Below, piece after piece: positions 1 through 64,000 of a stretch of DNA of 64,000 nucleotides. Every line of letters begins with the position of its first letter. Within the stretch, counting starts at the first letter, position 1. The notes beneath the pieces are model-generated. The model worked only from the letters and a program-made list of their open reading frames with translations. It did no database searches and had not been told where the DNA came from. A program made the position numbers and the translations under genes. Source of the DNA: Prorocentrum cordatum (lineage: Eukaryota); contig CAUYUJ010000181.1 of NCBI GenBank assembly GCA_963575745.1, positions 186,001 through 250,000 of the forward strand, written 5' to 3'.

Positions 1-2568
1 CGGGCTGCTGATCAGCTTTCGCGTCACGGCATTCAAACGTCTGACTTGCAGATTGGTGGGCCCTTGAATTTTCTGAAGAGAGACCACGCATACCATGAGC
101 CAGATTTGGGTAAGAAGGGCATAGGCGAGAGCTCCTCGCAGGCTGACGAACATGTCGGTAATGAGTTTCGTGGCTTTGGCATCGGCCGCCGCTCCTGTAA
201 GTTCTGGGTGTGTGATAGGACGTAGTTGTTTGATATACTCGTCCTGGTCCATGATCACATCTCCTTGATCATTCTTAGTGTAGCGAACGGCGCAGTTCGT
301 ATATGTGTGCTTGTTGAGCTTGCATTTGCCAAACACCTTTTCGACGCGTTGTACATAGTCGTCTATATTTTTCTCTAGACCTGTCATGTTAATATCATCG
401 ACATGTTTTGCCGTCAGAAGGTCGTGGCTGAATTCAAATTCAGGATCGTAGCTGGTCGGTGTAAGTCCTATAGCTCGTGTGGTCGTACGAAGTTTGAGAG
501 AGAACGCTCTTGGAGCGTCCTTTGTACCCGTTCCTGGTTTGAGGCATCTAAGACAGTGTCGACTTTCGTCGTAGGATGAGAAGCCGGGTAATGTACGAAG
601 TACCTGAGCACTTCCTGGTGGAAGAGTAAAGCAAACCATGCGAGTTTCCTCGCCGGTGGCATGGGCAAGTTCCTCATAGGTCAAACCCTTGAGGAACGCC
701 TTATCGATATCCATGGATGCTAAGATCCACTCTGGATGGCATGCCGCTTCACTTGCCAGGAGTCGTTGGGACTGCCTTCGGGCGGTTCCCGAGAATGTTT
801 CCACATCAAAAGCCTCAGTATCCATAAATCCACGAAGGACCAGTCTGAGACGAATGGTTTTAACGTTCCCGGTACCCATCTTTACGAACTTCCACTTGTA
901 TACATACCTGGATGTCATGATGTTGGAAGCTTTGGATAGATCATACATCTCAAAGCATCGGTTATCAATCCAGATTTTGAGCTCAGTATACAAAGCTTCA
1001 CGAACCTCCTTTGGATGTGCTGCTATGTCGGCTTTGGTCAGTAGATCATCTTCTTTGACAACCGCAGCACGTTTAGCAGCAGAGGATACATATACTCTCA
1101 TCGTTGCGACCATGTCGGTATCGAGCTGTGCAAGTTGAGTCTGATCCAACACTATTTTTGACATTTCTGATGTAAAGCATAATTCAACGTAAGGACCATA
1201 TTCATCACTGTCAAGAGAGTAGCTCTCGTCGGTTGTGGTTGAACAAAGAGAGACTAGACAGGACTCACGTGATTTCGGCTCGTCTCCGAGCATATCTGAT
1301 GATATAATATCATCTTCGTCCACAAATGCTGAAACCAAAACACATTGGTCGGGCAGCATAGTTGTTGGGACGCAATAAAGATAATCATCGGTAATCGTCG
1401 TAGGATGAAGGTCCATACGTAGCTCGCCGTACCACTCTTCCAGCATCATAGCTTCGATATGGTGTTCCCAATTTTCCTCATAGATTGTCGACAGACGGCC
1501 TTCACTCGGCGATGCAGCATCTGGTGTGTCTGGAGAAGGCCTGTTTCCAGGCGACTCGTGTTCTCCAGACGTGTTGCTTGAATGCTGATATTGAACCAAA
1601 TCGTCGTGAAATCCTAAGGAAGGGACACGTGAAGTCAAGCATTGAATAAGTCTGGAGTGAGTGCTACCAGTGATCTGAGAAATGTTTAAGCCGGTGCCCA
1701 CACATTCGTAATAGTGGAACGCCGGGCTGATGTCGTTGTCATAGTGGATCAGCGTAGACCCGGTGGCGTACTTTACTGCAGGTAGGCTTGACACACTCTT
1801 AGCCAATCGAACTGCTACTACATGTTCTACTCGGAAGTAATTTCGTACGAGATACTGTAGTGCTAAGTGTACGCGCGGGTGAAACTTGCTGTCGTCTGAC
1901 AGATTAAGGTTTCCCTTGTAATCGGGGATATACCCGAAAACTTTGGCAGGTTTCCCTGCGCTGAGGTGTGCCACATAAGCAAGGACGGTTTGCATGGCCA
2001 TATTATCCATGCCAAGTTCCCGTGTGAGGAGACATTCGATGTATAGTGTGTGACGAGCATCAGGATACATCACAATTACCTCACGAGATCCTGCCTTGAC
2101 AACAATATGTCCTCTTTCAGGCACATTTCGGATCACCGGGAATGGGCCATTCCAGCCTCCATGGTCGTCCTTGGTGGCAGTAGGTCGGTGGTAATCGACC
2201 AAATCCCCTGATGAGTAGAGGCGAGCACCATCAGGAGTCGTCTTAGCCCTAAGAGCCCGATTTGTCTTGGCCACAGCAGTAGCCGGAGTTATAGCTTCTA
2301 GGCTGACTTCCCTTACACGACGTTCTCGTTCGTGTCCTGAAGTCTCGGGTCCCTTGGGAAAGTCAAGGGTATCGAGATCAGGGAGGAAAGAGGGCTGACG
2401 TCCTGTGTGTGCCTGATATGGCGATACTCCGTTATAAAACGTAAGCGCATTAGTAACGAAGATGCCTTCCGCCAATACTCTAGTGAATACAGCAAGGATG
2501 TTGTGTCGATTCAATTCTTCCTCAATCATGTGGAGAGCGCCTCTGATAATGCCGTTTCGTGACTCAAT
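1..2568 (-). CDS. Pol C-terminal part: integrase C-terminus, linker and copia-type reverse transcriptase (truncated by the window edge)
   Basis: Manually translated frame: SRYVYKWK..RLRLVLRGF, SMDIDKAFLKG, GTKDAPRAF, KHVDDINMTG, MDQDEYI, LRGALAY. Absent from the ORF track because it runs off position 1. Confidence 0.9.
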   Translation of the reverse strand, partial: MESRNGIIRGALHMIEEELNRHNILAVFTRVLAEGIFVTNALTFYNGVSPYQAHTGRQPSFLPDLDTLDFPKGPETSGHERERRVREVSLEAITPATAVAKTNRALRAKTTPDGARLYSSGDLVDYHRPTATKDDHGGWNGPFPVIRNVPERGHIVVKAGSREVIVMYPDARHTLYIECLLTRELGMDNMAMQTVLAYVAHLSAGKPAKVFGYIPDYKGNLNLSDDSKFHPRVHLALQYLVRNYFRVEHVVAVRLAKSVSSLPAVKYATGSTLIHYDNDISPAFHYYECVGTGLNISQITGSTHSRLIQCLTSRVPSLGFHDDLVQYQHSSNTSGEHESPGNRPSPDTPDAASPSEGRLSTIYEENWEHHIEAMMLEEWYGELRMDLHPTTITDDYLYCVPTTMLPDQCVLVSAFVDEDDIISSDMLGDEPKSRESCLVSLCSTTTDESYSLDSDEYGPYVELCFTSEMSKIVLDQTQLAQLDTDMVATMRVYVSSAAKRAAVVKEDDLLTKADIAAHPKEVREALYTELKIWIDNRCFEMYDLSKASNIMTSRYVYKWKFVKMGTGNVKTIRLRLVLRGFMDTEAFDVETFSGTARRQSQRLLASEAACHPEWILASMDIDKAFLKGLTYEELAHATGEETRMVCFTLPPGSAQVLRTLPGFSSYDESRHCLRCLKPGTGTKDAPRAFSLKLRTTTRAIGLTPTSYDPEFEFSHDLLTAKHVDDINMTGLEKNIDDYVQRVEKVFGKCKLNKHTYTNCAVRYTKNDQGDVIMDQDEYIKQLRPITHPELTGAAADAKATKLITDMFVSLRGALAYALLTQIWLMVCVVSLQKIQGPTNLQVRRLNAVTRKLISSP

Positions 2569-3100
2569 TTAAGTCGCGTGTTGGCCAGGTGCTCGGATAC
2601 GAAGTTCCGTGCCCTTATTGGCCATCATGGTTTTAGCGGCATCGTTATTCAGGGCGCCTTCTCCGTCTGAGTATAAAACTTTGAAGGGTCCATGATAGGC
2701 AATCCAGCAGTAAGTGGTAGGCGTCAATGATAGTGTCACGTTCTCTGTCGGAAATTTCTAGGCCTGCTGCCAGGCGAATACAACGATCCATAATATGGAA
2801 TATGGTCCGTTTCTTGTAGAACATGAGGTCCATTCCCCCTTCATCGAGCCAGTTACCAGGAAGGCTCACCGATGGTAGTGTTGAGTTTCCTGGACGTTCC
2901 CATGCTCTGCATTCCCGACAGGTATCGCAAACTTCCTTGATCATGTTCAGTCGAACGTTATCAAGCCCCACCTTTTCGAGGATTCGCCTCATCTTTGGCT
3001 CCTTCGCATGATGCCATCGCAGATGCAGTTTTCGGAGTTCCTTTTTCACGACATGGGGTTCGTGACTACGGAGACTCTGTAGACTGTGTTGGATGTCGAA
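2100..3100 (-). pseudogene. Integrase (HHCC, DDE core, GPF C-terminal motif), with a frameshift at ~2713 and an in-frame TAA at 2569-2571
   Basis: LHLRWHHA...CDTCREC; MDLMF; LYSDGEG; HAT*IESRNG; GVSPYQ; GDLVDYHR...GGWNGPF, read by hand across frames. Confidence 0.85.
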
Positions 3101-3789
3101 TCTTGTCCAGTCGGGTAGTCGAGGAGCCCCAGAGCCGGTGGAGGCAAGAGGGTTCCTTGTAGCTCTCCGTAGTTGGTCCCCTGTGTTGACTGCGTCTGGA
3201 GGTGGTGGTACGCCTTGTAGACGGCCGCGGCGGGCCGCTACCTGTGGCGCCTCGCTAGAAGACGCGGAAGGCGTGTTTCCACGCTCGGGGGCGTCTCGTA
3301 GCATGTCGTAGCTGCTGGCACCAGATGTCGGATCGACGTTACCGAAGGATCGTGGTCGTGGTGGCCTGGCGTGTGCGCCTTGACGGCCACCTGAAGCTGA
3401 AGCTTGGCCCTCACCAGGTTTAGGTAAGGGTTTCCACCAAGCTGGCACGGTTTTGCCTTCGGGGTCGTGGTCGTCTGGGTTTAAATGGTTCAGCAAAACG
3501 ACATTTACCAGGTTCGGTATCGAGGTGGTTCTTAACACCCTTGCTTCTCGTAAGATCCCTCTGACATGCTGGACATGGCCAATATACAGAGATGGAATCA
3601 TGATATTTACACTGCGTAGGGTCTCTGTTATGGCTAGGACTGTCCTTTCTGACGTTGTCGATGCATGCCGGGCAAGTAGCCACCTTTGGGATGATACGAT
3701 CACCGATGCGTCTCACACCTTCGCCTGGTTCGGCTTGATCGGGAAGGTCTGCAGGATAAGCATGTGCGGTGCTTATAGGCGCGTTTCCG

Positions 3790-5793
3790 CGCGTGGCGTC
3801 AATGGCTTTCGCCAAATAGACGGCTTCCACGAAGGCAGACTGCAATCGTCGAGTGTATTTTTGTGCCAGTGAAAGCTCTGTATTGCACGGTTGTGCGTGC
3901 ACATGCTGACCGTTGCATTTGAGTCGCTCAAAGGGTTTAAGAATTGTCTCGTTGTTGCTGGTGATATGTGTCGGCTTCTTAATATAGTCACCAGTCGTAT
4001 CTTTAAGTCCCGTAGCGCATTGGTCAATGCGTACGGTTGTAATGTGTGGTCGGTTGGCAAGCATCGTCCATGGAGAAATATCATCCACCCATGTTCCTGT
4101 AGGTTGTTCGCGTATAAACCACCTCCGGGCGTCATCTTGGGTTACAGCAATTTTACCACAATAAATTATGTGTGGTGAGTCTTCTTTATGGTGCTGTTCC
4201 CAAGTGTTGTAGTTGACTTTGTAGTTGTAATAGGATGGTGGTCCTGTGGTGCGGCAGCTGGGTTGCAGCATGGCAACTCGTACGTAGCATATAGCAAAGT
4301 AATGATCTATAACCTGCTGTACCGAGGGGTCTCCCAGGTCGACATATGTAGTCTTGTCCAGGTTGCCGCCTGAGGAAAGTCCCCATTGAGAAGACAAGCT
4401 CTGAGATGCCACCCTCACCGCCACAAAGCTCCAACATATCCACGCAGTTGTTATGACCATAGCATAGTGTAGCAACTATGCTGTATATGTTAGCGTGTGT
4501 GTCGGGCATAGATGTGGGGAGGGTAAGGAACAGGTCATCGTCCTCGTCGGAGCTTATCAGCTCAACAGGGACGTCAGTACTCCAGGTTGCCATAAGATCC
4601 TGTCCGAGTCCTGACAAGTCGTCGCCGCAATCATCGTTTCCGTCTTCAACGTGCTTTTTAATGCGGCGAGGCTTGATGCCTGCTTCCTTTTCGGCTTTGA
4701 GCCTCTCCTTCTGCTTTATACGCGATTCAGTGGGTAAAGCTTGCTCGTCTTGTTCGTCGGTCTGTGTACTCATTGTCGTGGTTGAATGGGTACATGCGTC
4801 AATCGCCAGAGTCGGGAGGGGGAGAGAACAGTCATCTATGATGACGCGTCGATGTTTCTGTGGTGATTGAGTCGGCTCGTTTCCGAGCAAGACCGGTTCC
4901 TCGGGTTGCCAATACAACCGAGTACTGATGTTGGCAACCCCTGCAGGTAATGGTGCATGCCAATCATATCCTGTTGGTTGATCGGTAACTGAGATATCCT
5001 GAATAACCGCATTGGTATCCAGGTTGATTGTTACACGTCGGATGACTTCAGACCATTTTGGTCCTCCCTTATTAGTCGTCACGTAGTGACGGGTGTTATG
5101 GTCTGTACGTGTATACGTATTTAAGTATACGGGCACGTTTCCGTGCGTGGTGGTGCTCCCCAGGATGTTGTCGTTCAAGTGACGGATGAGTGTAGTGCGT
5201 GTCTGAGCTCGCCATTCAGCATGCCGCACTGCATGGCCGTACCAATCCAACACATGTTGTGGTATTGCCTGCTTACAGGTACATGCCCACAGCTTCGAGC
5301 TAATCGGTATTGATGATGCTACCTGCATATAAGTACCGCTTGGTGTAATGTCTTGCATATTGAACCGAATACCGAAATGACACAAACGCATCCGTATTAC
5401 TGACAACTTTAGATCTTCCAGGGTATCACGTACTGGAGATAACTTCCAAACATATCCTGGGGGACCAAATATTATGATCTTCATGCGGAGTTTCTTGGCT
5501 TTTATCAACAGGTTCTGGATACGTGACCAATGTGGGGCCACTCTCTTTCCTGGAGTTCTTACGTACCAGTCACCCGGAGTACTGATCCATATGAGAGTGT
5601 AATCTCCACTGATCACCGCACCTAGGTAGTTTGTGCCCACGCTTGTCATAAGTTCGTTGTGGGAAATACGATCACAAATATAACCTCGTGTGCGAAGGTC
5701 GGCACATGCCTCCCTCGTATCTTCAATGACAAAAGCCCTCTTACTAAGGCAGGTTACCCCGCTGTCCTTGTTACCCCCCGGCTTTTCAGCCAA
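3790..5793 (-). pseudogene. Two DNA cytosine methyltransferase-like domains (degenerate copy ~5250-5740; second copy ~3800-4445 with a frameshift near 4380)
   Basis: Second copy: DMLELCGGEGG (motif I-like), LQPSC (IV-like), REQP (VI-like), DQC..G..KKPT, CxxxHxH, AQKYT (X-like). First copy: LIWISTP, IFGP, RLCHFG, CTC..HV. Confidence 0.7.
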
Positions 5794-5832
5794 CAGGCAA
5801 GACGACGAGGGGGCGACGTCGCCCTGCCATCT

Positions 5833-8256
5833 TCAAGATGAAGAAGATGTGCCTGCAATATCTGCCAGCATCTGGGCTTCCCTCAGATGCTGGAGCTCAG
5901 CGCTGCAGCGCGCCGTGGCCTCAGAGGCGGATTGCTCCGCAAATGCTGTCAGCATCGATGGATTATCCATCAGCTGTTTCAGCACGCCTTTGGACCTAGC
6001 GTCGCTGACCGTATGCAATTCACGATTAGTGTATCCCATCACTATCTTACGGCGGGACTGTACAGCGTCCATGGGTACACTTCCACCATGCTGTGCCAGT
6101 GTCCTGGCAACAAAACAATCGAACGTCTCAAGATCGTCGATGGTGTCGCCTCGTTTGGTGGCCTTGGCGAGTGTCTCCATCAACCCCTGAGGCAGGTTTC
6201 CCTGCAATTGCTCGCGCTCCTGCGCCGGGGTCGGCTCGCCCGTCAGCACTGTCTGAAATGGCGTGCTGCTTGAGCTCGAGGCGGGTTGCCCCGCAGCTCC
6301 AAAACAATCACACCTGATCGACAGATGCCCTGACGGCAACTTTGTCGTCGGCATGATCTTGGAGCCCTCAGGGAGCTCCATTTTGACCTGCCCCTTACCA
6401 GGGAATATCAGCTTCTCCTGGCCTCGCTCAAGCACGATGATCGTGCGTTTATCTTGCATACTATCGAGGCCTAGGATGGCTGGCAGGTCCTTGCCACAGC
6501 CTGACACAATGTTCGTCTTGTATGAATCGAGTTGGGCCGACCCCTGGTACTCGCAGGCAATACTGAATGTGCCTACGGTATCCGCTGGGGCCGACCCTTC
6601 TCCCACTCCGTTGATATTCAAACGAGAGCGGGGCTCGAACGCACAAGTGCGGCCATGTACCTCGGCAGCCTGGACGAACTTACGGCTCGTGTTCTCGCCC
6701 ATGATGTTGATCTTCGAACCGACATCGATGAGTATGGAATTTCCACCATCATCCAGGAACGTCTTACTCGGCTGCTTGATGTGCACAGTCTCTGAAGTGT
6801 CGGCTGTGTCGGTAGGCGGGTTTCCCCGCGGCACAGTCGCACTCCCTAGCGGGTTACCCCGCCTGACACTGGCATGCGACTCGCTTTCGGCCATGCGCGC
6901 CAGGTCGATGTACTGGAAGTACGACACGTGCTGGGCGTGATCGCCACGCTCCTCCCGCCAGTTGGCATACTCATCACGTATGCTCTTATGCTGCTCGCGG
7001 GTCGTGCGCCTTGTCAACGTCAAGTACGAGTGAAGGGCGATGTCTTGCAGCCCCTCGTTCGTGATGTGATCCCGGTACTGCAGCCACTCCTCGAACTCCT
7101 CGTTCGTCGCTGCGATGTTGACGGCCCTGGCTGCTGTTGCTGCTGACGCCACTGAGGATTCTGATAGGTCTAGCGACGGACTATCAGTTTCAGGGTTGTT
7201 GGCATCCAGCATAAATGTTGTGTGCGTATTATCCATCTGATTCTGGAAATGTCGTACACGCAATTCACGCAGCTGATCAGGGTCCAGTGCCATCTCAGCC
7301 CCGTCTCCACTCTGGGGAGACATCTGAGGAGTACCATGCAGGTTTCCCTGCTGAGGCGCCGTCATCGGGATAAGCTGATCAAAGTATCCCGTCTCCATAG
7401 GCGGCCTTACCTCTTCTGGCAGGTGTCCCTGCTGTTGGGACTGGGCTGTCTGCATAACTAGCATCCCAGCCGTCATCTCCTCCACCATGCTCCTCAGCTC
7501 CCGCAGCTCTCTCGCTGACTGCTCAGGAGTCTGACTAAAGGAGCCGGTCCATGGGAAGGATGATGCTATGATGCCAGGTGCTCGGCAGATAGCACATGGT
7601 GGCTGCTGGGGATCTCCTTCACGCTGGTTTGTAACGTGGCCCACCACATTAGAATTCCAGCATCCCTCGTGGAACAAGTGATTGCACCTCAGGCGGTAAA
7701 CACTGTCCCTGGGCTGAAATTCTTCGAGGCATACCGCGCAGGTATCTTCCATCCCAGTAAAGACCTCTACGTCTGCTGCCCTGGGATATACCCGCCGCTG
7801 CCTCTCCAGTACCGTCTCGGAGGGCATGAAGGCTGATGGGGGAGTCCCCGTTAGATCCATCACCTCCGGCACTTCGACATTTGGCATGGAAGTGGTAGGA
7901 GTCACGGCGGGCGAGTTACCTCGCAAAGGTGAGCCCCTGTTTCTCACCACATCAAGTGCAGCTGCACGTGACTGATCCCGTACACTTTGCGCCGCCTTCC
8001 TTCTCCTGAAGCATGCCTGCTGAGTGTGGTGCGTCTGCCTGATGTAGTCAGGCACGCCCCTACTGCCAGACGATATTGAATGGGCAGTGGGCTGGACAAC
8101 CACCTCTGGTGATGTCGGTGAAGGCATGAAGGCCATGTGCGGGTACATGGAATGGTCACTGCAGCGCACATTAGTGAGGTTATGCATCTGATCCGCCAGT
8201 TCACGAACAAATTTGTTCGGAACCCTTGACCCATCAGGGTATAATGGCGGGTTCAT
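5833..8256 (-). CDS. Polyprotein segment: RING-H2 finger (~7580-7745) and retropepsin-like aspartic protease (~6310-6760)
   Basis: CAVCLEEF..RLRCNHLFHEGCW...CAICR (C3H2C3); ILIDVGSKINIMG ... INGVG ... PAILGLDSM. Confidence 0.85.
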   Translation of the reverse strand: MNPPLYPDGSRVPNKFVRELADQMHNLTNVRCSDHSMYPHMAFMPSPTSPEVVVQPTAHSISSGSRGVPDYIRQTHHTQQACFRRRKAAQSVRDQSRAAALDVVRNRGSPLRGNSPAVTPTTSMPNVEVPEVMDLTGTPPSAFMPSETVLERQRRVYPRAADVEVFTGMEDTCAVCLEEFQPRDSVYRLRCNHLFHEGCWNSNVVGHVTNQREGDPQQPPCAICRAPGIIASSFPWTGSFSQTPEQSARELRELRSMVEEMTAGMLVMQTAQSQQQGHLPEEVRPPMETGYFDQLIPMTAPQQGNLHGTPQMSPQSGDGAEMALDPDQLRELRVRHFQNQMDNTHTTFMLDANNPETDSPSLDLSESSVASAATAARAVNIAATNEEFEEWLQYRDHITNEGLQDIALHSYLTLTRRTTREQHKSIRDEYANWREERGDHAQHVSYFQYIDLARMAESESHASVRRGNPLGSATVPRGNPPTDTADTSETVHIKQPSKTFLDDGGNSILIDVGSKINIMGENTSRKFVQAAEVHGRTCAFEPRSRLNINGVGEGSAPADTVGTFSIACEYQGSAQLDSYKTNIVSGCGKDLPAILGLDSMQDKRTIIVLERGQEKLIFPGKGQVKMELPEGSKIMPTTKLPSGHLSIRCDCFGAAGQPASSSSSTPFQTVLTGEPTPAQEREQLQGNLPQGLMETLAKATKRGDTIDDLETFDCFVARTLAQHGGSVPMDAVQSRRKIVMGYTNRELHTVSDARSKGVLKQLMDNPSMLTAFAEQSASEATARCSAELQHLREAQMLADIAGTSSSS

Positions 8257-8280
8257 CTGCGCTGGTGGTGGCCTCTGGCC

Positions 8281-11200
8281 CTAAGACATGCTCGGATGGG
8301 CATTGAACGCCGGGATAAAGGCTCGTTGCCGAGCAGGATCCCGCGGGTTGGGACCCTCAGGTTCACAGGACCAGGCTGGCCTCCACCTCTGCCCACTTGG
8401 GTGAGGCAGATTATGGCTCTGCACCTGCTGCACCGCGGCCGCCACTCTTGAGCGATAGTCGTCAGGTACACCAGCCCTATGGTGGCTTGGTGTGCCAGGC
8501 AGGTTTCCCTGCTGACTCGTTGGCGTGCCGGGCGGCATCATGTTGAGGAGAGCTGTGCTGTGTTCAGCCCTAGCCGCAGCTATCCTTTCCATGAGAGTGC
8601 CGTTTGTGGCAGGGCGGACAGGTGTCCCGAACGGGGATTGCGCAGGTGGTGTGCCCAATGGAGTCATGCCCCTTGGAGTGTGCATGCTCTGAGTGGGGCT
8701 TCCATGCATTTGCTCAAACCGAGCAGGTCCGCTTGTAGGCAGGTTTCCCTGCATGGCCTGACGATTTCTCGTTGCCATAGCGGACATTGCCCCCTGGCCT
8801 GCGGCCCAGGGGTCCTGCTGGTATAACCTGTCCGCCAGCTGTTCTACCTGGTCAGGGTTCAGCGCGGCTGCGATCTGATCCAGGTCCGAGGTACTGATGG
8901 CCTGCCAAGACACGGCACTAGGCCCTTGGCTTGGGGCACGGCTTGGAGCCGCGCTCCCGGCCTCACTCTCGGTGATCATGAAGATCCGATGGATCTCAGG
9001 CTGGTTTCCCAGCTTGGTAGGGCTATAGTGGTCCCCAACTTCCCTGTGGAGGTAAACCATAGGGGGGTCAACACCCTCTTGGTCTCGGGACCACTGGTAT
9101 TTAATGCTAGCAGTGCCAACGTCAGCCCACCTGTCAGGAGCAGACATCATTGCGACAGAGACTCGCGCATGGCGGTTCCCCAGATACTCTGGATTACGCC
9201 AGTGCCTTCCCGTGGACAGGTCCTCTACATGAGAGATGTAGTACGCTTCAATGATACCGTTATTTCCCTCGGACAAGAGGACTCCGTTATCGGACCAACA
9301 GAACTTCATACCATCTTGTATGGCCTTACGCCAATCTACGAAGATGATGATGTCTGAGTCTGGGTCCCACCCACTGTTGACGGCACGGCGGCGAACTGTC
9401 GGCACGGAATGAATGTGCGACCGGCCTGTCCATCTTTTCTTCGTGTTATGCTCAGGTCTACAGGACAGGCCGTGCCACATAATACCTTCGAAGGCGTGCC
9501 ATCGAGTGCCATGCATGGCCACTTCGGGGTATGGGGCCGGTCTCCCGGCAGGTTGGTCGCACAGCATAATGTAGCTGTACAGCGACCATGGAGCTTTCAA
9601 TGTCCATGAGTGCCCCTGAGAGGCGCGGATGAAGATAGCGGGCTCGCCGGAGTCCTGCATCAACACCTTGAACTGTAGGCGCTGTTTTTCTTCTCCGTCT
9701 GGTTCGCGGACATGAACAACCTCCATCATGATGGCTGCTAGTTGGTCAACCGAGCGCCCATATAGCTGCTCGTTGATGACTTTGGCCTCGTCATATTTTG
9801 GATTATACCCAGCGTGTTTTGATTGACCTGTGTTCCACGGATAATGGTTCACGAGCTCCACGAGGTTAACCCAACCATCATGATCATCGAAAGATTCCAG
9901 GCCCCACACAGGATTGTGTGGTCTGTCTGGCGCATGTCTGCATATCCTGCTGAGAGCTTTACTCAGCTGTTTGAGAATGTCATTTGATGTGGGAAGGATT
10001 CCAGCTTTCCTGCATTCCTTCATGAATGTCTCATCCACCGAGCGTATCGGTGGGATCTTCCGAAGCGAAATTCTATCCCTGATCACATTCGGAGCCCCAC
10101 TAGTGAAGGACGTGTCACCTGGGTGGTGCAGCTGATCCACTGGCGGGTTTCCCCGCATACGAGCCTCTGTCGCTGCAGAGGCTGCGGCTCCTGAAGAGGA
10201 TGAAGCTGCGGCGGCAGCGCCTGGCGGGTTTCCCCGCGGTGATGCGCGACTGGCGCTGCCCCTGATCTTCGGCACCCAGGTACCCCTCGACATAGCACCT
10301 TCATCGGACTTCCTGGAACGGGCCGCCACAGGCGAAGCTGGCGCAGGGGCATACCCACTGCGCTCGAAAGCTGCCGCCCTTTTCGCAATGGAGCTGCTGC
10401 GACTAGGCGGGCGTCTTCGTTCCTCCACAGGGTCCTGAGGTTGCTGCTTGGGCTCAGACGCTTGTGTAGGAGTTGCGCCAATCGGCGGCCTCGGAGTTTC
10501 AGTTCGAGGCACCTCCATCTGCACGTCCGGCCCAGGGTCCTGAGAGCTCACCTTCGGTTTCGGCCCCGAGGACGGCTTAGGTGTCGGGGGTTCACTCTTA
10601 GCCTTCGAAGTTAGTGGGAGTGGGGGCTTCGTAGCCCCCTTCATGTAGATCTTGCTGGAATCCTCCAACATCTTGCGAGTTGCCTCGCGAGTGCGTTCTT
10701 CTGCTGTCCGCATACGCTCCTCGTCCTCCGCCACACGTTGAGCCTTTTTCTCATCCTTGATTGTCGGTTCTGGTTGTTGGGACTGGCTAGAAACGCCAGG
10801 CGAGTTTCCTCGCATACTAGGAAGACTAAAGAGCGCGTCTTTCTCTTCCTGGGTCGTGGCTACCAGTCCCCTTGGAACCGGAGTAGGCTTCTCTTCTTCT
10901 TTCAGATCCAAGTGGCTCAAGATCCCGAGACGACGATTCACTGCGGCGATCTCGTCTGGTGTCATCGGGATAAGTAGCGGATGACCATCTTTGTGAAGGG
11001 TTTTGCCCCGGTTGGGGCTCAGGCCTTCGTTGTTGCCAACGGGGCATCCTGGCCTGTGGTTCTGGAACGGCTCGGAACAAGGTCCGCAAGCTGCGTGGGG
11101 CCTATACTGCTTGCGAGCCGCGATAATGTCTCGCAGCTGAGTCCGCGCTTCTTGAATTTCAGGGCGGCGGATATTTGTTGCAAGCTGATAACCTCCGCGG

Positions 11201-13155
11201 ATGGCCTTGCCCTCACTATCCCTATAGGCAGGGTTGCCCTTGCCGAAGGCCGAGTGTTCCCCTTTTCGGCGTCTTGGATCGTTATATGGAAGTAGCTGGC
11301 CCCCTCTCCTGAGAGCGTGTTCTTTGGGGCCAGCCTGCCTCCACTCACGAGGAAGTCGAGCCTGTGGATGTGGCTCTTCTCTGACGCGCGTATGGGAACG
11401 AGACCTTCTGGTGTTCTCATCAGAAGAAGCTGCCGAAGCAGCAGGAGCGGCACCCGGTGGAGGTGCCTGAGGAGGCTCCTGTGCGATCCCAGATGGATCG
11501 TCCGATGGAGGCAGGTCTCCCTGCTGGATGGAGCTCTGCGCAAATGGCGCTTGTGCCGATGGTGATGATGATTCAGACTCGTCAGGATCGAAGTCAACCT
11601 CTTCCTCACCATTCACGTCCATCATGAGGATGGTGACGTCATCCTCATCTAACCCGCATCCATCGCCTTCTACTTCTTCTGATGTCGAACTACCGATGAT
11701 GATAGCCATTGGCGTATCTGGTACAGGCAGGTTTCCCTGCATAGCCGGCGTCTGTGCGTCGCTCGGCTGCCCCGGGGAAGGAGACGCTGTTGTCGGCTCA
11801 GGCTCGTTGCCGAGCACAGGCTGCCCGGCAATATTGCGCATGGCCGTACGGTTTGGCCACATTCCCACCGCCTGGAGACCCCATCCTGGCGGAGGAAGAT
11901 CATGACCGCGCATAGCAATGGCCATTTCTAGAGCATGACGCCATCTACCACGGGAGTATATCAGGTGTCTCTGCACGTCCTGAGGATGCACGCCTTCAAT
12001 GAGAGTCAGAGCTGCCAACAACAGCTCTGAGCTACCACAAGCGTCAGTATCCTGCATTATCATAATGTCAGCTTCGATATGTTCTTGACTTTCAGGATAA
12101 CCAGTAATAAGTATCTCATGCATCCTCATGAGGGTCTGCACAAGGGTGCGTGGTCCATATTCGCCTGGAGCAAGCGAACCAGGAGGTATAAACGGAGTAT
12201 CTGGTTCGCCTGCAATGAAGGCCTGAACAAATGCCTGAGACTCCATTTCGATTAAGTCTTCAGTGGTCTGGGGATATTCTCCCATCAAAGAAGGCCTGTT
12301 TCCAGGCGGGATTTCGGGCGGAGGTTCGAGGTGTCGTTGAACCTCGGAAGGCGAAGCTTCTATAGTGGTGTCCTCGTCGCTACTCTCGTAGGCCATGATG
12401 TTGCCTGGGTTCCCGAACATCCAGTCGAAGAAGGATAAAGGGTAATTTCCCAGCGTCCCGTGTTCCACGGGAGTGAGCTCGTTGTTGCCCTCAACGAACC
12501 TGCGAACGTACTCGAGGTAGTACGCGTACAATCCATGACCATACGCCTCGAGCTCGTCGACGTTGTCCATGCCAACAACCCAAGTGACAAATATCTGCTC
12601 CATAGCCTCAAAGTCCTGGAGGCTCAGATACTCAATGAATGGTTCACTTGAGCCAAAATGGACTTCGGTCGACCTGCCCTTTCCATTTCCCTTCACTGGA
12701 CAATCTCGCACAAGATGATCGGTACTATCACATTCATGGCATTTAAGAACCTGGCCGTCTCTACCTCGCGGGTTTCCCCGCCTACCTTTGCCTTTTCCTG
12801 AGGTCTCTCTACGGCCTTTACCACGGCCCTTTCCCCCAAAGAATATCTCATCATGTTGTTCATCTGAGAGCCTCTGGAGAAATGCCGCGATGCCTCGTCC
12901 GTTCAACCTCCGACGACCTCGCTTACCTTTACCTTTTCCCTTAAAACTTCTCCGTGTCCTCCTTCTAACACGACGCACTGGTTTTCGTGTGAACCTCCTC
13001 CACCTTCGTTTAGCCTGTTGTAGTAACCAGAACAAATGTTCAGCACGCTGATTGTCGTTATCCATATTCATGATATCTGACCAATCTAAAGCTTCAACAC
13101 CATCTGATGATATAGTGTCTGTATCGGTGCCGGAGTCGAAATCCTCGTCTCCCAA
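8281..13155 (-). CDS. Gag C-terminus (CCHC Zn knuckle) fused in frame to cargo including a Tpt1/KptA NAD-dependent RNA 2'-phosphotransferase domain (~9220-9980)
   Basis: GKGKG-rich tract and CHECDSTDHLVRDC. Tpt1 motifs: LSKALSRICRH, DGWV, KQRL, IRASQGHS, HGT, GRSHIHS, SDNGVLLSEG..GII. Confidence 0.88.
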   Translation of the reverse strand: MGDEDFDSGTDTDTISSDGVEALDWSDIMNMDNDNQRAEHLFWLLQQAKRRWRRFTRKPVRRVRRRTRRSFKGKGKGKRGRRRLNGRGIAAFLQRLSDEQHDEIFFGGKGRGKGRRETSGKGKGRRGNPRGRDGQVLKCHECDSTDHLVRDCPVKGNGKGRSTEVHFGSSEPFIEYLSLQDFEAMEQIFVTWVVGMDNVDELEAYGHGLYAYYLEYVRRFVEGNNELTPVEHGTLGNYPLSFFDWMFGNPGNIMAYESSDEDTTIEASPSEVQRHLEPPPEIPPGNRPSLMGEYPQTTEDLIEMESQAFVQAFIAGEPDTPFIPPGSLAPGEYGPRTLVQTLMRMHEILITGYPESQEHIEADIMIMQDTDACGSSELLLAALTLIEGVHPQDVQRHLIYSRGRWRHALEMAIAMRGHDLPPPGWGLQAVGMWPNRTAMRNIAGQPVLGNEPEPTTASPSPGQPSDAQTPAMQGNLPVPDTPMAIIIGSSTSEEVEGDGCGLDEDDVTILMMDVNGEEEVDFDPDESESSSPSAQAPFAQSSIQQGDLPPSDDPSGIAQEPPQAPPPGAAPAASAASSDENTRRSRSHTRVREEPHPQARLPREWRQAGPKEHALRRGGQLLPYNDPRRRKGEHSAFGKGNPAYRDSEGKAIRGGYQLATNIRRPEIQEARTQLRDIIAARKQYRPHAACGPCSEPFQNHRPGCPVGNNEGLSPNRGKTLHKDGHPLLIPMTPDEIAAVNRRLGILSHLDLKEEEKPTPVPRGLVATTQEEKDALFSLPSMRGNSPGVSSQSQQPEPTIKDEKKAQRVAEDEERMRTAEERTREATRKMLEDSSKIYMKGATKPPLPLTSKAKSEPPTPKPSSGPKPKVSSQDPGPDVQMEVPRTETPRPPIGATPTQASEPKQQPQDPVEERRRPPSRSSSIAKRAAAFERSGYAPAPASPVAARSRKSDEGAMSRGTWVPKIRGSASRASPRGNPPGAAAAASSSSGAAASAATEARMRGNPPVDQLHHPGDTSFTSGAPNVIRDRISLRKIPPIRSVDETFMKECRKAGILPTSNDILKQLSKALSRICRHAPDRPHNPVWGLESFDDHDGWVNLVELVNHYPWNTGQSKHAGYNPKYDEAKVINEQLYGRSVDQLAAIMMEVVHVREPDGEEKQRLQFKVLMQDSGEPAIFIRASQGHSWTLKAPWSLYSYIMLCDQPAGRPAPYPEVAMHGTRWHAFEGIMWHGLSCRPEHNTKKRWTGRSHIHSVPTVRRRAVNSGWDPDSDIIIFVDWRKAIQDGMKFCWSDNGVLLSEGNNGIIEAYYISHVEDLSTGRHWRNPEYLGNRHARVSVAMMSAPDRWADVGTASIKYQWSRDQEGVDPPMVYLHREVGDHYSPTKLGNQPEIHRIFMITESEAGSAAPSRAPSQGPSAVSWQAISTSDLDQIAAALNPDQVEQLADRLYQQDPWAAGQGAMSAMATRNRQAMQGNLPTSGPARFEQMHGSPTQSMHTPRGMTPLGTPPAQSPFGTPVRPATNGTLMERIAAARAEHSTALLNMMPPGTPTSQQGNLPGTPSHHRAGVPDDYRSRVAAAVQQVQSHNLPHPSGQRWRPAWSCEPEGPNPRDPARQRAFIPAFNAHPSMS
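12647..12669 (-). other. Dinoflagellate spliced-leader relic inside the LTR element ORF
   Basis: Minus strand ACCGAAGTCCATTTTGGCTCAAG vs SL DCCGTAGCCATTTTGGCTCAAG; the 3' 15 nt are a perfect match (translated HFGSS). Confidence 0.8.
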
Positions 13156-13336
13156 GTAGGTGGATACACCGTCGGTTAGGGGGTTTGATTCCCCCCATAA
13201 AGAACGGTGTGGTTGTGGTTCTCTAGAAGGAGGGCTGGTTGCCCAGCTTGGTTGTGATCGATCCCCTGCTAATAAAGCAGTGGATTATCATGGGTCATCG
13301 GGCCATATGCTTGAGGGCCCGTTTCCAGGCTGGGCT

Positions 13337-14440
13337 TCAGTAGTCAGGGTAGAAATTTCCACTACCAGATCCCCTTCCCCTTCCAAACACAGATCCTATG
13401 TTACCAGGAGACCGTTCAGATAGGTGGCCTATCGAACGCATCCTCTCCAGCAACTCATCATACTGTTGTTGTGTTCGGGGCATTTGGTGATTGAGTGGCT
13501 GTAAGAGTTGCATGGCTCGCTGGTTGCCGACGCCTAAGGCGCGGAATAGGATAGTGGTTAGCAGTTGGAAGTTGGGAAGGTCGAATCCCACCGACTGTGC
13601 CTCAAGTCGGGCCATTTCGAATCGGGTAAGGGTGACATCGATTCGTTCCCCGTGAGGCACGTGGAAGTCGATGAGTTGTGTGCCGGAAGTGAGCTGTCGC
13701 TCATCTTCCAGGCGTTCGAACTTCATGCTTAGGAGGAACATGATGTAGGTCACTGGGTCGGTGTGGACCCCATCGATGTCAGCACCATAGTTTATAATGT
13801 CAGGCGGTACCCTCATGGCGAGTGTCCTCGCTAGGCCACCTAGGCCGCGTTGCATTGCGGCCGCTTGGGCCTGTGGCGTCATACGTCCGCTTGTAACGTT
13901 GAGCCATGCGTTGACCTCGTAAATGTACTCGCGAAAAGGTACATTACCTTGAGGGTCCCAATATGGGCCATGTGTTTGCCCATCGGTGCTGTTTTCTCCA
14001 CGACGCATGTGTCCGATTGCTGCCCCCAGCGCGAACCATATACTTGCGAAAACGACTAGCCCGAGAATGTGTAGAGAAGGACGGTTATTATGCGCGTTGC
14101 CGCGCTGGGGTAGCGCCTTGTCGAGTCTTCGAGGCGCTCTATCTGGCGGGTCTCCCCACCTCTGCTTCAAGTATTGCGCTGTTAGCTCGTTGCCGAGCGG
14201 TTGGTGGTAACGCAATGATGAAGCGTATATGGTACCAATCTGGTCGTCTAGACGTCGTACCTCTCGTGTAGCTTCTTGCTCTTGGATAGATCCTCGTAAA
14301 CGTACTGGGAGTGGTGGCGCAGGGTGGTAGGTGGTCACGAAGATCGTGCCGAAGAATATGAGGCTAAGAAGAGCAAGAGCTGACCACACGAGAGCGCGGC
14401 CAGCTCCGCTACCAAGTCGAAAGTGAGCCTGGTAACTCAA
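13337..14440 (-). CDS. Gag-like protein with two N-terminal hydrophobic segments (true start uncertain)
   Basis: GPYWDPQGNVPFREYIYEVNAW...QAAAMQRGLGGLARTLA resembles the capsid-like region of protist copia Gag; it lies directly after the LTR/PBS. Confidence 0.7.
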   Translation of the reverse strand: MSYQAHFRLGSGAGRALVWSALALLSLIFFGTIFVTTYHPAPPLPVRLRGSIQEQEATREVRRLDDQIGTIYASSLRYHQPLGNELTAQYLKQRWGDPPDRAPRRLDKALPQRGNAHNNRPSLHILGLVVFASIWFALGAAIGHMRRGENSTDGQTHGPYWDPQGNVPFREYIYEVNAWLNVTSGRMTPQAQAAAMQRGLGGLARTLAMRVPPDIINYGADIDGVHTDPVTYIMFLLSMKFERLEDERQLTSGTQLIDFHVPHGERIDVTLTRFEMARLEAQSVGFDLPNFQLLTTILFRALGVGNQRAMQLLQPLNHQMPRTQQQYDELLERMRSIGHLSERSPGNIGSVFGRGRGSGSGNFYPDY

Positions 14441-14443
14441 ATA

Positions 14444-14456
14444 GCATCCGATTCCA
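14444..14456 (-). promoter_or_regulatory. Candidate primer-binding site TGGAATCGGATGC
   Basis: TGG directly after the candidate LTR's terminal CA; loosely resembles the copia iMet PBS TGGTATCAGAGC. Cognate tRNA not identified. Confidence 0.45.
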
Positions 14457-14563
14457 TGATAGACATCGGATGGCAAATCGCGTCCATCGCTCTGCTGATA
14501 GTACACTATGAGGGGTGGACGGATAAGATAGGATAAGATCGATGTAATGATCTTTCCAGCACA
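14457..14563 (-). repeat. Candidate 5' LTR (~107 bp, TGTGCTGG...CTATCA)
   Basis: Begins TG, ends CA, and is immediately followed by TGG. Sequence to its right belongs to an unrelated degraded LINE. The second LTR is off-window, so this is unconfirmed. Confidence 0.55.
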
Positions 14564-14599
14564 TGGCGAACACTCGCGGCGTCCGGGCAAATAGGGCGC

Positions 14600-15400
14600 G
14601 CGTGCCTTGGGCCAAAGGCAACGGCGCGCGCGAGCTATGCTCCCGATACTATAACATCTCCCAAAGACCTACCCTTAAAGTCAGGCGAGCACGGTCCAAG
14701 TGGAAGGTGCGGATGGCAGGGAGTGGGCAGTGCTCCTCGTCCTTCTGCAGCCACGCGCCGAGGGTCTCCTCGTTTATGCCGCGACCTCGGAAGCTCTTTG
14801 CCCAGTATTAGGAAAAAACAAGCGCCATAAACACAAACTTTGGGCACTCCACGCGGATTTCTTGGATCCGCGCCAGATCCCCCTCCCCAGCGCGCGGAGC
14901 GCGCCAAAGGCGGCGCCGGAAGCGCCGCCGGGGGGGCCCAGCGCGGAGCCAAGAAATCCGTGCGGAGAGCCAGACGTTTATGATATTTATGGTTTGTTTT
15001 TTCTCCGAAGTGGGTCTTCAACCATTCCGCCATGTCCTTCACGTCCGCGGTGCCCTCGCCACCGTCCTTGAGAATCGCAGCAACAGCGCAACTCCTTCCT
15101 GGAGCGAGCCAGCAGATGAGCCGCCGGTTGAATTGTCGGGACCGTCTGCGCTCTGAGCGCGTCCTCGCTGCCGAGGTCATCGCGAGAACGCTGGAGCTCG
15201 TCAAGCGCATGCTGCTCCGCCAACCGGACGGCGGAGTTGCGCGGCTGAGCCAGCTTCCTCGTCAAGCTACTCTGCAGATCGGACGGGCCCGCCACCTGCG
15301 ACCTGAGGACCGGGAAGCGGGACAAGCAGAGACGGACCTCTTCCGGGCCTGGCTCTCTCGATGGCTCGTGCCGACTGCACGGTCAATGCCAGCTTGTCCT
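14600..15400 (-). pseudogene. Degraded LINE ORF2 fragment (EN-RT linker) interrupted by a MITE
   Basis: LAPGRSCAVAAILKDGGEGTADVKDMAEWLKTH joins WAKSFRGRGINEETLGAWL when 14807-15008 and one AGT copy are removed. Confidence 0.55.
14807..15008. mobile_element. MITE family A (inner TIR CTCCGCGCGGATTTCTTGG); related copies ~46317-46413, ~54900-55055, ~58205-58385
   Basis: Long imperfect inverted repeats and AGT duplicated on both flanks; removal restores the host reading frame. Confidence 0.7.
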
Positions 15401-15433
15401 CGGCATCTTTGAGGGGCCCTGGGACACGCAAAT

Positions 15434-16003
15434 TATCCCAGTGCGACCCTACCTAGGAGTTGGAACCCGTAGGAAAGCAGCATTAGTAGTAACAGTAACG
15501 CTGAGCTACTAAAGCTAAGCTAAAGCTAAGCCACAGCTAAGCTAAAGCTAAGCTAAAGCTAAGCTAAAGCTAAGCTAAAGTTAAGCTAAAGCTAAGCTAC
15601 AGCTAAGCTAAAGCTGAGCAGCAGCTAAGCTAAAGCTAAGCTGCAGCTAAGCTAAATCTAAACTAAAGCTAAGCTAAATCTAAGCTAAAGCTAAGCTAAA
15701 CCTAAGCTACAGCTAAGATACAGCTAAGCTCAAGCTAAGCTCAACCTAAGCTAAAGCTAAGCTAAACGCTAAGCGAAAAGCTAAGCGAAACGCTAAGCGA
15801 AACGCTAAGCTAAAGCTAAGCTACAGCTAAGCTAAAGCTAAGCTAAACGCTAAGCTAAACGCTAAGCTAAAGCTAAAGCTCCCAGGGGACCGGGGGGAAC
15901 CGCTCCCAGGGGACTGGGGGAACCGCCCGGGGCGTGTTCCACTGCCCGGCCCCTTTAAGCTAAGAGAGTAAGAACCCTTCTAGGCAGAGCCTAGGTAGGG
16001 AGT
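15434..16003. mobile_element. Non-autonomous element with 11-bp subterminal inverted repeats and an internal (GCTAA/GCTAAA)n satellite; Helentron/DINE-1-like architecture
   Basis: CCCTACCTAGG 15447-15457 / CCTAGGTAGGG 15990-16000; hairpin CTAGGC-AGA-GCCTAG 15980-15994. It splits a dispersed repeat whose uninterrupted form is at 46144-46305. Confidence 0.6.
15505..15880. repeat. (GCTAA/GCTAAA)n satellite
   Basis: Direct reading of tandem AAGCT-type units. Confidence 0.95.
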
Positions 16004-16935
16004 ACATACACACAAATAAAACAAATCCCCATATTTTCCCATATTTTCTGGGTTTTTGTCTTCCCCCCCATTTCCCATATTTTCCGATATTTTCTGAAAA
16101 TCGCCGATGAATTGTGTCTGTGTGTTGCTTTCCCTCCTGAATCTTGCGCCGTCGTCGCAGCCTTGAGATCGTTCTCGAGGCGGCGGGCCACCGTGCGCAC
16201 CGAGCTGTTGTACATCTGGAGCTTCCTCGTCGTCGCCCTCGCCCTCCTCGCTGTCATGGTGCGTGCGCTCCTCGGCGTAGGCGTGCTGCTCAGTGGTGTA
16301 GCTGGCCTCGGACCCCTCGTCCTCTTCGCCTTTCTCGGCGTTGGCGGCGCCGGCAGACTCGACTTAGGAGGGGGGCGCAGCGCGTGCCCCCTGCCAACGC
16401 AGAAGGGGTCCTCTGGGATGTAGTTGGCCCTTAATCATCAAGGGCTCTCCAAGCCAATGCCACGGCGGGGGAGCCACCCCGGCCGCAGGGGGCCCGGGTA
16501 GCTCTGAAGGCCTTGAGCAAAGCGCTTCGGCAAAGGTCAGGTCCTGAGCAGGGCCTCTTACTCCTCGGGCCAGTCGGGCGGTCGATAATGGCGGAATCTG
16601 GAAGCCGATGCATGCTGCTGAGGTTTGAAACGAGGTCGGGGCGCGGTGTAGAAGCACCGAATCAAGGCGACGAGGGAACCCGCGCGCCCCCGACGCACGG
16701 CAGGACTCGAGCCAACGCACCCTCCTGCCTCCTCCTCCTCCTCCGCCTTCTCTTCTTCTCCCATCCCTGAGGGGGCGGTCCCCTGCGGAGTCCTCCCTTG
16801 CGGCTCCCCGTACTCCAAGTACATGTGCGGCCCCGCCGCCAGGCGGACGCTATGGCTATGTCCGAGACCGCGACCTCGCCAGCTCGCCCGCGCCAGATGG
16901 CCGCAGCCTGGCCGCAGCCCTCCAGCCCAGCGCCC

Positions 16936-17830
16936 TCAGGGGCCTCCCTCGCGGTGCGGAGGCGCACCGCAAGAGAGGAGGGTGCCCTCGACCAGCTCCC
17001 ATGCAGCATCCTCGTCCGATGGCACCTCTGGGTAGCGCTCGGGGGGCACGAGCATGGCCGCGAGAATTGGATCCGTCGGCCACTGCAAGGGACCCCCTCC
17101 GCTCAACGCAGGCTGCGCCTCCAGGAAAGCCTCGCCCAGCAACTCGAGGAAGGGCCTAGGAAGGACCCAGTTGTTCACCTCGAGCGCTGCTGCGGGCCTC
17201 GCCACCAGGCCGCGCTTGAGCATGGCCACCGAGAGGTGCGGACAGTGCACGGCCCGGGCCTGGCCGAAGGATGACAGCGAGCCTCCGAAGTCGGCCACGT
17301 CGAAGGCAACTGAAGAGGCCTCTGGGAGAGCAGCGAGCGCCTTCACCGACTCCAGTTGCCAGATCGACGCCACACGATGAGCCACACAAGCTTGGTGCAC
17401 CAATACTCCAGCCACTCCTGCCGCCGCTGCGGCGGCCAGGAATAATAAGCCAGCTCTGATGCCGCCATTTTCCTTCCGCAACTCCTTCACCCAGAACCTG
17501 TTCAGCAGATCAGCTCCCCACACTTGTTCTCGAGGTCGCACAGGCGAGCCCTGCGTGCCAATAGTGTTCACCGTCGCTGTCCAAGATGATGTCGGCGGTG
17601 TTACAAGAACTCCCAGAATGGCACCTGACTGAATCCTTGCGGTGATTTTGTCTAAAAATGTTGAATCTTCCAGCTTCAAAGTCATTGATGTTTCACTGCA
17701 ATCAATATATAAAACAGCACAGTTGAAAAAAAAAAAAAAAAAAAAAAAAGTGGCGCAGCCCATAATACTACTGAAGTCGTCGCCAGCTCTGGGTCCCCAG
17801 CCAAGATGCAACGCATAGGATTGCCGATGG
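16936..17830 (-). pseudogene. Degenerate DNMT-like domain at the LINE C-terminus (preceded by C2H2-like fingers ~18080-18260)
   Basis: YALHLGWG (motif I-like), VLYID, VTPPTSSW (PC replaced by PT), EQVWG, VHQA (EHP-like site lost), SIWQL, ADFG. An A24 tract lies at 17726-17749. Confidence 0.55.
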
Positions 17831-18242
17831 GCGCGCCCCGCAGGTGCTGGTGGCAGCGTTGGGACTTGGACCCACTCCACACACGGGGGCATCGGGCGCT
17901 CGTCAACCACAGCAGCCTGCCTCTTGCCAGGTAACGCTGGTCGCGTTGGCGCAGTCGCCCGAAGCCCACGCGTGCGTTTGTCCACAGCCGACTGCTGGCC
18001 CAGACGCTGCCATGCTGCAACTGCCTCGTCGTCCATGGGGATCAGTGGATGCCATAATGTGGCCAAGACATGCTCCCGTCGGGCGCCTGAGATGCCTTAG
18101 CAATCCTGATCGATCCGAGAAGCTGGCGCCACAACATAGGCAATCAACACCGTCAGCAAAGTACTGCGCCATGTCCTTTGGCTGGTGCACTCGAGTCCAG
18201 TGACCTCGATACCCAGCAACTGTTTGGAAAACCTGATCGCGC

Positions 18243-20234
18243 TCATAGCAGAAATAACTTGTTACTGAATGTGCGCCATCGCCTCTTGGGATCAGCCCAG
18301 GGTATACCAGCAGTATCTTCCGCAACATGAAGGAGTCCCTGTGCTGATCCATTCGCTGCGCAGAAAAAACTCATCCAGGCACTGCGCAAGTGCCTATGAC
18401 ATACCCTCCGGTCCTTCGCAACATATCTCATCCATGAGGCAATGCCTGGAATATTCCTGGGGCCGTCGTCTGGAGCATCGTGACAATACCTTTTGAGCCA
18501 AAGAAAGTCCTCCACTACAAGTGATGCCCATGACGATGAAGTACCCAGCGTAGCATCCAAGATCAGCCGCAATGTAGGAGATCCTGAATGCACCAGCCGA
18601 GCCACATAGCGTAGCCTTCGGAAGCGCAAAACCTCACAAAACTCCATCCTGTTGGCGATTACCAATACTTCTGAATCTGTGGTACGACCGACAGTGAGCA
18701 GGCTGTGCAATTTCCTGGTGCCCACTCGGTAACCTGATAGCAGCGCATGGTTCAACTTGGTCGTGCAAGATGCCGAAATCTTGTCCCATGTCTCCGCCTG
18801 AAAGAACAAATTCGTGCTGCACAGCGCATCGATATACTTGAGCTTGTCCTTCATGGCAATCTCGTACTTGATAACAGATGCCCTTAAGGGCCTCAGTGCC
18901 GTAGAGTGCTTGTTCTTCCTCCTGGATACCTCCTGTCCTGTGCTCCCATCGCCAGTGTAGATGCCACCTACATGCTTGTAAGCCTGCTCAAGCACGATGC
19001 GATCGTTCGATGTGCTATCTAACGCAATGGCTGAGAGCTTGGCCATGGTCCGCTTCGCGTGCAGGGAACCCTCGCCATTGTAGGAGATAACCGCGGCAGT
19101 CTTGCCCTTCCCGGAATGAAGTCGAAAGCCTGATCCTAGCATGTGCTTCCTCACAATCCTGCCGAGCAGCGATACTTGATCACGTGCTGCTGTGGGATCG
19201 TAGCATGGGGAGCAACAGCCTGAATCATCAACGAAGGTGGAATCCGTGAACGTGTCGCTCTCCACTGTGAGGCCCTGGGAGAATACCTGCTCGGATGCAT
19301 CAATACAATCTTTGAGGTCCATGGCAATGCCAGCCTGCTGCATATCAAATCTTATTCCTCTCAATGGTCGGGCGTAAACGACATTGAAGAAGAAGTCTGC
19401 TAGGGGATTCCCAGCCCGAGAGCTCCTTTGCGAAACAATCCACTGCGCATCTCCTGGCACCCTGAAGTGGGTGAGCCGATGTGCTTCGATCACTTGCGCA
19501 ACCAGATGTTGGTCAACCCTGGAGTCGACCAACACTGGCGCCGCTAGAACAACCTCCAGCAGCGGGTGTGCCAGCGCATTGGCATTGTCTAGGACCTGGT
19601 TGATGTACTTCTCGGTTCCCTTGAGCGGGATCCCAGCCTGTCGCAAAAGTGAGTAGAATGCGGCCACCAAATCCACGAACAATACTATGGCAATAAACTT
19701 CCTGGCCTTGACAATGTGTCTGAGGACTCGCACCATCTGAGAAGCCATGCCAGCACAACGGCCCTTGATACCCCCAGTCTGCGAGTCCACCATGAGTATC
19801 TCAATGCAATCCGTCATGGCTGCTCGAAGGAACGCGTGGTGATGCTTGGTAACGTCCGAGTTCAGCATGATCGAGCGGTACATCTCAGCCGTCATCCTGC
19901 CGCTCTTGCCCCTGTGGAGTCCGCATGCCAGTCCTGCTTTATGCATAGCCGCCTCCTGCACCAGAAGTCCAGCCTTAGCTGTAATAGCCAGGATATGCGG
20001 CAGAACAGCCGCAGGCGCAGCTTTGAGGACAGCATTCTGAACTAAATCATGGCCAGGTGCGCGGTGGGCTTTAACCCCTCGCATTCGGGTGGCAAGCCAT
20101 GCCGGAGACGGAATCGCTGAGATAGGCCGCGGGAAACCAAGAGCATGATTCAGAGTAGGCTGATTGTACTCAGTTTGCAGAGCCGATGCAGTACACTCGT
20201 ATCCATCCTCAAGTTGGGCAAAGTGTCGCCTCAA
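18243..20234 (-). CDS. LINE reverse transcriptase segment
   Basis: APGHD, YRSIML, QTGG, FVDLVAAFYSL, RAGNPLADFFF, TFVDD, GKTAAV, YKHVG. Confidence 0.9.
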   Translation of the reverse strand: MRRHFAQLEDGYECTASALQTEYNQPTLNHALGFPRPISAIPSPAWLATRMRGVKAHRAPGHDLVQNAVLKAAPAAVLPHILAITAKAGLLVQEAAMHKAGLACGLHRGKSGRMTAEMYRSIMLNSDVTKHHHAFLRAAMTDCIEILMVDSQTGGIKGRCAGMASQMVRVLRHIVKARKFIAIVLFVDLVAAFYSLLRQAGIPLKGTEKYINQVLDNANALAHPLLEVVLAAPVLVDSRVDQHLVAQVIEAHRLTHFRVPGDAQWIVSQRSSRAGNPLADFFFNVVYARPLRGIRFDMQQAGIAMDLKDCIDASEQVFSQGLTVESDTFTDSTFVDDSGCCSPCYDPTAARDQVSLLGRIVRKHMLGSGFRLHSGKGKTAAVISYNGEGSLHAKRTMAKLSAIALDSTSNDRIVLEQAYKHVGGIYTGDGSTGQEVSRRKNKHSTALRPLRASVIKYEIAMKDKLKYIDALCSTNLFFQAETWDKISASCTTKLNHALLSGYRVGTRKLHSLLTVGRTTDSEVLVIANRMEFCEVLRFRRLRYVARLVHSGSPTLRLILDATLGTSSSWASLVVEDFLWLKRYCHDAPDDGPRNIPGIASWMRYVAKDRRVCHRHLRSAWMSFFCAANGSAQGLLHVAEDTAGIPWADPKRRWRTFSNKLFLL

Positions 20235-20321
20235 GGTCTCGGCCCACTCCAGCTCGGAGGTGATGACTGAACCGTCTTGCTTGAATCGCTGAGGAAGGAG
20301 AGTGTGGTCGCATCGCGTTGC

Positions 20322-21902
20322 CTACTTGCCATTGAACCGCAGTAACCTCTGGAGCCAAACCCATTCATGGTGTCCGTCGTGTAGCATTGCCAATGCGCAA
20401 ATCTTCTTGGCGGTCTGCGTAAGAAAATCTTTTCTATCTCTGTTAAGACACCAGGTAAGTGTTCCAGCAGTTGCATCCATAAAGCATCTGGCAGCAGCAA
20501 GCATTTCTTCGATTGTGAACTCCTCGGCCTGAAATACGCCGCATGCCATGGCAAGCTGGCGCATAGGGCCTTCCCAGGGACACTGGGAGGACTCATCAGG
20601 GCCCCGACTTGCGCATGTGAATGTGTCCAGTTGCCTTGGCAGAAGCCTAGCCAATAGAAAGATAGGTTCCCACGAATGTCTAAAGACCGCTTGCTGTGCA
20701 CGCCGTACGTACCTGCGTAATCTGATAAGCGCCATAGTGCCTGTCTTGATGCATGGCTTCCTAGGAGAGAAACGGCCCTCAGCAAATAACTCAGCTGTGA
20801 GCTGGTTGATCTTGCAATTGAAGTCGTCAACCTGCTGATTGATGTCCGTAGCCCACGGCGCCACTGGCATCTCTAAGAGAGCTTGTCGGAATTTGTTCTG
20901 TCTGATAGGATCCGCCAATTTCTGCCTGTCGAGCCTCTTTCTCCCTGCTTCGGGTGTTGAGTAATATTTAGCAGCCTTGATGGTGACAACAACTGGCCAG
21001 TGGTCAGGGGATTTGCCACCAAGGTCCAAGTCAGTCATCACGTAGCAGGTCTTCGCACAAGCATGGATGCTGTCCTGCAACAAGATGTAATCCAGTCGAT
21101 GTAGTGTTCCACACTTAGCACGAAAAGTTTCAGGATGTTCATGAGGGAGGAACGTGTTAGTGATCTTCATGCTGTACTGATTGGAAACCCTCTGGAGCTC
21201 GAATCCGTTGAAGTCTAGTGAATCTGTCGGCCCGATGCTTCCTGAAACATCTGTGACCTCGCTGCCCATGCGAGCGTTCGCATCTGCCATAATAATAGTC
21301 GGTGGGTGCTGGTCCAAAACAGCTCGTACGTCTTGCCGCCATTTGCGAACATGCTGAGGCGGGTCCATGGTCCCACGTTTGTGGTGAGGAGCATGGATGA
21401 CTGCCACTGTGTGCACCATCATGGGCGCATGTATCTGCACAAGAAGAAATCTTTCGACTGCATGTATCACGTGGACGTGCTTGGTCAACAACTTTAATGG
21501 CCCCTTCTTCCCGCGTGCATAACCAAGCTCAAGGTTGACCAAGAGTGTACACCCAAGCCCTTTGGAGTCCGAGCCTGAGTTGGCAACCAGGAAGCCATCG
21601 GACTCGAACTTACCAGCAGGATGTGATGTCTCCTGGGTGCCAGCCAGTAGCACAGAATCATCTTTGAGCTGTAGCCGAAGATGTCTTGCACGGGCTCTGC
21701 GCTCCTCGTGTCGGGCAAAGTTGTGAACCGATTTGTCGGGACCTTCATTATCATCACCAGAGCATATCGTAACATTGTTGAAGGTCGCAATCTTATAGTC
21801 AATTCGAGTAGGTGCGCGCAGGACTGCCATTCCGCCTTCTCCCTGATCATCGTGCTGCAGTAACTTCTGTTTGTGCACCTCAAAGTGAAAACCATCTTCC
21901 AA
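20322..21902 (-). CDS. LINE APE (EEP-family) endonuclease segment
   Basis: IATFNN, GTQET, IHAPH, ADANARMGS, ETF..HRLDYIL, PDHWPV. Confidence 0.88.
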   Translation of the reverse strand: MEDGFHFEVHKQKLLQHDDQGEGGMAVLRAPTRIDYKIATFNNVTICSGDDNEGPDKSVHNFARHEERRARARHLRLQLKDDSVLLAGTQETSHPAGKFESDGFLVANSGSDSKGLGCTLLVNLELGYARGKKGPLKLLTKHVHVIHAVERFLLVQIHAPMMVHTVAVIHAPHHKRGTMDPPQHVRKWRQDVRAVLDQHPPTIIMADANARMGSEVTDVSGSIGPTDSLDFNGFELQRVSNQYSMKITNTFLPHEHPETFRAKCGTLHRLDYILLQDSIHACAKTCYVMTDLDLGGKSPDHWPVVVTIKAAKYYSTPEAGRKRLDRQKLADPIRQNKFRQALLEMPVAPWATDINQQVDDFNCKINQLTAELFAEGRFSPRKPCIKTGTMALIRLRRYVRRAQQAVFRHSWEPIFLLARLLPRQLDTFTCASRGPDESSQCPWEGPMRQLAMACGVFQAEEFTIEEMLAAARCFMDATAGTLTWCLNRDRKDFLTQTAKKICALAMLHDGHHEWVWLQRLLRFNGK

Positions 21903-21950
21903 GAAGCACGGATATGGTGATGTCGTCGGATTTAAAAACCTTGTAAACTG

Positions 21951-23210
21951 CTACTCAGCATCTACCGTATACTTCAGTGCTTGACGTGGAGCCTGCGGTA
22001 GGTCTGGTGGCACATTGGATTCTTTAGTAAAGTGCCTGGATATCGAGTCGACTGCTTCGTTCCATGGGTAGTCCTGGCGACCTGGTTCCTGCACCACTGA
22101 TATCGGACGCACGCGCTGCACGTCTCTGAGAACAGTGGCCGCCATCTTGTCCAACTCAGAAACCAAGGCAACGCGACTCAAAGCTTTGTCGACCGCCGCC
22201 ATATTGTCGCAGATGATGTACACCTGCTCATCGAAGGGCAACTGAAGAGAAAAGATAGCCGCCCAGACAACGCCCAAAAGTTCAACCTCAGTGCTGTGGG
22301 TCTGCTCGGCCATGTTGTCAAAGGAGTGAGATGTCGCCGCTCGTGCCGCCACATAGCCCTGGCACGCGAACCCCATGGGGTCCTGCATGGCGTGGGCCAG
22401 CGCGAACGCCGCCAGCTCGGGAGACTTGGAGTACAGAGATGCGTCTGTATAAACGTGATGCGTGGCCTGGCCCGTGCTTGGACGGGGAGGGTGCATGCGC
22501 AGAGCCAAGTCAGCAAACTGATGCAATAGCATACCACGGTAGTCCCAAGAGAGCTGTAACCGCCACTGTATCTGATCAAACAACTCTGGTAACGTAGGGA
22601 CATGCTTAACTTGACAATTTGCTGCCATAGCTGGCTGCGAAGCTGTATGATCAACGTGCGCGTTGGGGCTGTCGATCTCCATGCCAGCATGGTGCTGTGG
22701 AACCACAGCACTACCCCTCGCCAAATCGCCTATCTGAAATAAATTCGGTGAATTCTCGTTGTGGCCGAACATGCAGTTGTAGATGTCGACCGTGAATGCT
22801 CCTCTCGCTCCGCCCGATGGCGCTGGAGAAGACGACTGCAACGTAGGCAGGCACCCCAAAGCCTCTTGGCGATGCCGTTGACTGCCTGGCGGTCGGTACC
22901 CTCTGGCGCACATGCGCTGCGTCGATGGGGGCGCTGGGCAGCGCGCGCCGAAGGCCGAGGCCAACGGTCGGTGCCCCCTGGCGCCCCTTTGAGCAGCTTG
23001 GTACGCTGAGCAGTGCGTGCCGCTGGGCTCATGAGTAAATTCAAAGCTAAGCATGCCTGAATGACTAGAGCGGTCGATACTCACACCTTCACCCGCTGCT
23101 TCATGTAGATGTGAACTGCTTGAATTCTCACCGACGGAGTCCCCAATCTCGTCGGTGTAGGTGCGCAACTCCAGCGCTGGGGCAGAGTGCACAGCGCGCT
23201 GATGCTGCAC
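21951..23210 (-). CDS. LINE ORF2 N-terminal part with RNase H domain (~22040-22470)
   Basis: VYTDASLY, STEVELLGVVWA, IICDNMAAV, WNEAVDSIS (D-E-D-D pattern). Confidence 0.75.
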   Translation of the reverse strand: MQHQRAVHSAPALELRTYTDEIGDSVGENSSSSHLHEAAGEGVSIDRSSHSGMLSFEFTHEPSGTHCSAYQAAQRGARGHRPLASAFGARCPAPPSTQRMCARGYRPPGSQRHRQEALGCLPTLQSSSPAPSGGARGAFTVDIYNCMFGHNENSPNLFQIGDLARGSAVVPQHHAGMEIDSPNAHVDHTASQPAMAANCQVKHVPTLPELFDQIQWRLQLSWDYRGMLLHQFADLALRMHPPRPSTGQATHHVYTDASLYSKSPELAAFALAHAMQDPMGFACQGYVAARAATSHSFDNMAEQTHSTEVELLGVVWAAIFSLQLPFDEQVYIICDNMAAVDKALSRVALVSELDKMAATVLRDVQRVRPISVVQEPGRQDYPWNEAVDSISRHFTKESNVPPDLPQAPRQALKYTVDAE

Positions 23211-23230
23211 CTCTGGAGACCCAGCTGATG

Positions 23231-24961
23231 CTAGCCTCCTCCGTGCGCCACGCCTGGGATGTGAAAACCTGCCTCCCGACGTACCTCCTCTGAGTTGCCG
23301 AGGTCGTCAGGCTTGCCGCGACGAAGGCGTTCAGCACGGCCTCCACCTGACCTGCTACGAGTGGAAGAACCCTTACGCTCCTCCGTCTTGGCATCCTGCG
23401 CGGTCAGGTCGAACTGCTGTGGTGCAACTTGGGGACCACAGGGCTGTGAGGTGCCAGGGATGCCGCATGATGATGATGAGTACCAGTGTGAAGGCGACGC
23501 CGCCGGCTGCGCACATGGGGGCGGCGGTGGAGGGGGAGGAACGCCCTTCATCTTGGCAGCAGCTTCCTCGTTGATGTTGCGCTGCTCCTCTTCAAACTGC
23601 GCTGCTGCCCTGGCTTGCTGATCAACTTTGAACTGGCGATGCACCTCCGCCTCCTGACTGAAGTCGAACTCCGCATGGTATCCATCACAAAATAGTCCCT
23701 CTGCTTCTTCATCAATACGCCTCTGCTCATCCTCTGCTTGGGCTTCGTCAAAGTCATGCTGATCTCTGCGGCGCTGCTCCTCCTGCATCTTGGCATAATA
23801 ATCGCCAGCGTCGAAGGTGCCCGTGGCAGAGGTCTCCGATACTGGGCACTGCTGAGCTGCAGCCGCAGCAACGTCCTTTGGCATCTGTGACTGAGACGGA
23901 ATGGACACGGGAGGCCTAGGGGCGGATGTTGCCACAGGCGTCGGCATCTGTGACTGCGACGGTATCGTCTGTGGCTGTGACTGGTGAACTGGAGCATCTC
24001 GTTGATGTGCGTTCGGCGATGCCTGGGTCTGAGGGATCTCTGTCTGCCCATTCGACGCGCCGAACTGTGCAAATAGAAATTGCAACTTCATCGCCTGCAT
24101 TTGAGACTCCTGCTGTTGTGCATGAATCTGAGCTGCTTGACTCTTCTGCTGATCCAATATCTGCTGCAGCGAGGCGGTGATCTGCGACAATGCATTGATT
24201 TTTCCCTTTCCCAACCCCTCCGCGGGAGGAGGGGGCGGGGGTGGGGGGCGGGCCAATCCAGCCGCAGTCCCCTGGGCACTCCTGCGCTGCGGCGCCTGAG
24301 GTGGTGGCGGTGGTGGCCGAGCAGGCACATTGCCTTGATCAACTTGCATATGAGAATCCATGTCGGCAGAGAGATGCTTGTGCTGGTCCTGAACAAATGT
24401 ACTGAGCTGCTCTTTTGCCAAAGTAAACTGTTTGTGCAAATCATCTCTCTCATTGACCAACTCACCAAGCTGCTTCTCAACTCTTTCTATCTTATATTTA
24501 AGTATCTCTGCTCCCTTGCTGATTGACTTCTGCTGCTCGGCCTCAGGCAAAAGCTGCAATATGGCTGCCTTCAGAACAGAAGCTTCCGTGGTCTCGATGG
24601 CGGCTGACTTGCCTGCGGCCTTGAGAGATCTGATTAGCTCCGCCAATTGGTATATCCTCTTCCACTGCTTCTGTTTGTACTCCTTGACTCTTTCCTTTTC
24701 CTCGGGGGGCGGCGGTGGGATCCACGATTCGGCAACTCTGGCAAGATTTGGATGCATCGGCCCTATTTCATTGATAACTTTACGAACTGGACCTTCTTTC
24801 CTCTTGCGGCTTGCCGATCTGTCACGAGCATCCTGCTTGGACTTCCCACGTGATGACGTTCTCTTAGCTCCATTCTGCTGATAGGCGCTGCCGCACTGCT
24901 TACAATACCAGAAAGAACTTCCGTTGGTGGTGTTGCACTTCGAACATTTCCAGCCTCCCAT
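23231..24961 (-). CDS. LINE ORF1 with N-terminal RanBP2-type Zn finger and coiled coil
   Basis: MGGWKCSKCNTTNGSSFWYCKQCG followed by a coiled-coil region and a Q/P-rich tail. Confidence 0.75.
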   Translation of the reverse strand: MGGWKCSKCNTTNGSSFWYCKQCGSAYQQNGAKRTSSRGKSKQDARDRSASRKRKEGPVRKVINEIGPMHPNLARVAESWIPPPPPEEKERVKEYKQKQWKRIYQLAELIRSLKAAGKSAAIETTEASVLKAAILQLLPEAEQQKSISKGAEILKYKIERVEKQLGELVNERDDLHKQFTLAKEQLSTFVQDQHKHLSADMDSHMQVDQGNVPARPPPPPPQAPQRRSAQGTAAGLARPPPPPPPPAEGLGKGKINALSQITASLQQILDQQKSQAAQIHAQQQESQMQAMKLQFLFAQFGASNGQTEIPQTQASPNAHQRDAPVHQSQPQTIPSQSQMPTPVATSAPRPPVSIPSQSQMPKDVAAAAAQQCPVSETSATGTFDAGDYYAKMQEEQRRRDQHDFDEAQAEDEQRRIDEEAEGLFCDGYHAEFDFSQEAEVHRQFKVDQQARAAAQFEEEQRNINEEAAAKMKGVPPPPPPPPCAQPAASPSHWYSSSSCGIPGTSQPCGPQVAPQQFDLTAQDAKTEERKGSSTRSRSGGGRAERLRRGKPDDLGNSEEVRREAGFHIPGVAHGGG

Positions 24962-26468
24962 AGCTGAATGATGCTGCCGCAGACGCTCGGCAGCTGCACG
25001 TACTCGTAGCAGCGTGCGGCCCGCAGCACGTAGCCTCCTCAGCCTGCGGTGCCAGGCGGGCTCGGCCTGGCGGAGGCCGTGCGGCCTCGGGCCACGGCCC
25101 GCGGCCTGGCGTCGGCTGTCCCGCTGCAGCCCCGTTGGGGGCAAGCCCAGCGGGCGAGGCGGTCCGCCTATCGCGCGGCGGACGCGCGGGGTCGCCCTGG
25201 CGGGGCGCGCGGCCGCGGTGGGGGGGCGCCGCGCCCCGTTCGATTAGGGCAACGCCTCCTCCTCCGCCTCCTCCTCCTCCCGCTTCTCCCCGCCTCATCC
25301 CTCCTCTCTTCTCCTTCATCGACCGGCGTGCATGAAATGCGAGGCGCGGCGACCCTCTGCCATGGCGGTCCAACGCGCGTGCCCTCTCCACATCCCTCTC
25401 CTGCCCGTCTCCGCCCCCTCCCGCCCTTCACGCTCTCGCTGCGCACGGGCCGACCGTCATCGGCAGCCCACAGCACAGGACAGTGTTGGTGGTGTCCAGC
25501 TGCTGCAGCTTCAGCGGCTTGATCACTACCTCGGCGACTCCAACCGAAGGGGGGAGCAGGCGAGATACGGTCGGGAGCTCTTGTGGATCGCGTGCCGCCG
25601 CGGCGGCCCCGGCGACACGCTGTGCCTCGCAAGGGGGACAGCGTTTCGCTCCGCTCCGCGTGGCGAGAGGCTCGGAAGAGCTCGTGACGTGGATACCTGG
25701 GAGCCGGGAAGGGGATGGCGTGTCGCGCCGAAGAGTGGTGGGCAAAAACCAGCGGAGCGACACGCTTTCCAAAGATGTCCCCAACCGTAGGGGGGGAGGA
25801 CTGTAGAGAGCCCAGAATCGAATCGATAGGTCGGATCGGCGATCGAAATGAATCGGATCGGCGGAAGTCGGCAGCCAAGTCGGGAGTAGTCGTATCGGCG
25901 GAAGTCGGCAGGCTAGTCAGCCTCCGTTGAGAAATCGGAATCCAAATCGGAATCCGAAGTCGAATCGAACCAGAATCGGAAATCATAAAACTCAAACCGA
26001 ATCGGAGGAATCGAAACGAGCCCTGCAGGAACGAGACGAAGGGGAGGAGGACGCGGGGGGAGACGAAAGGATGGAAGAGACGAGCACGATGCTCACGACT
26101 CGCCTGCGTACACCTAGCTGACCGCTCTCCCAAAGCACGGGTCACTACCAAGAAGGGCTGCGCCGTCCGGCGGCTCGAAGCCCTGCCGCCCCCGAGTAGA
26201 GAAAGAGAACCCAAAGATCCGATGGTATGATTTGTTCCTGGATTTCGGCCTCCGGGGCCCGCTATCGGCCCTGGGGACCATCAAGAATGGATCTGGGACG
26301 AAACACCGCCCCCAGGGAAGGGGTCGGGACCTCTTGGGCCGCGGATTGAAGAAAATCATCTCGGCGGATGCCTGGGACTGCGCCGTCTGGCAACTCGCAG
26401 CCCTGCCGCCCCCGACGAGAGTAAGAGAACGATGCACTTGCGCGACTCCTGGCCCCTTCCATAGAGGC

Positions 26469-26699
26469 CTCCTAGATGGGGTCCGCGTAGATGGGGTCGG
26501 AGGATCGCGCCGCATCGCCGATACATCGGCGATGCATCGGCGATGCATCGGGGATGCACTGGCGACGCATCGTCGACGTCCGCGACGCAGCGGCGACGTC
26601 GACGTGAAGCAAATGGGGCTCCACATCGAGCCGCATCGGCGATGCATCGGCGATGCGGCGCGAACCTCCGACCCCATCTTCTCCGACCCCATCTAGGAG
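26469..26699. mobile_element. MITE with perfect 15-bp TIR CTCCTAGATGGGGTC and nested inner inverted repeats
   Basis: 26469-26483 vs 26685-26699; the interior recurs at ~38565-38642. Confidence 0.7.
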
Positions 26700-26865
26700 C
26701 ACTACAGCTACCAAGAAGGGCTGCGCCGTCTGGCACCTCGCAGCCCTGCCGCCCCCGACGAGCGCAGGAGAACGGTGCAATGGCGCGACTCCTGGCCCCT
26801 TCCAGCAGCAAGTGGGCACACAAACAAAAACGACTAGAGAGACCAATCTAGGGGAGCACGAGTGA

Positions 26866-27076
26866 GGGGCAACGATAGGGGGGGACTGGCATAAGGGGGG
26901 ATGCATCGACCTGGAATCGGCGATACATCGCCGTTAGATCGGCGATAGGCCCCCCGGTAGTGCCTCCGCACCTTGCCGTGCAGGTTGGGGCTATCGGGCC
27001 CCTATCGGCGATCAGTGGGCGATTGGGGGTCGATGCATCCCCCCTCTATGCCTATCCCCCCCCCTATCGTCGCCCC
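26866..27076. mobile_element. MITE family B (TIR GGGGCAACG..., ~45 bp); copies ~28335-28546, ~45893-46102, ~55220-55598
   Basis: GGGGCAACGATAGGGG..GGCATA..ATGCATCGAC pairs with its reverse complement at the right end. TGA/TAA-like flanks suggest PIF/Harbinger. Confidence 0.7.
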
Positions 27077-29214
27077 CGAACGAAGGACATGGCGAGCTGT
27101 GTCATCGGCAGCGCCGGCGAGAACGGGCGCGAGGGCCAGGGACAGCGGGGCGCGCCCGGGCGCGGGGCGCGCAGAGCGAGCGGAAATTTTGAGCAGGGAC
27201 CGACCGTCCCGGCATTCCTACAGGCCCACCGCGATATGTTCTTAGAAACCCAGAGATGTTCTAAGAACGAACATAACGTCCTCATAGCACAAGCCCGACG
27301 AGTTGAAACAAGACGAACTCAACCAGAAAGGTTCTGAGAACATTTTTCGCGCAGACCACAAAAGGTGATTGGAACATTCTTTGATGGGCCTATCAGCGAG
27401 GCAGGACCTTAGCTGCCCCGATACGCAAGACGCAACACGTAGCGTATTGATACGGAGCTCAACACGAGGACTGAAAACATAGGTCCGACGCGATACGCTC
27501 GCCAAAACGTGGCCAACACGTGGAGCCAACACGCAACGCACTGACACGGACGTCTTGAGCACAAGACGTGTTGCGTTTCAAAACGGGCGTATCGAGGCAA
27601 CTGAGGCCGGGACGCTTCGCCACGGCGTGAGGGAAAAGCGCAGCGAGCGGCCGCGGAGGAGAGCTGTGGAGGCCCGACCGCCGAACACCGACGTGCCGAG
27701 GGGTGCGCAGGCGGCCTCGAGCACCGGGGGACGGCATGCATACCGAGTGCAGTCAGCCCGCCTCCTCCTCCTCCGCCTCCTCCGCCTCCTCCTCCTCCTC
27801 TTCGAGGAGGCGCGACGAGGATGCAAGGGCCTTGGAAGGGCCTGCGAGCGGGGCGCGGCCAGCGAGAGCGGCCAAGGATGGGCCGAGGGGGCACGGGTGC
27901 AAGGGCAATTACCCTTGGCCCATCCTTATTATGCGGGTTGACTGTGGACGCGCACCGGGAGGGCCGTGCCGCCGAAGCAGGAAACGGCCACCAAGGGACA
28001 GGGAGCACTTTTGTCGTCGGCTGCTCGGCGGGGGTCGTCTGCGCTGGCGGATGAGCGAACTGAACTGGGGCACCGTTGTAGCGAATTGGCCGCCATGCAA
28101 GAGGCGGGGGGGCAGGAAGAGCGGGCGGCCGTTGGGAGGGGGAAAACGGGTGGCGAGGGCACACACGAGGCCGAGCGGGGCGTGCGAACGATGCGGAGGG
28201 AGGCCACCCGCTCTGCCTGCTCACCTGGGGGGGCCAGCCAGGCCGGCCACGCGACGGCCGCGTGTGCACCCAGCCTGGGGACTGGGCCGGCCACACCTGG
28301 CGTGCCTGATCTCAGACGGCGGCTCCAGAAACTGAGGGGCAACGAACGTTAGGCGCGACGAGCTCAGGGGGAGACACCTCGCCCTGGAATCCACGATACA
28401 TCGCCGATGGATCGGCGATTGGCCCGCGAGAGCGGACCCGCGCGGTCCTCGGCGGGGTGGAGCCATCTCGCCCGCATCGGCGATGAGCGGGCGATGGGGG
28501 GTCGATGCGTCCCCGAGTGAGCCCATCCTCCCCTGCCGCTGCCCCCGAGATGCCCAGAGAGCTCTTCCTCCTCCTCCTCCTCCTCCTCCTCCTCCTCCTC
28601 CTCCTCCTCCTCCTCCTCCTCCTCCTCCTCCTCCTCCTCCTCCTCCTCCTCCTCCTCCTCTCCTCCTCCTCCTCCTCCTCCTCCTCCTCCTCCTCCTCCC
28701 TCCTCCTCCTCCTCCTCCTCCTCCCCCTCCGCCTCCGCCAGAAGCGCGCCATCTCTCTTCTCTCGAGGGCGCCTTCTTCAGTGCCGCCGGCCTGCCGCGC
28801 GGCCTGCCGCGCGGCCTGCGCCCGCGGAGGCGGCCTCGTGTTTCTCTTTCGCCAGCTCTGCCGTCGCTCGTCCGCCGCTCATTCCGCCGAGGAAGTGGTG
28901 CCGGCCCCTTCCATTGATGGGCCTGTTTTCCACCACCACCACCATAAGTTGGAGGGGGAGGGGGTCCTCCTCCTCCTCCTCCCTCCTCCTCCTCCTCCTC
29001 CTCCTCCTCCTCCTCCTTCCACCCTCCAACTTATGGTGGTGGTGGTGGTGGAAAACAAGCCAATCATTCCATCCTCGAAGGCGACGCCCCTGTCATGGAG
29101 CGCCTCAGACTGGGAGCACGCGCCGGATGCTGGCTTCCGTGGATGCTGACATACTGGTGACGAGAGCTCTCCCCGAGATGGAGGCTCTCTCGGGCTCAGG
29201 CGCGTGACTTGTTC

Positions 29215-29830
29215 GGACCCAAGACGGCCCCAAGACGGGCCAAGAGGGCCTCAAGAGGCCCACAAGACGGTCCAAGAGGGCCCCGAAACCTAAATATCGT
29301 TCCAAGACTCCCAAGATGGCCCCAAGACTGCCCAAAAGGCCTCGGAGACGGCCCAAGAGAGCCCCAAGAGCCGCCCCAAGAGGGCACCGAGATGCCAAAA
29401 TCATCGAGTTCCAATTATTTATTCTATGATGTTGGGGTCCTCGACTTTTCGAGCTCCCGACGCTCCAAGACGGCCCAAGAGGCCCCCAAGACCGCCCCAA
29501 GACGGCCCAAGAGGCCCCCAGGAGGGCCACAGCACGGCCCAAGAGGGTTTCTCCAACACTGCCCCAGGGGCGCCCAAGACGGTCCAAGAGGGACCAAACA
29601 CAGCCCCGAGAAGGGCCCAAGAGGGGGAACACGAATCGAAGATCCGAGTCTTCCGCCCCAAGAACCCTCCAGGAACCCTCCAGGAGGCCCCCAAGGAGGC
29701 CCCAAGGGGGGCGCCCAAGAGGCCCCAAGAGACCCCAGGAGCCCCCGAGGATGCCCCAAGAGGCCCCCCAAACGGCCCCCGAGGGGCCTCAATGCGCCCC
29801 CCCCCAGAAAGGCCCCCCGACAGGCCTCCC
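29215..29830 (+). repeat. Degenerate (GGCCCAAGA)-type minisatellite; related tracts ~31900-32480 (opposite strand), ~40700-40960, ~63060-63200
   Basis: Recurrent CCCAAGA units. Confidence 0.85.
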
Positions 29831-32537
29831 GCGAAACCTCTACGAACGCCTACGAAGCCTCAGGCCCACAAGCCAGACACGGTAACGGGATAAGCCGAAA
29901 ACGTCTTCAATAAGCAAGGTTAATCTCCCCGCGCACGGTACCCATTCAGTTGTTCATCTAAAATATCCCCGCCCGCCAGGGTTCGCACGCTGTCTCTTGC
30001 CCGACAACTTACTCATGGGCGTCAAGGTGCGTTCTTGACCCCTGGATTACAACAATCACTGCTCCAACCCGATACCTCGTACGAATGTGTTACAAACCGT
30101 GTTCTCGCTCGAAACCTTCCTCACAACTTACACCATAATCGCCCTCTCGCCCAGGACCTCCATGCAATCTACCCAGGCGCTGCGCTCTCTCGAGGTGCAG
30201 GAACTGCGCTCTCGCATGAGACCTCGACCTCCTCACAAATTGTTGACGCTTCGCGAATCCCCACCAGCCCATCCTAAAACAGCCGTTCTGTGAATAAGCA
30301 TCGATGATTGGTATTCGTCGGTCACCTTGGGGGGAAGAGGGAGACAGGTGTTCGGGGAGAGTGGTTGAGGCGGACACGATGCACTGTAGAATGGCCTGTA
30401 GGATGGCCTCAGAAGGCGAACTGTTGCGCCGTGGTTTCCTCTCCTCTTCTCCTCCTTCTCCCTTGTCAGCCTGCTCCTCCTCTTTCGACGTTTCGTCACC
30501 ATCCTCCTGATCATCCTCGTTCTTCTTTGGCTCATCCTCCTCTTACTTATTCTCGGCATTTCTCGTTCCTCCTGTTCGTCCTCTTTCTCCTGGCTCTTCT
30601 CCTCGTATTTCTCTTCTCTTCCTCCTTCTTCGTTCCTTGTCGTCGTGTTCACTGATTGTCAGTCTCTTGGTGCGTGAGGAGGATCATCAAGAATACACGG
30701 GGAATGCGTACGCTTGCGAACGTTCGGGGTGCGTGCGTGCCATCTGTGTTGCCTATGATCGTTCGGAAAGCTCTGCTGTGTTACATTATGTTGCGATGCT
30801 TGTTGCAAGCTCTTACGCAACTCTTCCCCTAACGCGAGTTTCCTTGGGTCTCGCCTGTGGCATCCTTGCCAAATCTCGGTGGTCGGGGTCGTGACTTGAA
30901 ATATCCAACTGCGCTGCCGCACATATCCGCCACCGCGCTAGAGGAAGCGGCGAAGTGAGGCAGGTGCGTGGCAGGGCGTAGTGGAACTCTGGGTGGTTAG
31001 TTTGTACGAAATGAAAGCATATCGAACTTGAGGCGAAAAACTAATGGTTGTGGTTTGTTCGGGCCTTCTTGATGCTGTTGGGGGGAGGGTGCTTTGGGGC
31101 CTTCATGGGGCTATCTTGTAACTTTCGGCGTGTCTGGCCAGTTTGGCTGGGCGGTATGTCAGAGGCGTCATGGGTGTTGGTTCGATGCTCGTGGTTGGCC
31201 GCTTTGGGGCCTGAGGGAGGCAGCTTTGATGCCGTGTGACGCCTCTTGGAGGCGGTTGGAATCTCCTTGTGGGCACTTTGAGGCGTCTTGGGGAATTCGT
31301 TGGGGGTCTCTTACGTCTTGACAGCGACAGCTTGGGAAACCGACGAAACCAGAGAAGAGAGATAAGGGGGAGGCGAAAACCAGGATCAGCAAATTGTCAG
31401 GAGGGGGAGGAGGAGGATGTCGGGGAAGAAAAAAGGGGGAACAAACAGAGGATGATGAGGAGGCGGCGGAGAAGTAGGAGGAGGAGGAGGGGGAGGAGGA
31501 GGAGGAGCAGCAGGAGCAGGAGGCTGATAAAGAGGAAAGGGAGGAAGAGTATTATAATATGCGGGCAAGGATGATGATGATGAGAGCCGGAGGGAGGGAG
31601 GAGGCGAATAATAGGATATGCAAATGGGCCAAAGGGGGAGGAGGATGATGTTGGGGGAGGAGAACAGAAACAACAGAGGAGGAGGATGAGGCGGCGGAGG
31701 AAGAGAAAAAAAACAGGAGCAGGAGCAGGAGCAGGTGCAGGAGGCTGATAAGGAGGAGGGGAAGGAAGAGTATTATAGTAGGCGGACAAAGATGATTATG
31801 ATAAGGAGGAGAAGGACAAAAAAGAGGAGGCGGATCAATAAACATGACTAGCATAAGAATATCCCAGGGTGTCTCTTCGGAGTTGTCGTGGGAACTTCTT
31901 AAAACGCCTGGGAGCTTTTTGGGAACCTCAGAGAGACTCTTGAGGCTTCTTGGGGGCCTCTTGGGAAGCTGTTTGGGGCGTTTTGGGCGCCTCTTGGGCC
32001 CGTCTGGGCTCCTTCGGAAGCCTTGTCGGGGCGTTCTTGGAAGCTTTAGGGGGCCCTCCTGGGGCCATCTTCGATGATATCGGTCAACGAAGGGGGGTCC
32101 TTAATTACGCCCCCCCCCTTCATCAGGAGCACCAGCAATCGCCTCCTGGACCCATCTTGGAGCGTTCTTCAAGCGCTCCTGGGGCAGTCTTGGGTCTCGC
32201 TTGGGCCCCTCTTGGGGCCATCATGGGCCATCTTGGAACCATCCTGAAGCCTCGGATGGCCATCGGAAGCGAAAGGGTGAGAAAGCAAAAGACATTGATT
32301 TTCTTAGGTGTTGGGACGCTGTTGGCTAAGTCGAAGCCTCGTTGGGGAGCTCATGTGGCCACTTAGAACCATCTTCGGGCGGCCTTGGAGCGTCTTGGAG
32401 CATCTTGGGAGCTATGTCGAAGCATATTGCGCTATCTTGAGCCATCTTGGAGGCTGTTTTGGGCTCGTTGTGGCCCTCTTGTAGCCAACTTGGGCGAAAA
32501 GGTACGCGCTGACACCTCCCCCCCCGTCCAGGTCCAT

Positions 32538-32697
32538 GGGGAGGGGGTAGGGGGAGGGGTCAAGACCCCCTCCCCGCCCGCAAGCCGTCTCGATCCCTCC
32601 CACCCGCCCTCCCAACACATACGTAGCACCCGAGTCTGGCCCGAGCCTCAGCATATTCAGCAGTCGTCTTTGGATGGGCAGCTACTGGGGGCCAATC

Positions 32698-32745
<48 letters not shown>

Positions 32746-33249
32746 TGCCCGCCGCTGCCCGCCGCCGCTGCGCCGCCGCCCCGCCGCCGCCGCTGCCGCC
32801 GCCCCCCGCTGCCAAACCGCGCTGCCGCCGCGCCGCTGCCGCCACCGCTACCGCCGCCGCCGCCGCCGCCGCGCCGCCCCCGCCGCCGCGCCGCAGCCGC
32901 CGCAGCCGCCACAGCCGCCGCCACCGCCGCCGCAGCCGCCGCAGCCGCCGCCGCCGCGCCAAGTGCACTCTGTATTGTTTTTTGACAAGGATGGTGCGGG
33001 GGGGGGGGGGGCGCATCGGGTTGGCTGCGCATGTTCAGAATTTGGAGGCACAGTGTGGTTTGTATTGTTTTTTTTTACAAGGGATGGTGGGTGGTGTCGT
33101 CATGGTCCCTGGTTGGCCCCCAGTCGCCTGGGGGAGGGGGTGTTTACTAGTAGGGAACAGTCAGTGATAAACCCCTCCCCGAAGGGGAAGAGGAAGGGGT
33201 GGAAGAGGAAACGCCCTAAACCACCGACGCCCAGAGGGCTGGTGGGATT
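32538..33249 (+). mobile_element. Dispersed ~0.65-0.7 kb non-autonomous element with an internal (GCC)n tract; two more copies in tandem at 39239-40565 (-)
   Basis: Shared unique blocks (CACATACGTAGCACCCGAG..GGATGGGCAGCTACTGGGGG; CCAAGTG..GGAGGCACAGTG..TAGGGAACAG) in all three copies. Confidence 0.75.
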
Positions 33250-34711
33250 AATAAGTACTCGCGTTCTCGCCTGAAGCTTCTTCACAAATTATGGGATTCG
33301 CTTCGACGTCCCGTCCGCCCGACCCGCCCTTTGTGGCCCGCCCGCCCGAACCGCTTGTCAGGATCCGCTCGCCCGATCCTCCCGTTAGGGTCCCCCCGTT
33401 TTCCGACTTTGAATCCCGCCCGCCCGCTTCAATGTCCCGCCTGAGCCGCCCATCAGGGTCCGCCCGCCCGACCCGACGCGGCCATTAGGGTCCGCCCCGC
33501 CGGCCCGCCCCTTAGGCTCCGCCTGCCTGTTCCGCCCGTCAGGGTCCGTCAGGGTCTGGCATTCCGCGCGCTTGGAAGCCCGCCCTCCCGCTTGATGCCC
33601 CGCCGGCCCGACACGCTCGATAGGGCCCGCCCACCCGACCCGCCCGTTCGGGCTGGCCCGCCCGTCCGCTTGCCCAAATTATTGCTCCTTCGTCCGTTCA
33701 TTCCTGATCAGTCTTTTTCAACCTCAATAATCATCCCTTCCACTTGCACCCTCCCTTCTCGTTTCCTCCTCGTCCTCCTTCTTTCCTCGCTCTCTCCCTG
33801 TTCCTTGTCCCCCCTCTTCCTCCTCATTATCCTCTTTGAGACCTATAAGGCATATCATAAGGAGTTTGGGGCATGCATGATAAGATAAGGCATATCGGAA
33901 GGAGTTTGGGGCATGCATGATCAACCAAGCAGCAGCATGTACGCATCGACGAAACGCGAGCAGCGAAGAGCAAACCAGATTCGAATGACTGCTGCTGTTG
34001 TCGTCGTCCTCGCCCACCCACCCGCGACCCGCGAGCGACCCACCCAAAACACACCCGCGACCAGCCCGCAACCCACCCGTGACCCCCCCCCTCCTCCTCC
34101 TCCCTCCTCCTCCTCCTCCTCCTCCTCCTCCTCCTCCTCCTCCTCCTCCTCCTCCTCCTCCTCCTCCTCCCCCTCCTCCTCCTGCTCTCTCCTCCTCCTC
34201 CTCCTCCTCGTCCTCCTCCCTCGACCCACCCCCATTGCTATGACGCTAAATCGTGACCTGCGGCGGGCTCGTTGTTTACTCTGTAAAGCATGGGCACCTG
34301 CGTTGGACTTCTGCACGTATGGCCTCTGGTCTCGCAGTCTGCCAGCGCCCAGCCCATCTTCCCTCACCTCCTCCTCCCTGCTCCTTCCACCTCTCCCCTC
34401 CATCTTCTCCTTCCTCCTCTTTTCCTGTTCATCGCCCCTTCTCCTCATCCTCACTCCTCCCCGACCTTCGGTTGCAAAGAGAGCATAAGTCATTGATGAC
34501 CTGCATGAACTGTGTGTGCGTTCGTCCAGTCGCCTCGCTTTGTCTCCAATTGCTCTTCGAAGCAACCACAGATGGCCAGTACGACCCGCGACACCCCCCG
34601 AAGGCCCCAACGAGGGCCCAACATGGACCCCACAAGAGGCATCCAAAAAAGGGAGCCCTCGGCCTTCCCGCTCTCCTCCCGCTCCTCCAAACCCTCGCAA
34701 CCCTCCACCTG

Positions 34712-34935
34712 CAGTGGCAGGCCGTCCCGGCATTCCTATAGTCCTACCACGAAATGTTCTTAGAACCCCAAAAATGTTCTAGGAAACAAAGCGATGTTCT
34801 TAGAACATTAACCCAATGTGTTCAAACAAGACAGTCCCAGCCAGAAATGTTCTAAGAACATCTCGTGCAGACCACAACAGGTTCTTAGAACATTTTCTGG
34901 TAGGCCTATAGGCACGCCGGGACGCTTCGCCACTG
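34712..34935. mobile_element. MITE with ~50-bp imperfect TIRs starting CAGTGGC (hAT-like ends); related copy ~27194-27625
   Basis: CAGTGGCAGGCCGTCCCGGCATTCCTATAG.. vs ..CTATAGGCACGCCGGGACGCTTCGCCACTG; internal TGTTCTTAGAAC repeats. No clean 8-bp TSD. Confidence 0.65.
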
Positions 34936-37900
34936 CTTGATTTTCCTCCCGCCCCGCCTCCTCGATGTCCTCTGGCACCGTGTCGCCCAGCAAGGTCTGG
35001 CTGCTCTCCCCGGCCGCCGTCCCCCCGAGGCCCGCGAGGTGGGGCGTCTGCGGGCCTTGCCGCACGCGTCTACCACGCGGCTTCGGTGCAAGAAATGTCG
35101 TGTCCTTGGCAGGAGAGCCCAGAATCGAATCGACGTCGAATCGGTGATCGAAAGTCATCGAATCGGCAGAAATCGGCGGCCAAGGCGGGAGGAGTCTCGA
35201 ACCGGCCGACACCGGCAGAGCAGTGAGGCCTCGCCGAGGAACCGGAACCCGCGTCGGAGGCTGCAGCCGAAGCGAATCGCAAACGGACTCCAGCGAGGTC
35301 GGACCGCAGGGAAGGGAAGGGGAGGATGACGAGAAGGAGGAGGATGAGGAGGAGGAGGAGGACGAAGAGGAGTAGGAGGAGGACGAGGAGGAGGACGAGG
35401 AGGAGGAGGAGGAGGACGAAGAGGAGGAGTAGGAGGAGGACGAGGAGGAGGACGAGGACGAGGACGAGGACGAGGAGGAGGAGGAGGAGGAACCGAAACG
35501 AGCCCCACCTCGGGGCCGGCGGCCTCCGCTCGGTGGCCGCCTCCGGAAGCTCCGGATCGGGCAATCTTGGCGTCCTCCGCTCGTACTTCCGCCGCCTGCC
35601 GCCGAGCTTCCCCCCGGCGGAGCCGACACGCCGTTGCGGGCGTTGCCAGAGCAAGGTGTCCCCTGGCGCCAGGTGTCCCCAGCAGGACACGGCCCTCGCG
35701 AGGCCCAGGGGGCCCGCCCTCTCCCCATCCTCTCCACTCCTCGCGTCCCTGAGGCCACTGGCGACGACGAGGAGGAAGAGGAAGAGAGGGAGGAGCGGAA
35801 AGGGAATCTGTCCACGTCTCCTGCTCTCCCACAGCAGCCCAGCGATGCGACAGACCTGACGTGTCGGGCACCACCTTCCATTCTCCCCCGCTCGCCCTCC
35901 TCCTCCTCCTCCTCCTCCTCCTCCTCCTCCTCCACATCTTCCTCCTTCGTCGTCTTCCCCCAACCCTGAAGACGAACGTCTGAGGTATCCATGCGTGCAA
36001 GCGTCAGCGTAGCCAGTGGCAGCAAGGACGAGGAAGGACAAATAATAGCAGCAATGGCCAACATCAGCTCTGGCCGTCAGGATCGAGAGGGGCAAAAAGA
36101 TGGGCGACATCGATGTCAGGCCATGCATCTCCAAGAGATATGGAGGCACAGCGTGGAGAGAGGCGTGAGTGGCCATGACTGCAGGCAGGAAGAACAACGC
36201 CTGACAGGAGCCAGGTGGAGCAAGCACCGGTGAGGCGTTCAAGGAAAGGCACTGAGGCTCCACAATTGGCAACACACTCGACGAGAGCGATAGGGGACAC
36301 GGTGGAAAGGGAACGTGCAAATCCGACATCGGGGACTCACCTGATGCAGGGGTGGTCGCCAAGCAAGGCGGAGACCCTTAGAATGACCAAGGTCGACAGT
36401 TCAGACAAAGCACAACCGCACGTCAGAGCCGCACGCAAGGAGGCGTTGTCGCGCTCAAGCTGCCTCCATTCGGATGGTGACCTGGCGTGAATGCCCCAAG
36501 GCACCTTGCCATCCCTCCAGCCCCCTGGTCTTTCTCCTTCTCCTTCTCCTTTTCCTTCTCCTTCTCCTCCTCCTTCTCCTTCTCCTTCTACTTCTCCTCC
36601 TCCTCCTCCTCCTCCTCCTCCTACTCCTCCTCCTCCTCGCCCTGCTCCTCCTCCTCCTCCTCCTCCTCCTCCCCTCCTCCTCCTCCTCCTCCTCCTCCTC
36701 CTCCTCTCGTCCTCGCCCGTCCCCCATCCTCCGCCTCCCCCTCCCTTCCTCCTCCTCCTCCTCCTCCTCCTCCTCCTCTTCTTTCCCCCCTCCTCCTCCT
36801 CCTCCTGCTTCCCCTCGTCCTCCTCCTCCTCCTCCCCGCCCGTCACCCCGCCCCCCTCCTCCTTTCCTCGCCCTCCCCCCCCTCCCTCCGACGGGGCGAC
36901 GGCGGGGCCTTCCGCCTCGTCGCGCTGCAGGTCCTTCCGGTGCAGGACGCAGTAGGCCTCGGGCGGGGCGGCGGCGCGGGGGGGAGGAAGCCGCGCGGAC
37001 TGCGAGAGGCGGGACCGCACCACGGCGGGCCTTCCGCACCCCGAGCGGGAGGGGGGGGAGCAGCTGCGCGGGTCAGTGGGGGAGGTCGAGCTCCTGCTAA
37101 CGAGGGGGGGGGAGGGCGCGGGGAGGGGGGCAGAGAGGCTTACTTTTTGGGGGGTGGGGTGGGTAATTGGATCCTCGTGACAGGCGAGTCCAACGGCCCG
37201 TGGGCTTACCTGTTGAATAGAATCTTCCATCCCAGCATCTATCCGACTGCTGAGAGAATGGGAGAGTGGGGGAGCCAAGCTACGTGCGCAAGCGTCTATT
37301 CTGACATCCTGCCCCTCCCTCCCATCCCTTACCATTGCGTAGGTCGCCTTTCTATTCGCAGTGTCGGATGTCGAACAGGACAATGGTCCCGAAAGAGTGC
37401 GCGAGTCATTGAATATCACGGCATAGTATTGCCTCGCGTCAAGAACGCGACTCATTTCGACAACAAGGTCAGATGGAAACCAGAAATGACATAGGATGGG
37501 ACATGCACATGGACGTTTTGGAAAGCGCGGAACGCAACATGAGATCACCGCTGCAGCGGGAGCATGAATTCGAAGGACCGAAACCGCGACAATGAGACCA
37601 GCGCTGCAGTGGGAGCTCGAGCTGGAACGACTGGAAGAACGGAAACGGAGCCAAAGCTGCAGGAGCACGATTTGGAAGAACCGTAACAATGAAATGAGGT
37701 CAGCGCTACAGCGGGAACATGACTTGGAAGGACGGAGAACGGGAAAATGAGGCCAACAGCAGGGGCGACATTGTGAAAGAACTGGAAACGATCGGATTGG
37801 AAACACACACACACATATTAATTATAGATTCAGCGGCATTCGGTGTAAAATCCATACGCGGAGAAGGTCGAGACACCTCACCAGCGTCTTCGAGGGAGAG

Positions 37901-38046
37901 AGGAGAGTAGTATCCATATTGTGTAATTACTTGGGAAGCATGGGGGTGAGGGAGCAGAGGGGAGAGCGAGGGGAGAGGAGGGATGTGGAGGATCAGGGGG
38001 AGAGAGAAGAAGAGGGCCAGGAGTAATATCGAGAAGACATAGTGGC

Positions 38047-38067
38047 CCGTAGCCACTTTGGCTCAAG
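38047..38067 (+). other. Dinoflagellate spliced-leader relic (20/21 match)
   Basis: CCGTAGCCACTTTGGCTCAAG vs CCGTAGCCATTTTGGCTCAAG. Confidence 0.85.
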
Positions 38068-38779
38068 TGGAAACTCGCCCCCCCCCCAGCCCCCCCACCT
38101 CCACCTGAGCCGAAGTGGTGTCCGTAGTCGTTCGGCTCGGACCTCGGCTTGGGCCCGCTTCTGGCGCCTGCCCCAGGTGGGCGCTGCGATGAGGAGCCGG
38201 CGCCGTCTGGAGCCGCGCTGCCAGCGATGCCGCGGCTGGACTGCAGCTGCCTTGTCGGGCAGTCCTGCTCTGCTGGGAGGGGTGCCCGCCTGTCCCTGGT
38301 CTGATAACCTTGGAGAGGTGCGAGTCTTCCAGTCCCGCTGCCTCTTCAAGGCTACCGACGATGTGCTGGCGTCCTGGGATCGGGCGTCGTGGCCTTTTCA
38401 TGACCATGGGCGGCGTCTCGGACGCCGTTGTCACTGCCTCGTCCTCATTGGCCACCTGGCAGATCGTGCCGTATTTGCGCAGCTTCCCGCAACTTGGGCC
38501 TCCAACCTGGCGGCGGGTGCGACGAGGGCGACCCAGAGGCGGCTGCCACTACCACGTGGCCTGGAGGATCGCGCCGCATCGTCGACGCGGGCGACGCATC
38601 GGCGACGTCGACGTGAAGCAAATCGGGCTCCAAATCGAGCCCCATGGTGGCTGCCTGCACAATATGTTCCTCGACATCTTCCTCCCGGCGCTCCGCGCGC
38701 GCCATGACATTGTCGATGCGCTCCCTGAGAATGGTGCGCGGGGATTCGCCGCGAGCATGGTCCGAGACATCGTAAAAGG

Positions 38780-39230
38780 AGAGCTCGGGCACAATAGTTC
38801 GCCCCCCCGCATCCCCTTCACAGCCTGGGGCGCCATATGCAGTAACACGCACACGTGTAAAGCTCCACGCTAGGGAACTGCAGCTTCAGAGATCTTGTGA
38901 TCAAAAACACAATATCGATATCGTCCTAGAACTTGTCCTGGTCCACGTAGAAGGTCGCGAGCGTCATGCCTGGGATGCGGGCATTCGTTTAGTCCAGAGC
39001 GAGGCTCAAGATAGCGACCTGCAAGGCCGATGATCCACGTATAGCTTCATCCCAAACTCCAGCCCGCTTGTCGCACCACCCCGCCATGGCAACCTTCGCG
39101 CATCTTCCCCCAAACCCGCGCCAGAAGCGGCAGGAGAGCCAGCGGGCGCTCTTCACCAGGCAGTCCTTGGATTTGGGAGCTGGGGCGTGTACCAAAGGTG
39201 GAGAAACTGATGGGGCCACGTGAGCGCATG
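38780..39230 (-). pseudogene. Degraded LINE RT fragment
   Basis: VWDEAIRGSSALQVA ... FYVDQDKF*DDID (stop at 38926-38928) ... LQFP ... LHMAPQAV. Confidence 0.65.
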
Positions 39231-39238
39231 CTCGCACG

Positions 39239-40385
39239 AATCCCACCAGCCCTCTTGGCGCAGGTGGTCGAACGATGTTTTCCTTTCCTCATCCAACAAC
39301 CCTTCTTCCCCTGCTGGGAGGGGTTTCTTACTGTTCCCTATTAATAAACACCCCCTCCTTCAGGCGACTGGTAGCCAACCAGGAACCATGAGGACACCCC
39401 GCAACATCCTTTGGTAAAAAACAAAACAAAACACACTGTGCCTCCACATTCGGAGATTGTGCAGCCAACCCGATGCGGCCTCCCCCCACCATCCCTGCCA
39501 AAAAAACAATACAGAGTACACTTGGCGGCGGCGGCGGCTGCGGCGGCGGCGGCGGCGGCGGTGGCGGCGGCGGGGGCGGCGGCGGCGGCGGTGGCGGCTG
39601 CGGCGACGGCGGCGGCGGCGGCTGTGGCGGCGGCGGCGGCGGCGGCGGCGTGGCGGTAGCGGCAGCGGCTGCGGCGGCAGCGGCTGCGGCGGCGGCGATT
39701 TGGCAGCGGGGGCGGCGGCGGCGGCGGCGGCGACGGCAGGGGCGCGGCGCCAGCAACGGCGACGGCGGCGGCGGCGGCGGCGCGCGCGGCGGCGGGCAGC
39801 GGCGGCGGCGGCGGCGGAGGCGGCGGCGGCGGCGGCGGATTCGCCCCCAGTAGCTGCCCATCCAAAGACGACTGCTGAATATGCTGAAGCTCGGGCCAGA
39901 CTCGGGTGCTACGTATGTGCCGGGGGGGCGGGTGGGAGTGAGCGAGAAGGGTTGCGGGCGGGGAGGGAGTCTTTATCACTGTTCCCTATTAATCTTCACC
40001 CCGTCCCCCAGGCGACTGGGAGCCAACCTGAACCAATGAGGGGCCCCCCCCGCACCATCCCTTGTAGAAAGCACAACAAAACACACTCTGCCTCCAAATT
40101 CGGAACCTGCGCAGCGAACCCGATGTGGCCTCCCTCCTACCATCCCTGTCAAAAAAAACGGCACAAAGTACACTTGGCGGCGGCGGCGGCTGCGGCGGGG
40201 GCACCAGCTGCGGCGGCTGCGGCGGCGGCGGCGGCGGCGGTGGCAGCGGTGGCGGCAGGGGCGGCGGCGCGCGGCGGCTGCGGCGGCGGCGGCGGCGGCG
40301 GCAGCGGTGGCGGCAGTGGTTGCGGCGGCAGGGGCTGCGGCTGCGGCGATTCGGCACCCGGCGGCGGCGGCGGCGGCGGCGGATA

Positions 40386-40419
<34 letters not shown>

Positions 40420-40565
40420 GGCGGCGGCGGCGGCCGGCGGCGGCGGCGGCGACGGCGGCGGATTCGCCCCCAGTAGCTGCCCATCTAAATGCGAGTGTTG
40501 CATATGCTGCGGCTCGGGCCAGGCTCGGGTGCTACGTATGTGTTGGGAGGGCGGGTGGGAGTGAG
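39239..40565 (-). mobile_element. Head-to-tail dimer of the (GCC)n-containing element
   Basis: Two reverse-complement copies of 32538-33249 joined at ~39975. Confidence 0.75.
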
Positions 40566-41139
40566 CGAGGCCGCAAATCGTCGGAACGTCCAAAATCGGC
40601 TCCTGGGAGGGCCAATCTTTGACACCCCTCACGAGGATCGTGGCCCCCGAGGGGGGGGGGCGTCGATCGGGGCCCTCCCTCCTTTGATCGATAGCCTCGA
40701 AAATGGTCCCAAGAGGCGCTCCAGGGCTCCCAAGAGAGCCCCAAGAGAGCCCCAAGATGGCCCCAAGAGGGTCTCAAGAGGGCCCCAAGAGGCCCCCCTG
40801 AGGCCCCCCTGAGGCCCCCGAGCAGCCTCAGAGAGGCCAAGAGGACCTCCAAGATGGCTCAGATAGCCCAGGCTGGCTCAAGATGGCTCCCAAGATGCCC
40901 CTAACGGCCCCAAGACCGCTACAAGAGCGCCCGAGAGCGCTCCAAGAGAGCCCCAAGAAGCGGTTCGCCGGCTCCTGAAGGACCCAGAGATCCGATGTCG
41001 TGATTCGTTCAGTACGGGGTCCCCAGAAGTCTCGACCCATTCCCCAGGACTGGTTTTTCATCCTGAGTCGTTTTTTGATGGTCCCAGAGCCCGGCGAGGG
41101 CCGCTAGAGGCCGAAAGTCCAGAGAAACCTCCGTCTTGA

Positions 41140-42188
41140 TTTGTTCAATACGGTTTTTGGAGGCCTGGGGGGGAGCTGAGTTGGGGATCCCCAGGAGAGG
41201 AGGCAGCCGACGCGTCTGAACAGGTCTGCGGTGCGGCTTCCGCACCAGTTCCGCCGCTGGGCACGCCGCCGCTGGCCTCAGGCATGGGGGCGTCCGCCGC
41301 GCCTGCCCGGCTCGCCCCTGCGGGTGGGGCGGCCTCCTCCTCGCGCTTCCGTTTGATCTTGGCGACGCGCTCCTGAGCAGCCTTCTGCACCTCAATGGCC
41401 GCCAGCAGCTCCGCGTTGAGCTGGTCCAGCACCTTCTCGTGTTCGTCCGCCGCGCGGCCTGCATGCTCTCGCGGTGCCTCCTCTCGTCTTTCCTGTCGGC
41501 ACTGTGCTTCGCCTGCATGCCCGGCGAGAGAAGCTTGAGGTCGTCCTCCGAAATCTCCGCAAGCTTCCGCTCAGCAGCAGGAGGCGGGTCGGGCGCAGAC
41601 GTGCCCAATCGGACTTCCAAACGCCGCATTTCGGTCTTGATGGTGATGATCTCGGCAACGTTGTCCTGAATCTTACTACCCAGGTCCTGTAAGATCTTCT
41701 GGGCCTCCAAATACTGTTTCTTGAGCTTCGCCTGGGCCGCCTGAAAGCCCTGGTACTTCTGGGTGACCTCCACCATTTCAATCCTGGTGCCACCTCTGGT
41801 TTCGAAGACGAAGCAAGGGATGGAAAGCGAGCCTCCAGGAACTCCACGACGGCCTTGTCGCCTGTGGCCTTCGCCATCGGGTAGAACTGCTGCATCTGCA
41901 TGTCCACGCCGGGGTCCTGGGCGCTGGGGGACGCTGGCGCTGGGGCGTCGTCTGGCCCTTCTGCGTTTCCCCGCACACCTGATGAGATAGCCCTGGCGTC
42001 TGGCACCGCGTGCACTTCTCCCACCCTTTCTTCCCCGCCCGTGCTTTCCAAACCCAAGACTGTCTACCCTGGGCCTCACAGATGGCGCAGTGCAGGTACT
42101 CATGGTTCCGCTCACGTTTACTCTCATTGTTTGGCTTCCACGGCTCCCAAGCCCCGGTCCACCGAGAGTTGTTCAGGCCATCGACCAT
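41140..42188 (-). pseudogene. ORF1-like 5' fragment of a second LINE family (CxxC..WVW..CxxC finger plus coiled coil), frameshifted
   Basis: LHCAICEAQGRQSWVWKA..EKCTRC, then a coiled coil (QAKLKKQYLEAQKILQDL..); tandem SL-like relics lie upstream. Confidence 0.5.
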
Positions 42189-44546
42189 GGTATCGATGTG
42201 AATCCCGTGCGCAACTTGGCCAATGCCCCATCAAGCGCGGGCTGCAACAAATACCCTGGCAAGCGGAAGCCCTTGCACCGGTGCGCGTGCACACGTGTCA
42301 GGTACGTGCAGTTTGCTCCCCTGTAATGTACTTGCACCCAAACGGCATGAACCAACATGGCTTGAGGAGGAGGAGGAGGAAGAGGAGGAGGAGGAGGAGG
42401 AGGAGGAGGAGGAGGAGGAGAAGGAGGAGGGGTAGGGGGGAGGAGGAGGTGGAGAGGAGGAGGAGAAGGAGGAGGAGAGGAGGAGGAGGGTGATGAGGAA
42501 GAGGAGGAGGAGAGGAGGAGGAGGAGGAGAGGAGGAGGAGGAGGAGGAGGAGGAGGAGGAGGAGGGGGAGAGGGATGAGGATGAGGATGAGGAGAAGGAG
42601 GGGGAGAAGGAGGAGGAGGAGGAGGAGGAGGAGGAGGAGGAGGAGGAACGGGAGGAAGGGGTGCAGGATAAGGAGGGTACTGAGGGCACTGACTACGCGG
42701 AAGGGCGAGGTCCGCCCTCCCCTCGCTCGGCCGGAGCGCTCTCGCGACTGCCGCCGCGTGCGGGCCCCTCGCGGCCGCCCGCTCCTGGCGACCCAGGAGC
42801 TGTCTGGCGACGGTTCTTGACTCGCGACCTTCTCGAACGTCTTGTGAACCCACTTGCGGAAGTAAGCTCCGCTGATCCCGAGCTCCTTGCCGACCTCGTC
42901 GAGCTCCGAATCCGAGAGCAGCTGGACGAAGCTCAGGACATCCACGCAACTTTGAGGTTCCGCTCCATCAGCTTCGCGCTCCGAAAGTATCCCCGAGAAC
43001 GTCGTAGCGGCCCGCCCGTCGCCTTCGGGTGTATCCGCGCCACCGCCGCCCCCGATCGTGTCGAGGATGGTATCCGTCATCAGCCTCCACTCCACCTCCC
43101 TGTGGTACCTGGCTGTCTCGACCTACGTGAACGCTTCAAGACTCTGCTCCCGCACCTTCGCTGAGGCCCCGTCGAACGAGTGGCCTCCGATGCTCCCTTC
43201 CCCGCCCAACGTCGGGAAGTTCGGAATCGGGCCCAACTTCCCTGCGCCCACGCCTCGTTTTTTTTGTGTAACCCTTTGTTTTTTGCAACCCTTCGTTTTT
43301 TTTGCAATCCTTCGTTTTTTTGTTTTGCAATCCTTCGTTTTTTCTTGCATCACCGTCGTTCCAGGAATCATCCGCGTCGCACGCATCCCCGACGTAGCCA
43401 TGCTCCACCCTGCCGCGCCCCGCAGTGGCCCCCTCGCCGCCTCGCTCTCCGCCGGATCCCCTCTCGGGGCGAAGTGCATGTCCTGCTTGATGCCGCTCCC
43501 GCTCAGTCTGCCAACCGCGGAGGGCGACTCCGATGCCTCCTCATCGCCCTCTTCTCCTTCTGTTCCTTCCTCTCCTTCTTGCTCGCCTTCTCCTGGGTGC
43601 TGGTGGCCTCGACCAACAGCGGCCGATCCCCGATCCGCTGCTGCGGCGGGCCCCCCTTTGCCTCCTCCTCCTCCTTCGGCGTGAGCATCGCCTTGATGTG
43701 CCACAGCCCTGGCCGCGGAGATGGCGGCTCGCTCTTGGTCGCCGCGCGGAGGCCGATCTCGTCCGTCTCCTGCAACCGGTCCGCGATGGCCAGGAGACTC
43801 TGCGGCTGCGGCGCCATCGAAGGACGTGGTGCCGCTGGTGCTGCAGACGGTTCAGACGGCCGCGGGCGCGCCCTGCCTGGGCTGACTGCGACCGCCTGCA
43901 CTGCCACCGAGACCGCCGCATGGACCGCAGCCTGCACGACGTCCGCAACTCGGTCTCCTCCATGAGCACGGGGGGGGGGGAGAGGGCGCGAAGAGCGGCG
44001 CCCGCCGGCCTCCTTCCGCAGGGCGCCGGGGGGTGCCCCGGTGCGCAGGAGGAGGAGGAGGAGGAGGGAGGAGGGGGAGGAGGAGGAGGAGGAGGAGGAG
44101 GAGGTGGGAGGAGGAGGGGAGGAGTGTCTGACCGCTGCGCCCCCTCGCTTGAAAATGCGCGCCGCCATGGCATGGATATATCTGCTGGCTCGAGAGGGCT
44201 CGCCCCTTCGGATCGCCCCCCCCCCTCAGCCCACCTCGGGCGAGAGGGCTTGAGGAGGAGGAGGAGGAGGAGGCGGAGGAGGAGGAGGAGGAGGAGAGGA
44301 GGGGGAGGAGGAGGAGGAGGAGGAGGAGGAGGAGGATGAGGAGGAGGAGGAGGAGGAGAGGAGGAGGAGAGGAGGGGGAGGAAAGGGAGGAAAGGAGAGG
44401 AGGGAGGAGGAGGAGGGGAGGAGGAGGAGGAGGAGGAGGAGGAGGAGAAGGAGGGAGGAGAAGGAGGAGAGGAGTAGGAGTAGGAGTAGGAGGAGGAGAG
44501 GAGGAGGAGGAGGAGGAGGGGAGGGGGATGGGGATGATGATGATGT

Positions 44547-44582
<36 letters not shown>

Positions 44583-46143
44583 CGATGATGACGATGATGA
44601 TGATGATGAGGAGGAGGAGGAGGAGAAGGAAGGAAGAGGAGGAGGAGGAGGAGGAGGAAAGGGAGGAGGGGGCAAGGAGGAGGAGGATGATGAGGAGGAA
44701 GCGCAGAACGTCTCCTTGCGCCTGGACGGCGGCATCGCGCCCGTGGGGGGCCGAGCTGCACCCAGAACGACGAGGGAGACCATCCCATGTCGGGCATTGG
44801 CAAGACTGGGTTTAAGAAGACCTGGTTTAGCGATGTGTACTTGGCGACGCCCCCCCGCCCCATTCCACTAACCAGAACTGCCGTCACCCGAAAAACACCA
44901 GCTACGGCAGACCTGGTTGAGTGATTCCCATCCATATTTGCACATCTGGGCCCAATCACTAACCGGCTCCCCTCAACCGGGGTCATGGCTAGACCCGACC
45001 ATGGTCGGGCACACCGCGGCCCCCAGACCACACATTGAAGGCACACACACAAATATACAAATCCCAGGAGTCCCCATACTTTCCCATACTTTCTAGGTTT
45101 TCGTGTTCCCCTCCCCCCACTTCCCATGTTTTTCTGCATGTTCCTGGGGATCGACGCTTATTTGTGTAGGTGTGTGTTTCTTCCCCTCCTGAAGCATGAA
45201 GCCTGCCGATGCAAGTTCCGCTCGTCCACCCCACAGCTGCAGCGAGCAACCGGGGACTCAGAAAAGAAAAGAGTACCCATACCGCTACCCTTCGCCGGTT
45301 TCCCCCTTTCTGGGGCCTCCTGGGAGGCCCATGTCGCCATTGGTGGATTCGCCTCGAAATTCTGGTCAAAACGCATCTCGGGAGAGAGATCCGGGGAGCA
45401 GCGGCATCGGTACCATGTGGTTTCCCAAGGGACACCTTGGCTCAGGGACACTTTCAGGCAGCCCCCGACGGCTTCTTGCGCGGGCAGCTTCGCAGCACGG
45501 CTGCTTCTCTGACTCTCGCTCTGCGATCTGTTGACTTTCACTTGTGCCTCGACGTGCATCCTCAAGCGTCCATCTCAAGACTTGAACCTGGATCACATCA
45601 GAAATACAAGCTGTTACAGACATTTTGGCAAGTACACCGCCGCCAAGATGCATCCCCTGACACACATATCTTGCCTTTGCTTTGGGCGCCCGAAATGAGT
45701 ACGAAGAACATGGGTACGATGCCCAACAGCACATCTTGTCGAAACCCGAGAGCGGTCGCTGTTGGGCGGCCGGCCTTCTGTCTCAAATGGACAACGACCG
45801 CGGCGACGCTGACAACGAACCCTGCTCAGAATGAACATGAACTGATGTTGGATGCTGTACCTATTGTTTCAGCACCCATTTCGGCCGTGTGAGGGGGAAC
45901 GGTAAAGGGGGGGACTGGCATAGGGGTGGACGCATCGAACTGGGATCGGCGATGCATCGCCGATAGATCGGCGATAGGCCACCGATAGGGAATCCGCACG
46001 TTCCTGGACGGGCTGGGGCTATGGGGCCCCTTATCGGCGATCAGAGGGCGGTTGGGGTCGATGCATATCCCCATTAGGTCTCTCCGCCCCTGTCGTTGCC
46101 CCTAAAACCGTGCCGATTCGCAAAGCTTGCGCCGTACAGAGAT

Positions 46144-46305
46144 GAAGGGGCCCTGGGACACACAAATAAATACACACAAATAAAAATATTCCCCATATTT
46201 TCACATATTTTCTGGGTTTTTGTCTTCCCCCCACTTCCCATGTTTTCCCATATTGTCTGGGGAATCTACGATGAATTGTGTCTGTGTGTTCCTTACCCTC
46301 CTGAA
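46144..46305 (+). repeat. Dispersed ~150-bp repeat (GGGACACACAAATAAA..CCCATATTTT..TTGTGTCTGTGTGTT..CCTCCTGAA); copies 15411-16141 (split), ~45037-45193, ~57861-58029, ~59296-59451
   Basis: Five alignable copies, all on the + strand. Confidence 0.8.
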
Positions 46306-46487
46306 GAGAGGCCTGATCCGCGCGGATTTCTCGCATCGGCGCTGGGCCCCCCTGGCGCCGCCCCTGGCCAGGGGAAGGGGGTGCAGCGCGATGCGGGGAA
46401 TCCGCGCGGACCTCCGAGCTTTATGCTCATGTCATTATCCGTTCCCCTGGAGGCGGGCAGGGCAGTGAGCGTGTGTCGCTGTGCGTA

Positions 46488-46658
46488 CTAGGAAGGCACC
46501 AACTATACACCAACGCCGGTCCTGGCCAGGCTCCCCCTGGGCCCAGGGTCGGTGTACACGCCCTCCTGCCTTGCGCAAGAAGGCATATACACCGATCCTG
46601 GGCCCAGGGTGATCCTGGGCCAGGACCGGTGTTGGTATATAGTTGGTGCCCTCCGATG
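46488..46658. mobile_element. Small TA-flanked MITE (Tc1/mariner-like), ~35-bp TIR
   Basis: GGAAGGCACCAACTATACACCAACGCCGGTCCTGG vs CCAGGACCGGTGTTGGTATATAGTTGGTGCCCTCC; TA on both sides. Confidence 0.6.
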
Positions 46659-47184
46659 TACGGCCAGGAACTTCTCGGCTACACGCAAGGAGTGACCCTG
46701 GGCAAGGGTGACCTCGGGTGCGCGACTTAACCGGGGGACGCGGGGGGGCCAAACCTGGGCGCGCAAGCCGCTGCTACCGGTTCGCGTTCGGCGATCGGGG
46801 GGCCCCATTGGGCCCGCATCAAAAGTCACTCCAACGAAATATTACTCGTACGTGTAATCGAACTTTTGAAGGGCGCGCCGCTGGATGGCTCCAAGGAGGG
46901 GGGGGGGCCCCCCCCCTTTCTGCGAGCCGTCGTCGGGGACCCCCCCCCTCCCCCCCTTTCCCGGTCCGTCGTTGGGGAACCTCCTCCCCCCCCCTTCCTT
47001 TCAAAAGGGGAAAGGGGGGGTCCGACCCCCCCCACCCCCCTCCCCCCTTTTGGCCGCCAAATTCGACCCCCCCCCCCTTTCGCCACGGCGCCCCATGGCT
47101 CTGGAACCCTAGCCCTGCCACTCCTTACGCTACCACCCCGACCACCCGTAACCCAAAGCCCAAACCCTAACCCTAGCCCCAAGC

Positions 47185-48435
47185 AGTACTCAGTACAGTT
47201 ATTCACCACTCACTACCCACTGTTCACTACTCGCTACTCACTACTCAATTCTCCCTACTCACTGCTCACTACTCACGACTCACTACCCACTACTCTCTAC
47301 CCACTACCCACTACTCACTACGCACTACTCAGTACTCACTACCCCCAACTCACTACTCACTCCTCACTACTCACTGCCCACTACCCGATACTAACCACTC
47401 ACTAAACACTACTCACTACCCACTACTCACTACTCATTGATCACTGCTGACTACCCATTAACCACTATCCACTACTCACTACTGGGTACTCACAGTTCAC
47501 TACTCACTACTCACTACTCACTACTCATTACTCAGTATCAGTTGCTCGCTACTCGCTACTCCCTACTCCTTACACAGTACTCACTGCTCACTACCCACTA
47601 CTCACTACTCGCTACTCCCTACGCGTTACTCGCTACCCGATACGCAATATTCACTACCCACTACGCACTACTCACGACTCAGTACTCCCTACTCCCTACT
47701 CACGAGTCACTCGTCAAAACGCCACTACTAACCACTCCCTACTCAATACTCACTACTCACTACTCACGGCTCACTACTCACTACTCACTACTCTCTACTC
47801 GCTACCTCCTACGCAAGATCAAATACTCACTACCCAATGCTCACTTATTATTACGCGATAGCCGCTACTCACTCCTCCCTACTCACTACTCACTACTCCC
47901 TACTCGCTAGTCACTACTCCCTACTCATTACTCACTACTGACTACTCACTCCTCACCACTCACTATTCACAATGCCCTACTCGCTACTCACTATTCACAA
48001 CTCTCTACTCCCTACTCGCTACTCACTACTCACTACCCACTCCCCACTACGCACTACTCACTACCAGTACTAGCTACTCCCTACCCGCTACTCCCTACTC
48101 ACCACGCACTACTGACTATTCCCTCCTCATTACTCACCACTCACAATGCACTACTCACTACTCGCTACTCCCTACTCGCTACTCACTGCTCACTACCCAC
48201 TCCCCACTCCCCACTACTCACTACTCGCTACTCACTACTCACTACTCACTACTCACTGCGCACTACTCCCTTCTCACTACTCGCTACTCACTACTCGCTA
48301 CTCACTACTCACTACTCACTGCGCACTACTCCCTACCCCCTACTCGCTACTCACTACTCACTCCTCACTACTCGCTACTATCTACTCACTACTCACTATT
48401 CACTACTCACCAGTGTCTACTCACTACTCACTAGT
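47185..48435. repeat. Degenerate 7-mer (CTACTCA)n satellite, ~1.25 kb
   Basis: Direct reading. Confidence 0.95.
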
Positions 48436-48999
48436 CAGTATCCCGAAGCCAGACCCCCCCCCTTGCGGGAGAGGCCCCCTCCACGGCCCCGTGTTCGGCG
48501 CAAAGGGGGGAGGGGGGGGGAGGGGGTTCGAATCTCCACTCCTCTCCCCTTCCAGCGCCAAGGGGGGAAGGGGGAGGGGTCGAAAATCTCACCCCCCCCT
48601 TTGAAGGGGGGGAGGGGGGGGTTATGCGAGCACCCCCCCCCCTTTCCAATTACAGGGTCATCCACTGGCGCGCTTTCGATCTTTTGCGTAGCGTGTCGTT
48701 GCGGCGGCCACGGCGACACGGTCAGTATGACTTACGAGCGAACAGCCTGACAGCGTGTCGCTCCGCTTCGTAGGGCGGCAAGCTAGGGAAAGCTCGGGAC
48801 GCTCCCGCTTGGGAACTGGGATGTGGATAGCGTGTCGCGCCGCAGCGTGGTTGGCCAGAACTGGCGGAACGACGTGCTCTCTAACAGTTCTTGACCAAAG
48901 GGCCTGGCCCGCCAGCGGTCAGTCTGGAAGGGCTTTGTGCTGAGCCCGGCCCGCGACGCTCAGACGTCTGCGTGTGTGTGCACACGGTGTTTCTCATAG

Positions 49000-49476
49000 A
49001 TGTGCTGCGACCAAGTTTTGCTTACCACCAACGACGGCACGGACTCGCCCTCAATGGACACAGTTACCCGCCGCTGGGCCAAATGGTTTTCTGACCGCCA
49101 AGTGCACCTGCAGCAGATCTCTTGGGGCACTTCGCAGACCTGTAGCTTGGGCGTTCAGCATCCTGCGCGCTTTCGTCGGCGCTTGGCTCACCTCGGCCAG
49201 GATCATACCATGTGTGGGCTGCGCAGCTGTATCTTCGGGTGGGAGGACTGTCAGGACGAGATTGCTCACTACTGGGAATATCGAGGCCTGGCCTGGGGTG
49301 TCGCCATGGCGAAGTCTGGTGGGCGCCAGCATCTTGCCGCGGATGTCTTGGACAGATGGGGGCTTCGTGGCGCTAACAAAGACGATCTTCTGAACACGCA
49401 GCTGGCTACCATCATCTATCAGGAGGTTCGCCATTCGGATCATGTTGCACCCGAATCCCTGCTCAATGCCGCTTAG
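49000..49476 (+). pseudogene. 3' fragment of LINE ORF2 (C-terminal Zn-knuckle region), frameshifted
   Basis: ILRAFVGAWLTSARI joined across frames to SCIFGWEDCQDEIAHYW. Confidence 0.5.
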
Positions 49477-50504
49477 GGGGCGCTCAAAGTGTGTGCCCTA
49501 GCGCATCATTGCGCTGGTCGCGCGCGTCGTGGGTCTCGCTGTCCAGCGAAACAAATCAAACCGGAGCCTTTGCCCGTGGGTTTCGGACCCGGCTCAGCCC
49601 GCTCTGCTGACGCCCTCGAGGATATCCCGTTCAGCCGTTGCACAGTTCATGACAAGTTACCGCATCGCGTTTGCGTTCCTGCACTTCTTGGTCACACTCG
49701 CTACGCCCCGCTTGCTCCAGCTTTCGCAGATTCAGCTGCCCAGGAGTGGCTGCGGGAACTTGCGTCGCGGTCATTACTGTGGGCTCTCGACTGGCTGACC
49801 TCCGTCTTCCCAGAGGACACTGGCAATGCCGACCTCGATAGCTGGATGGTGTGGGGTATCGGCTATGTTATGTTGATGTTTTGCTTAAGTATTCGGTGCT
49901 CGAGGCGCTCTTCACCATGATTCCAGCCCCCACTGGTGAGAGGATAACAGTGGAGGCCAGTCCACAAGAAACCTTCCACAAGAAACCCAACCCTGAGACC
50001 CCAGGACTTCATTTGGTTTTTGGTGTGGGAACGTCACGCTCTCCATGGCAACACCATCGAAACCCAAGAAATCCAGGGCACCCTGGAAGCAAGCAGGGTG
50101 TTCCTTGACATGGGCCTCCCCACTGTAGCACGGCATCTGCAATTTGCCATGCTGGCTGGCACGACTCGGCCGTCGGGCGCACGCGCACATCTTCTTGGGC
50201 ATCCGACGCTTGTGGCCCGGTCATGAGCATCTTCGGCTGCAAGCACGTCGCAGTGAGGCGGAGGAACCTCTACTGCAGCGTGCAGGGGCTCCCGATCGTA
50301 GGACCGCTCTGCACTGGCTTGGCGTGGATGCATACTGTAGCTCACGAGGGGGGAAGGAGGACGAGAAGGAGGAGGAGAAGGAGGAGGAGGAGGAGGAGGA
50401 GGAGAGCGCGAGAGAGACGAGCGCGCGAGATAGAGAAAGAGAGAAAGAGAGAGAGAGGGAGAGAGAGAGAGATAACAAACTGATACCAGAGAAAAAATAC
50501 AATC

Positions 50505-50725
50505 ATGGGGCTATTGGGCTATACGGCTATAGGGCTATAGGGTTATTGAGCTATAGGGCTATAGGGCTATAGAGCTGTAAGGCTATAGGGCTATAGGGCT
50601 ATTGGGCTGTAGGGCTATAGGGCCAGAGGGCACCCCCGGGCACCCGGGCACCCCCGGGCACGCCCGGGCACCCGGGCACCCAGACACCCGGGCACCCGGG
50701 CACCCCCGGGCACCCGGGGACCCAA
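50505..50725. repeat. Adjacent (GGGCTATA)n and (GGGCACCC)n 8-mer arrays
   Basis: Direct reading. Confidence 0.9.
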
Positions 50726-50875
50726 GCGTGCGGCGAAAATCGGCGGCAAACCTAACCTAACCATATGAATCCGCTAGGACCCCTACAGAGGCAAGCACTG
50801 ATTGGGGAATAACGAACGTGAGAGTGTGAGCGAGAGAGAAAGACAGAGAGAGAGAGAGAGTGAAATGGAGAGAGT

Positions 50876-50906
<31 letters not shown>

Positions 50907-52939
50907 CGAGAGAGCGAGAGAGAGAGAGACAGAGATATGAGAATGATGGGAATGACCAGCATGCGGTCACAGGATTCTGCCTCGGAGGGGCCAATTGGCG
51001 CTTGGTTCCTAGATGCGCAAACCCTAACGATGCGTCGTCTTGTAATTCGGAGCCTACATGCAGGGCTCAAGGCTGTGGCCTCGATAGCAGCTGCTAGGAC
51101 CCTCAGCATGGGGGCTCAAGTCGAAGCTAAGAGGGGGGAGATGAAGAGGAGGGTCGGCAGGAGTCGAAGCAGGAGAAAGACAATGGACGAGGAACAGTGG
51201 GTATGGCAGGAGGGCCAGTATCGCTCAATCGATTTTCGACTTGCTGCTGCTCAGCGTCGTGCTGGCAACGCCCATTTTCGCCTCGCAGCGAACTACCTCA
51301 CCAGGTCGGAGGTCCTTCGCCACCTCGTCCAAAGCAGGGGGCCCCGTGTTCGGGATTCCGGCTGCACGGTGAGTGATCACGCCGCGTGGTCAGATCAATA
51401 CGCCAGCCCGTGCCCTCGGCAGTCCGCGTCGAGGCGGCGGCAGAAAATCGAGAAGATCGAAAGCTGTAATCTACAAGCACGACGGTTCGACAGACCTGCT
51501 CATAGCAATGCTCCATCTCGTGCTGGTACTGCCGCGTCCACATGCGGCTTCGAACGGTACCACGAACCATCCTCCTCGACTCGTTGCCGTCTCGGCACGG
51601 CATAGAACACATCAGCACACCTCTGCGAGTCAGAAGCCAGCCTACAATGCACAGGTGGACACCATACGTGCAAAAGGAATCAGACATGTATTAGGAGGGC
51701 GAGGAGTGGGGAGGGAAGTTGAAGAGGGGTACGATAAAGGAATTGTGCAACTGTTGGACATTTGAAAATTAGGGCTGTACTCCGGTTGTGTGGAATTTGA
51801 AATGGGAGCGCGACGTGGACGATCACCCGCCCATCACCTGTCTTACTGTTATGCCTATTACAGCCTGAGATTCAGGATGCTGGAATCACACCAGCTTCTT
51901 GAGAGTGGATGGGTTATCGAGCAGCAGCTCTTCCAAAACCAACACTTCCTCCCCTTCGAGGAAGAGTTTACCCATCCCCCTGCCCTCCCTGGGGTCTGGA
52001 CCAGGGGGCTCGCGACGGATGAGATGAGCCAAGATGACCCACATAGCCCGATGCAAACCTCAACGGCGCCACGAGATGGCCCAATATGGCCTACAGCGTG
52101 GCTCCAAGAGGACGCAAGATGGATTTGAGGTGGACCAGGGTCTCCCGAGGATGTCGCCGAGAGGCCAAAATCAGCTTTTCGGTGCATCCCCGCCGTTCGC
52201 CTTTTCGGCTCCTGGTGGAGATCTGATGCCTCTAGAGGGCCCTGGTGTGTCCCAGGAGAGCTCTGCATGGGGAGGGGGGCCGGCCCGAAGAGAGCCTGAA
52301 GACCCCCGGGGCATCCCAGGGTATTCTCAGCAGGTAGAGCTCAGCTGCGCCAGGCGTACGAGCGGCTCCCCCAAGCTGGGCTACCGCTGCACTGGTCGAG
52401 GCCGCTCGCAGCTGGGCGAAACCACGTCGAGCCAGTCACGGATGAACTCCGCAAAAGCTTTCCTCAGGTACGCTGACAGGCGCCATGCCAGGCCAAGTCC
52501 AACTAAGCTCGCCTGCGCCAGGCTGCGCTAAACCAAGCGGAACAGAACTAGGCTAAATCAGGCCGAGGAAGGAGAAACCCAGGCCACAGTCAAAACTGAA
52601 AGTAAGGATGCGCGATAAGGATGCAACGGCCTTGGACGCCCATGTCGAAGCTTTTCGAGCAGGGTTGGCCATCGAAAGGAGATGAAGATAGACAGAGGAG
52701 GCATGGATGCAAAGGTACCCCTGGGACGGTTGCCCAAGACTGATGCCCCTTTTGTTCCCCAATCAGTGCTTGCACTGAAGGGGTCCTCGCGGAAGTTGAA
52801 AGATTTGGCGAAAACGTCCCGCCGATTTTGGTCGCATGCTGGGATCCCAGGTTCCCGGTTCGAAATTCCCGGGTTCCGGGTTCCGGGTTCTGGGCCGATT
52901 TCGGAGGGCGGCGAGGTTCCCGGTTTCCCGGGTTCCTCG

Positions 52940-53200
52940 TCGATCTTCGTATCGATCGGTCTCACCATCGATCTCATTACCCACTTCTCGATCGATCTCA
53001 CCATCGGTCTCACAATCGATCTCACTATCGATCTCACAAGCGATCTCACTAGAGATCGCATGAACGATCTCGCGATCAATATCACTATCGATCTCATTGA
53101 ATCGATTTCACTCTCGGTCTCACGATCTACCTTACAATCGTCCTCACTACCGATTACACAATCGATCTCATTATCGATATCACAATCGATCTCAAGATCC
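52940..53200. repeat. 12-mer (ATCGATCTCACN)n minisatellite, preceded by (CCCGGTT)-like repeats
   Basis: Direct reading. Confidence 0.9.
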
Positions 53201-55969
53201 ATGGGATTAATTTTCAAATCATCCAATGGTTGGGGTTTTCTCAGGTGTAATGGTTCTTTATGATACTCCATCTCCCGTCTCGCGAAATTTGATTGTATTC
53301 ATAAGCTGCAGAAGGGCTGGTGGAAATTTGCGACGCGTCGAAGTCGTGAGGGAAAACCATACTGCAGTCCCGGCCCACCCTACTGGGTCTCCTGGTGGCA
53401 CAACGAGGAAAAGTAATTTAGAAGGAAGCAGGGGATATGAGCAGAACGATGAAGTACAAGAGGGGTTGCAGGATTGAGACGAGCTGGATGGGGTGGAAGG
53501 GAATGAGGAGGCCTGAGGAGCAGGACGAGGAGAAGGGAAGATGAGGTGGATTATGGGGAGGAGGAGGAGGAAAATGAGGAGAGGGATGGGACAGACTGAC
53601 AGATAGCAGCCTGGCGCTGAAGAGAGTAGGCGGACAAATGCATCACAACGTAGGACGCCAAAAGTACTGGCGTGCACATGGCAAAGCAGACAAGGATGAC
53701 GGTTGAGAGGGGGAGGAAAATGAAGGTCTGACGAGGTAATCAGAGTATCAGCCAAGGTCTGGGCCGTGCCCATTTGCTGCAGAAGACGATATGGATCTCA
53801 TCGACATCTCGAGGCAGAATCTCGAGAAGCAGTGATGCTGCCCACTTGCAAACAACAGTTGACCGACACGATCTGCGACGCGGCTCCCAGTTCTCGACGG
53901 AGTGGGAAGGCGTCTCGCGGGAGGAAACCTACGTTCTGTCGAAAGACCCTACACTAAAAGACATTCACCCCACCACGCTTTTCAGCGGTAAGCGTAAGTC
54001 GAAGGTGGGAAGAGGAGGGAAGCAATGAGTGATTCGGAGGAATTGTGACAGAAGCCAACATCGCGCAACACTGCCAGGGGTGAACTTCGCAACCACCGAT
54101 TGCAATAGGTCGTCCTCGTGGCACAGAGCCAGCTTGCAAGCCCCCTCGGAAAGGCGTGCGAAATGCACGTCTCCAATGTACTTCAAGACAAGGGGAGCTT
54201 CCATTAAAGGCTGCTTGCAAAGTTTAATTCAAAGCAATCAAGCCAGACCCTTCGCATGCACGGTCAGTGCAACGCCCTCGGGGGTTCGGTCGAGGATGAT
54301 GATGATGCTGATAATGATGATGACGATGATGATGCTGATAGTGATGATGCTGATGACCATGATGAAGATGTTGTTGTTGATGATGCTGCTGATGATGATG
54401 AGGAGGAGGAGGAAGGGAAGTAGTGGGACGGCGACAGGCGATTCACCTCGCAGCCCTTGCGAAGGCCTCCTTACCCTCCGCTTCTGCCATCCCTTACAAG
54501 CAGCCGAGCACGCGGGCAGAACTGCAGCCGACCCGTATCATAAGGATGCACGATAAGGATGCAGACTGCACTCCGATTCTGCTGGCGTGCACCGCCACGC
54601 GACAACTCACGGGCTCTTGCTCTCCTCGTCCCGCAAGACCCTCTCGTACAACACTGGCTCGGGCGGCTCGGGCGCGGGCGCGACCTCCGTGCTCGCGGGG
54701 CTCCCGGCACGCGAGGGCGCGCCGTCCCAGGCCAGAACGGTCTGGAACGCCTGGAGACAAGAACACACAACATGAACGTAAGCGAGCACATCAAGCATAG
54801 CAACACAAAGAAACACCAGCAAGCAACACAACTAGCACACATGAGCAACAGTGGACAACAGTAAGCACGCAGCAACGAAAAACGCAGAGAAACAACAGCA
54901 AACAGCATAAACGAAAACGTCTGGAGGTCTGCGCGGATGTCGTGGATCGGCACTTGGGACCCCCTGGCCCCTGGCGCGCGGAGCGCGCCAGGGGCGACGC
55001 CAGAGGCGCCGCCAAGGGGCTCGGCGCCACTCCAAGAAAGCCGCGCGGAACTCCGAAAAGACCAGCCCGAGGAGGAGGAGGATGAGGAGGAGGAGATGGA
55101 GGAGGAGGAGCTCCATCAATTCTTCTTCGAGGTCGGGGGCGCACCAACCCGGGCCAGCCCATGCCCGGGTCGGCCAGGGCCCTGTCGTGAAGCCCCGCCG
55201 CTGCGTCGAGGTGCAGCGCTGGGGGGGAGACCAGCCTGGAGGAAGGACGCATCGAGAGCTGGAATCGGCGGTACATCGCCGCTGTATCGGCGATTGGTCC
55301 TCGATGGCAAGCCCGCACGTGTTCGGTGGCAACTCATGGGAGCCTCCCATACCATCTTATCGGCTCTTGCGAATCGACGCTCGTCGACGCTAGATCGGCG
55401 CTAATGGACGCTGGCCGACGCAAAATCGGCGCTACCTCGTCGCCTCCCAGACGCTGGACGGAATCAGCAGGGTACGCCAGGCCTCCCATGATTGGCTACC
55501 GAACACGTGGGCTATCGGGCCCCCATCGGCGATCAAGGGGCGATTGTGGGTCGATGCGCCCCCCCCCCAGAGACGGCCCCCCGCGAGTGTTGCCCCCTGA
55601 CTGGTACAGCTCCCCAGGCCCGGGTCAGCGGAGAACGGAAAAGGGCAATCGGCCCCGCGTGGCTCCCAAACCCGCTCTTGCACGACTGTGCTCTCAGGTT
55701 CCGGCCTCTGTATCTCTGCTGTCGCTCGTCCTCGCCCCTGGGCATTCCCCTGGGCTTTCCCCTGGTATCCTCGCTCCTGCTGCGCCGCGGGGCCCGCCCA
55801 TTGGCCCCCTCATGGGCCCCGCCCCTGGGCCGCAGAGCCCGCAATCTTCCTTGCTGTTCGTCGTCGTCGTCGCCGTGCTCGTAGTCGTCGTCGTAGTGGT
55901 GCTCCTCGTCGTCGTCGTCGTCGTCCTCGTCCTCGTCCTCGTCGTCCTCGTCGTCGTCGTCGTCGTCGT

Positions 55970-57165
55970 CGCTGGGCGCCCCTGGCCGCGGAGCCCGCTC
56001 CTGGCTGAGCCGCCACCCGATTCTGGGCCGTGGAGCCCGCCCCCTGGCTCCGCACCCCCCCCCGTCTCCCCTCCCCCTCCTCTGGGCCGCCGAGCCCCTT
56101 TGGCTGCCGAGCCTCTTCTTCCCCCGGGCCCCGCCCCCCGCCCGTGGGCCGCGCCACCAGCTTCTCGTCCCTGTCGTTCGTCCTTCCCGCCCTGGGCCTC
56201 CCCCTGGCCTCGTCCAGTCTGGGCTGCTTGGCCGCGGAGCCCGCCCCTGGCTGGGTCGCCTCCCTTCTGGGGGCCGCCGAGGCCTGTCTCCGCCCGCCCC
56301 CCCCCCCCTTCTCCCCCCTTCTGGCGAGGCCGCCGACCCCGCCCCCCCCTTCCCCCCCCCCCCGCCACCCACCCCACCCCCGCATGAACCTCCTTGCCTC
56401 TTCCCATTCTGAGCCGCCGACCCCACCCCTGACCCCCCTGGGCCCCGCCCCCGCCCCTGGGCCGCGGAACCCGATGTTTTCGTTGCCGTTCGTCCTTCCC
56501 CCTGGGCCTCCCGTCCAAGTCTGCGCCGCTGGGCCGCGGAACCCGCCCTTGGCTGGGCCGCCTCCTTTCCGCGGAGCCCACCCCTGGTTGCCGTCCCCCC
56601 CTCCCTCCCTGGCCGCGGAGCCCTGCACTTTCCTCTGCGATCGTCCTCGCCGTGGGCCTCTCCCCGTTCTGACACGCGGGGCCCGCCCCTCGTCGGTCGC
56701 CCCTCTGGCCCTGGCCTCTCCAGGCCGCCTCCGCTCCGGGCCGCGGAGCCCGCCCTTGGCCCCTCCTGGGCCCCGCCCGCCCTCCTCGGCCGCGGAACTC
56801 CTGCTTTTTCTTGTCGTTCGTCCCCCCCCCCCCCCCCCCCCCTGCTGCGCCTCCCAAGCCTCTCCTCTCTTCTGGTCTGCTGGGCTGGGCCGCGGGGCCC
56901 GCCCCCGGCGCCCCCAGCCTTTGGGCCTCGCCCGCCCGTGGGCCGCAGAAGCGGTTTGTCTCTTCGCTGTCGCCCGTCTTCCTGCCCTGGGCCCCCCCCC
57001 CCTCTGGGCCTCGTCCGTCCTGGGCCGCTGGGCCGCGGAGCCCGTCCCTGGCTGGGCCGCCTCCCTGCCGGGCCGCGGAGCCGTCGACCCTCGCTGCCGC
57101 TCGACCTCCCCCCTGGGGGCTCCCTGGGCGCCTCCCTTCCGGGCCGCGGGGCCCTCTCCCGGCCC
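55970..57165. repeat. GC-rich minisatellite with core CTGGGCCGCGGAGCCC
   Basis: Many recurrences of GGCCGCGGAGCC. Confidence 0.8.
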
Positions 57166-58413
57166 CCTCTGTGAGGAGGAGGAGGAGGAGGAGGAGGAGG
57201 AGGAGGGAGGAGGAGGAGGAGGAGGAGGAGGAGGAGGAGGAGGAGGAGGAGGGGAGGAGGGGGGGGAGGAGGAGGGAGGAGGAGGAGGAGGAGCGAGGAG
57301 GAGGAGGAGGAGGAGAGGGAGAGGAGGAGGAGGAGGAGGAGGAGGAGGAGGAGGAGGAGGAGGAGGAGGAGGAGGAGGAGGAGGAGGGGAGGAGGAGGAG
57401 GAGGAGGAGGAGGAGTGAGTGATGAGGAGTGAGGAGAAGTGGGGAGGAGTGAGGAGAAGCGAGGCACAGAGAGCCCCGCCCCTGCGCCTGGGCCGGCGGA
57501 GCCCTTTCTTCCCTCGCCCGGCTGTGCTTCTTAGTAGAGCTCGGACCCCCGGTGGTGTGTTCGTCCTCGCTCGCTCGTCCGCGCCTCGCCCCCCCTCCCC
57601 CCCCCCCTGGCCCCCTCTGCCCCCCCCCCCCCCCTGCCCCTGCCTCCCCACGATGGCCCATGAGGTCCCCAGGAGAGCACCAGGATGGCCCAGAGGACCC
57701 TCCCCCCCCTCCGCCTCGCCCTGCCCCGGCCCTGCCGCGTGCGAGAGCCGGGGCGCGCGCCCCACTTCTTCGTCGTCCCCTCCCCGCAGCGCCCGCTGCG
57801 GGGAAGGGGTGGGGGTTCGGGCGTGCGGGCGCCACCCCATGCCTGCGAGCACAGAAGATTGAAGGGGCCCCAGGACACACGAATGCATACGCACAGAGGT
57901 GACAGTATTCCCCATACCTTCCCATATTTTCTGGGCGTTTGCCTTCCCCCCCACACACTTCCCATACTTTCCCCATCTTGTCCTGGGAATCGACGATTAC
58001 TTGTGTCTGTGTGTTTCTTCCCTGCTGAAAGATGCCAGTCAACACCACATCATGCCTGGGAGCATCGACCGCGCCACCCCTGCAGGTGAACCAGCCCCCC
58101 TCCTCCGCTGAAGACATTCAGGACGGGTACGGGGAAAAGGGGGGCGACCTCCCGTAACGGATGCCACTCTGTTGGGCTCACTGGCTCAACAAAGAGAAGA
58201 ACGGCGTGAACATCAACTTTTGGAGCTCCGCGCGGATTTCTTGGATCTGCGCTGGACCCCCCTCCCTGGGGCGCGGAGAGCGCCAGGGGCGGCGCCGGAG
58301 GCGCCCGCCAGGGGGGGGGGGCCGGCGCGGGTCCAAGAAGTCCGCGCGGAGTGCCACAAGCAGATGTATATGGCGTTTCTGTTTCTTCTTCTTCTTCTTC
58401 TTCTTCTTTTGGG

Positions 58414-58750
58414 CGCCCGAGTTATCTGGGGTAACTCGGGCCCGGGGTAACTCGGGTTCGGATTCCCGAAAAACGAACCCGAGTTAGCCCTGACCCGAGT
58501 TACCCCTGATGATTCGGGGCTCTGGACGCCCGAGTTATCCGGGGTAACTCGGGCCCGGGGTAACTCGGGCTCGGACTCCCGAAAAACGAACCCGAGTTAG
58601 CCCTGACCCGAGTTACCCCGGATGATTCGGGGCTCTGGACGCCCGAGTTATCCGGGGTAACTCGGGCCCGGGGTAACTCGGGCTCGGACTCCCGAAAAAC
58701 GAACCCGAGTTAGCCCTGACCCGAGTTACCCCGGATGATTCGGGGCTCTG
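58414..58750. repeat. Three near-identical 113-bp tandem units, each internally palindromic
   Basis: Units start at 58414, 58527 and 58640; each holds GGGGTAACTCGGG x2 and the inverse CCCGAGTTA. Confidence 0.95.
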
Positions 58751-58953
58751 AGTTTTCTTCGATCACCAATGATCTCCACGGAGGGGAAGGGCCGACCCGC
58801 GACAGGGCCGACCCGCGACAGGCGCCGCCAGGGGGGGGGGGCCAGCGCGGGTCCAAGAAGTCCGCGCGGAGCGCCACAAGCTGATGTACATGGCGTTTCT
58901 GCTTCTTCTCCTCCTTCTTCTTCTTCCTCTTCTTCTTTTTCTTCTTCTTCCTC

Positions 58954-59125
<172 letters not shown>

Positions 59126-59809
59126 TCGATCAACAGTGATCTCCACGGAGGGGAAGGGCCGACCCGCGACAGGGCCCACCACCGTTGCGTGAGCCCCGGC
59201 ACGCCGCCGTGCCTGATCGCCGCCGCCGCCGGCCCCCGCCGCGCCCCCGGGGCCGCCGGCCTCGGCGGCGAGCTCGGCGAGCAGGGCCTCTCCAGGGGAA
59301 CTGGGACACACAAAGAAATAGACACAAATAAAAAGATTCCGCATATGTTCCCATATCTTCTGGGTTTCTGTCTTCCCCCCCCACTTCCCCTATTTTCCTA
59401 TATTTTCGGGGAAATCGACGACTCATTGTGTCTGTGTGTTTTTTTCCCTCCTGGGCCTCGGCCAGCTCGAGCCGCCGCTGCAGCGCGGCGTTCTCGCTCC
59501 GCGTCGCCGGGCCGTCCGCGGGCGCCCGGGGCGGCGGCTGCGGCTCCGGGCGCCTGGGCTGGGAGAGCCTCCTCGTGTGGGGCGCGGCTTCGGGCTGCGC
59601 TCAGAGAGCACCTCCTCCGCCGCCTCCTCCTCCTCCTCCTTGGCTTCCTCCTCCTCCTGCTCCTCCTCCTCCTGCTCCATTCCTTTTCCTTATGAGTAAC
59701 TCCTCCCTGTCGCACCCCGAACCAAGTTTTTAGGGCGGTCCGAGCGTTTCGCCTGGGACTCCCTCATCATTTATGACACTGAAGCTTAATCATTGACAGC
59801 GCTTTTAAT

Positions 59810-60125
59810 AATGGAGAGCGGGTGGTCTTCCAAATGTGGCTCTCGCCTTAGCGCCGCGCACATTAATGTCAAACATGTGTTGAACTAATGTCACGAATTG
59901 AGGGCGGCCGGTCTTCAAATTGTGGCTCTCACCTTAGCGCCGCGCACATTCATTCATAAAACTTGCAAGACTTTCGTGGATCGAGGGCGGTTCCTCTTCA
60001 AACTATGGCTCTCGCTTTCGCACCGCGCGCATTCATTTCAAACATATGCAAGAGTTTCTAGGATTGAAGGCGGCTCCTTTTCAAAAAGTGGCTCTAGCCT
60101 CAGCGCCGCGCATACTTTTTAAACA
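59810..60125. repeat. Four diverged ~84-bp tandem units (TGGCTCTCGCCTTAGCGCCGCGCACATT core)
   Basis: Cores near 59838, 59923, 60006 and 60090. Confidence 0.8.
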
Positions 60126-60678
60126 ATTACAGCAGTTTCACGGATTCCCATGATCAGCGCACCAGGAATGGCGTTTTGGAAGGATTCGAACATTCAGGAT
60201 TATAAGGGTGCAACACTTACGTTGATTCGCGGCGTTGAAGTCCCAGGAATGGCGTTCTGGCACGATTCAGGACCGCTAAGGCGCAACAGTCAGATTGATC
60301 CGTGGCGTTGGAATCCCGAGAACGATGTGTTGGCATGCATCAGGTCTTCAAACGGTTGCCTTCCAACCAGGCAGTTCCCTCAGGGGAAATGAACCCATGC
60401 AGGGGCCTATGAAGAGGAAGCTTGGAGGGAGGGTTTATTCCACTATCGTTGATGACTCTTGGGTTTACACTGGTCCTACTCCTCCTCCTCGTCCTTCTCC
60501 TCCTCCGCCTCCTCCTGCTCCTCTTCCTCCCTCCCTCATCGTCCTCCTCCTCCTCCTCCTCCTCCTCCTTCCTACTCCTCCGCTTCCTCCTCTTCCCTAC
60601 TCCTCCCTCCTCGTCCTCGTCCTCGTCCTCCTCCTCGTCCTCCTCCTCCTCCTCCCCGCAGGTAGAGCCTGGCTGGCC

Positions 60679-62242
60679 TCAGCAGGCCCCGCGAGTAGCC
60701 CCAGCTGGCCTCCACCGGCCCCCCGAGTGGCCCTGGGCGATCTCGACACCTCCGCCCCCTGGGCGCGGAGCGGCACCAGGGGCGCCGCCAGAGGCGGCGC
60801 CAGGGTGTTGGCACCACGGGGGGCCTGTTGAGGCCAGCTGCGACTCTTCGGGGGGCTTGTGGAGGCTAGTTGGGACTACCTGGGGAGGGGGGGCCGTCGG
60901 TGCGCAACCCGAGGCCCTGCCAGTCCTCGTGCGTCCGGGCCGCAGCGCCGGCTGCGTCCCGACCGCGGGTGGCGCCTGCGGGTCGTCCACGAGCTCCAAG
61001 ATGCCGGACAGCGCTGTGCTGATCTGACTGTGCCCCGCAGCAAGCAGCTGCACCTGGCCCTGCATGCGCAGCATCTCGAGGGACTCCCCGGAGCTGATGA
61101 ACTTCAACACGCCGCCGCAGAACTCGTCGATGTCCAGCTCGCCGCTCCCGTCGACGTCCAGGAGATCGAACATGGTAAGCGGATCGACGTTCCCACAGAT
61201 CTCGCACAGTAGGCCCTTCCCCTCCTCGTCGACGGCCTCCATCTCTTCGCGGCTGATGGCATTGGAGCAGTCGCCATCCAGCGCCACAAACAGCTCCTTG
61301 GCCTTCTTGAGGAGGGTCCGCTTCCTGTGTGCCTCCTGCTCCTTCCTTGCCAACTTGTCGTTGGCTGCCTCCTCCATGGCACTGTTCACTGTCAGAGCGG
61401 TGACGAGATTCAAGAGCACGATCGGGAGAATTAGGATAATGAGCACAAAATACAACGCCAGACTCAAGTCATTCCTTATCAACGGCCTGTAGATTTCACC
61501 CACACTGTCAAGGCATAGGAATTGCAAGATTGTGAGCATCGTGTCGGTCATTGACCCGAAATACTCTTCAACAACTCTCTCAACCTCAGGCTGGTTGACG
61601 TAATTGCGGTCTCGGTATCTCAGGGTGACGACGTCCAGGCCGATGGCGGCGAATATGTACAGCATCATCGCGAGGACGATCAGGGTGTAGAACATCGTGT
61701 CTGCAGAGCCCACCAGCCCCCGTAATAACGTCCAGAAGACCTTCAATTTGACCAGATTGAGAGCTCGCGCCAAACGTACTAGCCGCACCGTCCGAAACAT
61801 CACAAATGTGCTTGCCCCTGCCATGTCGTCACTAAGCAAAGCACTGCCCAATCTGACACATACTCCGATCACCACCAATAAAGTGTCGAACAGTACCCAG
61901 CGGTTCCGGAGACACCGCCATCCCATGCCCAAGTAGCGCATGGCGAGCTCAAGCGAGTACACCACAAGAAACCCATCCTCCACCGCAACAAGCGTAGTAG
62001 ACACGCTGTCGGCCCCGTGCTGGAGCCGACCATGTTGCTCGAGATTGATCGTCGCACAATTTGATATGATGCATGCGCCAATAAAGGTGTTGAAGGCATA
62101 AGACCCCACGATGCCCGCGCACTTCCGCCGAAACGCTTGCCAGCAACTCGCCGGACCCTCGCCAGGCTCTCCCGCTTCGCTCTCGAGCTCCCAGGACTCG
62201 TAGCTGTCGAAGGGGGCCGGCCAGCTGCTGCTGAGGTCAGAA
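60679..62242 (-). CDS. Single-domain (6TM) voltage-gated Na+/Ca2+ channel-like protein with two C-terminal EF-hands (large exon; core ~60980-62150, termini uncertain)
   Basis: S1 FNTFIGACIISN, S2 FLVVYSLELAMR, S3 WVLFDTLLV, S4 RTVRLVRLAR, S5, pore YFGSM..TILQFLCLDS, S6 IVLLNLVTA; EF-hands DGDCSNAISREE and DVDGSGELDIDE. Confidence 0.88.
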
Positions 62243-63237
62243 CTGCAAACCGACGGCCTCGCCGGGCAAGAGAGAAGGCACAACTCCCCCACGCGGCCGA
62301 GAGGAAGGCGGGGCAGGGCAGGGCGGTGGGGCTCCCAGCGAAGACCAGGGCAGGGCGGGGCGGGCCGCGCGAGGACCGGGCAGCCCCCCCCCCCCCGGGC
62401 AGAGCCCGCTGGCCCCCACAGGCCCCCCGAGCAGTCCCGGCTGGCAGCGGCAGGCCCCCGAGCAGTCCGGGGCGGTCTCAACGCCTCGGTCCTGGGGCGC
62501 GGAGCGGCCCTGCAGGGGCGCCGCCAGAGGCGGCGCCGAGGAGTTGAGACCCGGACTGCCTGAGGAGGCCATCTGTTCGCAGCCCGCAGCCTTGCCCATC
62601 GGTCGGAAGCAGCAGGCAGAAACATGAAGCAGGAAAGCGCCAAAAGCAGATGGGGTTCCGTCCGCCCCCCAAGGCGGATGGAAAAAGCGGAGCCACTCGA
62701 TCATTGAAGTAGGAAGGCGCTTGAAGTAGATCGGAATCTGGGAGCGAGCGCGTTTCACGGGCGCTTGCCTTGGGAACATTCGGCGGCGCGTTTCGAACAG
62801 AGCCCCCCCCTCCCAACATTCGGCGCCGTCGATCAGAACCAGGGGAACTCCCCTCCCCCCTAACCCAGGCTGGGGTCCCCCCCCCCGACCCCCTCGGGAA
62901 AGGAGAGTGGGGGATTCTAACTCCTCGCCCAACCTTCTCTCTTCCGGCTCCTCCCCGGGGGGGCTCGAACCCTCCCCCCTCAACCTCCCCAGGCGCCGCC
63001 GCAAGCGCAGGCGCCGGCCCCGGCGGGCAGCGCCGACGGCGGGGACGCAGCGACGATGACCAGAGAGGGCCCAGAGGCCGCAGCGGCTCTTAGGAAGGTC
63101 CAGGAGACGCCCAAGAGGCGCCCAGAAAGGCTCACACATGCTCCTCGACGCCCCCGAGACCCCTCTGACGAGACCCCAAAAGGCATCCATTAGAACTCTG
63201 ACCCAAAACCAAGGCACGGCGGCGTGAAGACCCGAAG

Positions 63238-63750
63238 GCCACACCATCACCACCACCACAAACCACCACCACACCATGCCACCACCTCCACCACCACCAC
63301 CACAACCCACCACCACCAGAACCACCACAACCATTACAAACCACTACACCAACACCAACGCCACAACCACCACCACCACAACTCACCACAACACAAAACA
63401 ACCACCACCACCACCACCACAAACCAACTCACCACCACCATCACCACCACCACCACCACCACCACGGGCACCAAAACGCACCACCACCACAACCCACCAC
63501 CACCACAGCAAACCACCACCACACCACCACCACCAACCACCACCGCCACCGCCACCAGCACCACCCGCCACCCACCACCACAACCAGCACCACCAGCAGC
63601 AGCACCAGCAGCAGCAGCAGCACCACCACCACAAACCACCACGCCACCACCACACCACCACCACCACCACCACCACCATCGCCACCACCACTACCACCAC
63701 CATCACCACCACCACAACCACCACCACCACAAACCACCACACAACGACCA
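63238..63750. repeat. Degenerate (CAC)n microsatellite
   Basis: Direct reading. Confidence 0.95.
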
Positions 63751-64000
63751 CCACCACAGCCACCACCTCCTCGTCGATGCTCTCCGCCAGCGCCGCCAGC
63801 CGCCGCCGACGCTGGGTATCCAAAGACACCTACTTTCAACGACCGATAAGTACCTGGGAGGGGTCGGGAGCTTTCGTTACACCCCATCCTGTCCGAGCTT
63901 CCCCGGGTCTCGCGCAGCGACCTGAGGCTGAGGCTCCGCAGCGGAGAGGCTGGGATCATCGCGAGGATCGCCTTGCAGGCTGGAGCGATCTCTAGCCCAG

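Follow-up and report, generated by a model that had tools for sequence, protein, structure and literature searches.

The element described here lies on the minus strand of a 64 kb window, by which we mean the whole stretch of DNA that was analysed. It is a very large Copia-type retroelement and belongs to a small clade with gag-CCHC, Tpt1, RING and RVT_2 domains; the term LTR element, used in the sequence-only reading, is provisional, as the features shown are only the Copia-type RVT_2 and a gag CCHC knuckle, and the 3' end of the element lies beyond the window. RVT_2, the Copia-type reverse transcriptase domain, was found at 313..960 (E 3e-09, 37.3 bits vs a cut-off of 31.6), and the ORF containing it continues past the left edge of the window. 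The RING finger domain is located at 7582..7746 (zf-RING_11, E 1.1e-08) and the Tpt1/KptA RNA 2'-phosphotransferase domain, alignable to the solved TRPT1 structure 7yw3, at 9265..9972 (E 3.4e-23). The gag CCHC zinc knuckle (12688..12744) is a weak match under the cut-off, with C-x2-C-x4-H-x4-C kept in alignment A1. All four domains are on the minus strand, as are two in-frame stops. The stop at 8281..8283, where two ORFs of one frame abut, is private to the window copy, a different letter being present at 8283 in all four runs; the other, at 5833..5835, joins two ORFs sharing one frame. The sequence-only reading spoke of captured cargo in this element. A recent capture is not borne out, as the relative L002 has Tpt1 and RING in the same order and RING is also found in L002 and throughout the wider clade.

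In the present study, the hairpin on the sense (minus) strand was modelled as GC-xy-G/GNNA/C-y'x'-GC, 14 nt long. Its stem has 5 bp: pairs 1, 2 and 5 are fixed as G-C, C-G and G-C, and the two in the middle are free to vary as long as they stay complementary. A search of the window with GCNNGTNNCCNNGC, which leaves the middle pairs unforced, gave 39 matches, whereas 100 dinucleotide shuffles averaged 4.0 and never exceeded 10. Among these, 36 are plus-strand matches inside 640-14198, which read GCxyG-GNNA-Cy'x'GC on the minus strand; in the remaining three (34288, 36838 and 40195) the middle pairs are not both complementary. The covariation claimed earlier for the middle pairs was thus borne out in 36/36 matches, 34 being Watson-Crick at both pairs and two having one G.U (5749 and 13317). 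The single orientation and the absence from neighbouring DNA also stood, with no model match on the antisense strand of the element and none on either strand of the adjoining 48.7 kb of the window. The loops are GAAA in 20 copies, GCAA in seven, and GAGA, GUAA and GACA in three each. The tetraloops had been described as GNRA, which fits 33/36 copies; the three GACA loops widen the class to GNNA (36/36), and 7/29 loops in L002 are UAAC or UCAC.

Overall, about 38 copies are present in 640-14198 (34 perfect, three with a G.U wobble and one loop variant), or approximately one per 380 nt within coding sequence. The reading frames of the 36 matches are x-G-N/D/H-x-P in 25, A-G/R-x-x-A in six and the third frame in four, and one match lies between ORFs. 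When synonymous codons were shuffled with the protein kept, the mean was 1.50 (sd 1.20, max 7, 300 runs) against 34 perfect copies, and shuffling of codon order gave a mean of 0.01. Therefore, the signal is at the nucleic-acid level rather than the peptide level, in agreement with the earlier proposal. The flanks of adjacent hairpins are unrelated (identity 0.20-0.37). The predicted folding energy of the 14-mers is -7.0 to -9.3 kcal/mol, and the hairpin stays intact in 32/37 minimum-energy folds with 50 nt of context on each side. A sixth stem pair is possible in just 2/37, the partner-shuffle mean being 5.5. A literature search returned no description of such a hairpin array.

All 28 starts listed as perfect in the sequence-only reading were confirmed. 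Its four near-perfect copies fared unevenly: GCGGGGTAACCTGC (5749..5762, G.U at pair 3) and GCCTGGAAACGGGC (13317..13330, U.G at pair 4) have G.U stems and the stem of GCAGGGACACCTGC (7419..7432) is perfect and closes a GACA loop, but 11228..11243 is a different, 16-nt variant with a GCAA loop and a 6-bp stem that includes one A.C mismatch. The list was also incomplete, missing the perfect copies GCTCGGAGACGAGC (1278..1291), GCCAGGACACTGGC (6095..6108, GACA loop), GCCGGGAGACCGGC (9536..9549), GCGAGGCAACTCGC (10675..10688) and GCGAGGACACTCGC (13818..13831, within the conserved gag peptide LARTLAM), and the variants GTGGGGAGACCCGC (14146..14159, U.G at pair 2) and GCCTGGCAGCAGGC (2762..2775, perfect stem with a GCAG loop). 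These and all the following hairpins are on the minus strand. Further pattern matches are GCGTGGAAACACGC (3271..3284), GCGCGGAAACGCGC (3779..3792), GCTCGGAAACGAGC (4875..4888), GCACGGAAACGTGC (5133..5146), GCGGGGTAACCCGC (6849..6862), GCAGGGAGACCTGC (11511..11524), GCTGGGCAACCAGC (13234..13247) and GCGCGGCAACGCGC (14092..14105). Several sequences recur: GCGGGGAAACCCGC at 6816..6829, 10143..10156, 10224..10237 and 12768..12781, the last encoding RRGNPR immediately upstream of the CCHC knuckle; GCAGGGAAACCTGC at 7338..7351, 8739..8752 and 11727..11740, among other sites; and GCTCGGCAACGAGC at 8321..8334, 11802..11815 and 14185..14198, the last being the first hairpin of the sense strand. GCGGGGCAACCCGC (6281..6294) encodes AGQPA.

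There are several mutational routes to these hairpins, some by substitution and some in short protein-linker insertions. GCGAGGAAACTCGC, also present at 10800..10813, lies at 640..653 inside the conserved sequence of the RVT_2 domain and encodes GEETR, where hairpin-less relatives read GEAER or GEPAR without an indel. Three other hairpins are located in insertions of 4-7 aa: GCCTGGAAACAGGC at 1539..1552 (5-7 aa vs L005/L023; another copy is at 12294..12307), GCAGGGAAACCTGC at 1946..1959 (4 aa vs L005/L013), and the copy at 9536, which encodes AGRPA and whose insertion falls in a surface loop of the Tpt1 domain.

The closest relatives are two metagenome contigs, L001 and L002, whose gag is 51% identical to that of the window element. 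The hairpin recurs on the sense strand of both, at a density of 3.3 per kb (29 in 8.8 kb of L002 and 12 in 3.7 kb of L001), and all fixed-letter GNNA matches pair (17/17 and 7/7, respectively). No GNNA-loop match was found on either strand in the 126,030 nt of 23 loci from more distant relatives. Most hairpin positions differ between the window element and L002, so that density is kept but position is not. GCTGGGAAACCAGC (9000..9013) shares its alignment column with L002 5974 but is 1 nt out of register, and the copy at 13317 is at about the column of L002 2137 in a different frame. In L002, 13/29 stems are GCGGG/CCTGC, which could reflect copying and not independent selection.

The two contigs are 83% identical overall and 81% outside hairpin columns. 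In the 10 hairpins common to both, the stems differ at 1/100 nt (G.U to A-U) and the loops at 3/40 nt; from the stem changes and the outside-hairpin identity, a binomial p of ~2e-8 was computed. The compensatory pairing anticipated in homologous elements was seen as well. GCGAGGTAACTCGC (7911..7924, GCGAG/CTCGC) shares one column and frame with GCGGGGCAACCTGC of L002 7053 (GCGGG/CCTGC). In family fragments at 7419 and at 8499..8512 (GCAGGGAAACCTGC), the peptide changes from Q..L to R..P with R..L (G.U) intermediates, and Q..P is absent from these fragments at both sites; two homologous copies read RGNP at 7419, and homologous copies at 8499 read RGDP (compensatory) or RGNL (the G.U intermediate). 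At 6192..6205 (also GCAGGGAAACCTGC), the peptide in homologous copies is either QGNL or of an RGNL/RGDL type that is compatible with a G.U pair. Hairpin compatibility was kept in 51/62 site-by-homolog comparisons, against an empirical substitution null of 30.6 +/- 3.8 (max 45, 300 runs), and in 32/43 changed peptides against 8.3/39.7, this null being approximate and the fragments and contigs few and not independent. Hairpin-coded residues in family fragments are no more conserved than others (306/401, 76%, vs 4289/5399, 79%), and the constraint is visible only in the kind of change. The sense-strand ratio of G.U to A.C is 2:0 in the window, 6:0 in L001 and 15:0 in L002, together 23:0, vs 3:9 in background loci. 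On these sequence comparisons, we consider it very probable that these are real stem-loops selected as RNA structure in the sense transcript.

Two uses raised in the sequence-only reading fared poorly. Stable ssDNA mini-hairpins in the cDNA fit poorly, because with G.U and never A.C wobbles on the sense strand, minus-strand cDNA would carry mismatches. For tetraloop-receptor compaction of the genome RNA, the canonical 11-nt receptor lends no support, its two halves being neither enriched nor paired up on the sense strand. Since evolution has kept the hairpins base-paired, they are probably repeated protein landing sites on the element RNA. Gag packaging is our best guess for their function. 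The sense transcript doubles as genomic RNA and mRNA, and every hairpin in it would be bound by one protein; the likeliest candidate, by guess, is the element's own Gag, whose arginine-rich segment and CCHC knuckle would make the contact. The array may thereby act as a self label on an RNA of unusual length and cause that RNA to be selected, condensed and packaged into particles.

No Gag feature tracks the hairpins, the arginine-rich segment and CCHC knuckle being equally present in hairpin-less relatives. The sole protein feature that does is Tpt1, which is encoded in L002 and in 0/26 proteins of hairpin-less relatives, hence only by the hairpin-bearing clade among the relatives compared. This points to a mechanism other than Gag binding. 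We hold an array of multivalent, identical protein-binding sites with a packaging function only tentatively, at slightly less than an even chance, and the whole statement, from selected sense-strand hairpins to a Gag-binding packaging array, is about equally tentative. According to two reports on ssRNA viruses (PMC6281560, PMC4751978), assembly is promoted by multiple dispersed stem-loops with a common motif. The packaging array suggested for this element would follow the same logic as these dispersed packaging signals.

In the 64 kb window, the degenerate pattern GCNNGTNNCCNNGC is matched 39 times, and 36 of these matches lie on the + strand at 640-14198; dinucleotide shuffles (n=100) gave a mean of 4.0 and a maximum of 10. 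These 36 matches mark a 14-nt hairpin on the sense (-) strand of a very large Copia-type retroelement, with the form GC-xy-G, a 4-nt loop and C-y'x'-GC. Although the pattern leaves both middle pairs free, they are complementary in all 36 copies; both are Watson-Crick pairs in 34 and one is a G.U pair in two. All 28 starts listed as perfect in the sequence-only reading were confirmed and six further perfect copies were found at 1278, 6095, 7419, 9536, 10675 and 13818, but its near-perfect copy at 11228 proved to be a looser 16-nt variant containing an A.C mismatch. Relaxing one letter added two copies, a U.G variant at 14146 and a variant with a GCAG loop at 2762. The model has no match on the antisense strand of the element and none on either strand of the remaining 48.7 kb of the window, which formed the whole of the comparison with other transposons and genes of the host. 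The loops of the 36 copies are GAAA (20), GCAA (7), GAGA (3), GUAA (3) and GACA (3); at the sequence level, 33 copies carry a GNRA tetraloop with a Watson-Crick closing pair, the other three being those with GACA.

Overall, about 38 hairpins are distributed over at least 13.5 kb of ORF sequence, roughly one per 380 nt, and their spacing is fairly even (mean 376 nt, CV 0.75). The RT-proximal third has 1.6-1.8 hairpins per kb, as compared with 3.0-3.6 per kb for the gag and Tpt1/RING part, and 14669-15300 has none. The stem length is fixed at 5 bp, and eight of the 14 positions do not vary. The folding energy of the 14-mers is -7.0 to -9.3 kcal/mol, and when the context of 50 nt on each side is folded to minimum energy, 32 of 37 hairpins appear to stay intact. 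Among the bases flanking the 14-mer, C is found at +1 in 29/37 and G at -1 in only 3/37, while no others are conserved. The C at +1 and the scarcity of G at -1 jointly prevent a sixth stem pair, which is possible in 2/37 only.

The element was recognized by a Copia-type RT (RVT_2, PF07727) at 313-960 on the (-) strand, with an E of 3e-09 and 37.3 bits, the cut-off being 31.6. The strand that encodes the RT carries, upstream of it, a gag CCHC knuckle (12688-12744, (-)), which is a weak Pfam match whose C-x2-C-x4-H-x4-C arrangement is conserved in the gag alignment A1. Profile matches were also obtained for a RING finger at 7582-7746 (-) and for a Tpt1/KptA RNA 2'-phosphotransferase domain at 9265-9972 (-). 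No rve or protease family was found in the 8 ORFs at E up to 0.01, and the relatives likewise show only RVT_2 and RING. Three ORFs, about 9.1 kb in total, share one frame and are split by single stops at 8281-8283 and 5833-5835 (-). The stop at 8281-8283 is private to the window copy, as 4/4 aligned runs show another letter at 8283, and the copy is slightly decayed. Copy number is very high, with 28,179 and 10,253 contigs aligned to the stretch in two runs. Besides the organisms coded A-C, metagenome runs of marine, plankton and, in one case, freshwater origin contain the stretch; there was no RNA run among the listed sequencing runs containing it. Among public proteins, the nearest are short fragments, 49-94% identical, which EukProt labels as Pyramimonas sp. 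Of the 40 variant places listed, out of 1873 in the sequenced runs, none fell inside a hairpin, as compared with about 1.3 expected.

The element continues past the left edge of the window, so that its 3' end is outside. On reading 14560-15480, no clear LTR end, PBS or repeat was seen. Sequencing depth climbs sharply across 14791-15300 in runs X1 and X8, and a GC-rich inverted repeat lies at 14869-14939, at which contigs of run X2 connect the two strands or omit 58-68 nt; the depth rise and the inverted repeat possibly represent an LTR or leader boundary. Just upstream of the first ORFs of the element in the sense direction, a tandem repeat with an 11-nt unit, present about 30 times, occupies 15465-15805. 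An Rfam scan of window 1-20000 at E up to 1 gave nothing at the hairpins and no ribozyme; its five sub-threshold matches all fell on this repeat at about 15.5 kb. An 87-nt unit (family D15) is dispersed in five copies, 67-100% identical, at 15982-16068, 45027-45113, 46146-46232, 57865-57951 and 59294-59380; it finishes in a T-rich/CCCCCC tail and is possibly the end of another repeat family. Much of the remaining window is occupied by a satellite with a period of 14 nt and by long microsatellites of (CCT/GGA)n and (TAG/TAT)n (47134-48100, 28525-28760 and 58907-59136).

With the gag alignment A2, which was trimmed from A1, 25 metagenome loci were recovered. The nearest are L001 (3.7 kb) and L002 (8.8 kb, with one ORF of 2653 aa), each 51% identical in gag, and both bear the hairpins. 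Fixed-letter matches with GNNA loops are all paired on the sense strand, 7/7 in L001 and 17/17 in L002. When the model was opened to all 4-nt loops, and to G.U as well as Watson-Crick middle pairs, L001 gave 12 sense and 6 antisense hairpins, and L002 gave 29 and 14. The loops of L002 are GCAA (13), GAAA (4), UAAC (4), UCAC (3) and five singletons, with GNRA in 17/29, and the stem GCGGG/CCTGC makes up 13 of the 29. In both contigs a second loop class, UAAC and UCAC, is carried on this stem with a constant G.U pair. The other 23 loci (126,030 nt, both strands) had no match with a GNNA loop; their gag is 32-59% identical, mostly over shorter matches. L002 is collinear with the window element in gag, knuckle, Tpt1 and RING. 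It follows that the region which had been taken for captured cargo is not a capture by this element but is ancestral to a small hairpin-bearing clade. A RING between gag and pol was also found in L005, L008, L009, L010 and L013 and in the sequences P0001-P0010, and appears to be an ancestral trait of a broad marine Copia-like clade with very long ORFs. The gag motifs SGTDTDT and KPVRRVRR, the latter arginine-rich, are invariant in 6/6 aligned relatives with or without hairpins. A metagenome scan with a single ORF of 1667 aa returned 24 pattern matches and zero relatives, and a scan of viral contigs with alignment A2 gave no relative. Exact 14-mers in viral contigs occurred as one match per locus among the 80 loci listed, and were taken as chance.

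The comparison of L001 with L002 shows that the stems are held under selection. The two contigs are 83% identical overall and 81% outside hairpin columns (2908/3584), whereas in the ten hairpins common to both only 1 of 100 stem nucleotides differs, namely a G.U changed to A-U (binomial p about 2e-8, by arithmetic from those counts). The loops of the same ten differ at 3/40 nt. Four hairpins are unique to one or the other contig, and two of these lie in 24-nt tandem duplications of L001; the hairpin at 1181 of L002 is separated from its L001 counterpart by five substitutions within the central six bases. Only a few hairpin columns are common to the window element and L002. The copies at window 7911 and L002 7053 share column and frame and differ as GCGAG/CTCGC and GCGGG/CCTGC, that is, by a double change and one G.U; window 9000 and L002 5974 fall in one column but are 1 nt out of register, and window 13317 and L002 2137 are in about the same column in another frame. 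Most others are lineage-specific, often adjoining gaps of 5-6 aa.

Protein fragments of the family, which give an indirect test, point in the same direction as the double change at 7911, and the compensatory pairing in homologs that the earlier reading had called for was observed. Sites coding Q-G-N-L were changed on both sides to R-G-N/D-P at 7419 (two fragments) and 8499 (one), the G.U intermediate R-G-N/D-L was found at 6192 (two fragments) and 8499 (one), and Q..P, which would be A.C, was never seen in these fragments. Hairpin-compatible peptides were found in 51/62 site-by-fragment comparisons, against 30.6 +/- 3.8 (max 45, n=300) under an empirical substitution null that is approximate, the fragments not being independent; on the same footing, 32/43 changed peptides were still compatible, against 8.3/39.7 in the null. 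Residues coded by hairpins are no more conserved than the rest (76% vs 79%), and the constraint seen in the family fragments lies in the kind of change, not in the number of changes.

The strand bias claimed earlier was also substantiated, with 36 sense and 0 antisense copies in the element. Hairpins with a single wobble, read on the sense strand, comprise two G.U in the window, six in L001 and 15 in L002 with no A.C, as compared with 3 G.U and 9 A.C in background loci; the wobble of the variant at 14146 is likewise U.G. The ratio of 23 G.U to 0 A.C indicates that the paired strand is the sense strand, and sense RNA is the natural candidate for the paired molecule. These findings demonstrate that the array consists of selected, strand-specific RNA hairpins.

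The view that the signal is carried by the nucleic acid held under a codon-preserving shuffle. Permutation of synonymous codons with the protein kept left a mean of 1.5 hairpins (sd 1.2, max 7, n=300) against 34 observed, and permutation of codon order left 0.01; the loss under synonymous shuffling indicates that codon choice is tuned toward stem formation. Among the 36 window copies, 25 read x-G-N/D/H-x-P, six are in the second frame, four in the third and one between ORFs, and the favoured frame of L002 is a different one, A-G-Q-P-A, used by 16 of its 26 in-ORF copies. The preference for one frame in each element would be expected of a recurrent peptide motif, x-G-N-x-P or A-G-Q-P-A, acting for example as a linker or protease site and leaving the hairpin incidental. 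However, the synonymous shuffle already largely refutes this explanation, and the use of all three frames, the different preferences of the two elements and coupled amino-acid changes that obey base-pairing rules reduce its probability to a negligible one.

The hairpins have arisen in different ways. The hairpin at 640 lies inside the conserved RT, where GEETR stands against GEAER or GEPAR of the relatives without an indel, and those at 12768 and 13818 lie within conserved gag peptides, again without an indel, whereas those at 1539 and 1946 lie in insertions of 4-7 aa relative to hairpin-less relatives. The hairpin at 9536 occupies a Tpt1 loop in which most of the more distant Tpt1 homologs aligned lack 5-7 aa, and its peptide PAGRPAP is kept exactly in family copies 63-71% identical while the flanks vary. 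At least 13 different stem sequences were counted. Tandem duplication was ruled out as the origin of adjacent window hairpins, as their flanks are unrelated (0.20-0.37 identity). A 9-nt snap-back insertion of loop and one arm was also ruled out by opposite indels of 4-7 aa and by hairpins without any. Several mutational routes with one product argue for selection over a single insertion mechanism. The hairpins might still be functionless, if a mutational or insertional process such as RT template switching or a REP/RPE-like mini-insert seeded palindromes that are tolerated; many do adjoin indels of 4-7 aa relative to relatives, two of L001 lie within the 24-nt duplications, and a single 14-mer is repeated many times in L002. 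We consider this very improbable, because stems changed at 1/100 nt against a background divergence of 19%, substitutions are compensatory and G.U-biased, 640, 12768 and 13818 lie in conserved peptides without an indel, flanks are unrelated with no fixed insert length, and one orientation is kept throughout.

With regard to function, strict letters at three of the five pairs, a fixed stem length, a preferred loop and multiplicity resemble a protein recognition site, and the array may be one such site repeated many times. Our best guess follows the model of ssRNA viruses with dispersed packaging signals: Gag of the element would bind the hairpins cooperatively, and this binding would select and condense the very long genomic RNA. 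This reading is weakened by the gag arginine-rich segment and knuckle, which are equally present in relatives without hairpins. That no Gag feature tracks the hairpins would suit an interface with the host, in which they would recruit or deflect a host RNA-binding protein for export, stability, translation or evasion of silencing or decay, and the evidence that an RNA structure on the sense strand is under selection fits it as well. Such a role is nevertheless unlikely, since a general host signal should recur elsewhere and neither the remainder of the window, other repeats included, nor the related elements contain the hairpins. An architectural role, with tetraloops docking for tertiary compaction or hairpins acting as local clamps against long-range misfolding, would agree with the GNRA-type loop in 33/36, the fairly even spacing and the stability of the hairpins. 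GAAA tetraloops have a canonical 11-nt receptor motif, but this receptor is not enriched, which gives no support to the compaction proposed in the sequence-only reading: the sense strand has one pair of the two halves no more than 200 nt apart, the antisense strand has three, and the 6-nt half occurs 2 and 4 times, respectively. Moreover, docking needs neither invariant stem letters nor a fixed 5 bp, and 7/29 hairpins of L002 have UAAC or UCAC loops; we therefore regard architecture as decidedly unlikely. DNA tolerates G.T as well, and the asymmetry of wobbles would fit hairpins on the plus (sense) DNA strand acting in reverse transcription or integration equally well; GNA/GNNA DNA mini-hairpins are very stable. 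But plus-strand DNA is copied from a minus-strand template and is single-stranded only briefly, and the long-lived single strand, the minus-strand cDNA in which mini-hairpins had been proposed, would have A.C mismatches at the 23 wobble sites, which leaves DNA hairpins a most improbable reading.

The Tpt1 domain is the only protein feature that tracks the hairpins. It lies inside the polyprotein of the window element and at aa 1387-1620 of L002, and none of 26 proteins from relatives without hairpins has it. In alignment with solved TRPT1, its RH, R, R motifs, which we take to be the Tpt1 catalytic tetrad, are in place, and only 15 library proteins matched the domain at E<=1e-10, mostly short fragments of the family. 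The hairpins may therefore be connected with RNA end-healing or with chemistry of the 2'-phosphate. In such a co-evolved module of array and Tpt1, the RNA would be cut at the hairpins or modified there by Tpt1 with the use of NAD; cutting might leave, for example, a 2',3'-cyclic phosphate, after which the host tRNA ligase would reseal the ends and Tpt1 of the element would strip the junction 2'-phosphate. The restriction of Tpt1 to the hairpin-bearing elements, the TRPT1 alignment and the hairpin retained in a Tpt1 loop in copies 63-71% identical speak for it. Against it, the window element and L002 form a single clade, so the co-occurrence is one evolutionary contrast; Tpt1 requires a 2'-phosphate only and is not known to need a hairpin; window 1-20000 yielded neither a ribozyme nor any other Rfam family; and we know of no endonuclease site that a 4-nt loop on 5 bp would fit. 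We hold such processing to be decidedly doubtful or slightly more so, but if true, it would mean a retrotransposon that brings along the chemistry to repair or mark its RNA, with a repeated 14-nt structure as the address.

RNA selection by LTR retrotransposons is understood in few models, via one structured leader region, and a near-identical hairpin throughout 13.5 kb of coding sequence looks like a different packaging solution. The polyprotein is visibly bent around the hairpins, by amino-acid changes in the RT and by short insertions in Tpt1 and linkers. As the motif is 14 nt, strict and provided with natural compensatory variants, the system is unusually clean experimentally; the hairpin could serve tests of multivalent RNA recognition and of the trade-off between structure and coding, and is possibly usable as a compact RNA tag. 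The analysis also exposes an algal clade of giant Copia-like elements with RING, to which the hairpin-bearing branch adds an RNA 2'-phosphotransferase. Titles and abstract openings in the literature outside subscription journals contained no description of such retrotransposon hairpins or of a transposon-borne Tpt1, and titles and abstract openings likewise gave no description of an algal clade of giant Copia-like elements with RING and Tpt1.

Several known systems share part of these properties. REP/RPE elements (e.g. Rickettsia RPE) are bacterial mobile repeats of conserved sequence and about 27-150 nt in length, found in both orientations and in many genes, some in-frame within ORFs. Like them, the hairpins described here are small, GC-rich, with tetraloop-like tips, and lie inside ORFs, often in variable protein loops. 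In contrast to them, the unit is 14 nt with freely covarying pairs, in one orientation and in one element family, and some copies were made by substitution without insertion. A unit of fixed length and sequence is not found here (640, 12768 and 13818 without indel, unrelated flanks, at least 13 stems), nor are both orientations or many host genes (the antisense strand of the element and the other 48.7 kb being free of copies). Lambda/P22 boxB has a 5-bp stem and a pentaloop with a GNRA-like fold, is bound by the arginine-rich N peptide and occurs 1-2 times per operon. The 5-bp stem is shared and gag here has the conserved arginine-rich KPVRRVRR, but the loop is of 4 nt, the copies number about 38 and relatives without hairpins have the arginine-rich segment too. 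Retroviral nucleocapsid recognizes tetraloop hairpins of the packaging region, which are few and clustered, and alphavirus packaging signals are several clustered GGG stem-loops inside a coding region. These signals, whose exposed G-containing loops are read by a Gag zinc knuckle or a capsid protein, resemble ours in such loops on short stems and, for alphaviruses, in location within coding sequence, and differ from about 38 hairpins over at least 13.5 kb of ORF sequence with strict stem letters. A likeness in distribution is found with ssRNA viruses (MS2, STNV, parechovirus, enterovirus), for which dispersed stem-loops with a common motif, coding regions included, are described that are thought to bind one capsid protein cooperatively (PMC6281560, PMC4751978, PMC5431903, PMC7793301). 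As in those viruses, many motif-sharing stem-loops lie along the genome, here at 1.6-3.6 per kb in every ORF segment, and the RNA structure is conserved in relatives. The viral signals are described as degenerate, whereas here the stem always has 5 bp and 8/14 positions are invariant; moreover, a Copia-type retroelement carries them and not an icosahedral ssRNA virus. With these likenesses and differences, the array belongs with the known dispersed cis-acting RNA hairpin arrays.

Follow-up and report, generated by a model that had tools for sequence, protein, structure and literature searches.

A Tpt1/KptA RNA 2'-phosphotransferase domain in the polyprotein of a giant copia-like retrotransposon of Prorocentrum cordatum

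The window analyzed here, a stretch of 64,000 nucleotides from Prorocentrum cordatum, contains a Ty1/copia-like element that exceeds 14.7 kb, and the Tpt1 domain that we describe belongs to this element. All coordinates given below are those of the window, and all features lie on its minus strand, which is the sense strand of the element. The apparent order of the element is gag, CCHC, Tpt1, RING, protease, integrase and RVT_2 reverse transcriptase. A gag-like ORF of 443 aa without a Pfam match (13337..14668) is followed, in the +1 frame, by a stop-to-stop frame of 1667 aa (8281..13284). In other copies, the two frames are united by a 5-nt insertion behind position 13348. The 1667-aa ORF comprises an Arg-rich stretch (12949-13011), a CCHC zinc knuckle, CHECDSTDHLVRDC (residues 182-195, 12700..12741), regions without assignment, and Tpt1. 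The knuckle follows the CX2CX4HX4C pattern, although its zf-CCHC Pfam score (15.6 bits) is below the cut-off of 20.8. The original prediction had placed Tpt1 in frame with the Gag zinc knuckle inside a retrotransposon polyprotein, and both indeed lie in this single frame of 1667 aa, with no stop between them.

The 1667-aa frame continues at 5833..8280, where Pfam identifies a RING finger (7582-7740; zf-RING_11 with 35.1 bits for a cut-off of 27, zf-RING_2 with 28 bits for a cut-off of 27.3) and where we read by eye the retropepsin-like motifs LIDVGS (6715-6732) and ILGLDSM (6457-6477). A frameshifted ORF (2645..3712) has an integrase-like HHCC finger, read by eye, with the HH part at 2996-3013, the CxxC part at 2900-2929 and the first Asp at 2819-2836. 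This frameshifted region gave no Pfam rve match; the HHCC finger, the first Asp and the Glu (in IESRNG) were recognized by eye upstream of the reverse transcriptase. The last frame (1..2568) encodes the putative end of the integrase core and then a copia-type reverse transcriptase, and continues beyond the window. It has the RVT_2 domain at 313-960 (PF07727, E 3e-9, 37.3 bits for a cut-off of 31.6) and the HVDD motif at 391-408, downstream of Tpt1 and on the same strand. Tpt1 and reverse transcriptase are thus seen together on one DNA contig in this window. The 20 direct-repeat families listed, of 35, include no LTR pair, and the element leaves the window at position 1. A PBS-like stretch, read by eye, resembles a canonical 3'-end tRNA primer site; hence, it makes no call for primer healing.

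The remaining parts of the element gave few assignments. The ORFs without assignment had nothing credible in Pfam at E-values up to 5, and the ORF at 4186-5832 matched only unnamed clusters in the ESM Atlas (best score 0.85). A C5-methyltransferase-like stretch (ELCGGEGGIS ...) was suspected by eye and dropped, as Pfam did not support it. Among partner domains, Pfam revealed no RNA ligase, 2H phosphoesterase, Macro, NADAR or Nudix domain in the polyprotein. No Rfam family reached its gathering score, and positions 1-16400 showed neither a hammerhead nor any other self-cleaving motif; at E ≤ 1 there were just five weak Rfam matches, all inside an 11-nt satellite. The window has no tRNA genes, and the 26 long ORFs elsewhere in it include one Pfam-positive gene, an ion channel.

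The Pfam profile PTS_2-RNA (PF01885) matches residues 1105-1340 of the 1667-aa ORF, i.e., positions 9265..9972, with an E-value of 3.4e-23 and 83 bits for a curated cut-off of 26, over profile positions 4-177 of 177. It is the sole above-threshold Pfam match of this ORF. The match falls within the span of 9220..9980 where a Tpt1 domain with the whole motif set had been predicted, and the HMM search proposed as a check thus gave a positive answer. A conserved C-terminal extension, TGRHWRNPEYLG, continues to around position 9202. The AlphaFold model of the domain has a pLDDT of 83.4 and a pTM of 0.79. Its top match in Foldseek is mouse TRPT1 (7yw2, E 3.5e-13, TM 0.77), and all 19 matches listed, of 22 at E ≤ 0.001, are Tpt1/KptA. 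Searching the sequences of solved structures with the domain returned TRPT1 exclusively (two of two matches at E ≤ 0.01), and a profile built from the domain and its relatives matched 13 chains, all 13 of them Tpt1/KptA. The fold predicted by the model, a winged-helix RNA lobe followed by an ADP-ribosyltransferase NAD+ lobe, agrees with the solved TRPT1 structures. These results confirm that the retrotransposon ORF encodes a genuine Tpt1/KptA domain.

To describe the active site, we used the numbering of the human catalytic residues Arg40, His41, Arg86 and Arg150 given in PMC10415124. Alignment to human TRPT1 (7yw3) revealed the full Arg-His-Arg-Arg tetrad: R1116 and H1117 in ICRH (9934..9945) correspond to Arg40 and His41, R1202 in KQRL (9676..9687) corresponds to Arg86, with Lys1200 aligned to Lys84, and R1288 in GRSHIH (9409..9426) corresponds to Arg150. 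The NAD-lobe motif HGT, with H1258, is at 9505..9513, and the translation also has IRASQGHS (9607-9630) and SDNGVLL (9274-9294). All the motifs named in the prediction (ICRH, KQRL, IRASQGHS, HGT, RxHIH and SxNGVLL) were therefore located in the domain. It had put the fourth catalytic Arg in IRASQGHS, which is wrong, since the alignment places it in GRSHIH; IRASQGHS does have a conserved Arg, yet this one is outside the tetrad.

The element is covered in 30 of 30 bins in each of the four public sequencing runs X1, X2, X3 and X8, with 29134, 10843, 2853 and 707 records, respectively, at 85% identity or more. In X1, 9840 of the 29134 records are at least 99% identical to the window, which suggests that much of the family is young. 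The copy in the window is decayed, with stops at 8281, 13285-13290 and 5833 and frameshifts in the integrase region. The stops bounding the 1667-aa ORF are private to it: the TAG at 8281-8283 is CAG in all covering contigs (24 in X1, 12 in X2, 7 in X3 and 8 in X8), and the stops at 13285-13290 are GAA and GGA in all covering contigs of the four runs. As the TAG separating them is CAG elsewhere, the Tpt1 frame and the RING-protease frame are one in the family. A Pro-to-Ala change at residue 1347 is also private to this copy, and a family variant at 9246, in the conserved C-terminal extension, is found on 25, 7, 5 and 1 distinct contigs of the four runs. Among the 24 runs listed, none was an RNA run with the element. 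A rare variant of the element misses the segment with Tpt1 and RING (6806..10140; depth 27.7 in X2 and 4.74 in X3). Hence, the element may be able to do without this module or to obtain it in trans.

Relatives of the domain were found among protein sequences. We identified 26 related protein fragments at 64-90% identity, all labelled Pyramimonas_sp. in EukProt, and four more distant relatives (P0004, P0013, P0047 and P0055) at 34-44% identity. One fragment (P0008) joins a peptide of the integrase/RT ORF (76% identity, E 6e-15) to a Tpt1 segment. Together with the many contigs in all four runs, the 26 diverged fragments place the domain beyond a single copy. Residue conservation was counted in an alignment of 37 sequences with a mean identity of around 68%, using at each site only the sequences covering it. 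R1116 is kept in 5/5, H1117 in 4/5, R1202 in 20/20 and R1288 in 16/16, i.e., the catalytic arginines are kept in 41 of 41 covered cells and the whole tetrad in 45 of 46. Retention of the catalytic residues in sister elements, which the prediction had implied, therefore holds for the arginines, including in the relatives at 34-44% identity. Other conserved sites are R1220 (23/23), the His of HGT, H1258 (19/21, and invariant in one alignment of relatives), and the Lys next to R1202 (19/20). In the four distant relatives, K-x-R and HGT are always conserved, as is the RA-x-x-G core within RAxQGH, and R1288 is retained in the three that cover its site. A distinct subfamily with common inserts (GLSCRxEHN, RLQxK and DGW) retains the catalytic signature at 28-44% identity. 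Some sister fragments have His-to-Arg changes at conserved sites, namely H1225 (5/23, with His in 17/23), H1258 (2/21), H1290 (6/16) and H1292 (3/16), which suggests that many copies are decaying.

We found no long relatives of the Tpt1 region (proteins of 916-2918 aa) among 485 candidates. Two scans of metagenome contigs for the relatives' DNA gave 8 and 157 pattern matches and a scan of viral contigs gave 17, none of which were confirmed. Among 18 pattern matches in genome contigs one was confirmed (L001); it proved to be an ordinary bacterial contig with a chance match of 26 residues and was dropped. Overall, the original prediction stands for the domain, its frame, its copies and the residues kept, and has to be corrected for the site of the fourth Arg and for the word "intact", which suits the motifs of the domain and not this copy of the element, given its stops and frameshifts.

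The element also carries 30 hairpins of the pattern GC-NN-G-GNAA-C-N'N'-GC, spread over 640..14198 on its sense strand, whereas 200 dinucleotide shuffles gave a mean of 0.19 and a maximum of 2. Their loops are GNAA tetraloops and their stems covary. The pattern is absent from the antisense strand, and its consensus is unmatched elsewhere in the window. The hairpins nearest to Tpt1 are at 10224-10237 and 10143-10156 upstream and at 9000-9013 downstream. The joint of the variant lacking Tpt1 and RING is at a hairpin, and the letters of the joint include the hairpin. Our literature search returned no study of GNRA hairpins dispersed along retrotransposons. One might imagine that Tpt1 and the roughly 30 hairpins are two halves of one replication strategy based on RNA repair, an idea that we regard as very unlikely. 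The genomic RNA, longer than 15 kb, would suffer nicks or cuts, made by host RNases or located at or close to the hairpins, and a plant/fungal-type tRNA ligase would reseal it; the Tpt1 of the element would then remove the 2'-phosphate scars, and the reverse transcriptase would copy the full template. Joining or template switching at hairpins would also account for the Tpt1-RING module being gained and lost like a cassette. If true, this would be a retroelement dependent on RNA repair chemistry.

Compared with cellular Tpt1/TRPT1/KptA (human 7YW3, mouse 7YW2, C. thermocellum 6E3A), the domain of the element has the same profile, tetrad, HGT and SxNGV motifs, and predicted fold, but is only 25-27% identical to TRPT1. 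Cellular enzymes are free-standing proteins of around 180-250 aa, whereas this one is a polyprotein domain. Its RNA lobe has an insert of around 40 aa and its NAD lobe the insert GLSCRPEHNTKKRW, both common to the distinct subfamily, and a TGRxWRxP extension follows at the C-terminus. There are also viral parallels. According to Iyer et al. 2022 (PMC9503650), KptA/Tpt1 occurs in the polyproteins of Botrylloides leachii nidovirus and Beihai picorna-like virus, and also in Bodo saltans virus and sawfly nucleopolyhedroviruses. Our model matches the pp1ab of Botrylloides leachii nidovirus (E 8.9e-11) and a giant-virus Tpt1 (E 4.6e-13). As in the RNA-virus polyproteins, the domain sits within the polyprotein that a genetic parasite with an RNA genome stage uses to replicate; the carriers there are RNA or DNA viruses, whereas the partner here is a reverse transcriptase, an enzyme that 2'-phosphates inhibit. 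The words retrotransposon, retroelement and reverse transcriptase are absent from that study. With Ty1/copia elements, ours shares RVT_2 with HVDD and, as far as the motifs read by eye go, a CCHC pattern and a gene order of gag, protease, integrase and RT; it differs by an internal sequence exceeding 14.7 kb up to the end of RT and by the addition of Tpt1, RING, long low-complexity linkers and around 30 sense-strand hairpins. Host-type nucleic-acid domains with their key residues kept are also built into other elements, such as the DNMTs captured by LINE and DIRS elements of Symbiodinium (PMC5890265) and, reportedly, the MBD in arthropod Copia (PMC6673714). The target there is DNA methylation, whereas here it would be RNA 2'-phosphates or nucleic-acid ends; PMC5890265 has no occurrence of Tpt1. 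Our literature search yielded no description of a retrotransposon with Tpt1/KptA; four of the papers listed contain both "retrotransposon" and "Tpt1" (PMC4053983, PMC3549820, PMC10275265 and PMC8782182).

What might the domain do? Its enzymatic activity, packaging and substrate are inferred, as are the functions put forward in the original prediction, namely the healing of primer tRNA or genomic RNA bearing 2'-phosphates and the capping of cDNA ends. We find it somewhat probable that Tpt1 is a long-kept accessory domain of a giant, repeated copia-like family and that it most likely removes 2'-phosphates from RNA. It would be translated within Gag-Pol, between the nucleocapsid-like CCHC region and the RING-protease-integrase-RT block, and should therefore be made and assembled with the RNA and the reverse transcriptase of the element. 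There it would use NAD+, as cellular Tpt1 does, to strip 2'-phosphate groups off RNA. Candidate marks are internal 2'-phosphates at junctions that a plant/fungal-type tRNA ligase has sealed, or terminal 2'/3'-phosphates. They would sit on the long genomic RNA of the element or on its tRNA primer, and after their removal reverse transcription would no longer be inhibited; inhibition of reverse transcription by 2'-phosphates is described in PMC5824351. Points that speak against this reading are the decayed state of this copy and of many sisters, the variant missing Tpt1 and RING, the PBS-like stretch, and the negative outcome of the Pfam searches for partner domains in the polyprotein and of the Rfam search for self-cleaving ribozymes in positions 1-16400. 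The main rival is that the domain, like mammalian TRPT1 and bacterial KptA, is a nucleic-acid ADP-ribosyltransferase. It would cap 5'-phosphate ends in the RNA or cDNA of the element, or in host nucleic acids, and such caps could shield the ends from 5' exonucleases or alter how they are sensed. We consider it fairly unlikely. Among solved structures, mouse and human TRPT1 are closest to the domain; their nucleic-acid ADP-ribosylation requires Arg40, His41 and Arg150 as given in PMC10415124, and all the equivalents are present here. ADP-ribosylation of 5' ends by Tpt1 enzymes is also described (PMC12678800), as is a block of Xrn1 by a 2'-phosphate (PMC6456296), which shows that RNA can be shielded by marks on its ends or backbone. 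Yet no Macro, NADAR or other domain removing ADP-ribose accompanies Tpt1. The equivalent of Arg86, which PMC10415124 gives as essential for 2'-phosphotransferase and partly dispensable for ADP-ribosylation, is kept in 20/20 sequences, with the adjoining Lys in 19/20. The two activities are inseparable by sequence, and the retention of this Arg mildly favors removal of 2'-phosphates.

It is also conceivable, and in our opinion unlikely, that a piece of a host Tpt1 was captured once and is carried without serving the element, its good state resulting from recent amplification. The largely young family (9840/29134 records in X1), the His-to-Arg decay of some copies, the existence of a variant without the module, and the lack of other long polyproteins with Tpt1 in our search would all fit. 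However, recency cannot explain why a subfamily at 28-44% identity, with common inserts, still holds the catalytic signature, nor does it fit a tetrad kept in 45/46 covered cells at a mean identity of around 68%. The composition of the domain also fits the element and not the one host gene: its GC3 is 0.60, within the range of the element (0.40-0.63), and differs from that of the one host ORF (0.75), which argues that Tpt1 is part of the element. A host gene brought beside a retrotransposon by insertion or misassembly, a general possibility for any locus, is extremely improbable here. The 1667-aa frame is unbroken with element-type sequence on either side, the hairpin motif of the element is on both flanks of the domain, and 26 diverged fragments exist. 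The coverage data make this reading fail, as many sequence-distinct contigs in all four runs carry the domain at a depth like that of the rest of the element.

The wide presence of Tpt1 in bacteria is termed a long-standing conundrum in PMC6333775, and this element bears on what the enzyme does beyond tRNA splicing in fungi and plants. The presence of the enzyme in one polyprotein with a polymerase inhibited by 2'-phosphates suggests a class of substrates, namely 2'-phosphorylated template or primer RNA. Several organisms and marine metagenomes contain the family in abundance, so that the material to test this exists. RNA-repair chemistry would then join the short list of host functions captured by retroelements.

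The element, on the minus strand of the window, opens in 5' to 3' order with a gag-like ORF (13337-14668, minus strand) without Pfam match. The 1667-aa frame follows, open from stop to stop on the minus strand (13284 to 8281). It carries an Arg-rich stretch (KRRWRRFTRKPVRRVRRRTRR, 12949-13011, minus strand; 36 of the 101 residues around it are Arg or Lys) that directly precedes a CX2CX4HX4C knuckle (residues 182-195 of the minus-strand frame; Pfam score sub-threshold). Some 900 residues of low-complexity sequence and sequence without assigned function separate the knuckle from the Tpt1 domain. The domain is thus in frame with the Zn knuckle inside a retrotransposon polyprotein, as originally predicted, within one stop-free frame. 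This frame ends at a single TAG, and an 815-aa stretch continues in the same frame, with a retropepsin-like LIDVGS ... ILGLDSM pair that we read by eye. A RING finger (7582-7740, minus strand; zf-RING_11 at 35.1 bits for a cut-off of 27, zf-RING_2 at 28 bits, above cut-off) lies between Tpt1 and this protease-like region. The finger shares the polyprotein frame with Tpt1 and is, like it, an unusual accessory domain. Past a TGA (5833), the frame goes on for 548 aa without assigned function. Next come three frameshifted ORFs with an integrase HHCC finger and Asp/Glu motifs, also read by eye, and a copia-type reverse transcriptase (RVT_2, E 3e-9, 37.3 bits for a cut-off of 31.6, HVDD present) that leaves the window at base 1. 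Because of the order of protease, integrase and reverse transcriptase and the RVT_2 match, we assign the element to the Ty1/copia-like type, with its 3' end beyond the window; its internal part by itself exceeds 14.7 kb. A candidate primer site (TAGTATCGGGAGC, 14639-14651, minus strand) has TAG in this copy where TGG is expected. We take it to resemble the TGGTATC-type primer binding site of copia-like elements, which pairs with the 3' end of the initiator tRNA.

PF01885 (PTS_2-RNA, Tpt1/KptA) is the sole strong Pfam match in the 1667-aa frame (E 3.4e-23, 83 bits for a cut-off of 26 bits). It spans profile positions 4-177 of 177 at 9265-9972 (minus strand, residues 1105-1340), inside the interval 9220-9980 where a Tpt1/KptA domain had been proposed. 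Searching all solved structures by sequence returned human and mouse TRPT1 as the only two matches at E<=0.01 (E 2.5e-11 and 1.7e-9), and the profile of an alignment of the domain with 14 relatives matched 13 distinct chains, every one Tpt1/KptA. PF01885 is also present in each of the 30 nearest ESM Atlas clusters. The AlphaFold2 model, built with the alignment of the domain and its 14 relatives, has a mean pLDDT of 83.4 and a pTM of 0.79. Foldseek found 22 matches for it in the PDB at E<=0.001, with Tpt1/KptA in 19 of 19 among the matches listed and mouse TRPT1 at the top (7yw2, E 3.5e-13, TM 0.77 on target); PARP catalytic domains appear only from E 0.02 on. The model also matches the Botrylloides leachii nidovirus pp1ab (E 8.9e-11), three giant-virus Tpt1s and one sawfly baculovirus Tpt1. 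With mammalian TRPT1 scoring highest and the Atlas clusters mostly from Eukaryota, the domain is eukaryote-like.

The catalytic set of the yeast 2'-phosphotransferase is Arg23, His24, Arg71 and Arg138, equivalent to Arg40, His41, Arg86 and Arg150 of human TRPT1 (PMC10415124). When aligned to 7yw3, the latter correspond to R1116 and H1117 (ICRH), R1202 (KQRL) and R1288 (GRSHIH). Hence all four residues of the predicted tetrad are present, but the fourth had been placed in IRASQGHS; the arginine of that motif is ruled out, since Arg150 aligns with R1288. This misplacement is the sole error in the original observation. Lys1200, the RASQGHS stretch, HGT (1258-1260) and SDNGVLL are kept as well.

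We searched 1.84 billion representative proteins exhaustively and obtained 715 matches at E<=0.001 (19 at E<=1e-10, 2 at E<=1e-30), the top ones being short fragments with 44-85% identity. The word-indexed database gave one match among proteins of 150-478 aa and 25 among those below 150 aa (64-90% identity), and no protein of 916-2918 aa with the Tpt1 region was found in it. All 26 matches are labelled eukprot Pyramimonas_sp.AAC.1, and Pyramimonas sp. is the only name attached to relatives. In the fragment P0008, the first 27 residues match the integrase/RT ORF of the window (76% identity, E 6e-15) and Tpt1 follows; it is a rearranged copy, and links this ORF to Tpt1 once more. A distinct subfamily (P0004, P0013, P0016, P0018, P0020, P0047, P0050, P0055 and P0084) has the peculiarities of the window domain (DGW, RLQxK, GLSCRxEHN and the TGRxWRxP tail) at 28-44% identity. 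Of the 24 runs listed, 20 contain words of the element; they come from 16 studies and are for the most part metagenomes of marine, estuarine or freshwater origin, and one run has at least half of the words.

We counted the retention of key residues over 37 aligned sequences, whose rows are not independent and whose ORF-called fragments are skewed to open frames. In 45 of the 46 cells covered, the tetrad residue is retained (R1116 5/5, H1117 4/5, R1202 20/20, R1288 16/16) at a mean identity of around 68%, so that the sister copies have not lost the catalytic residues. The 18 tabulated sites together reach 270/309, among them K1200 (19/20), R1220 and G1224 (23/23 each), G1259 (21/21) and S1331 (12/12). 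Arginine replaces histidine at H1258 (kept 19/21, Arg in 2/21), H1225 (kept 17/23, Arg in 5/23), H1290 (6/16) and H1292 (3/16), and P0009 has Tyr at H1117. If the family has many neutral relics, such changes in close fragments are to be expected. Changes of His to Arg were seen in the Tpt1 of P0156, P0157, P0159, P0160, P0164 and P0166, and also in P0168, P0169, P0171, P0172 and P0174. The codon change is CAY to CGY, i.e., A to G on the sense strand, and a bias of mutation as copies decay may explain why it recurs.

Contigs of four public runs, labelled as three organisms and one marine metagenome, were mapped to window 1-15500 at >=85% identity. All 30 bins are covered in the four runs (29134, 10843, 2853 and 707 records), which places the element beyond this one copy; in run X1, 9840 of the 29134 records are >=99% identical to the window. 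Coverage in the Tpt1 bins resembles that elsewhere in the element, at about half the depth of the integrase/RT bins, summed word depth being used solely to compare bins and not equal to copy number. Position 8283 is G in all covering contigs (24, 12, 7 and 8 in the four runs), so the TAG at the end of the 1667-aa frame becomes CAG. Positions 13287 and 13290 are C in every covering contig, and the upstream TAA and TGA become GAA and GGA. These three stops are private to the window copy, as read among 40 listed differences of 1877. A TGA closes the gag ORF, and where a 5-nt insertion behind 13348 is absent, the frame downstream is shifted by +1 from that of gag. By arithmetic on the frames, this insertion (about half the depth in X2 and X3, all in X8, rare in X1) fuses the two, and the family may have both a frameshift and a fused form of the gag junction (13285-13350). 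Since the stops are private and the insertion joins the frames, the open frame of the family is much longer than that of the window copy: the copy is decayed, the family is not. Within the Tpt1 extension, 9246 differs from the window in 25, 7, 5 and 1 contigs of the four runs, and Ala1347 of the window is Pro in the family and in the relatives P0154, P0014 and P0004. Summed depth rises several-fold in bin 14477-14993 (12669 versus ~3000 in X1, 152 versus ~30 in X8) and contigs diverge at 14682; within 14477-15500 this possibly marks either a second subfamily or the boundary of an LTR. In X2 and X3, a rare variant (depth 27.7 and 4.74) joins 6806 to 10140, without the Tpt1-RING segment.

We take a second run of long ORFs (16936-26280, minus strand) to be a probable LINE-like element; it has an Exo_endo_phos match at 24.3 bits (cut-off 24.5) and weakly matches the RanBP zinc ribbon. 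Between both elements lies a tandem array (15465-15880) of at least ~21 copies of an 11-nt unit (GCTAAGCTAAA-like). An 87-nt repeat is dispersed in five copies with 67-100% identity (15982-16068, 45027-45113, 46146-46232, 57865-57951 and 59294-59380).

The sense strand of the Tpt1-bearing element has 30 perfect 5-bp hairpins with GNAA loops, for two in the other 49.3 kb of the window and none in antisense orientation; 200 dinucleotide shuffles averaged 0.19 and never exceeded 2. Thirty sites (640-14198) fit the consensus GC-NN-G-GNAA-C-NN-GC, which fits nowhere else in the window, 16936-26280 included. Both variable pairs are Watson-Crick in 28/30 sites and the other two have one G-U pair; nine different NN pairs are in use, and therefore the stem covaries. 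The two bases after the hairpin are C in 23/30 and T in 18/30. Four example hairpins fold at -8.6 to -10.2 kcal/mol (z-scores -2.8 to -3.8). Read in frame, they encode [QRL]GN[LPSE]P, mostly within inter-domain linkers. Tpt1 has two of them immediately upstream and, immediately downstream, a perfect and an imperfect one; P0013 has RGNS at the equivalent place after its Tpt1, and the joint of the 6806-10140 variant contains a hairpin. The hairpins may serve as scattered sites that the Arg-rich/CCHC region binds, with the Arg-rich stretch as their candidate RNA-binding partner; lambda boxB-N and retroviral psi loops are possible parallels for such binding. Another possibility is that template switching takes place at them and lets domains behave like cassettes. 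Rfam gave no match to the hairpins, and our literature search found nothing similar in retrotransposons. They are a lead separate from Tpt1.

Retroelements are already known to capture domains, and viral polyproteins to contain KptA. Our literature search and targeted reading of article texts found no report of a Tpt1/KptA domain in a retrotransposon. PMC5890265 has no occurrence of Tpt1, KptA or phosphotransferase, PMC6338049 none of Tpt1, phosphotransferase or ADP-ribos, and PMC9503650 none of retrotransposon, retroelement or reverse transcriptase. The last describes a few positive-strand RNA viruses that likewise embed KptA in polyproteins, interpreted as a means to clean up RNA ends once metal-independent RNases have attacked (PMC9503650); the nidovirus matched by our model has such a polyprotein.

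Tpt1 moves the RNA 2'-phosphate onto NAD+ (PMC6333775), and some Tpt1 enzymes also remove terminal 2'/3'-phosphates (PMC6573784) or ADP-ribosylate 5'-phosphate ends (PMC10415124). Capping of nucleic-acid ends with ADP-ribose would draw on the last activity. TRPT1 Arg86 is essential for 2'-phosphate removal and partly dispensable for ADP-ribosylation (PMC10415124), and the full retention of its equivalent R1202 mildly favours removal. We consider capping rather unlikely. That Tpt1 is a passenger domain, to be set beside both the kept tetrad and the relics, seems to us quite unlikely. An assembly or host-gene artefact is extremely improbable. GC3 of the domain is 0.60, inside the element range of 0.40-0.63, against 0.75 in the only recognisable host gene (60679-62700, minus strand; an open frame of 673 aa that encodes Ion_trans, at E 2.6e-26, and EF-hand domains). 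Remaining weight goes to other roles.

Against healing of the primer speaks the site at 14639-14651, which we take to look like an ordinary 3'-end tRNA primer site. Such healing would be attractive because Copia and Ty5 are primed by cleaved tRNA halves (PMC5371799). Retrozymes, circularised by tRNA ligase (PMC4918200), suggested a ribozyme link, but an Rfam search of window 1-16400 found no ribozyme. 2'-phosphates inhibit reverse transcription (PMC5824351) and stall Xrn1 (PMC6456296). We consider it somewhat probable that the element's Tpt1 removes 2'-phosphates that would stop cDNA synthesis. Within Gag-Pol, the domain would be co-located with genomic RNA, primer tRNA and reverse transcriptase, and would clear 2'-phosphates otherwise halting cDNA synthesis on a very long template.
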